Assembly: GCA_036881865.1 (NCBI GenBank)
Contig: JBAJNM010000005.1
Span: 3,868 to 67,867 of the forward strand
DNA: 64,000 nucleotides
Source: Parvularculales bacterium
GTDB taxonomy: Bacteria; Pseudomonadota; Alphaproteobacteria; JAPOUT01; JBAJNM01
Direction: 5' to 3'
This document shows, one piece after another, positions 1 through 64,000 of this stretch. Position 1 is the stretch's first letter, and each line of letters opens with the position of its first letter. The notes beneath the pieces are model-generated. The model made no database searches and was not told the origin of the DNA. It was given only the letters and a program-made list of their open reading frames with translations. The translations under genes and the position numbers were made by a program.

Positions 1-527
1 GTGGTGCTGATGAGGGCAACATGGCGGGAGCGAAACGGTTTGACGGTGATAAGAGGGGTTGGGTGATGGGCGATATGTTGCGTTGCTTCCACAATAGTTC
101 GTGCACAAGCAAAAGGAATGAGTTTGATGGTTGCCAGTATTTGTCCGGCGCGAACCCGGGCATAAGGGGGAAGAGTTGCAAGGGTCATGGCTTCATCAAC
201 GCTGTTGAGTGTCTGTATCCGCTCAGGGTTGAGCAGGACGATGCCGTCGGTTTCAGAAAATATATTAGCCCGTCCGGTAAAACTTGTGTCCGTACGGGTC
301 AGGGGACCGGAAGCCGCTTGGGCTACGGTAGCGGCGGCTTCATTTTCAGGTACGTCATCTGCTTCCAGTTGGGCCACGCTTATCTGATTTATGCCGGACT
401 CTATCAGCAGTTGCACCGTGGCAGCCTCCAGAACCGTACCTTTTTTTAAGGTACGGTCACCAAGAGTCAGACTATGAGCTAAAATAGCACCCACGGATTG
501 ATCAGGGCTCAGGTCATGAAAAATCAC
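1..527 (-). CDS. molybdopterin-binding (MoeA/CinA-type) protein, 5' part only; the gene runs off the window edge
   Basis: Absent from the ORF track because there is no stop in the window. Hand translation of the minus strand from GTG at 527-525 gives VIFHDLSPDQSVGAILAHSLTLGDRTLKKGTVLEAATVQLLIESGINQISVAQLEADDVPENEAA...LIPFACARTIVEATQH. The GTG overlaps the TGA of the upstream xdhC-like ORF (GTGA). Position after xdhC fits Moco-maturation proteins. Confidence 0.5.
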   Translation of the reverse strand, partial: MIFHDLSPDQSVGAILAHSLTLGDRTLKKGTVLEAATVQLLIESGINQISVAQLEADDVPENEAAATVAQAASGPLTRTDTSFTGRANIFSETDGIVLLNPERIQTLNSVDEAMTLATLPPYARVRAGQILATIKLIPFACARTIVEATQHIAHHPTPLITVKPFRSRHVALIST

Positions 528-1252
528 GTCCGCAATACCTCCGTCATTTGCGCCAGAATGGAGATGGCAATTTCCGCAGGGCTACGCGCTCCCAGAGCCA
601 AACCCGCCGGACCACAAATACGCGCCAGAGCCTTATCATCATGTCCGGTCTTCTTTAAGCGCTCAAGACGGGCCTGATGAGTCTTCCGGCTACCGAGAGC
701 GGCAATATAAAAGCATTCTCCTCCAAGAGCCTGACTTAAGGCCGGGTCATCAAGTTTGGGGTCATGGGTTAAGGTCACCAAAGCGGTCCTGTGGTCAGGG
801 GCTACAGTTTTAAGAGCCTCGTCCGGCCATTCATTCATCAATCTGGAGTTGGGAAACCGCTCCTGCGTGGCAAAGGCTTCTCTGGGGTCAATAATAATGA
901 CCTCATAACCTGTCAGGGCCGCCATGGCACTTAAGGCTTGGGCAATATGAACTGCCCCAATAATGACAAGGCGCAAGGGCGGGTTAAGAGCCATGGTGAA
1001 CCATTGCCCACCGGTACTATCGGCGGTGAGAGCGGTATCGGTCTTCAGGGTTTGGGCGGCCTGAGTTGTTATCTCATTTATTTCTTTTGTTTCAGTAGGA
1101 TATATGAGTTTTTGGGTATGGTCGGTTAGATTCGTTGCCAACACCACAGGCCGTCCATGTTCCTTATCACTCACAATCTGCTTTAGTAAAGACCGTCTCA
1201 TGGGCAAGGAATCCGGCTTAGTCTTCCGTAACAGGCTCAATGTAAACTGCAA
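524..1252 (-). CDS. XdhC family Moco-insertion accessory protein (degenerate N domain plus Rossmann-like XdhC_C domain)
   Basis: 242-aa ORF. It contains LRLVIIGAVHIAQALSAMAALTGYEVIIIDPRE (Rossmann-like) and ALGSRKTH...GPAGLALGARSPAEIAISILAQM, typical of XdhC/CoxF-type proteins. An alternative start is ATG at 1201 (MRRSLLKQ). Confidence 0.8.
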   Translation of the reverse strand: MQFTLSLLRKTKPDSLPMRRSLLKQIVSDKEHGRPVVLATNLTDHTQKLIYPTETKEINEITTQAAQTLKTDTALTADSTGGQWFTMALNPPLRLVIIGAVHIAQALSAMAALTGYEVIIIDPREAFATQERFPNSRLMNEWPDEALKTVAPDHRTALVTLTHDPKLDDPALSQALGGECFYIAALGSRKTHQARLERLKKTGHDDKALARICGPAGLALGARSPAEIAISILAQMTEVLRT

Positions 1253-1565
1253 TCTGTCCGCCGCAGGCCAGTCCCACCGCCCAGGCAGCAGTATTGCTCA
1301 CGCCATAATCTTGTAAGACAGCTTTACCCGTTGACATGACCTCTTGAGCGCGGACGATAACGTCACCCTCAATGCAACCACCGGATACAGAGCCAACAAA
1401 GGAACCATCATCCCGCACCGCCAACTGACTACCTGCAGGACAAGGTGCTGACCCCCACGTCCGGGTCACCGTAGCAAGAGCTACGCGGTGGCCTTCCTCC
1501 AACCAGTCAAGAACTGCCCGCAAAGGTTCCTGTTGAGGATCAGGAGAATGGTGGCCAGAAACCAT
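1218..1565 (-). CDS. XdhC/CoxI N-terminal-domain protein (short form)
   Basis: 115-aa ORF with LDWLEEGHRVALATVTRTWGSAPCPAGSQLAV...GSVSGGCIEGDV, the XdhC_CoxI N-domain pattern. It overlaps the next xdhC ORF. Confidence 0.75.
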   Translation of the reverse strand: MVSGHHSPDPQQEPLRAVLDWLEEGHRVALATVTRTWGSAPCPAGSQLAVRDDGSFVGSVSGGCIEGDVIVRAQEVMSTGKAVLQDYGVSNTAAWAVGLACGGQIAVYIEPVTED

Positions 1566-1573
1566 AGAGACGT

Positions 1574-2371
1574 TTACAAAGTTGCCGCTACGGCCCGTTT
1601 CGCCATAACAGTGATCAGATGAGCACGATAGGTGGCATCTCCATGTATATCTGCCGTCATCAGGTCAGGAGATGGAGTAAGAGTAGCCACGACCTCCGGC
1701 GACCAGTTTGCAGTCAGCGCCTGCTCCATATCATGAGCGCGAAAAACACCATCAGCACCGGCTCCTGTTACTGCTACCCGAACGCCATCCGGTCCTTGTG
1801 CTACAAAAACACCGGCCATGGCATAGCGGGAAGCAGGGTTGGGAAATTTCATATAGGCTGCCCGTGCGGGGTGAGGAAAGGTGACATGAGTGATGATTTC
1901 ATTGTCTTCCAGAGCGGTTTCAAACAGGCCGGTGAAGAATTCACCGGCATCGATGATGCGGTGGTTGGTATGGATTTTAGCATCCAGCGCGAGACACGCT
2001 GCGGGGTAATCTGCGGCGGGGTCGTTGTTGGCGATAGAGCCTCCCAATGTCCCTTTGTTACGCACATGGGGATCTCCGATATGAGTTACCAATTCTGCCA
2101 GCGCTGGTTGAAGACGCTGAACCTCTGCGTGGGTTGCAACATCGTTATGGCGCGCACATGCTCCAATCACGAGAGCCTCTCCTTCGGCACGGATGGTTTC
2201 AAGTTCAGCAATCCGGCCTATATCAATGAGGCATTCGGGAGCCGCCAGACGTTGCTTCAAGGTGGGAATAAGCGTTTGCCCTCCGGCCAGCAGTTTGCTC
2301 TCCGGCGTTTCCGCTAACAAACGCACTGCCTCCTCAAGAGATGTAGCGCGACGATAAGAAAACCCATACAT
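1574..2371 (-). CDS. coxM: molybdo-hydroxylase medium (FAD-binding) subunit, CoxM/XdhB-like
   Basis: The track ORF is 1574..2464. I trimmed it to ATG at 2371 (MYGFSYRRATSLEEAVRLL), 4 nt after the coxS stop. It has LLAGGQTLIP and GTLGGSIANNDPAADYP FAD-binding motifs. Confidence 0.85.
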   Translation of the reverse strand: MYGFSYRRATSLEEAVRLLAETPESKLLAGGQTLIPTLKQRLAAPECLIDIGRIAELETIRAEGEALVIGACARHNDVATHAEVQRLQPALAELVTHIGDPHVRNKGTLGGSIANNDPAADYPAACLALDAKIHTNHRIIDAGEFFTGLFETALEDNEIITHVTFPHPARAAYMKFPNPASRYAMAGVFVAQGPDGVRVAVTGAGADGVFRAHDMEQALTANWSPEVVATLTPSPDLMTADIHGDATYRAHLITVMAKRAVAATL

Positions 2372-2375
2372 GAGA

Positions 2376-2843
2376 TTATACCGCTTTACTTTTAGCCGCC
2401 GCCTCAATGGCATCAACGATATTGTGGTAGCCGGTGCAGCGGCATAAGTTACCTTCCAGTTCACGGCGTATGGTGTCGCGGTCGCAATCAGGAATACGGC
2501 GAATAATATCTATTGCCGTCATAATCATGCCGGGTGTGCAAAAACCGCACTGTAAGCCATGATGCTCTCTAAAAGCCGCCTGAACCGGGTGCAATGTACC
2601 ATCATCTTGTGTCAGACCTTCTATGGTGACAACATCGCAACCTTCCGCCTGTGCAGCCAACATGGTGCAGGATTTTACCGCGCAGCCATCTACATGAACA
2701 ACACAAGCTCCGCATTGACTCGTATCGCACCCGACGTGGGTTCCTGTCAATTTTAGCCGCTCTCTGATATAGTTAACCAGTAGGGTGCGCTCTTCAACAT
2801 CTGCTTTAACGGGGTCGCCGTTGATGGTCATGGAGACAATCAT
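2376..2843 (-). CDS. coxS: molybdo-hydroxylase small (2x[2Fe-2S]) subunit, CoxS-like
   Basis: 155-aa ORF with [12 protein letters not shown] and [10 protein letters not shown]...LCRCTGY cysteine motifs. Confidence 0.92.
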
Positions 2844-2877
2844 GGGTTACCTTATTGTTTATGTTCTTTTGTAGGCC

Positions 2878-3432
2878 TCAATCTGTAATAATATAGGTTA
2901 TGCCTAACAGCGCAAGTGCTACGGCGGGTCCCCATATCCATGGAGAAAGGCCGGATGGCGTTGAAGTGTTGCTATCGGGCGTTGCCTGAGATGACCCTCC
3001 CATCAGCTGATTAAAATTTTCAAAGAAAGCAGTGGACATCTTGGCCGCTGCACTATCTATAAAGCGCTGGCCAATCTGCGCCAGTTTACCACCCACAGTG
3101 GCATTGACCTGATAGGTGAGCAGGGTGTGAGAACCATCCTCAACAAGGCGTATTGTCGCCGAACCCTGAGCAAACCCTGCAGAGCCGCCTTCACCTTTAC
3201 CTGTCAGGGTGTAGCCGTTAGGCGGGTCAATATCAGACAGGCTAACGGTGCCCCGAAATCTGGCATTAACCGGTCCTATTTTTACACGGGCTATGGCTGA
3301 AAATTCCGTATCGCTTGTGCGTGCTACCGATTCAGCGCCCGGGATAATCTGTCGGAGAACCTCAGGGTCATTGAGCGCATCCCAGACAGATTGACGCTCG
3401 GCGGGGAGGCGGTATTCACCGGATAAATCCAT
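2878..3432 (-). CDS. coxG: CoxG-like SRPBCC protein with a C-terminal transmembrane anchor
   Basis: 184-aa ORF. The N-terminal part (MDLSGEYRLPAERQSVWDALNDPEVLRQIIPGAESV...) fits the CoxG/SRPBCC pattern. The hydrophobic tail is LSPWIWGPAVALALLGITYIITD. Confidence 0.8.
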   Translation of the reverse strand: MDLSGEYRLPAERQSVWDALNDPEVLRQIIPGAESVARTSDTEFSAIARVKIGPVNARFRGTVSLSDIDPPNGYTLTGKGEGGSAGFAQGSATIRLVEDGSHTLLTYQVNATVGGKLAQIGQRFIDSAAAKMSTAFFENFNQLMGGSSQATPDSNTSTPSGLSPWIWGPAVALALLGITYIITD

Positions 3433-3450
3433 GAGGAGAGTGCCTTTCTG

Positions 3451-5148
3451 TTAGAGAGCATTAAGCGCAAGGGTAGCGGTTAGCAACAATGCTATAATAA
3501 GCACCATAAAACCAGGCCGCCACGTGCGGGCAAAACTACCGTTAGAGCCAAGTATGGAATGGTAAATAGTCTGATTCAAGGTCTCGACTCTTTTTGTCAC
3601 CCTTTGCGTTATCCCTGCAAGGGAAGCGGAGGTTTGTCCGTAGCGCACACGTCTTATAAACCCGGGGATGAGGCGGCGGTAAAGCCAATCGCTATCCAGA
3701 TTAACTGAGCGCAACTCAGGCGGATAAAGCCCCATCTTCATCAACACACCAAACGCCAGTGCCGAAAAGAGCAAGAGTTGCATCTGGGCTATCACATGGT
3801 CTGTCGTGTAAGGGTGATAATCTACCGGGTAAGGCAGAAGAGCATAAAGAGGGTCAGGAAAAACACCGATAGCTATACATAAGGCAGCCGTTAATCCCAT
3901 AGCCAGTAGCATATTCCATGGGGCTTCCTTGCACCGGATTCCGCTATCGTGGGCGAAGAAAGCAACGTAAGGAATTTTGATGCCCACCTTCATCAATGCG
4001 CCGGCGGAAGCAAACAATAAAACAAACCAGACCCAGACGTAATGATTGTCTGCGGTAGCACTTAAAATCAAACTCTTGGCAATGAAGCCTGAGAATAAAG
4101 GGAAGGCTGAAATAGAGGCGGCTCCTATGATGCAAAACACCATGGTCCAGGGCATGGACTTATAAAGCCCACCAAGTTCCGAACCTTTTGTTGTCCCTGC
4201 CCGAAACAACACCGCGCCCATGCTCATGAACAACAGCGATTTGTAGAGAATATGACAGAAGGCGTGAGCGGCGGTTCCATTGAGGGCGAGGGGAGTGCCG
4301 ATACCGATGCCAACCACCATAAATCCCAACTGATTATTGAGGCTATAGGCGAGTACCCGCCGCAGGTCATTTTCAATGACGGCATAAAAGATAGGAAAGA
4401 GCGCCATGATGGCGCCGATATAAATGAGCGCTTCCGTTCCCGGAAAAGTCCGCGCTAAAGCATAGACGGCCAGTTTGGTTGTGAAGGAAGATAATGTAAC
4501 CGCGCCGGTAGCTGTGCTGGCGGGGTAGGCATCCTGAAGCCAGTTATGGAGCAGGGGAAAGGCACATTTAATACCAAACGCAAAGAAGATGAAAAGAGCA
4601 CCCGGTGCGGCGAGGTCTAACCGGTCAAAAGAGATAGAGCCGGTAGAGCGTAAATAAAGCGCAGCCCCGGCCAACAAAAGAACACCGGAGGTTATTTGTA
4701 TAACAAGATAGCGCAGGCCGGTGTAGTATGCTCCGGGTGTGCGTCGCGCCCATACGAGAAAAGCCGAGGCAACGGCTGTTATCTCCCAGAAGATAAAGAG
4801 CGTTATCAGGTCACCTGCAAAGACAGCCCCAATTGTAGCCCCCGCATAAAGCAGGGTTGTAATATGCTCGACACTATCGCGCACATGCCAGGCGAATATG
4901 ATAGACAAGAACGCCGCAAGAGAGAAAATCAACCCAAACATCTGGCTAAGCGCATCAACCCGCATCAAAATGAGGTTTTGACCCATGAACGGAACGACTC
5001 CATACGTATCCGGCGTTATAGTCCAGAAATGCACCGCCGCGATCACCGGTATGGAGAGCATAAAAAGAGAACGCAGACTCCCTTTGGGAATAAACAGTGT
5101 TAAGGCTGCCCCCAGAATATAAATGAGTGCGGGGTTAAACTCCGTCAT
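3451..5148 (-). CDS. NuoL/MrpA-N-like proton-conducting antiporter subunit with a C-terminal lateral helix and terminal TM
   Basis: 565-aa polytopic ORF of the NuoL/M/N-MrpA/D family. The C-terminus has an amphipathic stretch (RRLIPGFIRRVRYGQTSASLAGITQRVTKRVETLNQTIYHSILG) followed by a TM (FMVLIIALLLTATLALNAL). Confidence 0.8.
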   Translation of the reverse strand: MTEFNPALIYILGAALTLFIPKGSLRSLFMLSIPVIAAVHFWTITPDTYGVVPFMGQNLILMRVDALSQMFGLIFSLAAFLSIIFAWHVRDSVEHITTLLYAGATIGAVFAGDLITLFIFWEITAVASAFLVWARRTPGAYYTGLRYLVIQITSGVLLLAGAALYLRSTGSISFDRLDLAAPGALFIFFAFGIKCAFPLLHNWLQDAYPASTATGAVTLSSFTTKLAVYALARTFPGTEALIYIGAIMALFPIFYAVIENDLRRVLAYSLNNQLGFMVVGIGIGTPLALNGTAAHAFCHILYKSLLFMSMGAVLFRAGTTKGSELGGLYKSMPWTMVFCIIGAASISAFPLFSGFIAKSLILSATADNHYVWVWFVLLFASAGALMKVGIKIPYVAFFAHDSGIRCKEAPWNMLLAMGLTAALCIAIGVFPDPLYALLPYPVDYHPYTTDHVIAQMQLLLFSALAFGVLMKMGLYPPELRSVNLDSDWLYRRLIPGFIRRVRYGQTSASLAGITQRVTKRVETLNQTIYHSILGSNGSFARTWRPGFMVLIIALLLTATLALNAL

Positions 5149-5495
5149 GGGGTGTTATCTCTCAAAGGGTTTTCCGGCTCTTCCGTATCTGTTGTGTATG
5201 GGTGGTAATAATCTTCAGGCCGCTTTAGGATGCGCCGTAAAAATTTGGACACCAGCACCAATAAGATGCACATGATAAAACCGAAAAGGCCGTAAAACCC
5301 TATGACGGATTCTATGGCGTAGTGCCCATGGAGGCTGGCAACATATCCGGCGATGACAAATCCGATGGCAATAACAAACAAACCGTACAGTATACGGTCC
5401 GGTGTTTTTTTATGGTCAATCCACAAGAGTTTGCGGCTCAACCATGGCAGGGAGGATGTATCTTTTGAGGAAGGAGCAGGCGTGTTGTGGGTCAT
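5145..5495 (-). CDS. small two-TM membrane protein of unknown function, embedded in the Mrp cluster
   Basis: 116-aa ORF. Its stop overlaps the next gene's start (ATGA-type 4-nt overlap). Two hydrophobic helices: ILYGLFVIAIGFVIAGYVA and FYGLFGFIMCILLVLVSKF. Confidence 0.6.
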   Translation of the reverse strand: MTHNTPAPSSKDTSSLPWLSRKLLWIDHKKTPDRILYGLFVIAIGFVIAGYVASLHGHYAIESVIGFYGLFGFIMCILLVLVSKFLRRILKRPEDYYHPYTTDTEEPENPLRDNTP

Positions 5496-5503
5496 CTGAA
5501 TGC

Positions 5504-6976
5504 TTATTGCGGAACCGTTTCAGGGATTAAAATAGGGGCGAGAAAAGTTTCAATATCGTGTGCGTAAAAGAAGAGAGCAAAACAGCCAAGAGCGGTTAAG
5601 CACAAAGGGACAACGCAAAACAAAGGTGCTTCTTTTATGCCGGAGGTTTGAAGTTTTTCAGGAGCGGGCATGAAAAACGCTCTTGCCACAGGCATAATAA
5701 GATAAGCGGCGTTGAGCACTGAACTGATGACAAGCACTAAAATAACGACGATATGATAGCCCTCGGCTGCTCCTTCCAGTAGACGCCATTTGACCAGTGC
5801 TCCTCCCAGAGGTGGGATGCCGGTCACGCTAAGAGCACCGATGAAAAATGCCGCAAAAGTAAACGGCATAACCCGCCCAAGGCCCGCGAGCTTGTCGACT
5901 TCGTTTTCATGGGAGGCTACATAGATAGCCCCCGCGCTCATAAATAGAGTGATTTTGCCCATAGCATGCATGGCGATTTGCATAGCTGCTCCTAGAACAG
6001 CAAGAGGACTTGCCAGTGCCATGCCAAGGGTCACATAAGCCAATTGGCTAACGGTGGAATAGGCGAGCCGGGCTTTGAGATTGTTTTTGGTTAAAGCGAT
6101 GAGGGAGGCAATCAGAATAGAGGCGCATGCAACCCAGATCAGCCATTGAGAGGCTCCGGTTTGTTGTAAAAACTCTAACCCAAAAATATAAACACCCACT
6201 TTGAGTATGGTGAAGACACCGGCTTTAACGACGGCTACTGCATGAAGCAGGGCGCTGACAGGTGTTGGGGCTACCATGGCAGACGGTAACCAGCGGTGGA
6301 AGGGCATAAGAGCTGCCTTGCCGATGCCAAAGGCATAAAGGCCAAGTAGCAGAGCTACAAACGGTCCGTCTATGGAGTCATGTAAAATACCTCCATTGGT
6401 GAAGTTCAGCGTGCCGGTAATAAGCCATGTCCAAATAATGGCGACCAGTTGAAAGCAGATACTGGTACCAAGCAGTAAAATAAGATACGTACGCCCCCCC
6501 TTGCGTGCCTCTTCCGTTCCTTTGTGAGTAACAAGAGGCCAGGTCGAAAGGGTTAAGGTTTCGTAAAACAAAAACAACGTCAACATATCAGCAGCAAAGG
6601 CAATCCCCATAGCGCTGCCAATGGCAATAGCAAAGCAAATATAAAAACGCGTCTGGTGAGTTTCATGAGTGCCACGCATGTAACCGATGGAATAAAGAGA
6701 GTTGACAATCCATAAGCCGCTGGCAACAACAGCAAACAACATGCCAAGAGGTTCTACGGAAAACCGCAAAGCAAAATCCGGCGTAAGGGTAACCAGCACA
6801 AGAGATGCTCTTGTTTCGGCAGCGCCGGCATTGAGTAGCCAGAGAACCGTTGCAAACAAGGCGCAGGCCGCAAACAGAGTGATGGCCTCTCGTACGTTGG
6901 GATGTCGGCCCGTAAGGCCGATAAACACAGCAGCCCCCAGAGGGATGCCAAGAGTAAGCCACAAAGCAACAGTCAT
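5504..6976 (-). CDS. mrpD: MrpD/NuoM/N-like antiporter subunit
   Basis: 490-aa polytopic ORF with the family pattern (WLPSAMVAPTPVSALLHAVAVVKAG). It has a 4-nt overlap with the upstream gene. Confidence 0.85.
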   Translation of the reverse strand: MTVALWLTLGIPLGAAVFIGLTGRHPNVREAITLFAACALFATVLWLLNAGAAETRASLVLVTLTPDFALRFSVEPLGMLFAVVASGLWIVNSLYSIGYMRGTHETHQTRFYICFAIAIGSAMGIAFAADMLTLFLFYETLTLSTWPLVTHKGTEEARKGGRTYLILLLGTSICFQLVAIIWTWLITGTLNFTNGGILHDSIDGPFVALLLGLYAFGIGKAALMPFHRWLPSAMVAPTPVSALLHAVAVVKAGVFTILKVGVYIFGLEFLQQTGASQWLIWVACASILIASLIALTKNNLKARLAYSTVSQLAYVTLGMALASPLAVLGAAMQIAMHAMGKITLFMSAGAIYVASHENEVDKLAGLGRVMPFTFAAFFIGALSVTGIPPLGGALVKWRLLEGAAEGYHIVVILVLVISSVLNAAYLIMPVARAFFMPAPEKLQTSGIKEAPLFCVVPLCLTALGCFALFFYAHDIETFLAPILIPETVPQ

Positions 6977-8496
6977 GGTTGAAGGCTTTCAATAGCAGGG
7001 GAGAGGTCTGTCATCAGAGCTACGGTTGCTTGTCGGGCCGCTTCAACAGGAAATGTTCCGTCAAGACCAAACCATATATTAGCGAGGGCAAGAATAAATG
7101 TCGGCATGAGCAAACTGAAAGGTGCTTCCTTTACGGGAGGTGCATTGTCCGGCGCCTGACCAAACCATGCGGCTTCTACAATGCGGCCAACATAACCAAG
7201 GGCTATCAGAGATGATAAGCCAATAGCAAACACCAAAGGCCATGCTCCGCTATTGAGCGTAGCCTCAATCAAATACCATTTGCTGATAAACCCCGCTGTT
7301 AGGGGAACACCAATAAGGCTCAAGCCTCCCACAATAAATGCAGCCATAGTCCAGGGCATAGAACGTCCGGCACCGGAGATGCTTTCCAGGGTTACAACTC
7401 CCAGCCGGTAGACAAGACATCCTGTGGCTAAAAACAAAGTGCCCTTCATGAGAGCGTGATTAAAAAGATGCAAAATAGCCGCTGTGAGGCCCGCAGGTGT
7501 GGCAAGGGCAATGCCAAGCAGGATATAGCCAATTTGTGCAATACTGGAATAAGCCAGCATGCGCTTTATGTTGGTTTGGAAAAAAGCAACGGCTGACATA
7601 ATCACCATGGCGACGATGGCCAATGATCCCAGCATGACATCAAGAGGGATGGTGATAAAAGAAAAGTCAATTCCAAAAACATTAAGGATAAAACGTAGCA
7701 GCACATAAAGGGCGGCTTTTGTTGCGGTAGCCGCAAGAAAGGCGGAGACGGCAGAGGGCGCATAGGCATAAGCATTAGGTAGCCAGCCATGAAGGGGAAA
7801 GATGGCCACTTTAAGTCCTAACCCTATAACAATGAAGGCGAAAGCTACGCTGATTGTACGGGTTTGAGTGGTCTCAGGAATTAAAAGCGCAAGGTCGGTA
7901 AGGTTCAGGGTTCCGGTTACAGCATATAGAAAACCAATACCAATAACGAAAAAAGTAGTCCCTACCGTACCTAATATAAGATAATTATAGGTGGCGGTTA
8001 GAGCTCGTCGGTTATTTTTTTCACCGGTAGCAATCAGGATGTAGGTGGAGAGGGATGAAATCTCTAAAAAAACGAAAATGTTAAAAGCATCTCCCGTGAT
8101 GACAACACCCAGCAAACCCGCCAGACATAAGAGAAAACAAGTATAGAAAAGAGGGCGTTGTCGGGCGGCGATTTCTTGCTCGACACTGCGTCGCGCCCAC
8201 AGAACGATAGGCAGACTTACACCGGAAATTAAGAGCAAGATGAGGGCGTTCATGGCATCTATGCGATATTCAATACCCCAGGGCGGAGCCCACCCGCCCA
8301 TGTCGTAATGAATGGGACCGTTCTCAATGACGGAAATATACAAAAGGATAGAAATAACAAACGCAGCAAAACTGGCAAGGAGAGTAATAAACCACGGTCC
8401 TCGTCCGCGCCCTAGCAGCGCACTAAGAGGCGCGGTAGCAAGGGGAAGCAATACCTGCATGATGGGCAGGTGAGACCATAAAGCCGCGCTTACCAT
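6973..8496 (-). CDS. mrpD: MrpD/NuoM/N-like antiporter subunit
   Basis: 507-aa polytopic ORF containing HGWLPNAYAYAPSAVSAFLAATATKAALY. It overlaps mrpC. Confidence 0.85.
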   Translation of the reverse strand: MVSAALWSHLPIMQVLLPLATAPLSALLGRGRGPWFITLLASFAAFVISILLYISVIENGPIHYDMGGWAPPWGIEYRIDAMNALILLLISGVSLPIVLWARRSVEQEIAARQRPLFYTCFLLCLAGLLGVVITGDAFNIFVFLEISSLSTYILIATGEKNNRRALTATYNYLILGTVGTTFFVIGIGFLYAVTGTLNLTDLALLIPETTQTRTISVAFAFIVIGLGLKVAIFPLHGWLPNAYAYAPSAVSAFLAATATKAALYVLLRFILNVFGIDFSFITIPLDVMLGSLAIVAMVIMSAVAFFQTNIKRMLAYSSIAQIGYILLGIALATPAGLTAAILHLFNHALMKGTLFLATGCLVYRLGVVTLESISGAGRSMPWTMAAFIVGGLSLIGVPLTAGFISKWYLIEATLNSGAWPLVFAIGLSSLIALGYVGRIVEAAWFGQAPDNAPPVKEAPFSLLMPTFILALANIWFGLDGTFPVEAARQATVALMTDLSPAIESLQP

Positions 8497-8921
8497 CGGG
8501 TCGTATCGCGGGCTTCTTCCGCATCCATGGCGTGTTCAATGACCAAAATCTCATCTTCTTCGATGGTGCCGTATTCCTCGCGAATACGTACCACAAGCGC
8601 TAACCCCAGAGCGGTTATTGAAATACCGACAACAATGGCCGTCAGGATCAACACATGGGGCAGGGGATTGGAGTAAATCTCACCTCCATTGTCAGTCAAA
8701 ATAGGTACGGTGCCTCCGCTCACTTTACCCACGGATATGTAAAGCAAAAACATGGAGGTCTGAAATAAAGTAAGTCCGACAATTTTTTTAATAAGATTGC
8801 CATGAGCGGCAATTACATAAATACCGACCATCATCAGAACGATAATCATCCAATAATTGTAATGAGCCATGATATAGGTGATGAGGGTATCTGACATTTC
8901 TATAACCGCCATTTCTACCAT
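8490..8921 (-). CDS. mrpC: MrpC/MnhC (NuoK-like) subunit with an acidic C-terminal extension
   Basis: 143-aa ORF with three TM segments (GLTLFQTSMFLLYISVG..., PLPHVLILTAIVVGISITALGLALV). An alternative start is MSDTLITY at 8897. Confidence 0.8.
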   Translation of the reverse strand: MVEMAVIEMSDTLITYIMAHYNYWMIIVLMMVGIYVIAAHGNLIKKIVGLTLFQTSMFLLYISVGKVSGGTVPILTDNGGEIYSNPLPHVLILTAIVVGISITALGLALVVRIREEYGTIEEDEILVIEHAMDAEEARDTTRW

Positions 8922-9355
8922 TCTTCGTCAGGGAGGTGACGTGTGCGTGCGGCGAAAAACAGGTAACAGGCAATCATCACGGCTGTGACAGTTATGCCAA
9001 CGCCGAGTTCTATGATCAGAATACCAATATGCTGACCGGCCTGGGGGTTGGTAGCCAGAACGGAATAATCTAAAAATGTGCCTCCTGCTATCATGGATGC
9101 AACACCAACGGCCATATAAAGCAGAACACCGCAAGAGGCTACGGCCACGATTAGCCATTGAGGCATGAGCCGTTGAGCATTTTCAATACCGAAAATCAGC
9201 CCATAGAGGATAAACCCGGCGCCAAAAATGACACCGGCCTGAAAGCCACCGCCCGGTCCATAATCGCCGTGGAATTGTACATAAAGAGCAAACAGCAGAA
9301 TGGGGGGAATGAGAAGCTTAGCAACCACCCTGAGGATAAGATGATGGTGCATCAT
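8915..9355 (-). CDS. mrpB: MrpB/MnhB-domain subunit
   Basis: 146-aa ORF with HGDYGPGGGFQAGVIFGAGFILY, the MnhB hallmark. Confidence 0.8.
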   Translation of the reverse strand: MMHHHLILRVVAKLLIPPILLFALYVQFHGDYGPGGGFQAGVIFGAGFILYGLIFGIENAQRLMPQWLIVAVASCGVLLYMAVGVASMIAGGTFLDYSVLATNPQAGQHIGILIIELGVGITVTAVMIACYLFFAARTRHLPDEEW

Positions 9356-9927
9356 GCATCTCCCGTGTCTACGTCGGGGGATGTTGGAGAATGGTGTCTT
9401 TCCGGACGTCTTTTTTGTCCGAGAAGCATAATGACGCCTATACCGGCGGTGAATATCACAACCACCTCTCCCAGAGTGTCATAGCCACGGTAACTGGCAA
9501 GGACAGCGGTAACGAGATTGGGTATGGCGATATCGTCAGGTGTGTGGGCAATATAGTCGGCACCTACGTGCAGTTGTGCCGGAGCATTAGGGTCGCCGAA
9601 AGCAGGAATGTCCAGACTACCATAAATCAGAGCAGCCCCCAGAACCGTGACAATCACAAGGGCCGCCAGAGGAAAACGCTGTGGTTGTTTCTCACGGTGA
9701 ACGGTTAGTGCTATGGCGGCGAGCATAAGGATGGTTGAAATGCCGGCTCCCACGGCAGCTTCGGTAAAGGCTACATCGGCAGCGTCCAGCGATAACAACA
9801 ACAAAGCCACCAGCAGACTATACGTGCCGGTAAGCATGGTGACAGTAAACAAATTCCGTGTTCGCACAATCGCAAGGGCGGTGATTAAAAGTAGTGCAAA
9901 AAGGGCAATGTCAATGAGTAGGGGCAT
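9352..9927 (-). CDS. MbhD/DUF4040-like subunit (corresponds to the C-terminal part of MrpA)
   Basis: 191-aa membrane ORF with LDAADVAFTEAAVGAGISTILMLAA and VTAVLASYRGYDTLGEVVVIF patterns seen in the MrpA C-terminus/MbhD-E. It has a 4-nt overlap with mrpB. Confidence 0.65.
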   Translation of the reverse strand: MPLLIDIALFALLLITALAIVRTRNLFTVTMLTGTYSLLVALLLLSLDAADVAFTEAAVGAGISTILMLAAIALTVHREKQPQRFPLAALVIVTVLGAALIYGSLDIPAFGDPNAPAQLHVGADYIAHTPDDIAIPNLVTAVLASYRGYDTLGEVVVIFTAGIGVIMLLGQKRRPERHHSPTSPDVDTGDA

Positions 9928-9931
9928 GAGT

Positions 9932-10273
9932 CTATGAACTACGTTTTGGGCCGGAGGTGTTGTGGGGTTCCGGGCGCAATCCGGTCACATAGGCTGCATT
10001 GGCAATAGCGTGTGCGGCTGTAGGGGAGGTGAAGAATGTAATCAGTCCGATTAGCAGCAGTTTTACGGCATCAAGACTGAAGCCCGCCTGGGTGATAAGA
10101 CCCAGAATAAGGAGTTCTGCGCCGAGGGTATCGGTTATGCCTGCGCCGTGAAGACGGGCATAAAATCCGGGTAGACGAATGAGTCCCAGCGCACCGGTGA
10201 AAATAAAAAAAGCGCCGGCCAACATAAGTCCCCAACCGGCTGCATGCACAAAGAGCAGGAGCATTGAGGTCAT
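9932..10273 (-). CDS. mrpG: MrpG/MnhG subunit
   Basis: 113-aa ORF with GALGLIRLPGFYARLHGAGITDTLGA and TSPTAAHAIANAAY. Confidence 0.85.
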   Translation of the reverse strand: MTSMLLLFVHAAGWGLMLAGAFFIFTGALGLIRLPGFYARLHGAGITDTLGAELLILGLITQAGFSLDAVKLLLIGLITFFTSPTAAHAIANAAYVTGLRPEPHNTSGPKRSS

Positions 10274-10569
10274 CTATCCGCTCCCCATCGTAACGGGCGG
10301 GTTTGTATCCGGCCAAAGCTACGATAGCGAAAAAATTTTAATACGGCTATGGTGCCTATGAAGTTGAGCAGCGTATACATCAAGGCTACATCCAGCAGGA
10401 ACAATCGCTCGGATAAAAACCCCATAACGGCAATTATAAGAACTGTCTTGGTGCCAAATGAGTTGACCGCCAGCACGCGGTCATAGACCGTAGGTCCGGT
10501 GAACAGTCGCACCAGCACAAGGCACATAGCGACCAGTAGAGCAATGGCGGCGGTAATCATCATAGTCAT
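10270..10569 (-). CDS. mrpF: MrpF/MnhF subunit
   Basis: 99-aa three-TM ORF with GPTVYDRVLAVNSFGTKTVLII. Confidence 0.8.
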   Translation of the reverse strand: MTMMITAAIALLVAMCLVLVRLFTGPTVYDRVLAVNSFGTKTVLIIAVMGFLSERLFLLDVALMYTLLNFIGTIAVLKFFRYRSFGRIQTRPLRWGADR

Positions 10570-11057
10570 GATGCATGCGAGCCTTCAAAAAGTGTGACTT
10601 TTTGGTCCATGGCAGAGAGAGCCGCTTCATCGGCGGCTTCGTCTGTGAGAGCGTGAACCAGCAGAGTGTTTTCTTCTACTTCGACGGTTATGGTGCCGGG
10701 GGTCAGGGTTATGGAGTTGGCCAGAATGACTCTGCCCAAATCAGTTTTCTGGGATGCTTTGACGCGTATGATACGTTGGTTGGTTTTGATGGTTGGCGAG
10801 AGAATGATCCGGCTTACGGCAATGTTGGCTTTGAATATTTCATTGAGTAGCCATGGCCAGTAGAAAAAGCTGCGTCTGAGGAGGTGCAGAGGCCATCCTT
10901 CGCGGTCTAATGTTTTCATGCGTCCCGCTACGATGGTAACCAAAATGCTGGAGCCAAGACCAAGGCCGATAAAGAGCGGCGTGAACATACCCGATAGCAA
11001 TAACCATAAACCGAATAGCGCAAGGCAAAGGGATAGGCTGTGGATTACGGATTTCAT
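10566..11057 (-). CDS. mrpE: MrpE/MnhE subunit
   Basis: 163-aa ORF with ANIAVSRIIL...LANSITLTPGTITVEVEENTLLVHAL. It is the first gene of the array. Confidence 0.85.
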   Translation of the reverse strand: MKSVIHSLSLCLALFGLWLLLSGMFTPLFIGLGLGSSILVTIVAGRMKTLDREGWPLHLLRRSFFYWPWLLNEIFKANIAVSRIILSPTIKTNQRIIRVKASQKTDLGRVILANSITLTPGTITVEVEENTLLVHALTDEAADEAALSAMDQKVTLFEGSHAS

Positions 11058-11175
11058 GAGTTGGGTATTATTTTTATGCTACATCAGTAATTGGGGGATA
11101 ATAAGAGAGCCGGACGATAGAGTAAACAAGCGATAGGATTAAAGAGAGATGCTAACCCTTGCGTGTGATATGTCC

Positions 11176-12126
11176 TCAGTGTGGCAGAATTGTGTAAGCA
11201 CTGGCGGGAAGTGGTTTTTGAATAAGGCCTTGTTTGGCTAGAAAGATAGCAAAATGTTCGTAGCGTTTTGTGTCGATGGCGGCGGGTCTGAGCGCTAAGC
11301 GGGGTAGAGTATCACGCCACGCCCGACGGTTGAGTTCATCATCGAGTTCCGGTTTCAGGTTGGAGAATAGCTCCCAACTTTCCTCCGGATGATTAATGGT
11401 ATAGAGCACGCCACGTTCCAGAGCACGCACAAAGGCGCTCATAGCCGGTTGGTTTACCTTATCGGTATGAGCTACCACAATAAGTTCGTCATAGACTGGC
11501 ACACCTTCTTCTTCAACATAGAAAGCGCGTCCTGAGGCATTGTTGAGGGCGAGCTGGTTGAGTTCGAAATTACGGAAGGCTCCAATCACGGCACTTACTT
11601 GTCCGGATAATAAAGCGGGCGTTAGAGAGAAATTGACGTTAACCAGTTCAATGTCATCCAGAGAAAGCCCGTGGCGCTCTAGCATGGCACGCAGGAGAGC
11701 ATCTTCAAACCCACCGACGGAAAAACCCACTTTTCTTCCGGACAGGTCGGCAATGGATTGCACCGGCCCATCATCCAACACCACCAGAGCATTTAAGGGT
11801 GTTGCTACAAGAGTGGCAATACGCTTAAGGGGTAATCCGGCATCTACATGCAGATGTAACTGTGGCTGATAAGAAATGGCAAGGTCCATGCGTCCTGCGG
11901 CCACAAGTTTAGGGGGGTCATTGGGGTTTGCCGGCTCAATAATTTCTACGTCCAGACCTTCGTCGGCAAAGAACCCTTTTTGTTGAGCAATAATAATAGG
12001 CGCATGGTCAGGGTTGATAAACCAGTCTAATGCCAAAGTTATTTTTTCAGCACTCGTGGCGGGGGTGGGTGCGCTTACTAAGAGCGCTACAAGGGCGGAG
12101 GTTATAAGACGCATAGGTGAAAGCAT
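11176..12126 (-). CDS. ABC transporter substrate-binding protein, NMT1/THI5-like (nitrate/sulfonate/pyrimidine-precursor family)
   Basis: The track ORF is 11176..12168. I prefer ATG at 12126 (MLSPMRLITSALVALLVSAPTPATSA signal peptide), which overlaps the permease stop as TAATG. LALDWFINPDHAPIIIAQQKGFF is typical of the family. Confidence 0.8.
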   Translation of the reverse strand: MLSPMRLITSALVALLVSAPTPATSAEKITLALDWFINPDHAPIIIAQQKGFFADEGLDVEIIEPANPNDPPKLVAAGRMDLAISYQPQLHLHVDAGLPLKRIATLVATPLNALVVLDDGPVQSIADLSGRKVGFSVGGFEDALLRAMLERHGLSLDDIELVNVNFSLTPALLSGQVSAVIGAFRNFELNQLALNNASGRAFYVEEEGVPVYDELIVVAHTDKVNQPAMSAFVRALERGVLYTINHPEESWELFSNLKPELDDELNRRAWRDTLPRLALRPAAIDTKRYEHFAIFLAKQGLIQKPLPASAYTILPH

Positions 12127-12914
12127 TATAATATGTCTTCCTGAAGTTTCAGTGTATCGGCTTGCCATGGTAACGCCCGACGCAAAACTATATCAACGAG
12201 GCTATACAACCCGACGGCCATGACCACAAGACTAAGCAAAGCAGCAAACATAACATCTGCTTGCGCGCGACCGCTGGCATGGAGCATCATATAGCCGAGA
12301 CCGGCGCTTGAACCAACCCATTCACCGACTACAGCGCCGATGGGTGCAACGGCGGTAGCGACCCTCAGCCCGGAAGCCATGGGGGGTAGAGCGGCGGGAA
12401 TGCGTATAAACCATAAAATCCGCTGAAGCCGGAAACGCTGACCACCGGTCATAACATGCGCCATATCCAGCCATCCGGTTTCCGTGCGCCGCAGGCCGTC
12501 ATAAAAGGATGCTGCAACGGGGAAAAAGATGATCAAAACTGCCATGGCGATTTTAGAGGCCATGCCATAGCCCAACCACAGCACCAACACGGGTGCCAGT
12601 GCAAAAACCGGTATGGCCTGACTGATAACAAGTAGCGGTAAGAGCCATCGACGGGCGCTACGCAGGCTAATCATGACGAGAGCGCACAGCAATCCGAGCA
12701 GGCTACCAAGGATAAGGCCGGAAATGATTTCCACGGCGGTGATTCCGGCGTTTTCCAGCAAGCCGGAGCGATACACCCACCAGGCGCGGACCACAGACAG
12801 AGGTGAGGGGAGAATATAGGGCGGGGCGTCCGTGAGGTACACAATCAGAGCCCACAAACCGAGCAGCCCACCGGTGAGAATGGTAAGGCGAATAAAGAGG
12901 GTGGCCGGTTTCAT
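12126..12914 (-). CDS. ABC transporter permease (NitT/TauT family)
   Basis: 262-aa ORF with six TM segments and an EAA-like loop. It has a 4-nt overlap with the ATPase gene. Confidence 0.85.
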   Translation of the reverse strand: MKPATLFIRLTILTGGLLGLWALIVYLTDAPPYILPSPLSVVRAWWVYRSGLLENAGITAVEIISGLILGSLLGLLCALVMISLRSARRWLLPLLVISQAIPVFALAPVLVLWLGYGMASKIAMAVLIIFFPVAASFYDGLRRTETGWLDMAHVMTGGQRFRLQRILWFIRIPAALPPMASGLRVATAVAPIGAVVGEWVGSSAGLGYMMLHASGRAQADVMFAALLSLVVMAVGLYSLVDIVLRRALPWQADTLKLQEDIL

Positions 12915-13693
12915 GAAGTGCTTGTCATTGTTGGTGGAGAGGATAGTTGGTTCATGAGGTCGCTATGGGCTGTCCGGAGAGCAGCGAGGTTAAGATCGCG
13001 AGGAGGTGGTTTACCGGGCACCGGATAGTAAACAAGATGCGCCGGTGTGCCCACCATGACGTAAATTTGATGGGCTGCCCGCAAAGCCTCCAGAGGATCG
13101 TGAGTGATCAGTAACACGGTGCGATCTGCCAACAAAGAAAGGGTGAGTTCCTGAAGATGCTGCCGGGTTACCGCATCAAGAGATGAAAACGGTTCATCCA
13201 TGAGAACAATAGGCTGGTCTTCATAAAGTGTACGCGCCAGCATGACCCGTTGACGCATACCGCCGGAGAGTTTTTCCGGTCTGTCATAAGCGCACTCCAA
13301 CAATCCCACAGCATCAAGCAAAGCGCGTGCACGGTCTGCGTCAACACGTTCCGCACGTAGTCGTGCACCAATAACAACATTGTCCAGAACGCTGGCCCAC
13401 GGCAATAGGAGATCACGCTGGTCCATAAGAGCAATGTGACCTGTAGCAGGAGTGTTGTCTCCCTGAGTGACAATACCATCATATATCATGGCAGAGCGGG
13501 GCGGTGGTGTGAGGCCGGCCAACAATCTCAACAGGCTTGATTTTCCAACCCCGCTACGGCCAAGCAAAGCCGTTAAGCGGCGGGCAGGTAGACTTAAGGA
13601 GAGGTTATGAAACAGGCAGGCTTCTTTTTTACGTATCCCGTGACGCACCGTTCCTGCGGTTAGGTTTAATCCTGATGAGTCAATCCCGATCAT
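12911..13693 (-). CDS. ABC transporter ATP-binding protein
   Basis: 260-aa ORF. Walker A is GRSGVGKSS, the signature is LSGGMRQR, and Walker B is IVLMDEPFS. Confidence 0.9.
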   Translation of the reverse strand: MIGIDSSGLNLTAGTVRHGIRKKEACLFHNLSLSLPARRLTALLGRSGVGKSSLLRLLAGLTPPPRSAMIYDGIVTQGDNTPATGHIALMDQRDLLLPWASVLDNVVIGARLRAERVDADRARALLDAVGLLECAYDRPEKLSGGMRQRVMLARTLYEDQPIVLMDEPFSSLDAVTRQHLQELTLSLLADRTVLLITHDPLEALRAAHQIYVMVGTPAHLVYYPVPGKPPPRDLNLAALRTAHSDLMNQLSSPPTMTSTS

Positions 13694-13741
13694 GGATTTA
13701 TGGTATCATGGAGAACAAATGACATATAGCCGTATGACCAA

Positions 13742-14227
13742 ATGACCAACTCCGGAAAAGATGATGTCGCACCTGATGACAATGTGCCGGAGGGTTATCG
13801 TTTAAGCACCACACGGGGGCCATATACGTCTCATAATGGTCCTTTTTATCATAAGACGGTGGGAAATGATTTTTGGCATGGGGTGCGTATATTGCCACGT
13901 CATTGTAATTCGCGGGGGATTGCCCATGGAGGCATGTTGATGACGTTTGCCGATGGATTGTTGGGTACGTGTGTATGGCGGGAGACGGGTTTGGCGGGGT
14001 TGACTATGCGCTTGACGTCGGATTTTTTAGCTCCCGTTCGTCGGGGGGAGTGGCTGGAGGGGACCGCCTGGGTTATACATGCAAAGCCATCGGCGGTGTT
14101 TTGTAAGTCGCATCTTTTTATTGATAAACGGGTCGTGCTAACCGCAGATGCTGTTTTTAGACCTATGGTGCGACATAAAGTCCATAAGCCTGTGAAGGAA
14201 TCGGCTATGGTGGAAGGTAAGACTTGA
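13742..14227 (+). CDS. PaaI-family hotdog-fold thioesterase
   Basis: 161-aa ORF with NSRGIAHGGMLMTFADGLLG, the PaaI/4HBT pattern. Confidence 0.75.
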   Translation: MTNSGKDDVAPDDNVPEGYRLSTTRGPYTSHNGPFYHKTVGNDFWHGVRILPRHCNSRGIAHGGMLMTFADGLLGTCVWRETGLAGLTMRLTSDFLAPVRRGEWLEGTAWVIHAKPSAVFCKSHLFIDKRVVLTADAVFRPMVRHKVHKPVKESAMVEGKT

Positions 14228-14278
14228 TGCTACCTTGACGGTACATTGTCTGCAATCATAACAAAATATGTTAATAGA

Positions 14279-14355
<77 letters not shown>

Positions 14356-14445
14356 TAGTTATGAGTTGGTTTGTTTGTGGATAATTAAAGGTCTTAATAT
14401 ACGATCGTGCCCAAAATCTAGAATTCCCCTCAACCCTTCCTTTGG

Positions 14446-15318
14446 ATGTCAATGACTATGAAAAAGAGCGGAGTGGAGGGACATCGTTTTGGATTAATTT
14501 TTTTCATCATCGTGAGTGTTGTTATTGCGGGTGGTTTTGTCGGCACTGATAGTTTTTTTGCACCCAGATCATATCTCTGGCCCTATTGGGAGGCGCATAA
14601 TCCGGCTAACCAGGTAGCTATTGATCATGAAACGTGGAATAGGTTATTGGCCCGCTATCTCGCGGAGGATGAGGGTGGCATTGCGCGGTTCGATTACGGG
14701 GCGGTGACGGAAGCCGACAGGCACTCTCTGGATGAACAGATAAGCGCATGGGCCGAACTATCCATTTCTGATTACAGGCGTGACCAGCAGCTGGCCTACT
14801 GGATAAATTTATACAATGCGCTAACTGTTGCAGTGGTATTAGATCATTATCCGGTGGCTTCTATTAAGGATATAGACATATCGCCCGGTCTGTTTGCGTC
14901 GGGTCCGTGGGATGGTGAGGTAGTGACGGTGGAAAGCAAGGCACTTACGTTGAATGATATTGAGCATCGGATCTTGCGTCCGGTGTGGCGGGATGCACGT
15001 ATTCATTACGCTGTGAATTGCGCCTCTGTCGGGTGCCCTAATTTAGCGTCTGTATCGTATACGGTGAAGAATATAGAGGTTATGCTTGATGAAGCGGCGC
15101 GGGCTTATATTAACCATCCTCGTGGCATTAGTGTGACGGGAGACGAAATAAACGTATCAAGGATTTACTCTTGGTATGTAGATGATTTTGGCGGGGATGC
15201 GGCGGGTGTCCTGTCTCATGTGCGAAAGTATGCATCGCCTGCATTGTTTGAGAGTCTTAAAGGGCTTGATATGATTGACGGTGTTCATTATGACTGGGCT
15301 CTGAATGATGCCAAATAG
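14446..15318 (+). CDS. DUF547 domain protein
   Basis: 290-aa ORF with AYWINLYNALTVAVVL...LTLNDIEHRILRP...DARIHYAVNCASVGCPNL, which matches my recollection of the DUF547 consensus. It has an N-terminal TM. Confidence 0.75.
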   Translation: MSMTMKKSGVEGHRFGLIFFIIVSVVIAGGFVGTDSFFAPRSYLWPYWEAHNPANQVAIDHETWNRLLARYLAEDEGGIARFDYGAVTEADRHSLDEQISAWAELSISDYRRDQQLAYWINLYNALTVAVVLDHYPVASIKDIDISPGLFASGPWDGEVVTVESKALTLNDIEHRILRPVWRDARIHYAVNCASVGCPNLASVSYTVKNIEVMLDEAARAYINHPRGISVTGDEINVSRIYSWYVDDFGGDAAGVLSHVRKYASPALFESLKGLDMIDGVHYDWALNDAK

Positions 15319-15338
15319 GAGACCCCATAGGAACCGTC

Positions 15339-15650
15339 ATGACTAAGAAAGCACGTATTTACCGTCCGGCGCGGACGGCGATGCAGTCCGGCAGAGCTAG
15401 GACACGCCAATGGGTGCTGGAATATGAACCGGCCGGACAGCGATTTACGGAGCCGCTTATGGGTTGGACAGGCTCCGCTGATATGAACAGTCAAATTGTG
15501 CTTCGTTTTGACACCCTTGATGAGGCCATAGCTTATGTACGGCATCATGATTTGCCTTATCAGGTTTATGAACCTCCTGCTGAACGGCGGGGAATTAAGT
15601 CTTATGCGGATAATTTCAACCCCGCCCGCCGTGAACCCTGGACTCATTAA
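15339..15650 (+). CDS. ETC complex I subunit conserved-region protein (NDUFS4-like)
   Basis: 103-aa ORF with ARIYRPARTAMQSGRA...WVLEYEP...PLMGWTGSADM...LRFDTLDEAIAY. Confidence 0.85.
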   Translation: MTKKARIYRPARTAMQSGRARTRQWVLEYEPAGQRFTEPLMGWTGSADMNSQIVLRFDTLDEAIAYVRHHDLPYQVYEPPAERRGIKSYADNFNPARREPWTH

Positions 15651-15708
15651 TAGTTTTTTGAGAGCGTTTCCTGCTTGAAAAAGTGATATGGTTTATACTG
15701 GGGTCTAT

Positions 15709-15785
15709 GGCCCCGTAGCTCAGCTGGATAGAGCAAGTGACTTCTAATCACTAGGTCGCACGTTCGAATCGTGCCGGGGTCACCA
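15709..15785 (+). tRNA. tRNA-Arg (anticodon TCT)
   Basis: Cloverleaf with acceptor ggccccg/cggggtc, anticodon stem agtga/tcact with loop cttctaa, T arm gcacg-ttcgaat-cgtgc, encoded CCA. Confidence 0.95.
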
Positions 15786-15820
15786 TCTCTGTCGAACCTC
15801 TAGAAGCAAGGAAATTAAAA

Positions 15821-16489
15821 GTGATGTGGTCGCATAGAAAAACCGGACTCCTTTTTTATACAGCATTCCGACAACTGATTTTTGCCGTTGTGTTGGTTGG
15901 TTTGGCAACAAGCCAAAGCCCTGTTTTGGCAGTCAATGAGGCCGCCGGTGACGCTGCTGATATAGCGAGCGAGGCAAAAGGTGAAGACCTTTACAAACGG
16001 GGTTTTTATGAAGAAGCCCTTGACGTTTGGACACAAGCTGCGGCTGTGGGTGATGCAGGGGCGGCCTTCAGGCTGGGTGAAGAATATCTGGATGCCAAAG
16101 TGGTAGAGCGTGACATGCGGGCGTCCCTCCGTTACCTGAAACTGGGTGCGGAAGGGGGCGATGCCCGCGCTCAACAAGACCTTGCTACTTTTTATGATAA
16201 TGGATGGCTCGTGCGTAGAGATTGGAAGCGTGCGGCAGAACTCTATAAAGCGGCGGCTGATCAGGGGATAGCCTCGTCGCAACATAATATCGGCGTGATG
16301 TACCGGGAGGGGCATGGGGTCTCACAGGATTTGGTAAGGGCGTATAAATATTTTCTGCTGGCCGTGCGCAACGGGTTTGCACGTTTTGCCACCGCCGAAC
16401 TGGAGCAAATCTTACCCTTAATGTCGCCGGCACAAATTAAAAAGGCCACCCGCTTAGCTGATGAGGCACAGCAACAACAAGGGCAGTGA
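15821..16489 (+). CDS. Sel1-repeat (SLR/TPR-like) protein with a signal peptide
   Basis: 222-aa ORF with repeated A..yL..gA..GdA.AQ..La..Y..G units. Confidence 0.8.
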   Translation: MMWSHRKTGLLFYTAFRQLIFAVVLVGLATSQSPVLAVNEAAGDAADIASEAKGEDLYKRGFYEEALDVWTQAAAVGDAGAAFRLGEEYLDAKVVERDMRASLRYLKLGAEGGDARAQQDLATFYDNGWLVRRDWKRAAELYKAAADQGIASSQHNIGVMYREGHGVSQDLVRAYKYFLLAVRNGFARFATAELEQILPLMSPAQIKKATRLADEAQQQQGQ

Positions 16490-17831
16490 ACCCGGAGTCG
16501 TGAAATCAATAAAAGAGTCAACGCCGTCTGTATGGTGTAATTGGTCCGGCAGTGTACAGGGTCGACCGCGTGTGCGGTTGCATCCGGCAGGGGAGGGTGA
16601 CCTCGCTCAAAATATCATCCGCGCACCGGCACCGGTCCGGGTTGCGGGTAGTGGTCACTCTTTTACTCCTCTCAATGAAACGGAGGGCAGCCTTATATCT
16701 TTGGAGAATATGGCGGGGGTCGTCTCCCATGACGAAAAAACGGCGCAAGCGACAATTACTCCCGGCATTACTCTCCATGATTTAGGGCCGGCTCTTTTTG
16801 AGCGCGGTCTGGGGTTGGTGAATCAAGGCGATATTGATGCCCAAACTCTTGCCGGTGCTGTTGGTACCGGCACTCATGGTACGGGGAAGACGTTGGGCAG
16901 TCTGTCATCTGCGGTGACGGGGTTTCGGTTGGTCACAGCGGAAGGGGACGTTTTATCCTGCTCGGAAGATGAAAACAAAGATGTGTTTGATGCGGGCCGC
17001 GTGTCTTTTGGCACTCTCGGTGTTATGAGCGCCATCACCATGCAATGCCATCCGGCTTATGGTCTTAAAGAAACCGTCGGGCGGTTGTCTTTTGAGGCAA
17101 CATGCGCCGCTCTGGATGAATTTTGCCAAACATATCGTCATTTTGAATTTTTCTGGTTTCCTTTTTCTGATGAAGTCATCCTGAAAACGCTGGAAAAAAC
17201 TGATGAAACACCCCGTTTGGTGGCAAAACCTGCCTCTCCTGACAGAGATAGTTATGATAACAAAATCATTCGCTGGTGTTGTGAAATATCCCGTTCATTG
17301 CCGTGGTTGCGGGGGCCGTTGCAGCGCTTTTTAACACGGGCTGGAGCTAAATACTATATGATGAAGGGGGTGAATCCTTCTCGTACGCGCTGGTCTCATC
17401 AGGCTTTTCCCAGCCCCCGCACCGTTCGGTTTAACGAGATGGAATACGCCGTTCCCGCCGCCGCCGGCCCTGAGTGCGTTCGGGAAGTCGGTGAGGTTAT
17501 GAAGCGGTCCGGGCACAATTTTATGTTTCCCATTGAATACCGCACCATCGCTGCTGACAATATTTGGCTTAGCCCGTTTTATAAGCGCGATAGTGTTTCT
17601 ATTTCTATTCACCAATATGCCCGTGATCCATGGCGTGAATTATTTGCTGAGGCGGAAGCTGTCTTTCGGCGCTATGAAGGGCGGCCTCACTGGGGCAAAC
17701 TCCACACTCTAACAGCTAAAAAAGCGGCAAACCTTTATCCCCGCTGGGAGGACTTTCGTGCCGTGCGGCAACGCCTTGACCCTAAGGGGCATCTGCTAAA
17801 CACATATCTTAAAACTTTGTTTGCAGCTTAG
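16461..17831 (+). CDS. FAD-binding oxidoreductase, aldonolactone (D-arabinono-1,4-lactone/L-gulonolactone) oxidase family
   Basis: 456-aa ORF with VRVAGSGHSFTPL (FAD_binding_4) and a C-terminal GRPHWGKLH (ALO domain). The start is uncertain (ATG 16461 or GTG 16500). Confidence 0.8.
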   Translation: MRHSNNKGSEPGVVKSIKESTPSVWCNWSGSVQGRPRVRLHPAGEGDLAQNIIRAPAPVRVAGSGHSFTPLNETEGSLISLENMAGVVSHDEKTAQATITPGITLHDLGPALFERGLGLVNQGDIDAQTLAGAVGTGTHGTGKTLGSLSSAVTGFRLVTAEGDVLSCSEDENKDVFDAGRVSFGTLGVMSAITMQCHPAYGLKETVGRLSFEATCAALDEFCQTYRHFEFFWFPFSDEVILKTLEKTDETPRLVAKPASPDRDSYDNKIIRWCCEISRSLPWLRGPLQRFLTRAGAKYYMMKGVNPSRTRWSHQAFPSPRTVRFNEMEYAVPAAAGPECVREVGEVMKRSGHNFMFPIEYRTIAADNIWLSPFYKRDSVSISIHQYARDPWRELFAEAEAVFRRYEGRPHWGKLHTLTAKKAANLYPRWEDFRAVRQRLDPKGHLLNTYLKTLFAA

Positions 17832-18052
17832 CCGGTTTCCATAACGGCAAGGGTCTGGTTTTCGCTTACCAGTTCTTCTTCAGAAACTAAAATCTCAACG
17901 ATAGACCCTGCGGCAGGGGCTGCAACAGGGATTTCCATTTTCATCGACTCCAGAATAATAACAGGGTCGTCCTGTTCTACAGGATCACCGGACTTGACTT
18001 TGATTTGCCACACTTTGCCGGCAATTTCAGAAACAATATCAACCCGCGCCAT
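17828..18052 (-). CDS. stand-alone biotinyl/lipoyl carrier domain protein
   Basis: 74-aa ORF with the ESMKME biotinylation motif and GGAGG 8 nt upstream of the ATG. Its stop overlaps the convergent oxidase stop (CTTAG). Confidence 0.85.
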   Translation of the reverse strand: MARVDIVSEIAGKVWQIKVKSGDPVEQDDPVIILESMKMEIPVAAPAAGSIVEILVSEEELVSENQTLAVMETG

Positions 18053-18097
18053 ATTCGATCCTCCACTTGTTTACTGTTGGGAATAATTATTGACAAT

Positions 18098-18183
18098 CAT
18101 GATGCCCGATGCCGCGCCTTATCGCAAATCCATTAGCCCACAGATTGTAATCGTTCATGCTGATTTGCATGATTTAGATTTCT
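18098..18183 (-). repeat. copy 1 of a duplicated segment: decayed relic of a metC-type 3' end plus a conserved downstream element
   Basis: By hand alignment, 18098-18157 matches 26923-26982 at 52 of 60 positions. The minus-strand reading NLNHANQHERLQSVG* parallels the metC C-terminus DLIHDLEAGFERLRSVD*. Confidence 0.75.
18099..18127 (-). promoter_or_regulatory. promoter-like element TTGCGA-N17-CATCAT upstream of the biotin-carrier gene (conserved core of the repeat)
   Basis: The minus strand reads TTGCGATAAGGCGCGGCATCGGGCATCAT. The same hexamers and 17-nt spacer recur at 26924-26952, at the same distance (about 47 nt) from the downstream ATG. Confidence 0.3.
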
Positions 18184-18218
18184 ATTTCGGAATTACCCAA
18201 AAGAAACCGACTAGTTCC

Positions 18219-19364
18219 TCACATCCAAATTTCGCGATTACCGCGCCGTTCAACACGGCGACTACAACGCACCATCATAATTTCAGCTAACCCCGTTTCG
18301 TCCAGCAGTGCATCCACCGCTACACGTCTCGCCTCATCCAGCCTGTCATAAGCGTCCTGAATGCGTTGCAGCATAAATATCCGATAGGGCATGACACCGG
18401 CGGTGACGGTTTGCCCGCTCCAGTCAAAATTGCATGTGCCGATCCCACGTCCCAGACTAACCCCGCCGACAATATCGCCTTCTGCCGGATTATTTTCGGT
18501 TAGCCAGTTATTGCTATGGGTAATCATCGCCCTTATCTCAGGCAGATAATCTGTTGCCACGCGCTGCAGCAAAACTTTCAGCGTGTCGGGGATGCCATCA
18601 TCTTCCAAAAGACTTTCATCGCGGCCAATAAATTCGACCATGTCGGATGACGGATTGCGCATACGTTCGGTCCAGCGAAACAGCATGGGGGCTTTATTCT
18701 GCATCAGCCGCAGTGGATGCGGGTCACGCCCTAAATGCGCAAACAGAGCGGCAAACAGGCCGTAATCGCCAATGGTCGGCATCCCACCCAGCAAATAGGG
18801 ATGATCTGCAAAATGTGCATCAAATTCTACCATCATCTCATGATAGGCCGTTTCAATATGTGGTGCGGTTTCCTCTGTTACACCAAAAATCAATGCCGCT
18901 TTGCGCATACGGCCTGCCGCATGCAGCGCCATATCGCGGCGTTCTTCCGGCGGTACTTGCGGCATGGCAAACAGGCCGAATTGCTGCAAAATGAAATCGA
19001 GATTATCGTCGTCGAAATTCCATCGGTAATGCATGGCCGGACGCAACATACCCTCGCCGCCAAACATTTCCATGATCAGTGAGCTAATGAGGTGGCACGG
19101 CGTTGTCGGATAGGCGGGTAGACGCGCCATTTTGTTGTTTTCAAACCAGTCGATAATATCCGTGCCATCCTGCACGATTTCACCCTGTGGCGTCTCCATG
19201 ACCGGAATGATCCAACGACCAATGGCCGGGCGAATGACCGCATCATAATGCGGGTCAGCCGGTGAGATATCGTCAAAATCAATGTGCTGTTTGATGAGAT
19301 AAGCGCGTGCTTTACCTGAATAAAGCGATAGGCTCCAAGTATAGAGTTTATATCTGTCAGGCAT
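18219..19364 (-). CDS. glutathione S-transferase-like protein, long form
   Basis: 381-aa ORF. It has an N-terminal thioredoxin-like GST_N pattern (YKLYTWSLSLYSGKARAYL...IPVMETPQGEIVQDGTDIIDWF) and a long C-terminal extension. Confidence 0.7.
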   Translation of the reverse strand: MPDRYKLYTWSLSLYSGKARAYLIKQHIDFDDISPADPHYDAVIRPAIGRWIIPVMETPQGEIVQDGTDIIDWFENNKMARLPAYPTTPCHLISSLIMEMFGGEGMLRPAMHYRWNFDDDNLDFILQQFGLFAMPQVPPEERRDMALHAAGRMRKAALIFGVTEETAPHIETAYHEMMVEFDAHFADHPYLLGGMPTIGDYGLFAALFAHLGRDPHPLRLMQNKAPMLFRWTERMRNPSSDMVEFIGRDESLLEDDGIPDTLKVLLQRVATDYLPEIRAMITHSNNWLTENNPAEGDIVGGVSLGRGIGTCNFDWSGQTVTAGVMPYRIFMLQRIQDAYDRLDEARRVAVDALLDETGLAEIMMVRCSRRVERRGNREIWM

Positions 19365-20007
19365 TTGTTGTCCTGAATATCAGATAGACCAGATGACCGA
19401 GTGCGGCCAGGGCGGTCAGGAGGAAAGCCAGCCAGATGCGCGGTGACATCAACACGCCACCGGCATTGGTTTCCAATGGCATGGCATAGGTTACACTCAG
19501 GGCGGCACGTTTATAGACATGCCCACCTTCAAATGACGGGTCAGTGGCCGCTTCCAGCATATCGCGGCGGCTGCGATAGCGGATGATGCCGCCGGCCGAC
19601 CAACCCGGATTGGCTTGCGCCGCCCAGGCATCCAGATAGCCCCCGACAGCACGTCCGGTATAGGCCGGATAGCCCGCACTCATAATCGTTTTGCCCATAA
19701 AGGGCCGGAAATATTCCTGTAGCAAGTCGGGTGGCGATACTTGTTCGCCGGTGTCAGGGTGGGTGACCGTCCCCTTCGGGAAAGCCAGCAAATTGACCAT
19801 GAAAAATTCATTGCCCGTATCTGTTTCCATAAAGTCTAGCAAAGCCGCACGCTGCATATCATCAACCGTTTCATTGGCTTCAATGCGTGCCATAAAGGTT
19901 TCAATTTCAGATTGCGTCAACGGCCCGCGCCAGTTTTCATGCCAGACCAGAAACACCAGATAAAGTGCCAGTGCGATGCCCCAAATGGAAATGGATATTG
20001 TGTTCAT
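19357..20007 (-). CDS. membrane-anchored protein of unknown function (N- and C-terminal TM helices)
   Basis: 216-aa ORF with an 8-nt overlap with the downstream GST-like gene. I recognise no family. Confidence 0.55.
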   Translation of the reverse strand: MNTISISIWGIALALYLVFLVWHENWRGPLTQSEIETFMARIEANETVDDMQRAALLDFMETDTGNEFFMVNLLAFPKGTVTHPDTGEQVSPPDLLQEYFRPFMGKTIMSAGYPAYTGRAVGGYLDAWAAQANPGWSAGGIIRYRSRRDMLEAATDPSFEGGHVYKRAALSVTYAMPLETNAGGVLMSPRIWLAFLLTALAALGHLVYLIFRTTNA

Positions 20008-20037
20008 GCTTCCCTCCTGAACCTCAGATGCAAAACA

Positions 20038-20070
20038 ATATAAATTGACATTATCAATGTCAATTTATAT
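20038..20070. promoter_or_regulatory. perfect 15-bp inverted repeat (ATATAAATTGACATT-atc-AATGTCAATTTATAT), putative operator in a divergent promoter region
   Basis: Read directly. It lies in the 87-bp intergenic region between divergent genes (19357..20007 minus, 20095..21210 plus). A TetR-family gene is 2.8 kb downstream in the plus-strand operon. Confidence 0.6.
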
Positions 20071-20094
20071 CCTCAACGGAAATGAGGAGAAACC

Positions 20095-21210
20095 ATGCAC
20101 TATAAAAGTCAGAATTTTGTTTTCAATCCGGATGATTTTCGCGACACAAAATTCATTGAAGGGGCAGCGTTTGACAGCGGGCAGCTCGGCGATGGCGAGG
20201 TGATTATCGAAGTTGATATTCTGGCGTTGACTGCCAATACAATTACCTATGGCATTGCCGGTAAATTGGGGATTATTCGTTATCTGGAAAGTTTCCCCAC
20301 CGAAGCGCCTTATGCGCGCATGCCGTTTTGGGGATTTGGTAACATTGTCGCTTCAGCTCATGCCGATTTGCCGGTCGGTGAGCGGCTTTACGGTTTTTAC
20401 CCACTGTCAACGTATCTGTTGACCACAATGGATAAGGTCACGGCGGCCAAATGTAACGATGTAACGCCCTGCCGCAAGACAATACCTACTCTTTACAGAG
20501 AATATGCGCGAGTTACTGCCGAGCCCGACTATGATCCGGGTTTTGACGAGATGCAAAGCCTGCTGCGTCCGGTCATCAGCACATCGTTTTTGCTGGAACA
20601 TTATATTAGGCGCCATGATTTTTACGACGCCCGCAATATTGTCATTACCAGCGCGTCAAGCAAAACAGCTTTCGGTTTTGGCCATTTTCTGGTTAATCAA
20701 CATGATGATAAATGCCGCGCCATTGGCCTTACATCGGCGCGCAATAAAGCATTTGTTGAAAAGACCGGCTGCTATCATCAGGTGTTGACTTATGATGAGG
20801 TCAATAAGCTGCCTAAAGAGGCCAGTGTCTTGTTTGATATGGCCGGTAATGCCGAACTGCGGGCCTCTATTCATCATCATTTGGATGATTTGATTGCCTA
20901 TAGCGGCACGGTGGGGGCCACCCATTGGGATGCCGGTGGTCAGGATGCTTCGGACCTGCCCGGCCCGCGACCGGTTTTCTGGTCCGGTCCTGACGAGGTT
21001 GCATTTCTGGCCCGCCGGAGTGACGACCCGCAACAGTTATTGAGCACAATTAGCGGGCATACGGCCAGCCTGATGAGGGAAGCGGCCAATTGGCTAAAGA
21101 TCAACCGTTTTGCCTCGGCTGATGAAATAAAAAAAGCCTATCTTGATATGCTGGACAGTAAAATGGCGGCGGAAGATGCGACCATCTTCAAAGTCAAAGG
21201 AGCCTTGTGA
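20095..21210 (+). CDS. DUF2855-like protein (MDR/zinc-ADH-like fold suspected)
   Basis: 371-aa ORF with LALTANTITYGIAG...MPFWGFGNIVAS...VGERLYGFYPLSTYL, which matches my recollection of DUF2855. Not verified. Confidence 0.5.
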   Translation: MHYKSQNFVFNPDDFRDTKFIEGAAFDSGQLGDGEVIIEVDILALTANTITYGIAGKLGIIRYLESFPTEAPYARMPFWGFGNIVASAHADLPVGERLYGFYPLSTYLLTTMDKVTAAKCNDVTPCRKTIPTLYREYARVTAEPDYDPGFDEMQSLLRPVISTSFLLEHYIRRHDFYDARNIVITSASSKTAFGFGHFLVNQHDDKCRAIGLTSARNKAFVEKTGCYHQVLTYDEVNKLPKEASVLFDMAGNAELRASIHHHLDDLIAYSGTVGATHWDAGGQDASDLPGPRPVFWSGPDEVAFLARRSDDPQQLLSTISGHTASLMREAANWLKINRFASADEIKKAYLDMLDSKMAAEDATIFKVKGAL

Positions 21211-22901
21211 TGGGCAGTACCTATCTTTCGAAGCGGGCCAAAATCCTTCTGGCCACGGCCTTGCTGCTGATCAGCTCAATCGCGATTATTTATCTCAATC
21301 GCGATTATGTAATTATCAAGGTGGTGGGTTTTATGGCGCGCAATGCCTTTGCGACGGGCCCCAATAAGCCAGTCACGTGGCAGAGTGGCATCTGGCAGGG
21401 CACGGGTGAACGCCCGCCCAATATTATCGTCATTCTGACCGATGATATGGGCTTCAACGATGTCAGTTACCATGGTGGTGGGCTCATTGAGACGCCGCAT
21501 ATTGATACGCTGGCCAATCAGGGTGTGCGCTTTGCCAATGGCTATGCTGGTAGCGCGGTCTGCGCCACGTCGCGCGCCATGTTATTGACCGGCCGTTATT
21601 CCACCCGTTTCGGGTTTGAGTTCACCCCGACACCAGATCAGTTCAGCCCTATTTTGCAGCAATTGGCGAAAAGCGATCCGATGCCTCGCAAGATGAATTT
21701 CATTGAAGTGCATGATACGGCGATGGAAGCCGAAGACCCGCATGCAGAACACAAAGAAATCAGCTTTATGTCAAAAGGCCTGCCGCAACAAGAAATCACG
21801 CTGGCCGAAGAATTAAAGCGCGCCGGCTATCATAATTTGCATATCGGTAAATGGCATTTGGGCCGTGACCCCGAGTTTCGTCCCGGCAATCAGGGGTTTG
21901 ATGAAAGTCTGCTGATGGAAAGCGGGCTTTATTTGCCGGTCGACTCACCTGATGTCGTTAATGCACGCAATGAGTTTGCCGTGCTGGATAAGGTGCAATG
22001 GGAAGTGCTGACCTATGCGGCCAGCTTTAATGATAGCGAGCGGTTTGAGCCGAACGGCTATCTGACCGACTATTATACCGATGAGGCGGTTAAGGCGATT
22101 GCCGCCAATAAGGACCGGCCTCTCTTCCTCTATCTGTCTCATTGGGGCATTCACACGCCGCTACAAGCCTCAAGGGCCGATTTTGAAGCAGTCGGCGATA
22201 ATTTCAAAACCCATCGGGCGCGCGTTTACGCAGCAATGATCCGTGCCGTTGACCGCTCGGTCGGCCGCGTGATGCAGGCATTGAAAGATAATGGGCTTGA
22301 TGACAATACACTGGTCATATTCACCAGCGATAATGGCGGCGCCAATTATATCGGCATGCCGGATATTAATAAGCCCTATCGCGGCTGGAAACTGAGTTTT
22401 TTTGAAGGCGGTACTCATGTTCCCTTTATCATGCACTGGCCCGGTAAGCTGCAAGCGGGCAGTTACCCGCATCCGATTTCGCATCTCGATATTATGCCCA
22501 CGGCATTGGGCGCAGCCGCGCTGAAACCACAAGCCGAAGTGATTGATGGGGTCAATCTGTTGCCTTATTTGACGGGCAAGAAAGCGGGGTGGCCGCACGA
22601 CACGTTAATTTGGCGCTCGGGCCATTATCAGGCGATTATAAAAGACGGCTGGAAAATGCAGCGCAGTGATCGGCCGGAGAAAACGCGGCTTTATCACCTG
22701 ACCGACGATCCGTTTGAAAAAGCTGATGTTAGCACGGCGCACCCCGATAAAATCGCCGAGCTGAATGCGCTGCTGGATTCCCATAATAAAGAGCAGGCGT
22801 CGCCCATGTGGCCGACGCGTGCCGAAATGCCCATATGGGTTGATAAATCGCTGGGCAACAGACCAACTCTCGATGATGATTATATTTACTGGCCGAATTA
22901 G
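21207..22901 (+). CDS. sulfatase (alkaline-phosphatase superfamily) with an N-terminal membrane anchor
   Basis: 564-aa ORF with NIIVILTDDMGFNDVSYHGG, the active-site region SAVCATSRAMLLTGRY, and GKWHLG and FTSDNGG motifs. Its start (GTGATG) overlaps the upstream stop. Confidence 0.88.
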   Translation: MMGSTYLSKRAKILLATALLLISSIAIIYLNRDYVIIKVVGFMARNAFATGPNKPVTWQSGIWQGTGERPPNIIVILTDDMGFNDVSYHGGGLIETPHIDTLANQGVRFANGYAGSAVCATSRAMLLTGRYSTRFGFEFTPTPDQFSPILQQLAKSDPMPRKMNFIEVHDTAMEAEDPHAEHKEISFMSKGLPQQEITLAEELKRAGYHNLHIGKWHLGRDPEFRPGNQGFDESLLMESGLYLPVDSPDVVNARNEFAVLDKVQWEVLTYAASFNDSERFEPNGYLTDYYTDEAVKAIAANKDRPLFLYLSHWGIHTPLQASRADFEAVGDNFKTHRARVYAAMIRAVDRSVGRVMQALKDNGLDDNTLVIFTSDNGGANYIGMPDINKPYRGWKLSFFEGGTHVPFIMHWPGKLQAGSYPHPISHLDIMPTALGAAALKPQAEVIDGVNLLPYLTGKKAGWPHDTLIWRSGHYQAIIKDGWKMQRSDRPEKTRLYHLTDDPFEKADVSTAHPDKIAELNALLDSHNKEQASPMWPTRAEMPIWVDKSLGNRPTLDDDYIYWPN

Positions 22902-22916
22902 TAAAAGAGTGACTTA

Positions 22917-23501
22917 ATGAGTGGACAACCGAAACTGGAAATTATTGACGGACGCCACAAGCGTAGCGAACGCAGCCGCGCTGCCATCATCACGGCAACG
23001 CTCAATCTTGTCGATAATGGCAACCTGTCGCCAACAGCCAGGCAAATTGCCGAAGAGGCCGGAGTCGGTTTACGCTCTTTCTTTCGCCATTTTGAAGATA
23101 TGGATGCGCTGTTTGACACGATAGACCGCCATTTACGGAAATATTATGAGCAACTTTTCAACCGGCCTTTTAGTAATGGCTGTCTTGAAGAGCGCATCGC
23201 TGATATTGTAACCGGTCGGTCGGAAGCCTATGAGCGTTTGAAAAAAATGATGATGAGCACTCAGGCACAATTATGGCGCTCCGGGACTTTGCAAAAGAAC
23301 TATGCCCGCAATCAGGAGAGATTGCGCAAACATCTGGAAAAATGGCTGCCCGAATTACAGTCTCTGCCAAAAGGAAAACGCGAGGCTGCCCATGCGGCTG
23401 CTTCTTTTGATATGTGGCATCGTCTTCGCCATCACCAAAAACTCAATATTAGCGAGGCGCGTGAGGCGATTATCGCCATGCTGCATGGTCTTCTGGGTTG
23501 A
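22917..23501 (+). CDS. TetR/AcrR-family transcriptional regulator
   Basis: 194-aa ORF with an N-terminal HTH (SRAAIITATLNLVDNGNLSPTARQIAEEAGVGLRSFFRHFEDMDAL). Confidence 0.85.
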   Translation: MSGQPKLEIIDGRHKRSERSRAAIITATLNLVDNGNLSPTARQIAEEAGVGLRSFFRHFEDMDALFDTIDRHLRKYYEQLFNRPFSNGCLEERIADIVTGRSEAYERLKKMMMSTQAQLWRSGTLQKNYARNQERLRKHLEKWLPELQSLPKGKREAAHAAASFDMWHRLRHHQKLNISEAREAIIAMLHGLLG

Positions 23502-23517
23502 TCTAAATGATGGCGCA

Positions 23518-24207
23518 ATGATGAAACGTATTCTTATCGGCTTTGCCATTTTTGTGCCGGCGCTTTTTCTCATGCTGTTCTGGCTCGTCTTTTTTTCTCC
23601 GCGTCCGCCCCTGAGTACTGATGCGGCAACGCTGGCCGGTGATGGCAGCCTTATTGATTATTGCCAATTTCCGAAACTGGACAGCAGCGGCAAGCTGGCC
23701 CGCAACATCCCAAAAGGTAACACGCCGGGTTGTGCCTATTCGCATTTTCCGCTACCCATATTGGCTGAATGTACCGAACCTTTGCTGGAAGGCGCAGATG
23801 ATATTCGCGGCCTGTGGATTGGCGTTGAAGGGGAGCATATCGGTCATGTCGAACGTGTCGAACAATGTGGAAGCCGGACGGTTATCACATCCTCCGGCAT
23901 TATTCACGATTACGGTTCCAACAGTACCGCCGGTCTCAATACGAATGATACGGAAGGTATGGTGGTTTTTACCATCGGTGATAAGGAATATTGCCCGCGC
24001 ACCAGCGCCGCCATGATTTGGCGGGACGGTGTGTTGAATTTTCATGCGCTTGGTTGGGGGCCGGTGGTTGTGCGCCGCTATAAGGACGGTGAACAACTGG
24101 TTTGGGAATATGCCGATGGCAGCACAACCCGTATGAACCGGTTGTGTAATCTGCCCGAAGCGTATAAAAAACCCCGTCCCAGAGGCCCCCGTATCTCCCT
24201 GTTTTAA
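23518..24207 (+). CDS. secreted or membrane-anchored hypothetical protein
   Basis: The track ORF 23302..24207 overlaps the TetR gene in another frame. I trimmed it to ATG at 23518 (MMKRILIGFAIFVPALFLMLFWLVFF signal/anchor). No family recognised. Confidence 0.55.
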   Translation: MMKRILIGFAIFVPALFLMLFWLVFFSPRPPLSTDAATLAGDGSLIDYCQFPKLDSSGKLARNIPKGNTPGCAYSHFPLPILAECTEPLLEGADDIRGLWIGVEGEHIGHVERVEQCGSRTVITSSGIIHDYGSNSTAGLNTNDTEGMVVFTIGDKEYCPRTSAAMIWRDGVLNFHALGWGPVVVRRYKDGEQLVWEYADGSTTRMNRLCNLPEAYKKPRPRGPRISLF

Positions 24208-24242
24208 ATGATAATGTAAGAGGACAGTGTAAGAGGAACACC

Positions 24243-25277
24243 ATGACAGATCAGCAACCACTTCGCTTTATCGGGGGTACTGGCTCGCCCTATACGCAAA
24301 AAATGCTGGCGCTTTTGCGCTATCGCCGCATTGAGACGGTGGTGATTTGGGGACAGCCTGCTGCGGTGTGCAAAGAATTGGGTATCGAACCGCCGCGCCC
24401 GGTGCTGATGCCAACTTTTCTGTTTGAGGACAACGACGGGATGAAAGCCGTCACCGATACGACGCCGATTATCCGCCGTCTGGAAAATGACCATAAAGGC
24501 CGTTCAGTCATTCCCGATGATGCGGCGCTCGCCTTTATTGATTATCTCATTGAAGATTTTGCCGATGAATGGGTTACCAAATATATGTTCCATTATCGCT
24601 GGCACGCCGATGCTGATGCCGAGAATGCTTCTATACTTTTACCGCTTGCCTTTGATGTCAGCATGGCGGAAGACTCGCTGACCGGCCTCAAGTCCATGAT
24701 TAAAGACCGGCAGGTCAACCGGCTTTACGTTGTCGGCTCAAACGACATCACTGCGCCGGTGATTGACACGAGTTACAAGCGGTTTCTGGCCGCCATGGAA
24801 GCGCATTTAGGTAGCCAGCATTTTATGCTTGGCGGACGTCCGGCGGCGGGTGATTTTGGCCTTTACGGGCAATTGACACAGCTTGTCGGTTTCGACCCGA
24901 CGCCACGCGCTTTGACCCATAAATTATCGTCTCGCACCGTTGCATGGGTTGATCTAATGCGCGACCAAAGCGGCCATGAGCCAAAGGAAGCGCATTGGGT
25001 GACACTGGAAGACCAGCCCGACACGCTGCGCCTTGTGTTGAACGAAATCGGTCACGTCTATGCGCCTGCCCAGCTTGCCAACGCCAAAGCGGTGGTCGAT
25101 GGGGCGGAAAGCTGGGAATGCGAAATTGACGGCGCAAAATGGACGCAACCGACCTTTAACTATCAGGCCAAATGCCTCAACTGGACACGCGAGCAGTATG
25201 CTGCGCTTAGCGATGCTAACCGTGCACGTGTTGATACCTGTCTTGCCGGCACCGGCATTGAAGCCATGCTGACTTAG
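24243..25277 (+). CDS. glutathione S-transferase-like protein, long form
   Basis: 344-aa ORF with a GST_N-like start (LRFIGGTGSPYTQKMLALLRYRRI...MPTFLFEDNDGMKAVTDTTPIIRRLE) and a GST_C-like GDFGLYGQL. Confidence 0.65.
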   Translation: MTDQQPLRFIGGTGSPYTQKMLALLRYRRIETVVIWGQPAAVCKELGIEPPRPVLMPTFLFEDNDGMKAVTDTTPIIRRLENDHKGRSVIPDDAALAFIDYLIEDFADEWVTKYMFHYRWHADADAENASILLPLAFDVSMAEDSLTGLKSMIKDRQVNRLYVVGSNDITAPVIDTSYKRFLAAMEAHLGSQHFMLGGRPAAGDFGLYGQLTQLVGFDPTPRALTHKLSSRTVAWVDLMRDQSGHEPKEAHWVTLEDQPDTLRLVLNEIGHVYAPAQLANAKAVVDGAESWECEIDGAKWTQPTFNYQAKCLNWTREQYAALSDANRARVDTCLAGTGIEAMLT

Positions 25278-25316
25278 GTCAGCGGGTGCTCGGCCTTTTG
25301 CCCTGATTAAATCGCC

Positions 25317-26876
25317 CTAGTTAACCTGACGTTCTCTGCCTTCCCAATAAGGGATGCGTAAATCACGCTTCAGCACTTTGCCGGCACCGGACAAGGGCAG
25401 CGGCTCATCGCGCAAGGCGATAGAGCGCGGCAGTTTATAGTTGGCAATCAGCGGGCGGCAATGCTCGACAATTTCATCCAGGGTCGGGACAGCCCCTTCT
25501 TTCGGGACAATAATGGCATGCACGGCCTCGCCCCATTTATCATCGGGAATGCCAATAACGGCAACTTCGGCCACGGCTTCATGGGTTGAGATGGCACTCT
25601 CCACCTCGGCCGAGAATACATTTTCACCACCGGTGACAATCATGTCTTTCATCCGGTCGGCTATAAAAATAAACCCGTCCTCGTCCATATATGCACCATC
25701 GCCGGTATGAACCCATCCGTCTTTTAAAGTAGCGGTGGTTTGCTCATCAAGTTTCCAATAGCCTTGCATGGCGCCCATGCCGCGGGCGCAAATTTCACCG
25801 ACTTCGCCGAGGGTAACCCTATTACCGTCTTTATCGACGATCTTTACTTCCGTGCCGGGCACCGGACGACCGGCCGAGCGCAATTTGGAATTATTGCTCC
25901 CCAGAACATGAAATTCCGGCTGCAAGGTCGAGACAATCGGTGCCAGTTCGGTCTGGCCGTAGCCCTGCATGATTTTCAAATCGGGCATGCGCTTAATCAA
26001 ATCGGTCAACAGCCCTTCCGGCATGGGTGACGCGCCGTACAGCATATACCCAAGGCTGCTCAGGCGCTTCGGGTCAAAAGCTTCGGAATTGAGCAACATA
26101 CCAATCATGGTTGGCACCAGCAGCGCATGCGTCACCTCATGGGTTTCAATGGCCTGCATGACTCCTTCAATGTCAAACATGGGAATATACACATGCGTCG
26201 CGCCGACTGCCGTCTGGCCGCCGCTGGCTGCACCATCGGCCAGATGGAACATCGGAGCGGCGTGCAGATAAATGCTTTCAGGGCGCGCCTCGAGCATTTT
26301 CGACATGACCAGATTATTATACCAAAGCGCCCGATGCGGCAGCATCACCCCTTTGGGAAATCCGGTTGTGCCGCCGGTATAATACAGGCCGGCAAGGTCT
26401 TCGCCGCCGCGCATGGCGTCTTCACAGGGTTCGCCGTCTTCAACCAGTTCTTCAAAAGCCAGCATGCCTTCCGGCACTTCACCATCATCAAGATAGATGA
26501 CTATTTTCAGCGCTTTGCATTCCTCTCTGATCTTCTCAACAACCGGCGCAAAAGTCTTATCGACAAAAAGAATTTCCGCACCTGAATCATTGAGCGAGTA
26601 GGCGTTTTCCACCGCCGTCCAGCGGATATTCATCGGTACAACGGCAGCGCCTGACCACCAGACAGCGTGGTAATATTCGGTATAGCGGTCAGAGTTTAAC
26701 GCCAATATGGCAACCCGGTCGCCGGCGCCCGCTCCCAGTTTGCGCAAACTGCCGGCCAGCTTAGCCACCCGTGAGCGGTGCTCAGACCATGTGCGTCTGC
26801 GTGCGCCCATAATGGTCGCGATTGCATTAGGCCGCGTATCGGCGGCGGAAGTCATAAATTGTGTAACGCTTGTCAT
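25317..26876 (-). CDS. acyl-CoA synthetase / fatty-acid--CoA ligase (AMP-binding family)
   Basis: 519-aa ORF with YTGGTTGFPKGV (AMP-binding motif), GYGQTE, TGDGAYMDEDGFIFIADRMKD and GKVLKRDLR. Confidence 0.9.
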   Translation of the reverse strand: MTSVTQFMTSAADTRPNAIATIMGARRRTWSEHRSRVAKLAGSLRKLGAGAGDRVAILALNSDRYTEYYHAVWWSGAAVVPMNIRWTAVENAYSLNDSGAEILFVDKTFAPVVEKIREECKALKIVIYLDDGEVPEGMLAFEELVEDGEPCEDAMRGGEDLAGLYYTGGTTGFPKGVMLPHRALWYNNLVMSKMLEARPESIYLHAAPMFHLADGAASGGQTAVGATHVYIPMFDIEGVMQAIETHEVTHALLVPTMIGMLLNSEAFDPKRLSSLGYMLYGASPMPEGLLTDLIKRMPDLKIMQGYGQTELAPIVSTLQPEFHVLGSNNSKLRSAGRPVPGTEVKIVDKDGNRVTLGEVGEICARGMGAMQGYWKLDEQTTATLKDGWVHTGDGAYMDEDGFIFIADRMKDMIVTGGENVFSAEVESAISTHEAVAEVAVIGIPDDKWGEAVHAIIVPKEGAVPTLDEIVEHCRPLIANYKLPRSIALRDEPLPLSGAGKVLKRDLRIPYWEGRERQVN

Positions 26877-26922
26877 GTCTCCCTTATTCCCTTTTACTTT
26901 TGATAGATTGTTTTTGATAGAC

Positions 26923-27012
26923 CATGATGCCCGATGCTGTGCCTTATCGCAAACCCGTCAGTCCACAGACCGTAATCGTTCAAACCCCGCTTCAAGGTCA
27001 TGAATTAAATCC
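26923..27012 (-). repeat. copy 2 of the duplicated segment (intact metC 3' end plus the conserved downstream element)
   Basis: See 18098..18183. This copy spans the real metC stop (26958-26960). Confidence 0.75.
26924..26952 (-). promoter_or_regulatory. promoter-like element TTGCGA-N17-CATCAT upstream of the acyl-CoA ligase gene
   Basis: The minus strand reads TTGCGATAAGGCACAGCATCGGGCATCAT. It is paralogous to 18099-18127. Confidence 0.3.
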
Positions 27013-28175
27013 TTGCTATCCTCAAGGCCAATATGAATCCTAAGCATTGGCCCCGTAACCTCCCATGACCCGGCTGTGCGATGAGGGGTCACGGGAAGTA
27101 TTAAACTCTCCATGCCACCCCATGAGTACCCCATACCGAAATACGCCATGGAGTCCAGCATAGCCGCCACCGCCCGGGCGGAGCGGGGTTTTAGGATTAC
27201 GCTAAACAATCCCGATGCGCCGGAGAAATCCCGCTGCCAGAGATCATGGTCAGCGTGGCTTTCAAGAGCCGGATATAAGACCGCCTCCACTTCCGGCCGG
27301 GCCTCAAGCCAGCGCGCTACGGTAAGGGCTGACTCCTGATGACGGGGTAACCGCACCCCAAGAGTGCGCATGCCCCGCAAAGCCATATAAATATCATCCG
27401 GTCCGGCGGTTAAGCCCAATGCCTGATGGGTATTGTCAACCGGCGTCCATGCTCTTTCGTTGGTAGCAATCGATCCCAACATGACGTCTGCATGTCCGGA
27501 TACATATTTTGTAAGCGCCTGAATAGAAATATCAACCTCATGATGTAAGGGCTGAAAAAACAAAGGCGAGGCCCAGGAGTTGTCCATGAGCACCCACAGT
27601 TCTGCTTTGTGGGCGCTGTCGGCGATGGCGGGGACATCTTGTATATCAAACGTAAGAGAGCCCGGGGATTCAAGAAAAACTGCACATGTCTCGGCGCGAA
27701 ACAGGTCTGATATTGCTGCTCCGATACGGGGAGGATAAAAACTGACATCTATGCCATATCGCGGCAGAATCTTTGCGCAAAAATGGCGGGTCGGACTATA
27801 GACGCTATCGGCAATCAGCACATGATCGCCGGATTTAAGAACACTCAACAGTGCCGTGGTAACGGCAGATAATCCCGATGGTGTAATGATTGCCCCATGA
27901 GCGTCTTCCAGTTCGGTAAGAGCTTCCTGAAGGGCGCGCATGGTGGGAGTTCCACGTATTCCATAGCTGAGAGGACGGGTCTGGTTATCCTCTAAATCCT
28001 TAACCGTTGGAAACAGGATGGTAGAGGCGTGATAAACGGGCGTGTTAAAAGCTCCTTCATGGGCATGGGGGTTTGTGCCGGCATGCACCAATGTCGTATC
28101 GCGCTCTTGATTATTATTTTCCGGTACGCCGTTCTTTTTAGCCATTTTGGGTCTTTCCTGCACCATTGAAACCAT
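26958..28175 (-). CDS. metC: cystathionine beta-lyase (PLP-dependent trans-sulfuration family)
   Basis: 405-aa ORF with the ALTKYVSGHADVMLGS PLP-lysine motif. The overall pattern is Cys/Met-metabolism PLP enzyme. The start could be a later Met (MAKKNG at 28145). Confidence 0.85.
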   Translation of the reverse strand: MVSMVQERPKMAKKNGVPENNNQERDTTLVHAGTNPHAHEGAFNTPVYHASTILFPTVKDLEDNQTRPLSYGIRGTPTMRALQEALTELEDAHGAIITPSGLSAVTTALLSVLKSGDHVLIADSVYSPTRHFCAKILPRYGIDVSFYPPRIGAAISDLFRAETCAVFLESPGSLTFDIQDVPAIADSAHKAELWVLMDNSWASPLFFQPLHHEVDISIQALTKYVSGHADVMLGSIATNERAWTPVDNTHQALGLTAGPDDIYMALRGMRTLGVRLPRHQESALTVARWLEARPEVEAVLYPALESHADHDLWQRDFSGASGLFSVILKPRSARAVAAMLDSMAYFGMGYSWGGMESLILPVTPHRTAGSWEVTGPMLRIHIGLEDSKDLIHDLEAGFERLRSVD

Positions 28176-28292
28176 GTTTCAGATGTTGTCCGTACGCTAC
28201 CCGATATAGCATATTGTGTCAGGGAGAACTTATGGTAGTTTGCTACAGTTTGTCAGGCCATAAAAATTTGTTGAGCCGTATAATGAAGGATT

Positions 28293-29345
28293 ATGCGTAT
28301 GAGCATTCACTCTATTTTATCAAATTTATCAAAAAGCCTGCTGGCCGGTTTTGGTGTTGCGCTTGTGGCGGCCATATCTACGGTAGCACAGGCCCAGTCC
28401 ACATTGAGTCAGGTGCAAAGCAAAGGCTTTGTGCAGTGTGGTGTGAGTCAGGGTATAGCAGGATTTTCTAATTCTGATGATAGTGGAAACTGGACCGGTC
28501 TTGACGTTGACGTCTGCCGGGCGGTTGCCGCTGCAGTCTTTGGCGATGCAGACAAGGTGAAATATACCTCCCTGTCATCCAAGGCGCGCTTTACGGCGTT
28601 GCAGTCCGGTGAGATCGATATTTTGTCTAATGTCACAACCGTCACCATGCAGCGTGATACGGCGCTGGGTATCAATTTTGTCGGGGTGAATTACTACGAT
28701 GGGCAGAGCTTTATGGTCCGTAAAGATCTGGGCGTCACCAGCGCCTTACAACTATCCGGCGCTTCCGTTTGTACCAATACGGGCACGACGACAGAGTTGA
28801 ATGTTGCTGACTATTTCAGAGCCAACAATATGCCTTACGAAGTCGTGGCTTATGAAAAGATTGAAGAAGGCATTGCCAGTTATGATGCCGGCCGGTGTGA
28901 TGTGTACACGACGGATCGGTCAGGACTTTATGCCGAGCGTTTAACATTAGAGGACAAAGACGCTCATGTGGTGTTGCCGGAGACTATCTCCAAAGAACCG
29001 CTTGGACCTGCCGTTCGTCAGGGTGATGACGAATGGGCCAATATTGTTCGTTGGTCTTTGAATGCCATGCTGAATGCCGAAGAGGCCGATGTTACATCTT
29101 CCAATGTTGATCGCATGCTTGGTTCTGACAATCCTGTAATCAGGCGTATGCTTGGTGTAGAGGGTTCATATGGTGAGAACCTTGGCCTTTCCAACAGGTG
29201 GGCCTACAACATTATCAAGCAGGTAGGCAATTACAGTGAAAGTTTTGAGAGGAATGTTGGGGTGAATACGCCACTTGGTATTTCACGGGGCTTGAATGCC
29301 CTGTGGACCGATGGCGGTATCCAATATGCACCTCCAATCCGGTAA
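28293..29345 (+). CDS. aapJ: general L-amino-acid ABC transporter substrate-binding protein, copy 1
   Basis: 350-aa ORF with a signal peptide ...TVAQAQS, then KGFVQCGVSQG...GNWTGLDVDVCRAVAAAVFGD. Confidence 0.88.
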   Translation: MRMSIHSILSNLSKSLLAGFGVALVAAISTVAQAQSTLSQVQSKGFVQCGVSQGIAGFSNSDDSGNWTGLDVDVCRAVAAAVFGDADKVKYTSLSSKARFTALQSGEIDILSNVTTVTMQRDTALGINFVGVNYYDGQSFMVRKDLGVTSALQLSGASVCTNTGTTTELNVADYFRANNMPYEVVAYEKIEEGIASYDAGRCDVYTTDRSGLYAERLTLEDKDAHVVLPETISKEPLGPAVRQGDDEWANIVRWSLNAMLNAEEADVTSSNVDRMLGSDNPVIRRMLGVEGSYGENLGLSNRWAYNIIKQVGNYSESFERNVGVNTPLGISRGLNALWTDGGIQYAPPIR

Positions 29346-29708
29346 CGGCGGACGGTCCGCGATACTTCATCAACTGACTGTTTTATGTCCTTCGGGCATG
29401 CAATAATTCCGGTAAATATCCAGATTAACACCCCGGGTGTATCAATCACTTATACACTACTTATCCACAGTGAAGGGTTTATGGGTAGTCCTGCATAATA
29501 TAGTTCCGTTTTTTTGACTATTGCCACTGTGCAATTTTGTGATAGCCTCAGAGGCTGGAGTGCCGCATCATTAATAGCTTTAAAGGAGCGGAAAGTACAG
29601 GTTGTCATAATCTTCCCGGAATTGCGGTATTCTGGATCGGGAGGAATGGTTTGGAAACTTTCGCTTTTCCATTTTCTTGGTAGAAAAAACTTAAGGAGGG
29701 ACATTCTC

Positions 29709-30746
29709 GTGAGTATTCGTTCTATTTTATCAAAAATCCTGCTGGCCGGATTTGGCACCGTGCTTGTAGCGGCCATATCTACGGCAGCGCAGGCTCAGTC
29801 CACATTGAGTCAGGTGCAAGGCAAAGGCTTTGTGCAGTGTGGTGTGAGTCAGGGCTTGCCGGGCTTTTCTAATCCTGATGATAGCGGAAACTGGACAGGT
29901 ATTGACGTTGACGTCTGCCGGGCAGTTGCCGCTGCGGTCTTCGGCGATGCAGATAAGGTGAAATATACACCTCTGTCGGCTAAAGAGCGTTTTACGGCGT
30001 TGCAGTCCGGTGAGATTGATATTTTATCCCGTAACACGACAATGAGCATGCAGCGCGATACGGCTCTGGGTGTCAATTTTGTAGGCATTAACTATTATGA
30101 CGGGCAGGGCTTTATGGTCCGTAAAGACCTGGGCGTCACCAGCGCTTTACAACTGTCCGGTGCTTCCGTTTGCACCAATACGGGTACAACGACAGAACTG
30201 AATGTTGCTGACTATTTCAGGGCCAACAACATGCCTTATGAAATTGTAGCGTTTGAAAAGGCTGATGAAGGCGTTGCCAGTTATGACGCCGGCCGGTGTG
30301 ATGTGTACACGACGGACCAATCGGGGCTTTATGCTCAGCGTCTGAAATTGACGGATAAAGACGCTCATGTGGTGTTGCCGGAGCTTATCTCCAAAGAACC
30401 GCTCGGCCCCGCCGTTCGTCAGGGTGATGACGAATGGGCTAATGTCGTTCGCTGGTCTTTGAATGCCATGCTGAATGCCGAAGAGGCCGATGTTACATCT
30501 TCCAATGTTGACCGCATGCTTGGTTCTGACAATCCTATAATTAGGCGTATGCTTGGTGTGGAGGGTTCATATGGTGAGAATCTCGGTCTTTCCAACAGAT
30601 GGGCCTACAACATTATCAAGCAGGTCGGTAATTACAGTGAAAGCTTTGAAAGGAATGTTGGGGTGAATACGCCACTTGGTATTTCACGGGGCTTGAATGC
30701 CCTGTGGACCGATGGTGGTATTCAATATGCGGCTCCAATCAGGTAA
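29709..30746 (+). CDS. aapJ: general L-amino-acid ABC transporter substrate-binding protein, copy 2 (tandem paralog)
   Basis: The track ORF is 29514..30746. I trimmed it to GTG at 29709, preceded by AAGGAGGG, aligning with the copy 1 N-terminus (VSIRSILSKILLAGFGTVLVAAISTAAQAQS). It is near-identical to copy 1 over most of its length. Confidence 0.85.
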   Translation: MSIRSILSKILLAGFGTVLVAAISTAAQAQSTLSQVQGKGFVQCGVSQGLPGFSNPDDSGNWTGIDVDVCRAVAAAVFGDADKVKYTPLSAKERFTALQSGEIDILSRNTTMSMQRDTALGVNFVGINYYDGQGFMVRKDLGVTSALQLSGASVCTNTGTTTELNVADYFRANNMPYEIVAFEKADEGVASYDAGRCDVYTTDQSGLYAQRLKLTDKDAHVVLPELISKEPLGPAVRQGDDEWANVVRWSLNAMLNAEEADVTSSNVDRMLGSDNPIIRRMLGVEGSYGENLGLSNRWAYNIIKQVGNYSESFERNVGVNTPLGISRGLNALWTDGGIQYAAPIR

Positions 30747-30758
30747 ATACGGGCATTT

Positions 30759-30801
30759 ACACATTGATGTCAGGGAAAGATCTTCTCTGGTATCAGTGTG
30801 T
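30759..30801 (+). promoter_or_regulatory. intercistronic stem-loop between aapJ copy 2 and aapQ
   Basis: ACACATTGAT...ATCAGTGTGT arms pair at 9 of 10 positions, with further partial pairing inside. There is no T-run, so it is not a classical terminator. Confidence 0.35.
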
Positions 30802-30883
30802 GTTCGTAATTTATGGGGTCGACTCTGGAGAATAAATCCCGCATGATTGGTGTGGAGTTAAGTGATTAGTCAGGTGGGGTATT

Positions 30884-32104
30884 GTGTCTAGTGAAGGCAG
30901 TTCAGGGCCATCTACCGCTACTTCTGCCGTGGGGCGGAAAAAGGGCTCTATCTCCGCCTTCCTGAATAATTCTTACTACCGTGGAATTATATTTCAAGCC
31001 CTCACAATCGCTCTTATTGTGGGGTTCGTCTGGTGGGTTGTTGGTAATACTGTCACTAATCTGGCTGAGCGGAACATTGCATCCGGTTTTGGTTTTCTGA
31101 ACAGCACTGCCGGATTTTCTATCAATTTTTCTCTTATCGAATATTCCGAGGAGTCAACTCACGGGCGTGTTCTGCTGGTAGGGTTGCTCAATACGATTTT
31201 GTGCGCTGCTCTCAGCATTTTCTTCGCAACGATTATCGGTTTTGTTGTTGGTGTAGGCCGGTTATCCAGCAACTGGCTGGTGAGAAAACTGTCAGCAGCC
31301 TACGTTGAGATTGTTCGTAATGTGCCGCTTCTTTTAATAATTTTGTTTGTCTATATTGCTGTCCTTCAGGTGTTGCCCAGCCCCAGAAACAGTTTTTCTC
31401 TGTTTGGTGATTTTTTCTGGAACAATCGCGGGCTTGTAACGCCGCAACCGGTTTTTGAGTCAGGGTCGGGGTTGATCTTCTTTGTGTTTATTGCCGCTCT
31501 TGTTATGTCCTTTTTTGTGCGGATGTGGGCGCGGAAACGGCAGATGGAGACCGGCGCGCAGTTTCCGGTTTTTTATACGGCACTTGGCTTGATTATTGGC
31601 TTGCCGGTTATTACATATTTTCTGGCAGGCCAGCCGATATCTTTTGTTTTTCCGGAGCTAAAAGGATTTAATTTTGTTGGCGGTATCAACATTGTCAATG
31701 AACTGTTGGCTCTTGTCATAGCCTTATCTATGTATACGGCCTCTTATATTGCCGAGATTGTACGGGCAGGAATTTTATCTGTAAGTCACGGTCAGACGGA
31801 AGCGGCATATTCTTTAGGGCTCTCGCCCGGTAAAACCACCCGGCTGATTGTCATACCTCAGGCCATGCGGTTGATTATTCCTCCATTGACCAGTCAATAT
31901 CTGAACCTGACAAAGAATTCGTCGCTGGCAGCCGCCATTGCCTATCCGGAACTGGTCTCCGTGTTTGCGGGTACGAGTCTTAATCAGGTTGGTCAGGCTG
32001 TGGAAGTCCTCTCTATTACCATGGCTATCTATTTGTCGCTCAGCCTGCTGACCTCCCTGTTGATGAACTGGTACAACGCGAGCATGGCATTGAAGGAAAG
32101 GTAA
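30884..32104 (+). CDS. aapQ: amino-acid ABC transporter permease
   Basis: 406-aa polytopic ORF (GTG start) with the EAA-type motif [40 protein letters not shown]. Confidence 0.88.
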
Positions 32105-32109
32105 CCCTC

Positions 32110-33210
32110 TTGGCAAACGAACGGACAACAAACCTTTATACACGCACCGAAGAAGTGGTCGTTTGGTTAAGGAAGAATCTATTCTCTACGTGGTACAACG
32201 CCGTTCTTTCAATTGTGTCCGTGTATGTCATCTGGGTTGTCGCCAGCGGCTTCGTGAACTGGGCTTTTATTAACGCTGTCGGGTTCGATGGTGACCGGGA
32301 CACTTGTGTAATGTACGCCAAAGGCGCTTGTTGGCCGTTTATTGAAGCGAAGTGGAGCCAGATTATTTACGGGCGTTATCCGGAGATGGAACGCTGGCGG
32401 GTAGATGTAACATTTCTGATTGGCGCTCTGGCTGTGGTGCCTATGCTTATGCCGTCCATGCCGTTTAAGCGGGCCAATGCGGTGTTTTTGCTTGTTCCTT
32501 ACCCGATCCTCGGGTTTTTTCTCCTCAACGGAGGGGCATTTGGCCTTGAGCCTGTAGAGACTCCGTTATGGGGAGGTTTGCTGGTTACCCTTGTTGTGGC
32601 AATTGTCGGGATTGTGGCTTCTTTGCCAATTGGTATTCTGCTGGCTCTTGGGCGGCGCTCCGAAATGCCGGTCATTCGCATTTTGTGTGTGGGCTTCATA
32701 GAGTTCTGGCGGGGTGTACCTTTGATTACGGTGTTGTTCATGGCGAGTGTCATGTTACCGCTGTTTTTGCCTCAGGGCGTGACCTTTGACAAACTCCTGC
32801 GCTGTCTGATTGGCATCGCATTGTTTTCATCGGCCTATATGGCGGAGGTCGTCAGGGGAGGGTTGCAGTCAATACCGCGCGGTCAATATGAGGCGGCTCA
32901 GGCGTTGGGGCTCGGATATTGGAAGATGATGGGGTTGATTGTTTTGCCTCAGGCCTTGAAACTGGTCATTCCGGGCATTGTGAATACGTTTATCGGCCTG
33001 TTCAAAGATACGACGCTGGTTTTGATCATCGGATTGTTTGATTTGCTGGGTATTGTGCAACTTAGTTTTTCTGACCCAAGCTGGTCTACGCCTCAGACAG
33101 CGGCAACCGGATATGCTGTGGTCGGGATTATATTCTGGATATTTTGCTACGGAATGTCGCGCTATTCCCAGTTTATGGAGCGTTACCTTCATACCGGACA
33201 TAAACGGTAA
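32110..33210 (+). CDS. aapM: amino-acid ABC transporter permease
   Basis: 366-aa polytopic ORF (TTG start) with [37 protein letters not shown]. Confidence 0.88.
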
Positions 33211-33229
33211 AGTAAGAGAGGATAATAAA

Positions 33230-34021
33230 GTGACGGATAATTCGATGAATCAAGATTCAGCACAGGACGGCATGAAAATATCTGATGAGGTTGCTGTCCG
33301 GATGGTCGGCATGAACAAATGGTATGAAGATTTTCATGTGCTCAAAGATATCAATTTGACGATTCATACCGGCGAAAGAATTGTGGTTTGCGGTCCTTCC
33401 GGTTCCGGAAAGTCCACGCTGGTTAGGTGCATTAACAGGCTTGAGGAGCATCAGGAAGGGCAGATTATTGTCGAGGGTATTGAACTCACTGACGATGTTA
33501 AAAAAATTGATGAGATCCGGAGAGATACCGGCATGTGCTTCCAGCATTTTAATCTGTTCCCTCACCTGACAACGCTAGAGAATTGCACTTTAGCTCCTAT
33601 CTGGGTTCACAAGATGCCCAAGAAGGAAGCTGAGGAAGTTGCCATGCAGTTTTTAGAGCGGGTCAAGATTCCCGATAAGGCGGATAAATACCCGGGTCAA
33701 TTATCCGGAGGCCAACAGCAGCGGGTTGCCATTGCGCGGGCTTTGTGTATGAAACCCCGTATTATGCTGTTTGATGAACCCACATCGGCTCTTGATCCGG
33801 AGATGATTAAGGAAGTGCTGGACGTGATGGTCTCTCTGGCTGAGGGAGGCATGACGATGGTTTGCGTGACCCATGAGATGGGTTTTGCGCGGCAGGTCGC
33901 CAACCGTGTTATTTTCATGGATGGGGGACAGATTGTAGAAGAAAACGCACCGGAACCGTTTTTCACCAATCCTCAAAATGAGCGCACTAAACTCTTTTTA
34001 AGCCAGATTTTAAATCATTAA
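33230..34021 (+). CDS. aapP: amino-acid ABC transporter ATP-binding protein
   Basis: The track ORF is 33038..34021. I trimmed it to GTG at 33230 after AGAGAGGA (or ATG 33245). Walker A is GPSGSGKST, the signature is LSGGQQQR, and Walker B is [12 protein letters not shown]. Confidence 0.9.
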
Positions 34022-34629
34022 TTTGCTAGGTTTCGTTGCTTCTTTTCTATCCATTTTGAAGCTTTAATAATCTGCATAAGACGTCCCACGGACGATGCCG
34101 CCGGTGTTCGTTCAATAGATCGATAGAGTTCATCAAGGATCTCATTGAGCGTGAGAATTTTGACAGGGTTACCGCGCATGGCTGTTTTAAAAGTATTGTA
34201 ATTTTCCCATTTCTCTTTATTTGCATTCGGCTTAAGTGTTGTTACGGCTGTAATGTAAGTGAATTTTTTTGACTCTGTAATTTCTTCAACTTTATCTAGG
34301 AAGGCTGATGTCCATTTTTCTTTGACGAGTTCTCGGAAGCCTTTCCATGTTTCGCGCCCACTCTCTTTTTTCCCTTCTTCAATCTTTTTTATTATGTTGT
34401 CCGGATCGAAGCCACCTTGCCAGCTTTTACAGCTAACAACAATAACGCGCTCTGATCCTTTTAACGTCGGGTTAAATCCTATGACGTCAATATCGCTGGC
34501 AACTCTATCTTGCTTTGATTCATATTCCGGATGTGAAGGATCAGGTTTGAATTTGACATTGTGTCTGGTGAAATAGCCTTTATGTTGCAGATATTCATCT
34601 ACGAGCTGTTCTAAAATATCCTCTTTCAT
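34018..34629 (-). CDS. PD-(D/E)XK-like nuclease-fold protein with a Lys/Glu-rich helical C-terminal half; function unknown
   Basis: 203-aa ORF in an AT-rich stretch. Its N-terminus is [14 protein letters not shown]...[11 protein letters not shown]...[10 protein letters not shown], a helix-E ... D ... (S)xK arrangement reminiscent of restriction-endonuclease-like cores. Confidence 0.45.
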
Positions 34630-34632
34630 GAC

Positions 34633-35139
34633 TTAGTTCTCTTCTAAGTAATATTCATAATTTAACGACGGGAGTTTTTCTTGTTGCGCAAGACTAAAAC
34701 ATTCTTCCTCCCCAACTTGCAAAAAACCAATTTTTTTCAATAGTTTTGCAGAAGCAATATTTTCACTAAGCACGCAGGCTTTTAATTTTCTAAATGTCGT
34801 ATTGGTTTTTAGATAGTCAAGAAAACCTCTAACCGCCTCCGTTGCGTAACCTTGTCCCCAATAATCGACTCCCAGCCAATATCCGAGTTCATAAAAACCG
34901 TTATCTCTGGGCGTCAAACCGATGCCGCCTACCAGATTATTGTTTAAGAAAATATTTAATGAAAACTTATCATTGTTAACAATCTCTAGCCATTTATCAG
35001 CATCGTCTAACGTATAAGGATAGGGAACACTGCTTAAGTTTTTTGAAACCCTGAAATCACCAATCAGGTTAACCAACCGTTCTTTATCGGCATGACCTAA
35101 TTTTTTTAAAACCAGTCTGTCCGTTCTAATTTCAGCCAT
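34633..35139 (-). CDS. GNAT-family N-acetyltransferase (RimJ/RimL-like)
   Basis: 168-aa ORF with GYWLGVDYWGQGYATEAVRGFLDY...NIASAKLLKKIGF. AT-rich. Confidence 0.8.
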   Translation of the reverse strand: MAEIRTDRLVLKKLGHADKERLVNLIGDFRVSKNLSSVPYPYTLDDADKWLEIVNNDKFSLNIFLNNNLVGGIGLTPRDNGFYELGYWLGVDYWGQGYATEAVRGFLDYLKTNTTFRKLKACVLSENIASAKLLKKIGFLQVGEEECFSLAQQEKLPSLNYEYYLEEN

Positions 35140-35140
35140 T

Positions 35141-35689
35141 TTATAATCTATTCGCAGTTGGCGACGGCCAGTCGGCGGGCTGTTTTAATATGCCGTTTTC
35201 CTGTTCATAGGGTGTGAAACCGCAGCGTTGATAGAGGGGCAGGGCATGGGGATGGTCCAGAGTGCAGGTTTGCACAATCAGGCGGTTGATTTCCTGAGAC
35301 CAGGCAAGGTTAATGGCCTCATGAAGAAGATAAACCCCCAACCCCTCGCCGATTTGTTCGGGCATCAGCCCCAGCATGGAAAGTTCGGCCTGAGGGAACA
35401 GGCGAAAATCAAGCTCTGCAAATCCGGCCGGTACGCCATTGTGGTGCAACACATATATTTTGACATCATCATTGTGAATAATGGCGGTGAGTTGCTCGTC
35501 CGGCATACGCCAGCGGTCCACCCAATAGTAATCTTTACCGATTGTATCGTAGAGGTAGCGGTAGAAGTGTACGGGCGGTTTTTCGGCCCGGATGAGAGCT
35601 ACGGTGCCGGAGAGGGTATGAGAGGGGCTTTTGGCCGGATGCGCCAGCATTTCCAGATAGGTGATGGTAATTTCGTGGGGGATATCCAT
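35141..35689 (-). CDS. GNAT-family acetyltransferase
   Basis: 182-aa ORF with LMPEQIGEGLGVYLLHEAINLAW...LPLYQRCGFTP. Confidence 0.7.
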   Translation of the reverse strand: MDIPHEITITYLEMLAHPAKSPSHTLSGTVALIRAEKPPVHFYRYLYDTIGKDYYWVDRWRMPDEQLTAIIHNDDVKIYVLHHNGVPAGFAELDFRLFPQAELSMLGLMPEQIGEGLGVYLLHEAINLAWSQEINRLIVQTCTLDHPHALPLYQRCGFTPYEQENGILKQPADWPSPTANRL

Positions 35690-35696
35690 GAGGATT

Positions 35697-36698
35697 TTAT
35701 GTCAGCCAGTCGGGGTAGGGCAGGTTCTTTTCTTTTAGGAATGTTGGGTTAAACATTTTGCTTTGATAGCGCGTTCCGTAATCGCACAAGACGGTGACGA
35801 TGGTATGTCCGGGTCCCATTTGGCGGGCAAGGCGTATAGCTCCCGCAATATTAATGCCGCTGGAGCCACCCAGACAAAGCCCTTCTTCTTTCAGCAGACC
35901 AAAAACAATAGGCAGCGCTTCTTCATCGGGAATCTGGAAGGCGTCATCTATGGGGGCGTCTTCCAGATTGGCAGTGACGCGTCCCTGACCGATCCCTTCG
36001 GTAATGGATGTGCCTTCTGATTTCAATTCGCCATGTTTGTAATAATGATAGAGCGCCGCTCCCATGGGGTCGGCAGCGGCGGCGACGATTGACGGGCTTT
36101 TCGACTTCAAAGCCATAGCGACCCCTGCCAGCGTGCCGCCGGTGCCGATGGCGCAAGTAAAGCCATCTACTTTGCCTTCCGTTTGCTGCCAGATTTCAGG
36201 ACCGGTAGTCTCAACATGGGCCTTGCGGTTGGCTATGTTGTCAAACTGGTTCGCCCAGATCGCCCCGTTGGGTTCTTTTTCGTTGATCTCTTCGGCCAGA
36301 CGGCCTGAATATTTGACGTAATTATTGGGGTCTTTATAAGGAACGGCCGGTACTTCAATGAGTTCTGCACCGGCAAGACGTAGCATATCCTTTTTTTCCT
36401 GCGATTGAGTGTCGGGAATAACAATCACGGTTCGATACCCCAAACTGTTGTTGACCAGCGCCAGGCCAATACCGGTATTCCCTGCCGTTCCTTCAACAAC
36501 GACGCCGCCTTCGCGCAATTGACCCTTCTTGATGGCATCCTGCACAATATAAAGGGCGGCGCGGTCTTTGACGGACTGTCCGGGGTTCATGAACTCGGCT
36601 TTGCCGAGAATCTCACATCCGGTTTCTTCCGAGGCGCGCCGCAGGCGAATAAGTGGCGTATTGCCAATAGTTTCTATGAGATTATTACGAATTTCCAT
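35697..36698 (-). CDS. cysK: cysteine synthase / CBS-like PLP enzyme (no CBS-pair domain)
   Basis: 333-aa ORF with GNTPLIRL, NPGQSVKDRAAL (PLP lysine), EGTAGNTGIGLA and GTGGTLAG. Confidence 0.85.
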   Translation of the reverse strand: MEIRNNLIETIGNTPLIRLRRASEETGCEILGKAEFMNPGQSVKDRAALYIVQDAIKKGQLREGGVVVEGTAGNTGIGLALVNNSLGYRTVIVIPDTQSQEKKDMLRLAGAELIEVPAVPYKDPNNYVKYSGRLAEEINEKEPNGAIWANQFDNIANRKAHVETTGPEIWQQTEGKVDGFTCAIGTGGTLAGVAMALKSKSPSIVAAAADPMGAALYHYYKHGELKSEGTSITEGIGQGRVTANLEDAPIDDAFQIPDEEALPIVFGLLKEEGLCLGGSSGINIAGAIRLARQMGPGHTIVTVLCDYGTRYQSKMFNPTFLKEKNLPYPDWLT

Positions 36699-36762
36699 AC
36701 CATAACTTTACAGTGCCGGGCTATATTGTTCAAGATTACAGACAGTATGAAAGAGATACACT

Positions 36763-37101
36763 ATGGAAAAAGACGCAGTAATTTATATGGTGCAATCATG
36801 GGTTAAGCCGGGCGAGGGTGAGGCTTACCTGCGTTGGCTTGAGGACAAGCACATGAAAGACGTGCTTAACGTTAAGGGCATGATGTGGGCACGCAAGGTG
36901 ATGCTGGAACAAAAAGATGAAGCGCGGGGATGGGATGGTGTTCTTTTAATATACGGTGCCGCTTCCCGTTCTGCACTGGAGAGTTATTTGAATAGCCCTG
37001 AGCGGGATAAATTTTGGGACGAACTAAAGGCGTTTACCGATGTTCACTATTCAACACGGGTTTATGGGCAGGTAGATTTTGTCCTTAATGATATTCGGTG
37101 A
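36763..37101 (+). CDS. small cytosolic protein, possibly dimeric alpha/beta-barrel (DUF4286/EthD-like)
   Basis: 112-aa ORF. The family guess rests only on size and the pattern YMVQSWVKPGEGEAYLRWLEDKHMKDVL. Confidence 0.4.
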   Translation: MEKDAVIYMVQSWVKPGEGEAYLRWLEDKHMKDVLNVKGMMWARKVMLEQKDEARGWDGVLLIYGAASRSALESYLNSPERDKFWDELKAFTDVHYSTRVYGQVDFVLNDIR

Positions 37102-37116
37102 GTGCGGTGATGGGAA

Positions 37117-37839
37117 CTAGAAATTTCCATAGATGGAACTACGAACGTTATCGAATGACTTAAGTTTTTGTGAAAACTGTTTTATGCGTTTAATAAGATC
37201 GTCTGATGGATTGAGGGTAATGAACCATCTTTCCGAGGGTACTTTTCTACCAGTTTCAGTAGGGATGATCGTTAAAATCTTCAAAGTGATTGGATTGAAG
37301 AGATAAAAGTGTTTATTGATATCGAAGATTTGCTCATCATAATTTTTGTGAGCTGGGAATTTGATACAAACTAAAGGTCTTTTATTGGCTGCAAGAATTT
37401 CAATCTCTCTTTTTAATGCATGTTGTTTTGAAGGTTTTTTAACACCGATATCGGGGCCAGTATCGGGGTCTATAAATACCATGTCACATCTAGACAAAGT
37501 TGTTACCATATTCTGAGCCCAAGCGTCTCGACTTGCCGATTTCAAAGGCTTAGGAACTGCTGAGTAATGAAAAACGGTACTCTTATTCCAGATTTCTGCT
37601 TTCTGAAGCTTGTTTATGCTTCGTTCAGGAAGTTTTGCAAGATGATCAAATAATTCGGGATCTAAGGCCCTATAATCCTTTTGTTGCAGGTATTCCTGAT
37701 GTTTCCCGTCCGCAGGGTCATCACGACAGTCGACGTAATACCAGCCAACTCCCAGTTTCAATTCTGTTCCATGAACTAATGCCCGTAAAAACGAGAATTT
37801 AAAAAAATCGGAAATATCTCCTGCGTATTGGTCTCTCAT
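37117..37839 (-). CDS. hypothetical protein with RlmJ-like motif layout but a DPDT in place of DPPY
   Basis: 240-aa ORF, AT-rich. YAGDISDFFKFSFLRAL compares with RlmJ FHAGNHADVLKH, MVFIDPDTG with LILIDPPYE, and WFITLNPSD with MIVINPPW. These comparisons are from memory. Confidence 0.5.
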   Translation of the reverse strand: MRDQYAGDISDFFKFSFLRALVHGTELKLGVGWYYVDCRDDPADGKHQEYLQQKDYRALDPELFDHLAKLPERSINKLQKAEIWNKSTVFHYSAVPKPLKSASRDAWAQNMVTTLSRCDMVFIDPDTGPDIGVKKPSKQHALKREIEILAANKRPLVCIKFPAHKNYDEQIFDINKHFYLFNPITLKILTIIPTETGRKVPSERWFITLNPSDDLIKRIKQFSQKLKSFDNVRSSIYGNF

Positions 37840-37879
37840 GCAAAGCTTCTTTCGGGTAATCCTGTTTGACTATTTGGAA

Positions 37880-38401
37880 TTATCCTCCAACAAGCCTCCT
37901 ACATTCTGCACGAGCAGATTGCACTTCTTTAATTTTTTTTGGATTATGTTTGATATTCAGGGATGGTTTATATTTACGGATTAATTCTCTTTCAAGGTCT
38001 TCCGTTTCACTTTTGGCAACTAAAAGATAAGTAAAAAGGCAGTTCTCGCGTATCCATGCTGTGAGTATATCTTCATTTTTGAAACTCTATTTAGAGGGTT
38101 TTGCTGATCGTAAAGTTAACTTTAGCTGTAAATATTCACGTAAAACAGCACCAACAGAACGCCGGAATGTATCGCTTGTTGAGTGAGGCCCTGTAAAATG
38201 AGTTTCCAATCGATCATATAAACCTGAGGCCCCCATTCCGATGTAGATCATCTTGTCATCACGACCTAGAATCGGTTGCCACTCTTCCGGCAAAATATCG
38301 ATACCCAGCAGAAATATAGCATATACTCCAGCATCTTTTGGTAATGCCATGCCATCAGACCATTTCTTTGGTGGTGTATTAAATGGGAACTCTTTCATCA
38401 T
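37880..38401 (-). pseudogene. GIY-YIG nuclease-family gene interrupted by one in-frame TAG (38089-38087)
   Basis: The track ORF 38087..38422 ends ...RSAKPSK*. Hand translation shows the same frame continuing as SFKNEDILTAWIRENCLFTYLLVAKSETEDLERELIRKYKPSLNIKHNPKKIKEVQSARAECRRLVGG* (TAA at 37882-37880). GVYAIF and IYIGM lie before the stop, and the conserved Glu/LN part after it. The start ATG at 38401 overlaps the upstream TGA (TGATG). Confidence 0.7.
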
Positions 38402-39381
38402 CAAACACCTTTCGCAAACCACACAATATCCTCACCATGGGGATGTGTGTGCGCCAGAATATTGTTATTATAAGATAGCACAAACCTTCCTCTAGGAACT
38501 TCTAAGGCCGGATCAAGTAAGTCGGGGAATATCAGGCTGTGCTCCTGCAAAATCCAGTTCACCGGTAGGTCGTTCATGAGGGCCCTAAACCGTTTAACCT
38601 CTTTTGGCGGCATGTAATTCATGACAGCCGAATGATAGATGACGATATCGGCCTCTTTTGGTGCCGCCGAGATAGACGCTTCCAGATGATCCAGTAAATT
38701 TCCTCCGGTAATTTCCAGCCTGTGTTGCCGTGCCTCGGCAATCGCGGTTTGCAATCTGTGCAACCGGTCTGTCTGTCCGGGCCATACAAGAGTTTCCAGC
38801 CAGTCGCATGACTCTTTATCAGATAAATCTATCGGGTTCAGGTCAATCCCTTTCCGCCAGACAATATTGAGGTTTTTATTGATTTCCGGCATTGGCCCGT
38901 CAAAACCGCACGTGATGAGGGGTGATTGGCCGGAGGCAGAGTTTGGCACAATTTTTGTGCCGTCAAAACTATATTGATAGTAGTCGGGAATCATGCACAG
39001 TCCGGCAGAGGCACCCACCTCAATGAGGGCAATCTTTTCTTGTTTCATTTGCGATAAGGCCAGAAATAGTGCACCGCAACGTGCCGGTTCATTGGTCTGG
39101 GTGATTTTTGTGTTGACCACCTGTGTTATGGCCTCACGGTTTTCATGAATGATCCGCTCAAATTCGTGTAAAGAGTTTGGAACGCCATAAACTTTCCGGA
39201 CAGCGGCAAAAATCAGGTTGGGTTGTCTTTTGTTGTCATGAAAATTGGAAATAAACTGAAGAAGTATATCGCTTTCTGTCACCCAACGGGCCAGATCAAA
39301 ATATGCCTGACACCTGCCTTTTGCCTCGTATTTCGCAAAGTTCAGATATCGTTTTTTCAGTTTTTCAATATCGTCTTCCAT
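38401..39381 (-). CDS. DUF2332-like protein (SAM-methyltransferase-like fold suspected)
   Basis: 326-aa ORF with RQPNLIFAAVRKVYG...NEPARCGALFLAL...IALIEVGASAGLCMIPDYYQYSF, which matches my recollection of the DUF2332 consensus. Not verified. Confidence 0.55.
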   Translation of the reverse strand: MEDDIEKLKKRYLNFAKYEAKGRCQAYFDLARWVTESDILLQFISNFHDNKRQPNLIFAAVRKVYGVPNSLHEFERIIHENREAITQVVNTKITQTNEPARCGALFLALSQMKQEKIALIEVGASAGLCMIPDYYQYSFDGTKIVPNSASGQSPLITCGFDGPMPEINKNLNIVWRKGIDLNPIDLSDKESCDWLETLVWPGQTDRLHRLQTAIAEARQHRLEITGGNLLDHLEASISAAPKEADIVIYHSAVMNYMPPKEVKRFRALMNDLPVNWILQEHSLIFPDLLDPALEVPRGRFVLSYNNNILAHTHPHGEDIVWFAKGV

Positions 39382-39528
39382 CGATTGCTTTCACGTTCTT
39401 GGTGTTTCAATCGTGGATAGTATAACCTTGCCCCCGGCAATTCCTTACTTGGAAATAAGGGACAAAAAGGCAGAGAAAGTAATAGGAAGACTAGCTGAAT
39501 AAATGCCGGGAAGGGTCAAAATGAAAAA

Positions 39529-39604
39529 TGGCTCCCCGAGCCGGACTCGAACCAGCGACCCAGCGGTTAACAGCCGCTTGCTCTACCAACTGAGCTATCG
39601 GGGA
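39529..39604 (-). tRNA. tRNA-Asn (anticodon GTT)
   Basis: The reverse complement is tccccgatagctcagttggtagagcaagcggctgttaaccgctgggtcgctggttcgagtccggctcggggagcca. It gives a full cloverleaf with loop ctgttaa and encoded CCA. Confidence 0.95.
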
Positions 39605-39748
39605 TTAAGCCTGTCTTTAGGATTAGCAAAATCACGGAGCCAATACCAGCCTGAAATAGCCCGGTCATGGCTTCAGAGCAACTATAGGGCTAATTTGGAT
39701 CGGCCAAAATCAGGCGGAATTGGGGGAGGTGAGGACCGGGAGGGGTTG

Positions 39749-39823
39749 TGGAGGCCACGCCCGGAATCGAACCGGGATAAACGGATTTGCAGTCCGCTGC
39801 GTCAACCATTCCGCCACGTGGCC
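39749..39823 (-). tRNA. tRNA-Cys (anticodon GCA)
   Basis: The reverse complement is ggccacgtggcggaatggttgacgcagcggactgcaaatccgtttatcccggttcgattccgggcgtggcctcca. Acceptor ggccacg/cgtggcc, loop ctgcaaa. Confidence 0.93.
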
Positions 39824-39948
39824 TACAATCTCTAGGATTTGCCGTATCATTCCTGCGATTACCAAGAATTGCAATAGCCTTTATAGGGGGTTATGTACAA
39901 CATCAATTCCAACTATCTTTTTTGTGATTTAAAGTTGATTAGGCTCCT

Positions 39949-39968
39949 ATACTATTCTGCAATAGTAT
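39949..39968. promoter_or_regulatory. perfect 8-bp inverted repeat ATACTATT-ctgc-AATAGTAT upstream of the small-peptide gene
   Basis: Read directly. It lies about 100 nt upstream of ATG 40065. Confidence 0.3.
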
Positions 39969-40064
39969 CATAATTGATGTGCGCCGAATCTTCCGGAATT
40001 TTTCTGGAGGTTAAGAAAAAGGAGTATGATTCGGAAGTTAACAAACGTTTTGAGGAGATCTAAA

Positions 40065-40253
40065 ATGAAAACACTAACAACTCTTTCAATTGCTCTTGTG
40101 ATGGCCTTGGCTCTTAGCGGGCCGGTGTTTTATACATCTACTCCCGCTCATGCCCAGTCGTGGGCTGATTATAACTTCTGCTGGATTTGGGGATGTGGGG
40201 ATGAAGACCTCGGCCCCGCCTCTGACGGCGACGGTGGCGTATTTGGAGAATAA
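40065..40253 (+). CDS. small secreted peptide precursor (62 aa; predicted 32-aa mature peptide with a CX4C motif)
   Basis: GAGGAG sits 7 nt before ATG 40065. The signal peptide is MKTLTTLSIALVMALALSGPVFYTSTPAHA, then QSWADYNFCWIWGCGDEDLGPASDGDGGVFGE. A terminator hairpin follows. Confidence 0.6.
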   Translation: MKTLTTLSIALVMALALSGPVFYTSTPAHAQSWADYNFCWIWGCGDEDLGPASDGDGGVFGE

Positions 40254-40327
40254 ACGGCTCTAAATTCCAGCCTCACCGCAGGTGCACTAGCGCTTTTGGT
40301 GATGCCTCAGGTGAGATAATGGCAATA

Positions 40328-40360
40328 ACGGCAGGCCAAAACGCTTGGCTTGCCGTTTTT
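40328..40360 (+). terminator. Rho-independent terminator after the small-peptide gene
   Basis: Stem ACGGCAGGCC / GGCTTGCCGT (one mismatch) followed by TTTTT. Confidence 0.7.
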
Positions 40361-40600
40361 ATAAAGGCTGTGGTTTGCAGGGGATCAAAGCATTGGCGCA
40401 GACGCTATTCTTCACGGAGTGTCTGCGACAGGTTGTGTATAATCTGGCATTGACATTGTTCAATGACAAATTATTACTTGTGTTCGCAGATTTTCAGGCC
40501 TCACCGCAAGTGCTCCGATAGGATTTCTTTCCATTCTTGTATATAATCACCCATTATAGGTCATAGATCCTTAAACGATAGTGGGGACAAGCGGTTTGAA

Positions 40601-41269
40601 ATGACAGATTTCACCGAACTCAGAAATACCATGATTGAAAGTCAAATCCGCACCGATGGAGTGACGGATCCTGCAGTACTGGGGGCGATACGAAAAATTT
40701 CCCGTGAGCAATTTGTGCCGGATGAATGTATTCCGTATGCCTACGCCGATTGCCCTATAAGGTTATCCGTTAAGCCTGTAGCACGGGGGTTGCCGGCGCC
40801 CCGTGATTTTGCGTTGTTGGTTCAGGCGGCGGGTATTGAACCTTCCGATGTGGTTTTGGACATAGGGTGCGGGTCGGGGTATTCCACGGCGGTTCTGGCG
40901 CGTCTGGCCGATACGGTTGTCGCTCTGGAGGAAGACAACATATTGGCAGAAAAAGCCATGGGGACGTTGGCTGAGCTGGGGGCGGATAACGCCGTTGTTG
41001 TTAAGGGGGATTTGAAGGAGGGATATCCGGGGCAAGCTCCTTATGATATTATCATGTTGAGTGGGGCGGCCTGTAGAATACCGGAAGGGCTGTTTTCGCA
41101 GTTGGCGGAGGGAGGCCGTCTGGTTGCGGTTGTTTATGGAGCCGTGAATGGTAATGTCAGGGTGTATGAGAAGACTGGAGGGGGCGTTTCTTCCCGGACA
41201 ATATGCAAGGCGACGGCATCGGTTTTGCCGGGGTTTGAGGCGGAGCCTGATTTTGTTTTTGCATCGTAG
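40601..41269 (+). CDS. pcm: protein-L-isoaspartate O-methyltransferase
   Basis: 222-aa ORF with the SAM motif VLDIGCGSGYSTAVLA and the conserved pcm-tolC-valS neighbourhood of alphaproteobacteria. Confidence 0.85.
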   Translation: MTDFTELRNTMIESQIRTDGVTDPAVLGAIRKISREQFVPDECIPYAYADCPIRLSVKPVARGLPAPRDFALLVQAAGIEPSDVVLDIGCGSGYSTAVLARLADTVVALEEDNILAEKAMGTLAELGADNAVVVKGDLKEGYPGQAPYDIIMLSGAACRIPEGLFSQLAEGGRLVAVVYGAVNGNVRVYEKTGGGVSSRTICKATASVLPGFEAEPDFVFAS

Positions 41270-41396
41270 AGCCTTACCCTGCCAGAGTCTGATTTCGGCA
41301 AGATTTTAGTTTCGGGCAGATATTGGTTTTGAGCCGGATGTTAGTTTTAAGATAGTGGAGTTATAAGGATTTGTGAGATATTCAGGTGAGGATCGT

Positions 41397-42722
41397 ATGA
41401 AAAAGAACAGTGGCGTTGCCTTGAGGGTTTTTTGTGGCCTTGTAGGCGTAATGATAGCGTTTCCGGCGCAGGCGGATACGCTGGAGGAGGCCCTGTCGGC
41501 GGCTTATACAAGCAATCCGGTCTTGTTGGCGGAACTGGCGGCGGCCCGGGCAGCAGATAAGGGTGTATCTGTAGCCTATGCTGGATTTCACCCTGAAATT
41601 AGGTCAAGCGGAACTTACGCATGGCAACAAAATGCCATCAAGCGCACGGTGGGGACTTCTGCCTATCAAACTACCAATACTACTCCGCTAGGGGTGACGG
41701 GTAGTGTGAGTCAGAATCTGTTTAGCGGATTTCGGACCATCAATGAGGTTAAGCAGGCTAAATCACTGGCGAGAGCGGGTCTTGCTAATCTTTTGAATGT
41801 AGAGCAGCAGGTGATGCTGGATGCCGTAACGGCTTATTTTGATGTTTATCAGAATGAGGCGGAGGTCCGGTTGAATCAGGGTCAGGTTGAGGTTTTAACC
41901 CGTCAGTTGAAAGCGGCACAGGACCGCTTTGAGGTTGGAGAGGATACAAATACGGGTGTAGCCCAGTCCAATGCACGGCTTGCTTTTGCAAAATCCAGCC
42001 TAATCCGGGCAGAAGCCTCGCTGGTGAGCGCCCGGGCGGCCTATGAGAGGGCTATCGGACAAGCTCCGGGCACTCTTGAATTGGGAACTTTACCGGATAT
42101 ACCGGCAACTATAGAGGACGTTCACAAGATTGCTTTGGGTAATAATCCGGCCCTGCAGACGGCACAACATGTTGAGAGGGCTTCCGATATCGGGATTAGC
42201 ATGGCGAGGGGAGCATTGCTGCCCACGCTGGACGTCACTGCGCGAACCAGTCACGCTTGGGATCGGACTGATTTTACTGAAAGAAATATAGACAATACGC
42301 TGACCGTCGAGTTGTCGGTACCCTTATATAACGGTATTGTATATCCGGGTATTGGCCAACTCTCGCAACAAAACGCTCAGGATCGTCTTATGGTTGCCGC
42401 CGCGGGACGGCAGGTCATAGAGGGTGTGCAAGGTGCATGGGTTGGGCTGAAATCGGCAGAGGCGCAGATTGCTTCAGACCGGGAACAGGTCACCGCTAAT
42501 GAAATTGCGCTGGAAGGTGTGCGCCAGGAAGCGCAGGTGGGCTCTCAGACCACGCTGGATGTTCTCAATGCCGCACAGGATTTGCTGAATGCGCGGGTTT
42601 CGTTAACCCGTGCCGAGCGCAACCGTTATGTTGCGTATTATTCTTTATTGTCAGTCATGGGTGTTTTAACGGCACGCGATCTTGAACTACCGGTTGAGTA
42701 TCATGACTCCGCTGATTATTAA
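41397..42722 (+). CDS. tolC: TolC-family outer-membrane channel protein
   Basis: The track ORF starts at 41373. I prefer ATG 41397 (MKKNSGVALRVFCGLVGVMIAFPAQA signal), then DTLEEALSAAYTSNP, the typical TolC start. Confidence 0.9.
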   Translation: MKKNSGVALRVFCGLVGVMIAFPAQADTLEEALSAAYTSNPVLLAELAAARAADKGVSVAYAGFHPEIRSSGTYAWQQNAIKRTVGTSAYQTTNTTPLGVTGSVSQNLFSGFRTINEVKQAKSLARAGLANLLNVEQQVMLDAVTAYFDVYQNEAEVRLNQGQVEVLTRQLKAAQDRFEVGEDTNTGVAQSNARLAFAKSSLIRAEASLVSARAAYERAIGQAPGTLELGTLPDIPATIEDVHKIALGNNPALQTAQHVERASDIGISMARGALLPTLDVTARTSHAWDRTDFTERNIDNTLTVELSVPLYNGIVYPGIGQLSQQNAQDRLMVAAAGRQVIEGVQGAWVGLKSAEAQIASDREQVTANEIALEGVRQEAQVGSQTTLDVLNAAQDLLNARVSLTRAERNRYVAYYSLLSVMGVLTARDLELPVEYHDSADY

Positions 42723-42842
42723 TACCAATGTTAACAATAAATAGTTTGGTTATAGAAATCTGAAAGATGCCCATAGCGATGGAGCGCCGTAACATCCGGT
42801 TTGCCGGCTGGTATTACGGGTTACACGGAAAAATCCCACCCG

Positions 42843-45518
42843 ATGCTTGAAAAAACGTATAATTTTAGCGAGGTAGAGCCACGCCTTTATGAAGTATGGG
42901 AGACCTCCGGTGCTTTTCGGTGTGGTGTTCCGGAAAAATTTCAAAGCGGCGCGGAACCCTATTGTATTGTTATTCCTCCGCCCAATGTTACCGGCGCTTT
43001 GCATATGGGTCATGCGCTCAATAATACGTTGCAGGATATTCTGGTGCGTTTTGAGCGCATGCGCGGGCGGGACGTCTTGTGGCAACCGGGCATGGACCAT
43101 GCGGGGATTGCTACCCAGATGGTTGTTGAGCGCCAATTAGCGGCTGAAGGCAATGTAAGCCGACGTGAATTGGGCCGTGAGGCTTTTGTGGATCGCATTT
43201 GGCGTTGGAAGGAGGAGTCGGGCGGTCTTATTGTCCGCCAGTTGCGGCGTTTGGGGGTTTCGTGTGATTGGAGCCGGGAGCGTTTTACTCTGGATGAAGG
43301 ACTATCCAAAGCGGTTGCTAAAGTTTTTGTACAACTTTATCGTGAGGGGTTGATTTATAAGGACAAGCGTCTGGTTAACTGGGATGTGGAGTTAGGCACG
43401 GCCATTTCAGACCTTGAGGTGGTCTCCCGCGAGACGGATGGGCATTTGTGGTATGTCCGCTACCCTTTAGAGGGGCGGGAGGGTGAGTTTATCACCATTG
43501 CTACGACGAGACCGGAGACGATGCTGGGGGATACGGGTATCGTGGTACATCCGGACGATGAGCGGTATCAGGGCTTGATCGGGGGATATGCGGTGTTGCC
43601 TTTGGCGGGGCGCCGGTTGCCGATTATTGATGACACTCATGCAGACCCGGAGCAGGGGTCAGGGGCCGTTAAAATAACGCCTGCCCATGATTTTAATGAT
43701 TTTGAGGTTGGGCAACGTCACAATTTTGAGTGCCTTAGTATTTTTGATGAGAAGGCATGCGTCAATGAGAATGCGCCGGAAGCCTATCAGGGTATGGACC
43801 GCTATGAGGTCCGCAAGAAAATCGTGCAGGATTTAGAGGCGGCAGGATTATTAGACCGCATAGAACCGCATCGTCATATGGTGCCCTACGGCGACAGGTC
43901 AAACTCCGTAATTGAACCGTATTTAACGGAGCAATGGTATGTGAATGCAGGGCGTCTGGCGGTTCCTGCCATGGAGGCCGTCAAACAGGGGGATACGATT
44001 TTTGTGCCACGTACGTGGGAGAAAACGTACTTTGACTGGCTGGAGAACATTCAACCGTGGTGTATCTCCCGGCAATTATGGTGGGGTCATCAGATCCCGG
44101 CATGGTATGGGCCGGATATGCACATTTTTGTCGCTCACGATGAGGTGGAGGCAACGGAGCATGCTACAGAGCACTACGGTAAAGCCGTTACGCTAACCCG
44201 TGATGAAGATGTGCTGGATACATGGTTTTCATCTGCCCTGTGGCCTTTTTCTACGTTAGGCTGGCCGGATGAAACGCCTGAACTCAGGCGTTATTACAAG
44301 ACGGATGTTTTGGTTACGGCTTTTGATATTATATTTTTCTGGGTTTCCCGAATGATGATGATGGGACTGCACTTTATGAAGGAAGTGCCGTTTCACACGG
44401 TTTATATTCATTCTCTGGTGCGCGATGAAAATGGGCAGAAAATGTCTAAGTCCAGAGGAAACACCATGGATCCTCTTGAATTTATGGACAAATATGGCGC
44501 GGATGCCTTGCGCTTTACCTTGACGGCCATGGCGGCTCAGGGCCGTGAGATTAAACTGTCTGAAGCCCGGGTAGCAGGTTACCGCAATTTTTGTACTAAA
44601 TTATGGAACGCCGCCCGGTTTTGTGAAATGAACGAGTGCGTGGTGGAGCATGATTTTGACCCTGCCGATTCCACATTGCAGGTAAATCGCTGGATTGCAG
44701 GTGAGACGGAGCGCACGGTTCAGACGGTAACACAATCATTGGAAGCGTATCGTTTTAATGAGGCGGCGGCCACTCTTTATTATTTTATCTGGCATGTTTT
44801 TTGCGATTGGTATCTGGAGTTTATCAAGCCGCTTTTAAATGAAAGCAGCCAACAGGAGCGTGACGAGACCCGCGCTATGGCGGCGTGGGTATTGGAGAAG
44901 ATTCTGGTTGTGTTGCATCCGATGATGCCATTCATTACGGAAGAGTTGTATCAGCGCCTTGTGGCAGAGGTCACCGGCAATAAAGAGATGCTGATTAATG
45001 CACCGTGGCCGCAGTTTAATAAGACCCTTCAAGATGAGGCAGCAGATGCGGGTATGTCATTTGTGATTGAACTGGTCGCTCAGGTGCGCTCCGTGCGCTC
45101 CGAAATGAATGTACCGGCGGGGGCGCGTCTCAATTTGATTATTAAGGAAGCTGGTGCGGACATAAAAAACCGTATAGAGCGCCATAAGGGTATTATTGAG
45201 CGTTTGGCGCATCTTGGAGGTATTCATATTGGGGGGGGGGCACAGGCTCTCTCAGGGTCGGCACAGATTGTTTTGGGGGATGCACTTTTTCTGTTACCTT
45301 TGGGAGAGACTATTGATGTTGAGGTTGAACTCAAACGTCTGGATAAGAAAATCCAAAAGGCGCAAGGCGATCTTGAGCGGATAGAGAAACGTCTTGGTAA
45401 TGAAAAATTCGTAGAGCAGGCACCGGCGAGTGTTATTGAAGACAATAAGGAGAAGAAAGAAGCCGCCGCACTGGTGTTAGCCAAACTCCTTGGGGCCCGT
45501 CAGCGAATGAGTGAATGA
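42843..45518 (+). CDS. valS: valine--tRNA ligase
   Basis: The track ORF starts at 42801. I trimmed it to MLEKTYNFSEVEPRLYEVWE. It has PPPNVTGALHMGHA (HIGH) and KMSKSRGN (KMSKS). Confidence 0.97.
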   Translation: MLEKTYNFSEVEPRLYEVWETSGAFRCGVPEKFQSGAEPYCIVIPPPNVTGALHMGHALNNTLQDILVRFERMRGRDVLWQPGMDHAGIATQMVVERQLAAEGNVSRRELGREAFVDRIWRWKEESGGLIVRQLRRLGVSCDWSRERFTLDEGLSKAVAKVFVQLYREGLIYKDKRLVNWDVELGTAISDLEVVSRETDGHLWYVRYPLEGREGEFITIATTRPETMLGDTGIVVHPDDERYQGLIGGYAVLPLAGRRLPIIDDTHADPEQGSGAVKITPAHDFNDFEVGQRHNFECLSIFDEKACVNENAPEAYQGMDRYEVRKKIVQDLEAAGLLDRIEPHRHMVPYGDRSNSVIEPYLTEQWYVNAGRLAVPAMEAVKQGDTIFVPRTWEKTYFDWLENIQPWCISRQLWWGHQIPAWYGPDMHIFVAHDEVEATEHATEHYGKAVTLTRDEDVLDTWFSSALWPFSTLGWPDETPELRRYYKTDVLVTAFDIIFFWVSRMMMMGLHFMKEVPFHTVYIHSLVRDENGQKMSKSRGNTMDPLEFMDKYGADALRFTLTAMAAQGREIKLSEARVAGYRNFCTKLWNAARFCEMNECVVEHDFDPADSTLQVNRWIAGETERTVQTVTQSLEAYRFNEAAATLYYFIWHVFCDWYLEFIKPLLNESSQQERDETRAMAAWVLEKILVVLHPMMPFITEELYQRLVAEVTGNKEMLINAPWPQFNKTLQDEAADAGMSFVIELVAQVRSVRSEMNVPAGARLNLIIKEAGADIKNRIERHKGIIERLAHLGGIHIGGGAQALSGSAQIVLGDALFLLPLGETIDVEVELKRLDKKIQKAQGDLERIEKRLGNEKFVEQAPASVIEDNKEKKEAAALVLAKLLGARQRMSE

Positions 45519-45530
45519 CTTTATGCAGGG

Positions 45531-47264
45531 ATGGATAAAATGAACGTTCATAAATTTGATAAATCAAAACTACCCAGCCGTCATGTAACAGAGGGGCCGG
45601 AGCGTGCCCCCCATCGCTCTTATTATTATGCTATGGGGTTGACGGAAGAAGAGATCAACCGTCCGTTTGTCGGGGTTGCGAGCTGCTGGAATGAGGCTGC
45701 GCCTTGTAATATTGCTCTGATGCGGCAAGCGCAATCAGTTAAGGTGGGCGTGAAGGAATCTTTTGGTACGCCACGGGAGTTTTGCACCATAACGGTAACC
45801 GATGGCATTGCTATGGGTCATCAGGGCATGAAGTCCTCACTGGTAAGTCGGGAGGTTATTGCCGATTCCGTAGAGTTGACCATGCGGGGTCATTGTTATG
45901 ATGCGCTTGTGGGGCTGGCGGGGTGCGATAAATCTCTGCCCGGTATGATGATGGCCATGTTGCGGTTGAATGTGCCCAGTGTGTTTATTTATGGGGGATC
46001 TATTTTACCGGGCCAGTTTAAGGGCCGTGATGTAACGGTGCAGGATGTGTTTGAGGCAGTTGGACAACACGCTGCCGGACAGTTGGGGGAGGATGATTTG
46101 CGTGAGCTGGAGTGTGTTGCGTGTCCGGGGGCCGGCGCATGTGGGGGGCAGTATACGGCCAATACGATGGCCTGTGTTTCGGAGGCTATAGGTTTGGCAT
46201 TGCCTCATTCAAGTGGTGCACCGGCGGTTTATGAGAGTCGTGATGCCTATGCAGAGGCGAGCGGACAGGCTGTTATGGCACTTGTGGCCGATAATCTGCG
46301 CCCAAGAGATATTGTAACCCGCAAGGCGTTAGAAAATGCGGCGGCGGTGGTAGCCGCAACAGGGGGGTCTACCAATGCAGGGTTGCATTTGCCGGCCATG
46401 GCTCATGAGGCGGGGATTGATTTTGACTTAATGGAGGTTGCTGAAATCTTCAAACGCACGCCGTATATCGCTGATTTGAAGCCCGGGGGGCAATATGTAG
46501 CCCGTGATATGTATGAAGCGGGCGGGGTGCCAATGTTATTAAAGGTATTGCTGGAGGGTGGTTATCTTCATGGCGATTGTTTGACGGTAACGGGTAAGAC
46601 ATTGGCTGAAAACCTTGAGGGTATAAGTTTTGACCCTGAGCAGAAAGTCATTTATCCGGTATCGGCACCCTTGTCGCCTACAGGCGGTGTTGTGGGGTTG
46701 AAAGGCTCTCTTGCGCCGGAGGGGGCGATTGTAAAAGTTGCGGGGATGACATCACTCAGGTTTTCAGGGGCGGCACGGTGTTTTGACTGTGAGGAAGATG
46801 CCTTTGCGGCTGTAGAGCGTGGTGAGTATGAGGCTGGGGATGTTTTAGTGGTCCGTTACGAAGGGCCACGTGGGGGTCCGGGTATGAGAGAGATGTTGTC
46901 CACCACTTCGGCTCTTTACGGTCAGGGGATGGGAGATAAAGTTGCGTTAATTACGGATGGCCGTTTTTCCGGAGCTACCCGGGGGTTTTGCATAGGTCAT
47001 GTAGGACCGGAGGCTGCTATGGGGGGGGTTATCGGGTTGTTGCGCAATGGCGATATGATTCATATTGATGCTGGGGAGGGTGTTTTGGATGTTGATTTAG
47101 ATGAGGCGGAGTTAGAGCGTCGTCGTGAGAGTTGGCAGCCGCCGGAGAGAGGTTATACATCGGGTACATTGTGGAAGTATGCCGAGCAGGTTGGTCCGGC
47201 GTACAAGGGTGCGGTGACTCACCCCGGTGGTGCGGTGGAGCGCCAATGCTACGCAGATATTTAA
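45531..47264 (+). CDS. ilvD: dihydroxy-acid dehydratase
   Basis: 577-aa ORF with [22 protein letters not shown] and overall IlvD/Edd family sequence. Confidence 0.95.
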
Positions 47265-47304
47265 AATGCATCCGGCACTATAGGTAGAAACCGGAAAAGC
47301 AAAC

Positions 47305-48099
47305 TTAAGGTCTCAATTCAACGATGACCGGCACGTGATCAGAGGGTTTTTCCCAATCCCGTACTTCCCGGTGAATAATGCATGACGCAAGCGTATCCGT
47401 TGCTTGTGGTGAAAGTAACAGATGGTCTATGCGTATGCCATGATTACGCCGCCATGCTCCCCCTTTGTAATCCCAAAAGGTGTAGGCTGGCGCTTCATCA
47501 TTGCAAGCCCGCAGAGCATCCGTGAAACCAACGTTCAATAAAGATCGAAAACGATCACGGATAGAGGGCAAAAACAGCGCATCAGACTCCCAGGCCGGGG
47601 GGTCATAAACATCCCGCTCTTCCGGTATGACGTTATAATCTCCGGCTAAAACAAGAACTTCTTCATACTCCAGCAAATTTAAAGCGTGGGCATGAAATGC
47701 CTCCATCCACTCTAACTTGTAGTCATATTTGGGGCCGGGTGCCGGGTTGCCATTGGGCAAATAAAGTGAGGCTACCCGTATCGGAGCCATTCCCGCAGGT
47801 GCGATAACGCCTTCTATATAACGGGCCTGCTCGTCCTGTTCATAATCTGGAATTCCCCGTTGGATATCCTCGATGGGAAAACGGGACAATAAAGCGACGC
47901 CGTTATATGTTTTTTGTCCGTGGGTGACGACGTTATAACCCAAATCATCAAACGGTTGGTGAGGGAAGTCTTCGTCCGTACATTTGATTTCTTGCAAGCA
48001 GACCACATCGGGTTTTTTCTGCTCAAGCCATGTAACTACCTGAGGTAAACGTGCCCGAACCGAGTTCACATTCCATGTCGCGATAGCAATGTTACTCAC
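47305..48099 (-). CDS. xthA: exodeoxyribonuclease III
   Basis: 264-aa ORF with IATWNVNSVRARL, VVCLQEIK and SDHVPVIVEL. Confidence 0.93.
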   Translation of the reverse strand: MSNIAIATWNVNSVRARLPQVVTWLEQKKPDVVCLQEIKCTDEDFPHQPFDDLGYNVVTHGQKTYNGVALLSRFPIEDIQRGIPDYEQDEQARYIEGVIAPAGMAPIRVASLYLPNGNPAPGPKYDYKLEWMEAFHAHALNLLEYEEVLVLAGDYNVIPEERDVYDPPAWESDALFLPSIRDRFRSLLNVGFTDALRACNDEAPAYTFWDYKGGAWRRNHGIRIDHLLLSPQATDTLASCIIHREVRDWEKPSDHVPVIVELRP

Positions 48100-48108
48100 A
48101 AGCTTATA

Positions 48109-48453
48109 TCACAGAGAAAAAGACGTCCCACAGCCACACGACGCTGTTGCCTGAGGATTACGCACTTGAAAGGACGCCCCAATAATATCCTCAACAAAGT
48201 CAATCTCAGATCCGGCCATATAATCAAGGGATACGCTGTCTATCAAAACAACCGCACCTTGTTTTTCAATAACATGGTCATCATCCTGACGGGTTTCCTC
48301 CAGCGTGAATCCATATTGAAAGCCGGAGCAGCCTCCACCGGAGACCGAAACCCGCAACATGGCATCCCGCTCTTCCGAGGCTAGAATGGTAGCAATCCGC
48401 CGGGTGGCAGAATCAGACAGGGTAACAGGGGCGGGAGAAGTCGTAGTATCCAT
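48109..48453 (-). CDS. erpA: iron-sulfur cluster insertion protein ErpA (HesB/IscA family)
   Basis: 114-aa ORF with LRVSVSGGGCSGFQY and a C-terminal CGCGTSF. Confidence 0.9.
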   Translation of the reverse strand: MDTTTSPAPVTLSDSATRRIATILASEERDAMLRVSVSGGGCSGFQYGFTLEETRQDDDHVIEKQGAVVLIDSVSLDYMAGSEIDFVEDIIGASFQVRNPQATASCGCGTSFSL

Positions 48454-48591
48454 CAGGGCATAATCCTATTTCAGAGACATCTATAATATAGTATCTCTTA
48501 CCCATCATTATAACCCGTTTTGGTTAAAATTTCATATCGCCTGTCTGGCCTGTTTGAGCTAGACATTATACAGGGGTAGACAACAGGGTCG

Positions 48592-50367
48592 ATGAACGTT
48601 TTTGCCGTTTTTGAAAATTACCTCTACGAGGGGTTGGATAGTCTAGTGAAGGATGGCGTATTGCCTGAGAACCTTGACTACACCCGTATTACCGTGGAGC
48701 CCCCCCGTAATCCTGACCATGGTGATATTGCGACCAATGTAGCCATGGTGTTGGCAAAACCTGCCGGTCTGAAACCTCGCCATATTGCTGAGGCTTTAGT
48801 AGAGGGTCTTAAGGGTCGCGAGATGATCGCGGGCATTGAAATTGCCGGCCCGGGATTTTTGAACATTCGTCTTTCAGAGACATCCTTGCGCGATATTGCT
48901 GGTTATGTGTTGAAGGCCAACCGGCGTTTTGCGGCAAATTCTTTCGGAGCGGGGCATAAGGTAAATGTTGAGTATGTTTCCGCTAATCCCACCGGCCCGT
49001 TGCATATAGGTCATACACGGGGCGCTATTTTTGGAGACGCACTGGCGAATCTGCTGGCATGGACGGGCCATGAGGTGTGTCGTGAGTATTATATTAATGA
49101 TGCGGGGGGACAAATAGACACACTTACCCAGTCGGTCTGGTTGCGGTACAGGGAGGCGTTGGGTGAGGATATAGATTCAATGCCGGAGGATAGCTATCCG
49201 GGAGATTATCTAAAACCGGTTGGAGCGGCGTTGGCTGATCAATATAAGGATACGTTGCTTAGTAAGCCGGAAGATGAGTGGCAATCTGTGGTGCGGGATG
49301 CGGCGGTTGAAGCTATGATGGCGCTTATCAAGGAAGACATGGCTACGCTTGGTGTACACCATGAGGTGTTCTCTTCTGAGCGGTCCATGATTGGAGATGG
49401 CAAACTTGAGGCTGCCATTGGCATTCTGCAAGAGAAAGGCTTGCTTTACAGGGGCATCCTGAAGCCACCAAAGGGCAGGGAGTCTGATGAGGAGTCCGGT
49501 GAGGAGTGTGCGCCGGAGCCGCAGTTGCTCTTTCGGTCAACCCAATTCGGAGACGATAGAGACCGTGCCGTTCAACGCTCCAACGGGTTGTTTACATATT
49601 TTGCGTCTGACATTGCCTATCATCTGGATAAATTCCGGCGAGGATATTGTAACATGATCGGTGTGTGGGGCGCTGACCATAGCGGTTATATTAAGCGGTT
49701 ACAGGCAATGGTGACGGCCATTACCGATGGCGAGGGGGCGGCTGAAATCAGGATTTGCCAGCTGGTCAGGTTTTTGCGGGATGCGCAACCCGTCAAAATG
49801 TCAAAACGGGCCGGAGAGTTTGTAAGCGTACGGGATATCGTCAATGAAGTGGGGGGGGATGCGGTGCGGTTTATGATGTTGTATCGCCGTAACGATGCTC
49901 CGCTGGATTTTGATTTTGAGAAGGTTAAGGAGCAGTCGAGAGACAATCCTATTTTTTATGTGCAATACGCCCATGCGCGCATTTGCTCGGTTTTGCGGGT
50001 TGCGGTGGAGCCGGAAAATGGTTTAACACTGCAAGAGATAGAACCGGAAGTGCTGGCAGGGGCTGATTTTAAACAAATTTCTGATGAGTTAGAAATGGCT
50101 TTACTTAGGCAGGTGGCGGCCTTTCCACGCCTTATTGCCAGTAGCGCCATGACACGGGAGCCTCACAGAGTGGCCTTTTATCTCTATGAATTAGCCTCTA
50201 CCTTTCATGCTCTCTGGAATAAGGGCAGAGATGATTCTGCTTTGCGCTTTATTAGACAAGATAATAAGCCGCTTACGCTGGCACGTCTCGGGTTGATAAC
50301 GACAGTTGCCTTTATTCTGGCTGAAGGGTTAGAAATTTTGGGGATTACGCCTGCCCGTGAAATGTGA
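48592..50367 (+). CDS. argS: arginine--tRNA ligase
   Basis: 591-aa ORF with SANPTGPLHIGHTRG (HIGH-type) and a DALR anticodon-binding-like C-terminus. Confidence 0.96.
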   Translation: MNVFAVFENYLYEGLDSLVKDGVLPENLDYTRITVEPPRNPDHGDIATNVAMVLAKPAGLKPRHIAEALVEGLKGREMIAGIEIAGPGFLNIRLSETSLRDIAGYVLKANRRFAANSFGAGHKVNVEYVSANPTGPLHIGHTRGAIFGDALANLLAWTGHEVCREYYINDAGGQIDTLTQSVWLRYREALGEDIDSMPEDSYPGDYLKPVGAALADQYKDTLLSKPEDEWQSVVRDAAVEAMMALIKEDMATLGVHHEVFSSERSMIGDGKLEAAIGILQEKGLLYRGILKPPKGRESDEESGEECAPEPQLLFRSTQFGDDRDRAVQRSNGLFTYFASDIAYHLDKFRRGYCNMIGVWGADHSGYIKRLQAMVTAITDGEGAAEIRICQLVRFLRDAQPVKMSKRAGEFVSVRDIVNEVGGDAVRFMMLYRRNDAPLDFDFEKVKEQSRDNPIFYVQYAHARICSVLRVAVEPENGLTLQEIEPEVLAGADFKQISDELEMALLRQVAAFPRLIASSAMTREPHRVAFYLYELASTFHALWNKGRDDSALRFIRQDNKPLTLARLGLITTVAFILAEGLEILGITPAREM

Positions 50368-50429
50368 TTTCCTGAACGACAGGGGTGTTATACTATCTGT
50401 AGGGCAATAGATTCGTTCAGGAGAAAACC

Positions 50430-51185
50430 ATGACCATGCCAGATGACTTACCGCCTATGAAAAGCGGCTATGACTACGCCAGAGATGCAAAGTCCGAGCA
50501 GGGCAAATCGGGTCGGCCTGTCTATTGGCTATCTGCGGCAGTTGTCGTGGTGGTGGTGTTTTTTCTTGGGTTTTATACAGGCCAATCAGGGAGGTTTTCG
50601 GACCCGGAGGGTACAGGGCTTCCTGTTATAGAAAGCCGGAATGAGCCGGTTAAAGTAAAGCCGGAAGATCCGGGTGGATTGAAGATTCCTCATCAGGATA
50701 AAAAGATATATGAAAGAATTACCGGTGGGGAGGACGCTAGTGGTGCCAGTAAGGATAGCCTTACCGCTTCCCGGATAACGGAAGATATGGAAGAGATGGT
50801 TAAGGAGGTGGATGCGGGCAACGGGCCTGTTTCGGCTCCTCCCGTTTCGGCTTCTGTTGCCACACAGGATGCTATTGCGCCGGCAAAGCCAGCCGTAGCG
50901 TCTTCAAATAACAAAAAGACACACTACCGGGTGCAGATTAGCTCCTGGAGAAGTGAGTCTGATGCTCAAAAAGCTTTGGCAAAGGCTCTGTCTCAGTATC
51001 CGGAAATTAAAGATATGGAAGGCGTGATTCTCAAGGTTAATATTCCTGAGCAAGGTGTTTTTTATCGCGCTCAGTTGCAATCATTTACACACAGTAGCGA
51101 TAAGGCTTTTGCACAAAGCAAGTGCAATTCTCTCAAAAGGGAAGGTGTAGACTGCTTTGTAGTGTCTTTGTCGTCTGGTTCCTGA
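50430..51185 (+). CDS. SPOR-domain peptidoglycan-binding protein
   Basis: 251-aa ORF with an N-terminal TM and a C-terminal YRVQISSWRSESDAQKALAKA...YRAQLQSF SPOR pattern. Confidence 0.85.
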   Translation: MTMPDDLPPMKSGYDYARDAKSEQGKSGRPVYWLSAAVVVVVVFFLGFYTGQSGRFSDPEGTGLPVIESRNEPVKVKPEDPGGLKIPHQDKKIYERITGGEDASGASKDSLTASRITEDMEEMVKEVDAGNGPVSAPPVSASVATQDAIAPAKPAVASSNNKKTHYRVQISSWRSESDAQKALAKALSQYPEIKDMEGVILKVNIPEQGVFYRAQLQSFTHSSDKAFAQSKCNSLKREGVDCFVVSLSSGS

Positions 51186-51203
51186 CTTCCCGGGCGCCGT
51201 TTC

Positions 51204-52244
51204 GTGCCCGAAGCGTTTATTGCCGCCAAAGCATTCATTGCAGGATGTAGGGGTGCGCAACTGACGCACACGGAGCGTGATTTTTTTCGCGAAGCTAATC
51301 CATGGGGTTTTATTCTGTTTTCCCGTAATTGTGCGTCTCCTGAGCAGGTTTATTCATTAACACAGGACTTGCAGGATTCTGTTGGACGGAATGCCCCCGT
51401 TCTCATAGATCAGGAAGGGGGGCGGGTTGCACGGTTGAAACCTCCGCACTGGTCTTTGTTTCCACCGGCGCAGATCTATGGCACTCTTTATGAGCAAGAT
51501 CCTGAGCGGGGCATGGAAGCCGTTTATCTTGGTGCACGGCTTATGGCTCATGAACTATGCACGGTGGGGGTGAATGCGAATTGTTGGCCGGTGCTTGACG
51601 TGCCGGTTGAGGGGGCTGATCCGGCCATTGGTGATAGGGCTTTTGGAAATAATCCGGATGTTGTAACGGCTCTTGGGCGGTCGGCGGGAGCTGGATTGTT
51701 GGAGGGCAGTGTTCTTCCGGTTGTAAAACATATACCTGGTCAGGGGCGGGCACTGAGGGATACTCATAAGTCATCGGCTTGTATTTCAGCCTCGACGGAT
51801 GAACTTTTACAAACCGATTGGGTGCCATTTCGGGCATTGAATGATTTGCCCATGGCCATGACGGGGCATGTAACGTACGAAGCCATTGATTCAGATAATC
51901 CGGCAACATTATCGTCCCTAATTATTGATTCTGTTATTCGGGATCAGATAGGCTTTGATGGTCTTCTTTTGAGTGATGATATCAGCATGAGGGCTTTGTC
52001 GGGAGATTCAGCGGAGCGGTCTCTTATGGCCTTAAAGGCCGGGTGCGATGTGGTTGTGCATTGTAACGGCGACTTGCAAGAAATGGCCGCAATTGCGGGC
52101 GTTGCGCCGCTTCTTGAGGGGCGGGCGGCGCACCGGGCCGCTCGGGCTCTTGAGCAGGGCACAGAAGTACGAGATATAGAGTCTTCCGCACTAATCAGGC
52201 GTTTTGAAACTCTGATGGAAGGTGTATGGGCACCGTCGCCATGA
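51204..52244 (+). CDS. nagZ: beta-N-acetylhexosaminidase
   Basis: 346-aa ORF (GTG start) with LIDQEGGRVARL, KHIPGQGRA and LLLSDDISM. Confidence 0.9.
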   Translation: MPEAFIAAKAFIAGCRGAQLTHTERDFFREANPWGFILFSRNCASPEQVYSLTQDLQDSVGRNAPVLIDQEGGRVARLKPPHWSLFPPAQIYGTLYEQDPERGMEAVYLGARLMAHELCTVGVNANCWPVLDVPVEGADPAIGDRAFGNNPDVVTALGRSAGAGLLEGSVLPVVKHIPGQGRALRDTHKSSACISASTDELLQTDWVPFRALNDLPMAMTGHVTYEAIDSDNPATLSSLIIDSVIRDQIGFDGLLLSDDISMRALSGDSAERSLMALKAGCDVVVHCNGDLQEMAAIAGVAPLLEGRAAHRAARALEQGTEVRDIESSALIRRFETLMEGVWAPSP

Positions 52245-52301
52245 CGGAGTGAGGAGATAAGAATCCCATGACCTGAGGGCTTTGTCAGGTTATAACAAGA
52301 C

Positions 52302-53168
52302 ATGAGTATCAATCAGCCAGAAACGTCAGTGCTGGATGAAGGGCGATTCAGTGATCTGGATCCGGCTCAGGTTCTGGTTCTTACATTAGAGGGTTATGAG
52401 GGGCCTCTGGATGCTCTCTTATTTTTAGCGCGAGAGCAAAAGGTTAATCTGGCTAAACTCTCTATGCTGAAACTGGCGGAGCAATATCTGACTTTTATAG
52501 AGTCCGCCCGTGACTTATCTATGGAGTTGGCGGGGGATTATCTGGTTATGGCGGCGTGGTTGGCGTATATGAAGTCCCGCTTGTTGCTGCCACCGGATGA
52601 TGAAGATGAAGAGCCGAGTGGTGAGGAGTTAGCTGCTCAGTTAGCCTTTCGTTTGCGGCGGTTGGAGGCGATGCGTACGGTGTCCGCTCAACTTTTAGCC
52701 CGTAATCAAATGGGAGAGAACGTGTTTCCGCGAGGTGCTCCCGAGGGGATTCATATCTTAAAACGGAGTATCTATAGTGCAACCCTTTATGACTTGCTCA
52801 AATCTTACTGTGACCATAGGAACAAAAAAGATATACCAACGTGGCAGCCAAAAAAACGGGCTGTGTTGAGTTTAACGCAGGCGCGTAAGCAGCTGGAAGA
52901 CAGGCTGGGGCTAGTGGTGAGTTGGGAGCGTCTTGAGACCTTTTTGCCGAAGGATTTTCTGGCCATTGGCATGCCTCAGTCAGCACTGGCCAGTACGTTG
53001 GGTGCGTCTTTAGATCTGGTTCGGGATGGACGGGCGGAATTGCGTCAACTTGGGGCTTTCGCGCCGCTTTATGTGCGTCCTGCTCAACGTGATTCTACCG
53101 CAGAAGAAGAGTCTCCGGTCAGTACAGAAGAGAACTCAACACAGATAGAGAAAACGGATAATGGATGA
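52302..53168 (+). CDS. scpA: segregation and condensation protein A
   Basis: 288-aa ORF with LEGYEGPLDALLFLAREQKVNL...LAEQYL. Confidence 0.9.
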   Translation: MSINQPETSVLDEGRFSDLDPAQVLVLTLEGYEGPLDALLFLAREQKVNLAKLSMLKLAEQYLTFIESARDLSMELAGDYLVMAAWLAYMKSRLLLPPDDEDEEPSGEELAAQLAFRLRRLEAMRTVSAQLLARNQMGENVFPRGAPEGIHILKRSIYSATLYDLLKSYCDHRNKKDIPTWQPKKRAVLSLTQARKQLEDRLGLVVSWERLETFLPKDFLAIGMPQSALASTLGASLDLVRDGRAELRQLGAFAPLYVRPAQRDSTAEEESPVSTEENSTQIEKTDNG

Positions 53169-53815
53169 TGGATGAGCATTTGCGGATGATAGAATCTGTG
53201 TTGTTTGCAGCGGCGGAGCCTCTTGATGAACAAAGCATAGCAGCCCGATTGCCGAAGGATGCCGATGTACCGGCTTTGCTTGAGACTTTAAGGGAAAATT
53301 ATGAGAGGAGGGGGGTCAATCTTGTATATGTGGCGAAGAAATGGATGTTTCGGACAGCCCCGGATATGGCTCCTTTGATGGAGCGTGAGAAGATTGTTCG
53401 TCGTCGTTTGTCACGTGCGGCTATGGAGACGTTGGCAATTATTGCCTATCATCAATCGGTTACGCGGGCGGATATTGAGAGTATTAGAGGGGTTAGTGTA
53501 TCACCCGGAACGATGGATACATTGCTGGAGACGGGCTGGGTGCGTATTCGAGGACGGCGGAAGACGCCCGGGCGGCCTGTGGTATATGGCACGACGGAAG
53601 CGTTTTTGGTGCATTTTGATTTGGAAGACGTTGCAAGCTTGCCCGGTATGGACGAGTTAAAGGCGGCGGGTTTGTTGGATTCCCGATTGCCGGGTGATTT
53701 TCAGATGCCTATGCCCGGTCAGGATGATGATGAAGTGCTTGATCCTTATGAAGATGAGGACGAAGATGGAGATGAAGATGCCGGAGTTGATTTATCGGAG
53801 AGCGTGAAGGAGTGA
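53165..53815 (+). CDS. scpB: segregation and condensation protein B
   Basis: 216-aa ORF with IESVLFAAAEPL, LSRAAMETLAIIAYHQSVTRADIESIRGV and GRPVVYGTT. Confidence 0.92.
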   Translation: MMDEHLRMIESVLFAAAEPLDEQSIAARLPKDADVPALLETLRENYERRGVNLVYVAKKWMFRTAPDMAPLMEREKIVRRRLSRAAMETLAIIAYHQSVTRADIESIRGVSVSPGTMDTLLETGWVRIRGRRKTPGRPVVYGTTEAFLVHFDLEDVASLPGMDELKAAGLLDSRLPGDFQMPMPGQDDDEVLDPYEDEDEDGDEDAGVDLSESVKE

Positions 53816-53834
53816 CAGAACTCTTAATACCGGC

Positions 53835-54902
53835 ATGGCTCACATGGCTCATTTAGCGCTTAGAAATATATCCCACCGCTACGGGGACATGCTGGCAGTT
53901 GATGATGTATCGCTTAGTCTGGAGGGAGGGCATGTTCTTTGCCTTTTAGGGCCATCGGGTGGTGGCAAAACAACGCTGTTGCGCATTGTGGCGGGTCTGG
54001 AGCGGCAGACGGCGGGTGAGGTTTTGAGGTACGGGGAGTTGATAGCGGACAGCACATCTCTCTTTGTGCCTCCGGAAAAGCGTAATATGGGGCTGATGTT
54101 TCAGGATTATGCTTTATTTCCTCATTTGAATGTGTTTGACAACGTAGCGTTTGGGTTACGGGGATCAGCTGCCGGGGAGAAACGGGAGCGGGTGATGACC
54201 ATGCTTTCCCATGTGGGCATGACAAATTTTGCGGACGCCTACCCTCACCGCTTGTCCGGTGGTGAACAACAGCGTGTCGCGCTGGCCCGTGCTTTGGCAC
54301 CTGAGCCGGAGATTATGTTGATGGATGAGCCGTTTTCAGGGCTTGATCGCCGGTTACGCAATGACATTCGTGATGAGACGTTGAAGATGTTGAAATCTGC
54401 CGGCGTGACGACGCTTTTGGTCACACATGACCCGGAAGAAGCCATGCGGATGGGGGATTGTATTGCCCTGCTTCATCAGGGGAAATTAATGCAGTTGGGG
54501 TCACCGGAAGTTTTATTTAGAACACCTGCCACCGAAGAGGTAGCGGGTTTCTTCTCTGATTTCAATACGTTGAATACTATTGTTAAGGATTCTTGTGTAG
54601 AAACCCCTCTGGGAATTCTTAACATAAAAAATTTTTCTGATGGCACAAATCTCACTCTTATGGTGAGGCAAAGTGCTTTACGGCTAGTTTCCACCGATAA
54701 AGTGCTGACAAGTCATTATGACATTGAAGTAGAGGTCGTTCACACCCGGTTTTTGGGGGACTATACGCTAGCTGATGTGCGTATTGACGATATAGTGTGG
54801 CAAATTTCCTTATCCAGATCCTCAGAGATAAAGGCGGGAGAAAGAGTGCGACTTGCTCTTGATCCGGACGAAATCCTCATGTTTGAGCAAGAAATGGCGT
54901 AA
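53835..54902 (+). CDS. ABC transporter ATP-binding protein (FbpC/PotA-like with a TOBE-like C-terminus), no cognate permease adjacent
   Basis: 355-aa ORF. Walker A is GPSGGGKTT, the signature is LSGGEQQR, and Walker B is IMLMDEPFS. Confidence 0.88.
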   Translation: MAHMAHLALRNISHRYGDMLAVDDVSLSLEGGHVLCLLGPSGGGKTTLLRIVAGLERQTAGEVLRYGELIADSTSLFVPPEKRNMGLMFQDYALFPHLNVFDNVAFGLRGSAAGEKRERVMTMLSHVGMTNFADAYPHRLSGGEQQRVALARALAPEPEIMLMDEPFSGLDRRLRNDIRDETLKMLKSAGVTTLLVTHDPEEAMRMGDCIALLHQGKLMQLGSPEVLFRTPATEEVAGFFSDFNTLNTIVKDSCVETPLGILNIKNFSDGTNLTLMVRQSALRLVSTDKVLTSHYDIEVEVVHTRFLGDYTLADVRIDDIVWQISLSRSSEIKAGERVRLALDPDEILMFEQEMA

Positions 54903-54984
54903 AGATAGTCTAATGGCATATGTACGATTGCATGTTTTAAGCAAAATGTGCCATGGTAGTGTCAGAACATGAACCGGAGAAAGA

Positions 54985-55203
54985 GTGATGGTACCAAGCT
55001 GGGCACAGATATTAATCGTTGTGGTTCTGGTTATTCTGCTGTTTGGACGTGGCAAAATATCCGATTTGATGGGTGATCTGGCCAAGGGGATTAAGAGTTT
55101 TCGTAAAGGGCTTGCAGACTCTGATATAGAGCAACCCGAGGCCAAGGAGTCATCTAAACTGGCTGAAAAACGTGAGATAGAGTCGGATTCCAGCAACGGA
55201 TAA
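54985..55203 (+). CDS. tatA: twin-arginine translocase subunit TatA
   Basis: 72-aa ORF with [37 protein letters not shown]. Confidence 0.92.
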
Positions 55204-55279
55204 ATGGTGCGGACAACCGGTTGTTAGGGGTAGTTTGTCGCAATAATGTGGCGACAATTCAATGTAAAGCGAGCCGAGT

Positions 55280-55600
55280 ATGTTTGATATTGGGTGGCTG
55301 GAACTTCTAACACTTGCCGTTTTGGCGATTTTAGTGGTGGGGCCGAAGGATTTACCGCGTTTGATGCGGGGTGTGGGGCGGTTTGTGGCCCGTGCCAAAG
55401 CTATGGCGCGGCAGTTTCAAGCAGAGTTTGATGATATGGCTCGCGCTACAGACCTTGAGGGTCTGAGCCAGGATGTGAAGGGGTTTGCTCCACCTCCTTT
55501 GATTGGTGAAGAGCGCCGTATGGAGTTGCCTCCTAAGGACATGCCATCGGAAGAGCCGGTAATATATAAAAAGAATAATGAGAGCGAGGGCGAGCAATGA
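55280..55600 (+). CDS. tatB: twin-arginine translocase subunit TatB
   Basis: 106-aa ORF with MFDIGWLELLTLAVLAILVVGPKDLPRLMRGVGRFVARAK. Confidence 0.9.
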   Translation: MFDIGWLELLTLAVLAILVVGPKDLPRLMRGVGRFVARAKAMARQFQAEFDDMARATDLEGLSQDVKGFAPPPLIGEERRMELPPKDMPSEEPVIYKKNNESEGEQ

Positions 55601-56436
55601 CATTTACGCCCACACCAACACCCGCCCCGGATGATGAGGATGCCCACCATATAGAGGCTAGCAAAGCACCCTTGTTGGCTCATCTAATAGAGTTGCGTGG
55701 CCATGTGTTGTTTTCTCTTATTGTTTTTGTAGTCATGTTTGGGTTGTGTTTTTATTTGGCGCCGCAGATATTCAACATCTTGCTATATCCTTATGAAAGG
55801 GCATCTGAGGCGGGAGATTCTCTTCAACTGATTTATACCGCTCCTCAGGAGTTTCTCTTAACTCAGATTCGTCTGGCCCTGTTTGGGGCACTCTTTTTAT
55901 CTTTTCCGGTTATGGCAGTGCGCCTTTATATGTTTGTGGCACCCGGACTTTATCGTCAGGAACGGCGAGCCTTTTTGCCCTTTTTGGCCGCAACCCCGGT
56001 GTTGTTTTTGTTGGGATCGTTGCTGGTTTATTTTGTCATTATGCCTCTGGCTCTGGCTTTTTTTCTGGATATGGAACAAGCGGGTGGGCCTCAGGAGGCG
56101 GCCATTACCCTAATGCCCCGGGTCAGCGAATATCTTAGCCTTGCCATGACACTTATTTTTGCTTTTGGACTGTGTTTTCAGCTGCCGGTGTTGTTGACGC
56201 TTTTAGCGCGGGTTGGGTTGTTGCAGGCGGATAGCCTGCGGCGGCAACGCAAATATGCCGTTGTTGGTGTTTTTGCGTTGGCGGCAGTTTTAACCCCACC
56301 GGATATTATAAGCCAGATTGGTCTTGGCGTTCCTACCCTACTGCTTTATGAACTGTCTATCTTTTGTGTTGCGGCGGTGGAGAGAAAACAGGCGGCGCAG
56401 CGTATGGCAGATAATACGGGTGAGCTGGCCTCCTGA
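55597..56436 (+). CDS. tatC: twin-arginine translocase subunit TatC
   Basis: 279-aa ORF with six TM segments, APLLAHLIELR and LTPPDIISQ. Confidence 0.93.
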   Translation: MTFTPTPTPAPDDEDAHHIEASKAPLLAHLIELRGHVLFSLIVFVVMFGLCFYLAPQIFNILLYPYERASEAGDSLQLIYTAPQEFLLTQIRLALFGALFLSFPVMAVRLYMFVAPGLYRQERRAFLPFLAATPVLFLLGSLLVYFVIMPLALAFFLDMEQAGGPQEAAITLMPRVSEYLSLAMTLIFAFGLCFQLPVLLTLLARVGLLQADSLRRQRKYAVVGVFALAAVLTPPDIISQIGLGVPTLLLYELSIFCVAAVERKQAAQRMADNTGELAS

Positions 56437-56498
56437 CGGGTATTATAACTTATTGATCCTTTATGAGCATTGCGTTGCCCTAGTTAAAGAACGGTTTT

Positions 56499-57779
56499 GT
56501 GTTAGATATTAAACACATAGTGGAAAATCCTGAAGCGTTTGATAAGCATATGATCAACCGCAATGTGTTGCCTTGTGCCGGGCGGCTTATTGCCCTTGAT
56601 GAAGTCCGGCGAAAAATCATTACAGATATAGAAGTGGCCCGCCGGGATCGCAATGAACTCTCAAAGGCGGTGGGACAGGCGAAATCTTCCGGTGATGAGG
56701 CAAAGTCGCAAAACCTGATGGAGGAGGTAGGTGCTCTTAAAAAGCGTATTCAGCAGGGTGAAATTGAATTGCGCACTGTCTCTGATGAGTTTGATGGATT
56801 GTTGGCGGGTCTGCCTAATATCCCTCTTGAAGATGTACCGGTTGGTGAGGATGAAGAGGCCAATGTTCTTTATCGTCGATCTGGTGAGCCAGACAGGCTA
56901 AACATCACCCCTAGGCAGCATTTTGAGTTAGGGGAAGCCTTGGGCTTAATGGACTTTGAGGCGGCGGCTAGACTGTCCGGTGCACGGTTTGTTGTCTTAC
57001 GGGGGGCGTTAGCACGGATGGAACGGGCGCTGGCCGGTTTTATGTTGGATATTCACACAAATGAGTTTGGCTATGAGGAAGTGTCGCCTCCTTTGTTGGT
57101 GCGGGAGGCGTCCATGTTTGGCACGGGCCAACTGCCAAAGTTTCGTGATGACCAGTTTCACACGGAAGATGATTTTTGGTTGTTACCTACAGCCGAAGTA
57201 GCTTTGACCAATCTGGTGCGGGAGACAATTATAGCAGAAGAGGCGCTTCCCTTGCGCTATACGGCTGCTACGCCGTGTTTTCGTAAAGAGGCAGGTGCGG
57301 CCGGGCGTGATACACGAGGGATGATAAGACAGCATCAATTTACCAAGGTGGAATTGGTGAGCATTACAACACCGGATATGTCTCTTGAAGAACTGGAGCG
57401 AATGTTGTCTTGCGCTGAGCAAGTGCTAAAGCGGCTTGGGTTACCGTATCGGGTTATGATTTTGTCCACCGGTGACATGGGCTTTTCCGCATGTAAAACC
57501 TACGACGTTGAGGTCTGGATGCCGGGACAAGGGGTGTTCAGAGAGATTTCCAGTTGTTCTTTGTGTGGCGACTTTCAAGCGCGACGCATGCAGGCCCGGT
57601 ATCGCAAACAAGGCGAAAAAGCACTGGCTCATGTTCACACCTTGAATGGTTCCGGCCTTGCCATAGGACGCACTATGGCGGCTATTCTGGAGAATAACCA
57701 GTGTGAGGACGGGAGCATCGCTATTCCCACAGCCCTGCAACCCTATATGGACAACAAAAAAGTGATAAAACCCGTATGA
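56499..57779 (+). CDS. serS: serine--tRNA ligase
   Basis: 426-aa ORF (GTG start) with [12 protein letters not shown], an N-terminal coiled coil, and class II motifs ([34 protein letters not shown]). Confidence 0.96.
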
Positions 57780-58609
57780 CATCCCCACCTAGGATTTTGA
57801 TTACCAATGATGATGGTATCCATGCACCGGGTTTAGAAGCCCTTAAGACCATAGCGAAGACTCTCAGCCGTGATGTATGGGTTGTAGCCCCTGAAACCGA
57901 ACAGAGCGGTGCGGCTCACTCGTTGACTCTTTCGTTACCGTTGCGGCTGAGAAAACTAAATCCGCAAATGTTTGCGGTTCAGGGAACACCGACAGATTGT
58001 GTGGTGATGGCCGTTCATCACATTATTACGGATAAAATGCCCGACCTCGTACTCTCCGGCGTAAATAGCGGGCAAAATATCGCAGAGCATGTGGTCTATT
58101 CCGGTACCATTGCAGGTGCCATGGAGGGAGCTATGCTGGGTATTCCTTCCATAGCTTTGAGTCAGGCCTATGGATTTGAAGGCCACGAAAGAATTCGCTG
58201 GGATACGGCTATTCGCCATGGACCCGATATTATTCGCACTTTGATAAAAACCGGCTGGCCAAAAGATATCATTCTGAATATCAATTTTCCTGATACGGCA
58301 CCCGATAAAGTCACGGACCTTGAGGTAACGCGTCAGGGTAAACGGGATCAGTCCCTGATACGCGTTGAGCCTCGTGAGGATGGTCGGCGGCGCTCTTATT
58401 TTTGGATTGGCTTTGAGAGTATTCAAAGTCGTCCGCCTTCAGGGACTGACCTTAAGGCTATCTATGAGGGTCGTATATCTGTGACACCGCTCCACATGAA
58501 TATGACTCACCAGAGTTCACGGCAGCATCTGGCGCAAGCTCTTGATGGCTTGATTGAAACGCCAAAAGAAAAAAAGCAAAAAGAGAAGAAGTCAGAAAGT
58601 AAGAAATAA
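57776..58609 (+). CDS. surE: 5'/3'-nucleotidase SurE
   Basis: 277-aa ORF with [22 protein letters not shown] and [11 protein letters not shown], plus a Lys-rich tail. Confidence 0.93.
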
Positions 58610-58787
58610 GAAAAATTCGAAATTGTACTTTGCGATCCTGACCCGGCGTTTAAGTATTATGGTGTGTATAAGTGAGTGGCTTATACATTTGGTTAGAGGG
58701 GTTGCTAAGGAAATATTAAGAGGAACCTTAGGGTTAAGTGTAGCAAGATAGGGTGCGAAATATTGCAAAAAATAGCGGAATAAAAGG

Positions 58788-59837
58788 ATGATGATACGGT
58801 TTTTTGCGGTGAATTTTGGGTATGTTTTGGCAATAGCTATGGTGGCCATGCTGGCAGCTTGTGGGACAAGCAGCAAAACGCCGTGGTATATAGCTCACGC
58901 TGAAGGGCAAAATCGGCAGACGCAGCAAACACTGTTAAATCCGGCAAGGCCGGATGTTTTACCACAGCCCCGTTCTCAACAGTCAAAGGATGTTATTGCC
59001 TTGCCTGTAACACAAGCCGGAGCAGGCCAGCAGATAAGCGTGAGCAAAGGCGAAACTTTGTATGGCATTGCGCGGCGAACAGGCACACCGCTACGGGCGC
59101 TCATTGATGCTAATAAGCTGAGGCCTCCTTATACGCTGCAGATCGGACATCGTTTGGTGATTCCGGTTATGCAACGCTATCATGTGAAAGGCGGTGATAC
59201 TCTATACAGCATCTCACGGCGGTATGGGGTGGATATGGCCTCTCTGGCCTCCCTCAATAATCTTAAAGCGCCGTATGGTATTGTACGCGGACAAGTGTTG
59301 CGCGTGTCTTCCTCACTTGACGCAAATCAACTAACAACAGATGCTGAATCGCCTGTTGTCGTAAACCCTCAGCCCCAAAGCCCATTTTCCTGGCAGCGTG
59401 TTGCTGAGTCAAAACGTACTGGCCAAAATGTCCTAACTCCCCTCTATCGCCCCTCAAAGAAGGGACCCCAATTTGTATGGCCCGTGAAAGGCGGTGTACT
59501 ATCCGGCTATGGGCCTAAATCTAATGGGCAACGTAATGATGGGGTTAACATCTCAACACCGGAAGGCAGTATCGTTAGAGCTGCTGCTGATGGCGTGGTC
59601 GCATATGCAGATGATGGTCTTGCGGGATATGGCAGAATGCTACTCATTCGCCATAAAGGGGGGTGGGTTACGGCATACGCTCACAATGCGGTGTTGTTAG
59701 TTAAACGGGGTGACAGGGTTAGACAGGAGCAAGCCATTGCCAGATCAGGACGCACCGGTAATGTCACAATACCGCAGGTTCATTTTCAAATTCGCAAAGG
59801 AGGTAATACAATTAATCCGGTTAAACACCTCGGGTAG
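58788..59837 (+). CDS. nlpD: LysM-domain M23 metallopeptidase (NlpD-like lipoprotein)
   Basis: 349-aa ORF with the lipobox-like LAACG, two LysM repeats (VSKGETLYGIARR..., VKGGDTLYSISRRYGV...) and M23 motifs (GVNISTPEGSIVRAAADGVV, HFQIRKGG). Confidence 0.88.
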   Translation: MMIRFFAVNFGYVLAIAMVAMLAACGTSSKTPWYIAHAEGQNRQTQQTLLNPARPDVLPQPRSQQSKDVIALPVTQAGAGQQISVSKGETLYGIARRTGTPLRALIDANKLRPPYTLQIGHRLVIPVMQRYHVKGGDTLYSISRRYGVDMASLASLNNLKAPYGIVRGQVLRVSSSLDANQLTTDAESPVVVNPQPQSPFSWQRVAESKRTGQNVLTPLYRPSKKGPQFVWPVKGGVLSGYGPKSNGQRNDGVNISTPEGSIVRAAADGVVAYADDGLAGYGRMLLIRHKGGWVTAYAHNAVLLVKRGDRVRQEQAIARSGRTGNVTIPQVHFQIRKGGNTINPVKHLG

Positions 59838-59841
59838 AGAT

Positions 59842-60729
59842 TTACTTTTGTCCGGGTTGTACCCATGATTTTGACTTAAGGTGTACTCCCTGTGATCCTG
59901 CTAGATCCTGTATAAACTGCCAGGCAACCCGTCCGGATCGATCACCCCGCCCGACAGCCCATGCCAAAGATTTTTCTCTTATGTCCGATGTATCTAGTTT
60001 GTAACGGTGCGCATAATTATCAATCATGGCAAGATAATCATCCTGATTACAGGAGTGGAATCCTAACCATAAACCGAAACGGTCCGACAATGATATGCTC
60101 TCTTCTACTGCTTCAGAGGGGTTGATGGCCGTTGATTGTTCATTTTCTATCATCTCTCTGGGCATCATGTGGCGCCGATTGGACGTAGCGTAAAATACAA
60201 CATTGTCGGGGCGGCCCTCAAGACCACCCTCCAGAACTGTTTTTAGAGATTTGTAGCTGGTGTCTCCCTTGTCAAAAGATAAATCATCGCAAAAAACAAT
60301 AAACCGCTGTGATGACGACTGTAGCGTAGTCATTAAACGGGGCAGGCTTTCAATATCTTCACGGTGAATCTCTACCAGAGACAAAATACCATCCTGCTCT
60401 TCAACCAGCGCTCCCCACACTGCCTTAACGAGAGAGCTCTTTCCCATACCCCGCGCACCCCATAGTAGAGCATTATTGGCGGGCAAGCCCCTGGCAAATC
60501 GCCGCGTGTTGGTTAGGAGTTGCTCAATGGCATAATCAATGCCCTGTAACATATCAATGGCAACACCGTTTACGTGAAAAACCGGCTCCAGAGAGTTTTT
60601 ATCAGCGTCCCAGATAAAGGCGTTAACCTTGTCAGAGACGATTGAGGGGCCAGTAGGGGTTAAGCGGTGTTCCAGCGCCGTAGCAATACGAGCCAGCAGA
60701 GCAGGGATATCTGAGTCTGATTTTGGCAT
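59842..60729 (-). CDS. DUF815-type AAA ATPase
   Basis: 295-aa ORF with the P-loop GARGMGKSSLVKA and the usual position upstream of yajC in alphaproteobacteria. Confidence 0.8.
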   Translation of the reverse strand: MPKSDSDIPALLARIATALEHRLTPTGPSIVSDKVNAFIWDADKNSLEPVFHVNGVAIDMLQGIDYAIEQLLTNTRRFARGLPANNALLWGARGMGKSSLVKAVWGALVEEQDGILSLVEIHREDIESLPRLMTTLQSSSQRFIVFCDDLSFDKGDTSYKSLKTVLEGGLEGRPDNVVFYATSNRRHMMPREMIENEQSTAINPSEAVEESISLSDRFGLWLGFHSCNQDDYLAMIDNYAHRYKLDTSDIREKSLAWAVGRGDRSGRVAWQFIQDLAGSQGVHLKSKSWVQPGQK

Positions 60730-60853
60730 GCTATCAGGCCTTCATTAATACGCACTATAAGAAGCTATACTCTTTAATTAATCCTAACAGGGTTGCCCGT
60801 GCGGTCAATCGGCGTTTATAGTCTTCCCCGCACTGATATTCTATGGAGGAAAA

Positions 60854-61195
60854 ATGCTTATTACCCCGGCTTATGCTCAGACTGCTTCAGCAGGCGAAGG
60901 TGATTTTTTGATTACCTTGCTACCTTTCGTTGCTGTTTTCGCTATCATTTACTTTTTAATCATACGTCCTCAGCAAAAAAGGGTAAAAGAACATAGAGCC
61001 ATGGTGGATTCTGTCCGGCGTGGTGATACGGTGGTCACCGCTGGCGGGTTAATTGGTAAAATCCATAAAGTTATGGAAGATAATGAATGTATCGTAGAGG
61101 TTGCTGACAATGTTCGGTTACGGGTTGTCAAGAGCACCTTGAGTGATGTTAGAGCACGAACGGAGACAGCGTCTTCTGACGGTAAGTCAGACTAG
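60854..61195 (+). CDS. yajC: preprotein translocase subunit YajC
   Basis: 113-aa ORF with IIYFLIIRPQQKRVKEHRAMVDSVRRGDTVVTAGGLIGKI. Confidence 0.93.
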   Translation: MLITPAYAQTASAGEGDFLITLLPFVAVFAIIYFLIIRPQQKRVKEHRAMVDSVRRGDTVVTAGGLIGKIHKVMEDNECIVEVADNVRLRVVKSTLSDVRARTETASSDGKSD

Positions 61196-61234
61196 TCAAA
61201 TTAACAGACTTTATTGAGGGCAGAGCAGAGCTTC

Positions 61235-62845
61235 ATGTTATATTTTGCACGCTGGAAAATTATTCTAATTATTGTTATCTGCCTTGGGGGCGTTTTGTTT
61301 GCCTCACCTAACGTGTTACCGCGTTTTGTGCTGGGGGAGTTTCCGGATTGGATACCTCATCAGCAGGTTAATCTTGGGCTTGACCTGCGGGGTGGTTCTC
61401 ATTTGTTGTTGGAAGTTGACATGGGCGCTGTCTCTAAGGAGCGTCTGGAGGTTTTGCGTGATGATGTGCGTGTAGCCTTGCGTCAAAACTCTGTTCGTTA
61501 CCGGGGATTAGCCTCTACGGCGGATGCTGTAGTTGTCACAATTATTGAGCCGGATCGTGTGTCTGCTGCACGGGAGGCTCTTGAGACCCTCATATCTCCT
61601 CTACCGGTCTCTCTTTTAAACCCCGTTTCAACGCCGGATATTGAAATTGTTGAAGAGGGACAATCTTTTACAGTACGCCCGAGTACACAGGCAACCTTGC
61701 AACGCAATCAGTCAACTCTGGCTCAATCCATTGAGATTGTAAGACGCAGGGTTGATGAACTGGGAACCACGGAGCCAACCATTCAGCGTCAGGGAGCACA
61801 GCGTATCCTTGTTCAGGTACCCGGGTTAGATGACCCGGAAAGGCTTAAGGATTTATTGGGGCAGACGGCTAAGATGACGTTTCACTTGGTGAACACACAA
61901 GCCGCTCCTGATGCAATTAGAACAGGTCGCGCACCGGCCGGATATGAAATCCTCTATACGGAAGAAGAAGAGGGGGTACCGTCGACGCCTCTTGTTGTTC
62001 AAAGACGGGTCATGGTTAGCGGAGAAAATCTTGTAGATGCCCAACCTTCGTTTGACGAATACAATATGCCCGTTGTGACTTTTCGGTTTGATACGGCCGG
62101 AGGGCGGCGGTTCGGTGAAATTACCCAGCAAAATGTCGGCAATCCCTTTGCCATTGTTCTGGATGGTAAAGTAATAAGCGCACCGGTTATCCGGGAAGCT
62201 ATCTTGGGAGGTTCCGGACAGATTAGTGGCAATTTTACGGTGCAATCCGCGAATGATTTGGCAATTTTATTGCGAGCCGGTGCCCTGCCTGCGCCTTTGC
62301 ACATATTGGAGGAGCGCACGGTGGGGCCGGGGTTAGGAGCTGATTCTGTCCGGGCAGGCAGTATTGCCTCTCTTTTTGGGTTGGTGGGTGTGATTGTGTT
62401 CATGTTCCTGAGTTATGGGCGGTTTGGCTTTTATGCCGATGTGTCGTTGTTGGTGAATCTCACTCTGATCTTGGGAGTGTTGTCTTTGTTACAGGCAACT
62501 TTAACGCTTCCCGGTATAGCCGGTATTGTCTTGACCATCGGTATGGCTGTGGATGCGAACGTGCTTATTTTTGAGCGCATCCGCGAAGAAATTCGTAGTG
62601 GAAAGCCTCCCCTGCGGGCCGTTGATGCCGGATACAGCCGTGCTCTGGGTACTATTTTAGATGCCAATATCACGACTTTAATCGCGGCTCTTGTCTTGTT
62701 TCAAATTGGCTCCGGGCCGGTGCGTGGTTTTGCCGTTACTCTGGCCATCGGTATTGTCACGTCTGTATTTACGGCATTCACTCTTACTCGCTTGATGATC
62801 ACCTGGTGGTTACGCCGCCGGAAACCTCAAGCGTTGGCTATTTAA
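61235..62845 (+). CDS. secD: protein translocase subunit SecD
   Basis: The track ORF starts at TTG 61214. I prefer ATG 61235 (MLYFARWKIILI, the typical SecD start). It has LGLDLRGGSHLLLEVD and a C-terminal six-TM region. Confidence 0.94.
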   Translation: MLYFARWKIILIIVICLGGVLFASPNVLPRFVLGEFPDWIPHQQVNLGLDLRGGSHLLLEVDMGAVSKERLEVLRDDVRVALRQNSVRYRGLASTADAVVVTIIEPDRVSAAREALETLISPLPVSLLNPVSTPDIEIVEEGQSFTVRPSTQATLQRNQSTLAQSIEIVRRRVDELGTTEPTIQRQGAQRILVQVPGLDDPERLKDLLGQTAKMTFHLVNTQAAPDAIRTGRAPAGYEILYTEEEEGVPSTPLVVQRRVMVSGENLVDAQPSFDEYNMPVVTFRFDTAGGRRFGEITQQNVGNPFAIVLDGKVISAPVIREAILGGSGQISGNFTVQSANDLAILLRAGALPAPLHILEERTVGPGLGADSVRAGSIASLFGLVGVIVFMFLSYGRFGFYADVSLLVNLTLILGVLSLLQATLTLPGIAGIVLTIGMAVDANVLIFERIREEIRSGKPPLRAVDAGYSRALGTILDANITTLIAALVLFQIGSGPVRGFAVTLAIGIVTSVFTAFTLTRLMITWWLRRRKPQALAI

Positions 62846-62860
62846 CAGGAAAGTGTTGTC

Positions 62861-63826
62861 ATGATGCGGGTTAAACTTGTTCCCGATCAAACCGCGATTG
62901 TCTTTATTCGGTATCGCAGACTGGCCTTTATCGTATCAGGAATGCTCCTGCTGGCTTCTATGGCATTGTTTTTCACCAAAGGTTTGAACTATGGCATTGA
63001 TTTTCGCGGTGGCACAATGATTGAAATCGGCACCGATGGACCTGCTGATATTGCCGATTTGCGCAATCGGGTTGGAAATTTGGGGTTGGGCGATGTTCAG
63101 GTACAACAATTTGGTGAACCGACGGATGTTCTCATTCGGGTTGAAGAGCAAACCGGAGGGGTAGGAGCAGAAGCCATAGGGGCAGATACCGGCGGACAGG
63201 GCGGTATTGATGTAGTGGACACGCTTCGTGGGATGTTAGGAGACACAGTCGAATATCGGCGGGTGGAGGTGGTTGGCCCCAAGGTAAGCGGCGAGCTTAT
63301 TCAATCAGGTGTTATTGCAGTTTTGGTCGCGGTTTTTCTGGTGTTGATTTACATCTGGATTCGTTTTGAATGGCAATTCAGTGTAGGGGCTATTGCAGCG
63401 TTGATACATGATGTGGCGTTGACGATTGGCATTTTTTGTTTGCTGCAGTTGGAGTTTAATCTGTCTATTATTGCAGCAATTCTCACTATTGTGGGCTATT
63501 CTTTAAATGACACGGTTGTTGTTTATGACCGCATACGGGAGAATTTGCGTAAGTATAAGAAGAAAGATTTGAGTGAATTGATAGATTTGTCTGTCAATCA
63601 AACTTTATCACGCACCGTGATGACGTCGGTGACAACTCTCATTGCATTGCTTTCTCTTTATATTCTGGGAGGAGAAGTGATTCGTGGCTTTACTTTTGCC
63701 ATGATTTGGGGAGTGGTGATCGGGACATACTCTTCGGTTTTTATAGCCTCTCCCATTTTGCTGATGTTAGATATTAAGCGGGATTGGGGGGCTGTTCCCA
63801 CGCGGACAGGGACTTCGCAATCTTAA
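62861..63826 (+). CDS. secF: protein translocase subunit SecF
   Basis: 321-aa ORF with GLNYGIDFRGGTMIE, GPKVSGEL and YSLNDTVVVYDRIREN. Confidence 0.94.
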   Translation: MMRVKLVPDQTAIVFIRYRRLAFIVSGMLLLASMALFFTKGLNYGIDFRGGTMIEIGTDGPADIADLRNRVGNLGLGDVQVQQFGEPTDVLIRVEEQTGGVGAEAIGADTGGQGGIDVVDTLRGMLGDTVEYRRVEVVGPKVSGELIQSGVIAVLVAVFLVLIYIWIRFEWQFSVGAIAALIHDVALTIGIFCLLQLEFNLSIIAAILTIVGYSLNDTVVVYDRIRENLRKYKKKDLSELIDLSVNQTLSRTVMTSVTTLIALLSLYILGGEVIRGFTFAMIWGVVIGTYSSVFIASPILLMLDIKRDWGAVPTRTGTSQS

Positions 63827-63899
63827 ATCCGGCTAAAACTGGATTTTAATCTGCTATTGGGGTAAATTAAGCTACGGAAAATAATCGGGGAGATTCTTA

Positions 63900-64000
63900 T
63901 GGCTACTCTTCTAACCTCTATTCGTAACACTGTTATCGCGGGCTTTGTTTTGGCCCTTGGTCTTGTTTTTATGTATGCCGGATGGGATGGAGACTTTGGT
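63900..64000 (+). CDS. start of a membrane protein of unknown function (truncated by the window end)
   Basis: ATG at 63900 is preceded by GGGGAG. It reads MATLLTSIRNTVIAGFVLALGLVFMYAGWDGDFG... Only 33 codons are visible. Confidence 0.3.

Follow-up and report, generated by a model that had tools for sequence, protein, structure and literature searches.

The window, a stretch of 64,000 nucleotides from a Parvularculales contig with a GC content of 0.498, contains three minus-strand genes in a row from position 39381 down to 37117, as the preliminary description had stated. These are a DUF2332 gene (39381 to 38401; 326 amino acids, stop codon TGA at 38403 to 38401), a GIY-YIG frame (38401 to 37880; 174 codons, final TAA at 37882 to 37880), and an intact gene for a protein of 240 amino acids (37839 to 37117). 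The reported overlap of the DUF2332 stop with the GIY-YIG start is present as TGATG at 38403 to 38399, in which the TGA and the ATG (38401 to 38399) have one base in common, and the gap of about 40 nucleotides before the 240-amino-acid gene proved to be exactly 40 (37840 to 37879, minus strand). Scans found no promoter-like or terminator-like match inside this spacer, the yield of the promoter and terminator scans not being above chance. The tRNA-Asn said to adjoin the genes was located with ARAGORN and Rfam as tRNA-Asn(GTT) at 39529 to 39604 on the minus strand, 147 nucleotides upstream of the DUF2332 start, and is followed by a tRNA-Cys at 39749 to 39823. All four tRNAs in the window have ordinary anticodons. 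A genomic island inserted at tRNA-Asn and bounded by att repeats was considered and dismissed, since no such repeats were found. A tRNA-targeted island is marked by an integrase and by a far border with a direct repeat of the 3' end of the tRNA, and neither was detected: the tRNA-Asn sequence, including its 3' end, is not repeated in 33000 to 40200, and no integrase-like open reading frame was recognized in 31.5 to 42 kb, where six open reading frames were run against Pfam.

The three genes had been described as AT rich, which holds for two of them. The GC content is 0.465 for the DUF2332 gene, 0.391 for the GIY-YIG gene, and 0.382 for the 240-amino-acid gene, and the corresponding GC3 values are 0.495, 0.299, and 0.344, compared with about 0.50 to 0.60 in neighboring genes. 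DUF2332 is near the genome norm, and because of these GC3 values the composition is clearly foreign in the GIY-YIG and 240-amino-acid genes only. Both are spanned by a low-GC block (GC, 0.35 to 0.44; 37100 to 38450, borders approximate) that was delimited from a 300-nucleotide composition profile and the GC3 of each gene. The block is probably a horizontally acquired insert, and the two genes in it appear to have come in together. No direct repeat or tRNA-derived repeat was found flanking the block, and no insertion scars mark its borders.

The DUF2332 protein matches PF10094 over its full length (profile positions 2 to 334 of 334; E = 1.2e-62; 212.8 bits) and has 3163 homologues. The best Foldseek match of its AF2 model (pLDDT, 94.5) was PPM1/LCMT (E = 3e-4; probability, 0.99), followed by COMT and KsgA. 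TM-scores against solved structures were low (0.24 to 0.31), so it is the core fold alone that the model has in common with them. The model indicates a class I S-adenosylmethionine (SAM) methyltransferase fold, in agreement with the earlier assignment, and suggests a resemblance to protein or small-molecule carboxyl/O-methyltransferases (LCMT/PPM1 and COMT) rather than to DNA methyltransferases. The protein has a motif-I-like loop, E-V-G-A-S-A-G, and the motif (N/D)PP(Y/F) is absent from it, as it is from the 240-amino-acid protein. The five nearest relatives stand alone among housekeeping genes, and DUF2332 is a resident, stand-alone gene outside the nuclease module. For a family with more than 3,000 members, an LCMT-like O-methyltransferase fold is a concrete starting hypothesis.

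The GIY-YIG gene is a nuclease pseudogene (37880 to 38401, minus strand) with 173 sense positions and one internal amber codon. Its read-through translation matches GIY_YIG_2 (PF20815) with an E value of 5e-24 and 85.4 bits (cutoff, 22.4), and the match crosses the amber, extending over residues 25 to 165 and profile positions 1 to 152 of 153. The amber interruption, correctly recognized from the outset, is a premature TAG at codon 105 (38089 to 38087, minus strand) in place of a conserved Tyr; across 40 family members, the position is conserved as Tyr or as a different aromatic residue. The window reads CCC TCT AAA TAG AGT TTC AAA AAT GAA, and the nearest homologue, L006, reads TCC CAG TAT AGT TTT AAA AAT GAA at the same site. 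To judge from this comparison, the nuclease was killed by a one-base change of the conserved Tyr codon (TAT in L006) to TAG; an error in sequencing or assembly could also account for the TAG. Translation ending at the TAG would give a truncated protein of 104 amino acids. Downstream of the stop, identity to L006 is 60% over 78 amino acids, and the orphaned C-terminal frame (37880 to 38086, minus strand; 68 sense codons plus TAA) is still open, with no in-frame restart codon seen after the TAG. Intact versions of the nuclease do exist, as homologues of 167 and 205 amino acids with 61 to 62% identity on both sides of the stop. The GVY, YIG, and Arg elements lie before the stop and W116, E137 (the catalytic Glu), P146, and N149 (the Asn of PxLN) after it, in read-through numbering; the complete GIY_YIG_2 catalytic core (GIY, YIG, Arg, Glu, and Asn) is not in one polypeptide. 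Pyrrolysine insertion or programmed read-through of the TAG was dismissed because the homologues have Tyr there and the four tRNAs of the window are ordinary. Synteny with L006, for which a PALP gene beside the GIY-YIG gene in both might speak, was likewise rejected, as tblastx matched the GIY-YIG gene only.

The 240-amino-acid protein has the N terminus MRDQYAGDISD, an invariant lysine at position 14, and the sequence DPDTG at residues 124 to 128. It has no match in Pfam (even at E ≤ 1), NCBIfam, or PADLOC, and its match in PHROGs is at chance level (E = 0.064). An alignment of 29 family sequences has 30 invariant residues and the consensus DPDNG, of which D124 and D126 are invariant. Species-level genomes with a confirmed relative number at least 544 and span many phyla, with members in Alphaproteobacteria, Acidobacteriota, Chloroflexota, Firmicutes, and archaea; none was found on viral contigs. 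Longer members (288 to 416 amino acids) were examined as possible domain fusions, which was dismissed as they contain no extra Pfam domains, and they are probably the product of mis-called starts.

The label RlmJ-like, given to this protein at first, holds at the level of fold and not at the level of sequence. RlmJ is the 23S rRNA m6A2030 methyltransferase (PF04378; PDB 4BLV and 6QE5), and the best 14 Foldseek PDB matches of the AF2 model (pLDDT, 90.6) were all RlmJ or its Legionella homologue LPL1258 (probability, 1.00; E = 7e-7 to 2e-5; TM-score, 0.50 to 0.59). The model points to an RlmJ-type fold with a Rossmann-like core, an inserted helical subdomain, and an N-terminal motif X tail. By sequence, a PDB profile search and hhalign were both nonsignificant, hhalign giving a probability of 0.2 to 0.3% against Escherichia coli RlmJ and aligning motif IV in one block, motifs X and I in another, and nothing else. 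In common with RlmJ, the protein has the inserted helical subdomain, an Asp ending strand 4, (F/Y)P after strand 5, and a motif X tail and helix with an AG..D..K pattern (YAGDISDFFKF in the window and HAGNHADVLKH in RlmJ). The catalytic residues of RlmJ are Y4, H6, K18, and D164, with motif IV being 164-DPPY-167 (PMC3814359). The invariant K14, D11, and D124 correspond by motif to K18, D15, and D164 of RlmJ in an alignment that is not statistically significant, whereas Y4, H6, and H19 are not conserved in the family, and the catalytic DPP(Y/F) is replaced by DPD(N/T)G. The SAM-binding residues of RlmJ are H42, E118, D143/G144/F145, S100, and H19. In the model, the segment from the helical insert to strand 4 contains a single short strand (residues 89 to 91); RlmJ has motifs II and III there (PMC3814359), and the motif II/III region therefore looks reduced. 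RlmJ is a housekeeping enzyme, whereas the 240-amino-acid family is found in mobile and defense contexts. The family may be a nucleic-acid base-directed enzyme. It is an undescribed, widespread RlmJ-fold family and a lead worth following. The literature searched contained no mention of DUF2332, "RlmJ-like," or PDC-M57.

A conserved cassette of the three families, which had been put forward as a check, did not emerge, as they did not co-occur in the loci examined. Within ±6 kb of the 240-amino-acid family, neither the DUF2332 model nor a narrow GIY_YIG_2 model had a match at any of 86 loci, and a broad GIY_YIG_2 model built from 40 sequences had none in 90 loci (86 distinct) carrying the family; among these loci, the pair of GIY_YIG_2 and 240-amino-acid genes is known from the window only. 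The reciprocal test, centered on GIY, was small: with GIY alignments, two scans of metagenomes and one of viral sequences returned no loci, which left a few plasmids and 2 contigs from metagenomes as its basis. The two closest GIY_YIG_2 relatives occur in unrelated contexts, without DUF2332 and without the 240-amino-acid gene. The closest relatives of the GIY_YIG_2 and 240-amino-acid genes come from one metagenome, where they are unlinked on three different contigs, and tblastx of the window against the contexts of the nearest homologues matched the genes themselves and nothing else. Pfam placed DUF2332 and GIY_YIG_2 and left the 240-amino-acid protein unmatched; in PADLOC-DB v2, none of the three window proteins was matched at E ≤ 1, nor was the 240-amino-acid copy from Ensifer. 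A nuclease and a methyltransferase as a conserved unit, the mark of a restriction-modification system, were not observed.

The three genes are real, yet they are not one system, and the 2.3-kb stretch they occupy is a mosaic that holds a decayed defense-island fragment. We favor, as probable, a composition of a resident DUF2332 gene, an import of about 1.3 kb with a dead nuclease, and an intact RlmJ-fold gene. DUF2332 would be resident and solitary, without a link to the other two genes, and the one-nucleotide overlap in TGATG may be a local accident of insertion or of co-transcription. The low-GC import of about 1.3 kb downstream of it would have brought two genes of defense-island type. One of them would be a single-domain GIY_YIG_2 endonuclease in which a Tyr codon recently became TAG, with loss of the half that carries the catalytic Glu and Asn. 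Since the nuclease is dead, the pair would be a decayed remnant, with the RlmJ-fold gene as its surviving orphan. For the window by itself, the result is mostly deflationary: a housekeeping-type DUF2332 gene and a decayed imported fragment would be neighbors by accident, and no annotation as a restriction-modification or defense system is warranted. The observations made at first from the sequence all hold, and their interpretation is supported in part, namely, for the folds, the interrupted nuclease, and the occurrence of the 240-amino-acid family near nucleases.

That occurrence is seen in other genomes. In 17 of 86 loci, the 240-amino-acid gene is operonic with defense genes, namely, UzuA, a nuclease with HTH and GIY-YIG domains (HTH-GIY-YIG), or PDC-M57. 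The HTH-GIY-YIG gene overlaps it by 1 to 4 nucleotides in 7 distinct loci, an HTH-DUF6884 gene overlaps it by 4 to 13 nucleotides in 7 loci and follows it in 2 further loci where the open reading frame calls give no clean overlap, and a UzuA-type GIY-YIG gene lies 13 to 16 nucleotides upstream of it, as its direct operon neighbor, in 3 loci. PADLOC named these partners UzuA (9e-83), PDC-M57A (3e-33), and PDC-M57B (8e-87). On an Ensifer plasmid (pCTYH.Ch1_3), two annotated GIY-YIG genes flank the 240-amino-acid gene, the operon order being UzuA, 240-amino-acid gene, HTH-GIY-YIG, and further neighbors of the family include HNH, Mrr, GmrSD, relaxase, and TraD. At one other locus (L051), a decayed nuclease stands beside an intact RlmJ-fold gene, as in the window. 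The earlier interpretation holds insofar as the 240-amino-acid family recurs beside nucleases in defense and mobile contexts, and fails for the three-gene unit.

PDC-M57, a computational candidate system only (PADLOC), consists of a DUF6884 protein and M57B; the 240-amino-acid family is not among its defined components. In 9 loci, the 240-amino-acid gene is directly upstream of PDC-M57A, with an overlap in 7, and PDC-M57B follows; M57A and M57B are both absent from the window. Uzume/UzuA, PD-T4-3, and PD-lambda-1, which are single-gene anti-phage systems, have been noted to contain GIY-YIG domains (bioRxiv 10.1101/2024.10.26.620412). Like these, the window has a small, free-standing GIY-YIG gene in a variable or defense-type locus. 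In contrast, its nuclease belongs to Pfam GIY_YIG_2, is unmatched in PADLOC, and is a pseudogene.

Elsewhere, the RlmJ-fold gene is an optional accessory in operons of defense nucleases (UzuA, HTH-GIY-YIG, PDC-M57, and HNH), which reside on plasmids, conjugative elements, and islands. The family would keep the Lys of motif X and the Asp of motif IV, the pair by which RlmJ and the N6-adenine methyltransferases of the Dam type hold the flipped target base, and it has DPD(N/T)G for DPPY and a cofactor-binding half that looks reduced. We suggest that it may modulate or protect against the adjoining nuclease. The more specific proposal is that it is a base-flipping enzyme which chemically marks or senses a DNA base and so provides a range of unrelated defense nucleases (UzuA, HTH-GIY-YIG, GIY_YIG_2, PDC-M57, and HNH) with a facultative subunit for self-protection or control, the window copy being an orphan after the death of its nuclease. 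This proposal is speculative and, in our estimate, unlikely; if true, the family would be a modification partner with noncanonical chemistry. About 80% of the loci of the family have no recognizable nuclease partner. The HTH-GIY-YIG nuclease occurs on 28 plasmids, compared with 2 plasmid records for the 240-amino-acid family, and on pRL8 UzuA abuts the HTH-GIY-YIG gene with no 240-amino-acid gene between them; the nucleases therefore do not need the 240-amino-acid protein.

The adjacency could be explained by co-residence in the same hot spots, and the strongest alternative is one of coincidence. It holds that the three genes are unrelated, that the GIY_YIG_2 and 240-amino-acid genes arrived independently at a variable spot downstream of tRNA-Asn and tRNA-Cys, and that the 240-amino-acid family shares only a habitat of defense islands and mobile elements with the nucleases. 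We regard it as somewhat unlikely. The unlinked nearest homologues of the two genes, the lack of a second such pair in 90 loci, and the frequency of the partner nucleases without the 240-amino-acid gene are all in its favor, as is the high diversity of neighbor families, none of which accounts for more than 4 of 132 neighbors. At a distance of 2 kb there is another low-GC islet, separate from the first block, so the region is a hot spot, which also counts for coincidence. Against it stands the tight same-strand geometry that recurs in 17 loci, with overlaps of 1 to 13 nucleotides and gaps of 13 to 16 nucleotides. Moreover, at least four GIY-YIG subfamilies are found within 1.1 kb of the 240-amino-acid family: the HTH-GIY-YIG nuclease (type A), the UzuA type, a DUF4357 type (L001), and, in the window, GIY_YIG_2. 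The type A domain is a remote relative of GIY_YIG_2 (hhalign, 82.6%; E = 1e-5). In the window itself, the GIY-YIG and 240-amino-acid genes are nearly equal in their unusual GC3 and lie 40 nucleotides apart on one strand.

An improbable alternative, proposed by analogy with the orphan methyltransferases in plasmid leading regions, is that the 240-amino-acid family is an anti-defense or establishment gene of conjugative elements that modifies or shields incoming DNA, the window copy being a mobile-element remnant. At loci of Agrobacterium, Brucella, Xanthobacteraceae, and Breoghania, the 240-amino-acid gene is found directly after a TraD-domain gene and beside a TraA relaxase, it is often solitary and occurs in many contexts, and a Paenarthrobacter plasmid has a GIY_YIG_2 gene beside a relaxase and MobC. 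However, a search of 72,556 plasmid records found the family in only 2 (E ≤ 1e-5), no viral contig has it, at the relaxase-linked loci the gene heads an operon of candidate defense genes (PDC-M57 and GmrSD), and no relaxase, integrase, or transfer gene is near it in the 31.5 to 42 kb of the window that was read.

GIY-YIG restriction enzymes, such as Eco29kI and Hpy188I, are a known class, and the type II restriction-modification systems that contain them resemble the window in having a nuclease beside a protein of methyltransferase fold; the decay of the nuclease beside an intact partner recalls orphan methyltransferases. They differ in that the 240-amino-acid partner lacks (N/D)PP(Y/F) and, in its model, some of the canonical SAM-binding half and in that its pairing is facultative, the nucleases also occurring alone. 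The original proposal of a three-gene restriction-modification-like or self/non-self system, with two methyltransferases controlling the GIY-YIG nuclease, thus has in its favor this known class, the methyltransferase-type folds of both flanking proteins, and a stop/start overlap suggestive of DUF2332-nuclease co-translation, but the three genes co-occurred in none of the contexts examined, which already refutes it for the most part, and it is very improbable given a DUF2332 protein that looks like an O-methyltransferase and a DUF2332 gene unlike the other two in composition, the lack of (N/D)PP(Y/F) in either flanking protein, and no PADLOC match.

The wider interest of the mosaic lies in the 240-amino-acid family, which has an altered catalytic motif and an N-terminal active-site tail that is invariant, and which is repeatedly the first gene of operons with known (Uzume) or candidate (PDC-M57) defense genes on conjugative elements. 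As a modifying or regulatory partner, it would add an optional second component to some "single-gene" nuclease defenses, and a new nucleic-acid modification activity might emerge. Among its neighbors, a protein of 252 amino acids encoded after DUF6884 was considered as a GIY_YIG_2 relative for its GVY...VG...R pattern and rejected, as BLASTP and Pfam returned nothing and PADLOC identified it as PDC-M57B. A Rhodococcus plasmid encodes a protein in which DUF6884 is fused to GIY_YIG_2.

Three consecutive genes lie on the minus strand at window positions 37117 to 39381. A DUF2332 gene encoding 326 aa (39381 to 38401; Pfam DUF2332, E = 1.2e-62) is followed by a GIY-YIG nuclease frame of 174 codons (38401 to 37880), whose read-through translation matches Pfam GIY_YIG_2 at full length (E = 5e-24) across an internal TAG at codon 105 (38089 to 38087), and, after a 40-nt spacer, by a gene for a 240-aa protein (37839 to 37117). 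The nuclease ATG and the DUF2332 TGA have one base in common (TGATG), and upstream, 147 nt separate the DUF2332 gene from tRNA-Asn(GTT), with tRNA-Cys farther out. The frames, overlap, TAG, spacer, tRNA, and Pfam matches thus confirm the anatomy of the preliminary description. Its label of AT-rich fits the nuclease and 240-aa genes (GC3, 0.299 and 0.344) but needs qualifying for the DUF2332 gene (0.495); GC3 in the flanking PALP and GNAT genes is 0.55 to 0.60. No att repeats (tRNA-Asn repeats sought at 33000 to 40200) or integrase (integrase-like ORFs sought at 31.5 to 42 kb) mark an island, and promoter and terminator scans of the locus were uninformative. The stretch is probably a mosaic, in which a resident DUF2332 gene adjoins a low-GC import of roughly 1.3 kb, comprising a dead GIY_YIG_2 gene and an orphan RlmJ-fold gene, as the fragment of a decayed nuclease-plus-accessory operon. 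The source would be operons of this kind as found on conjugative elements and in defense islands.

Two close homologues of the window nuclease (61 to 62% identity) are intact, at 167 and 205 aa, so that uninterrupted versions, which it had been proposed to look for, do exist. The TAG aligns with the Tyr of a Q-Y-S-F-K-N-E motif, encoded by TAT in a homologue, and an aromatic residue is kept there across an alignment of 40 GIY_YIG_2 family members, in agreement with the earlier claim of a premature stop. It separates the GVY/YIG half from the rest of the frame, where the catalytic Glu, a conserved Trp, and the Asn of PxLN lie. Because the frame stays open for 68 sense codons after the stop, with similarity to homologues about equal to that of the N-terminal part, the lesion is young or else a sequencing error. 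Judged by its sequence, the gene is a recent pseudogene unless the TAG is such an error. Searched with a profile, 1.84 billion representatives yielded 1233 GIY_YIG_2-type clusters, most of them solitary 170- to 195-aa proteins and some with tandem domains; the proteins P0170 (562 aa), P0172, and P0181 carry two or three GIY_YIG_2 domains per chain. Both families are already known, and the window GIY_YIG_2 and DUF2332 genes are typical of them.

Of the searches suggested earlier, Pfam named those two genes but not the third, and PADLOC matched none of the three. The 240-aa protein also lacks a match in NCBIfam, and its one match in PHROGs is at chance level; its family is undescribed in all four libraries and in the literature searched. 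A word-indexed search found 46 homologues (best, 58% identity). An alignment of 29 sequences has an invariant N terminus (M-R-D-Q-Y-A-G-D-x-S-D-x-x-K), an invariant D124-P-D126 (consensus, DPDNG; window, DPDTG), and an invariant F161-P162. The AF2 model (pLDDT, 90.6; pTM, 0.90) upholds the earlier label "RlmJ-like" at fold level: every one of the 14 top PDB matches is Escherichia coli RlmJ or the Legionella homologue (probability, 1.00; E down to 7e-7; TM, 0.50 to 0.59), generic methyltransferases rank far below, and viral structures gave no good match. In RlmJ, roles have been published for Y4, H6, K18, and D164, and SAM is bound by H42, E118, D143 to F145, S100, and H19 (PMC3814359). YAGDISDFFKF of the window protein against HAGNHADVLKH of RlmJ conserves D15 and K18, and IDPDTG against IDPPYE conserves D164; hhalign aligned only these two blocks, without statistical significance. 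In contrast, Y4, H6, H19, and PP(Y/F) are not retained, and the model predicts one short strand only between the helical insert and strand 4, where RlmJ has motifs II and III. Members of the family appear to be RlmJ-fold enzymes in which the base-gripping Lys-Asp pair is retained and the catalytic and cofactor sites are altered.

Pfam scans of two genes on each side of 240-aa-family genes revealed no dominant partner but a mix of defense and mobile types: GmrSD, HNH, DUF6884, ankyrin, TraD, and DUF3363 (four each) and Mrr and relaxase (three each). In seven distinct loci an HTH-GIY-YIG gene follows with a 1- to 4-nt overlap. In seven loci the same HTH, fused to DUF6884, follows with a 4- to 13-nt overlap and precedes a 252-aa protein; in two more, HTH-DUF6884 lies just downstream, with ORF calls that give no clean overlap. 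In three loci a GIY-YIG gene of 276 to 323 aa ends 13 to 16 nt upstream. PADLOC names these operon partners UzuA (Uzume; 9e-83), PDC-M57A (3e-33), and PDC-M57B (8e-87), and the operonic link of the 240-aa family with Uzume and PDC-M57-type genes appears to be unreported. On Ensifer plasmid pCTYH.Ch1_3, the 240-aa-family gene stands between two annotated GIY-YIG genes. The HTH-GIY-YIG domain and GIY_YIG_2 are remote relatives (hhalign, 82.6%; E = 1e-5). DUF6884 has a YaaA-like DNA-binding fold and is a proposed base flipper (PMC11701544); a 441-aa DUF7662-DUF6884-GIY_YIG_2 fusion on Rhodococcus sp. LW-XY12 plasmid pLW3 (locus L099, 4140 to 5465) ties it, by predicted domain content, functionally to GIY_YIG_2 nucleases. 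The neighbors of the fusion gene are restriction-modification genes of type I and two integrase genes.

Within the window protein's own clade, a UzuA-like gene lies 1 kb from the 240-aa-family gene in locus L092. In L001, which holds the closest homologue, a PD-(D/E)xK-like gene lies 31 nt upstream, preceded by a GIY-YIG-DUF4357 gene. The 249-aa product of the former (5221 to 5970), with a D...E-L-K pattern and weak Cas4 and PDC-S11 matches, is probably a PD-(D/E)xK nuclease. The GIY-YIG-DUF4357 gene is part of a type I/IIG restriction-modification cluster; the 240-aa-family gene is followed by one for an ankyrin-repeat protein.

Set against these operons is pure coincidence, the two window genes having arrived independently, which is possible though rather unlikely. 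The closest relatives of the nuclease and 240-aa genes lie on three separate contigs of the same metagenome, each lacking the partner gene in kilobases of flank. Plasmids with the HTH-GIY-YIG nuclease number 28, versus only 2 plasmid records for the 240-aa family; on Rhizobium pRL8, UzuA abuts the HTH-GIY-YIG gene with no 240-aa-family gene, and on pRspN1341a the position of that gene is occupied by one for an unrelated membrane protein. The nucleases are therefore independent of the 240-aa protein, which is at most their facultative accessory. We rate the window finding as a nuclease with a methyltransferase-fold partner, the local copy decayed and the functional link a candidate only. On pRL8 (Rhizobium johnstonii 3841, NC_008383.1; L104, 4170 to 5648), the UzuA-type gene is annotated as a 492-aa "hypothetical protein" whose frameshifted C terminus reads through into the HTH-GIY-YIG gene; the 240-aa-family gene found between the two in Ensifer is missing. 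Decay occurs elsewhere: in a Hyphomicrobiales MAG (L051, 6720 to 7297) a frameshift splits the HTH-GIY-YIG partner of an intact 240-aa-family gene, and in Gluconacetobacter azotocaptans DSM 13594 (L068, 4464 to 5217) the 240-aa-family gene itself is frameshifted.

An anti-defense or establishment role for the 240-aa family, to which its adjacency to TraD and relaxase genes would point, is improbable. A block conserved in Xanthobacteraceae, Agrobacterium, Brucella, and Breoghania (L018, L025, L027, and L047; about 2100 to 10000 each) runs from a TraA-type relaxase gene (minus strand) through a TraD-domain gene, the 240-aa-family gene, HTH-DUF6884 (PDC-M57A), and PDC-M57B to a GmrSD-type or GIY-YIG gene; as defense cargo it immediately adjoins the transfer origin region, on a conjugative element common to several genera. 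In two alphaproteobacterial MAG loci (L013 and L016, 6847 to 8337), two HNH endonuclease genes, one with homing-endonuclease-associated repeats, follow the 240-aa-family gene, and upstream are a relaxase-like DUF3363 gene and one for a serine recombinase.

With each species represented by one genome, a scan confirmed at least 544 relatives of the 240-aa family, in Alphaproteobacteria, Acidobacteriota, Chloroflexota, Verrucomicrobia, Cyanobacteria, Firmicutes, CPR, and one archaeon. Among the loci fetched (90, of which 86 are distinct), neither the DUF2332 model nor a narrow GIY_YIG_2 model matched in the 86 then in the set, and a broad GIY_YIG_2 model matched in none of the 90, which refutes the conserved three-gene cassette. 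The DUF2332 family has more than 3000 homologues; the five nearest (47 to 67% identity) are single genes amid metabolic and housekeeping genes, none of the five near a GIY-YIG or 240-aa-family gene. Its methyltransferase-like fold had been proposed rightly: the model (pLDDT, 94.5) matches class I SAM methyltransferases, best leucine carboxyl methyltransferase PPM1/LCMT and then COMT and KsgA. The alignment has a motif-I-like E-V-G-A-S-A-G loop and no DPPY-type motif, and the likeness is to O-methyltransferases, not DNA methyltransferases. The DUF2332 gene is unrelated to the other two, the three-gene module is no real unit, and the restriction-modification system first proposed from two methyltransferase-like proteins flanking a nuclease is very improbable.

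A second, separate low-GC islet (33950 to 35150; GC, 0.35 to 0.40) holds two minus-strand ORFs (34018 to 34629 and 34633 to 35139). One product of the islet, 203 aa long, shows a D-x-D...S-C-K pattern, matches NERD and Mrr_cat weakly (E about 0.03), and is probably a PD-(D/E)xK nuclease; 4 nt downstream is a low-GC gene for a GNAT acetyltransferase (GC3, 0.33). Between tRNA-Cys and the pcm-tolC genes, a plus-strand 75-aa ORF (40026 to 40253) with a signal-peptide-like N terminus and the C-terminal tail ...NFCWIWGCGDEDLGPASDGDGG could encode a small peptide, secreted or modified, or else be spurious.
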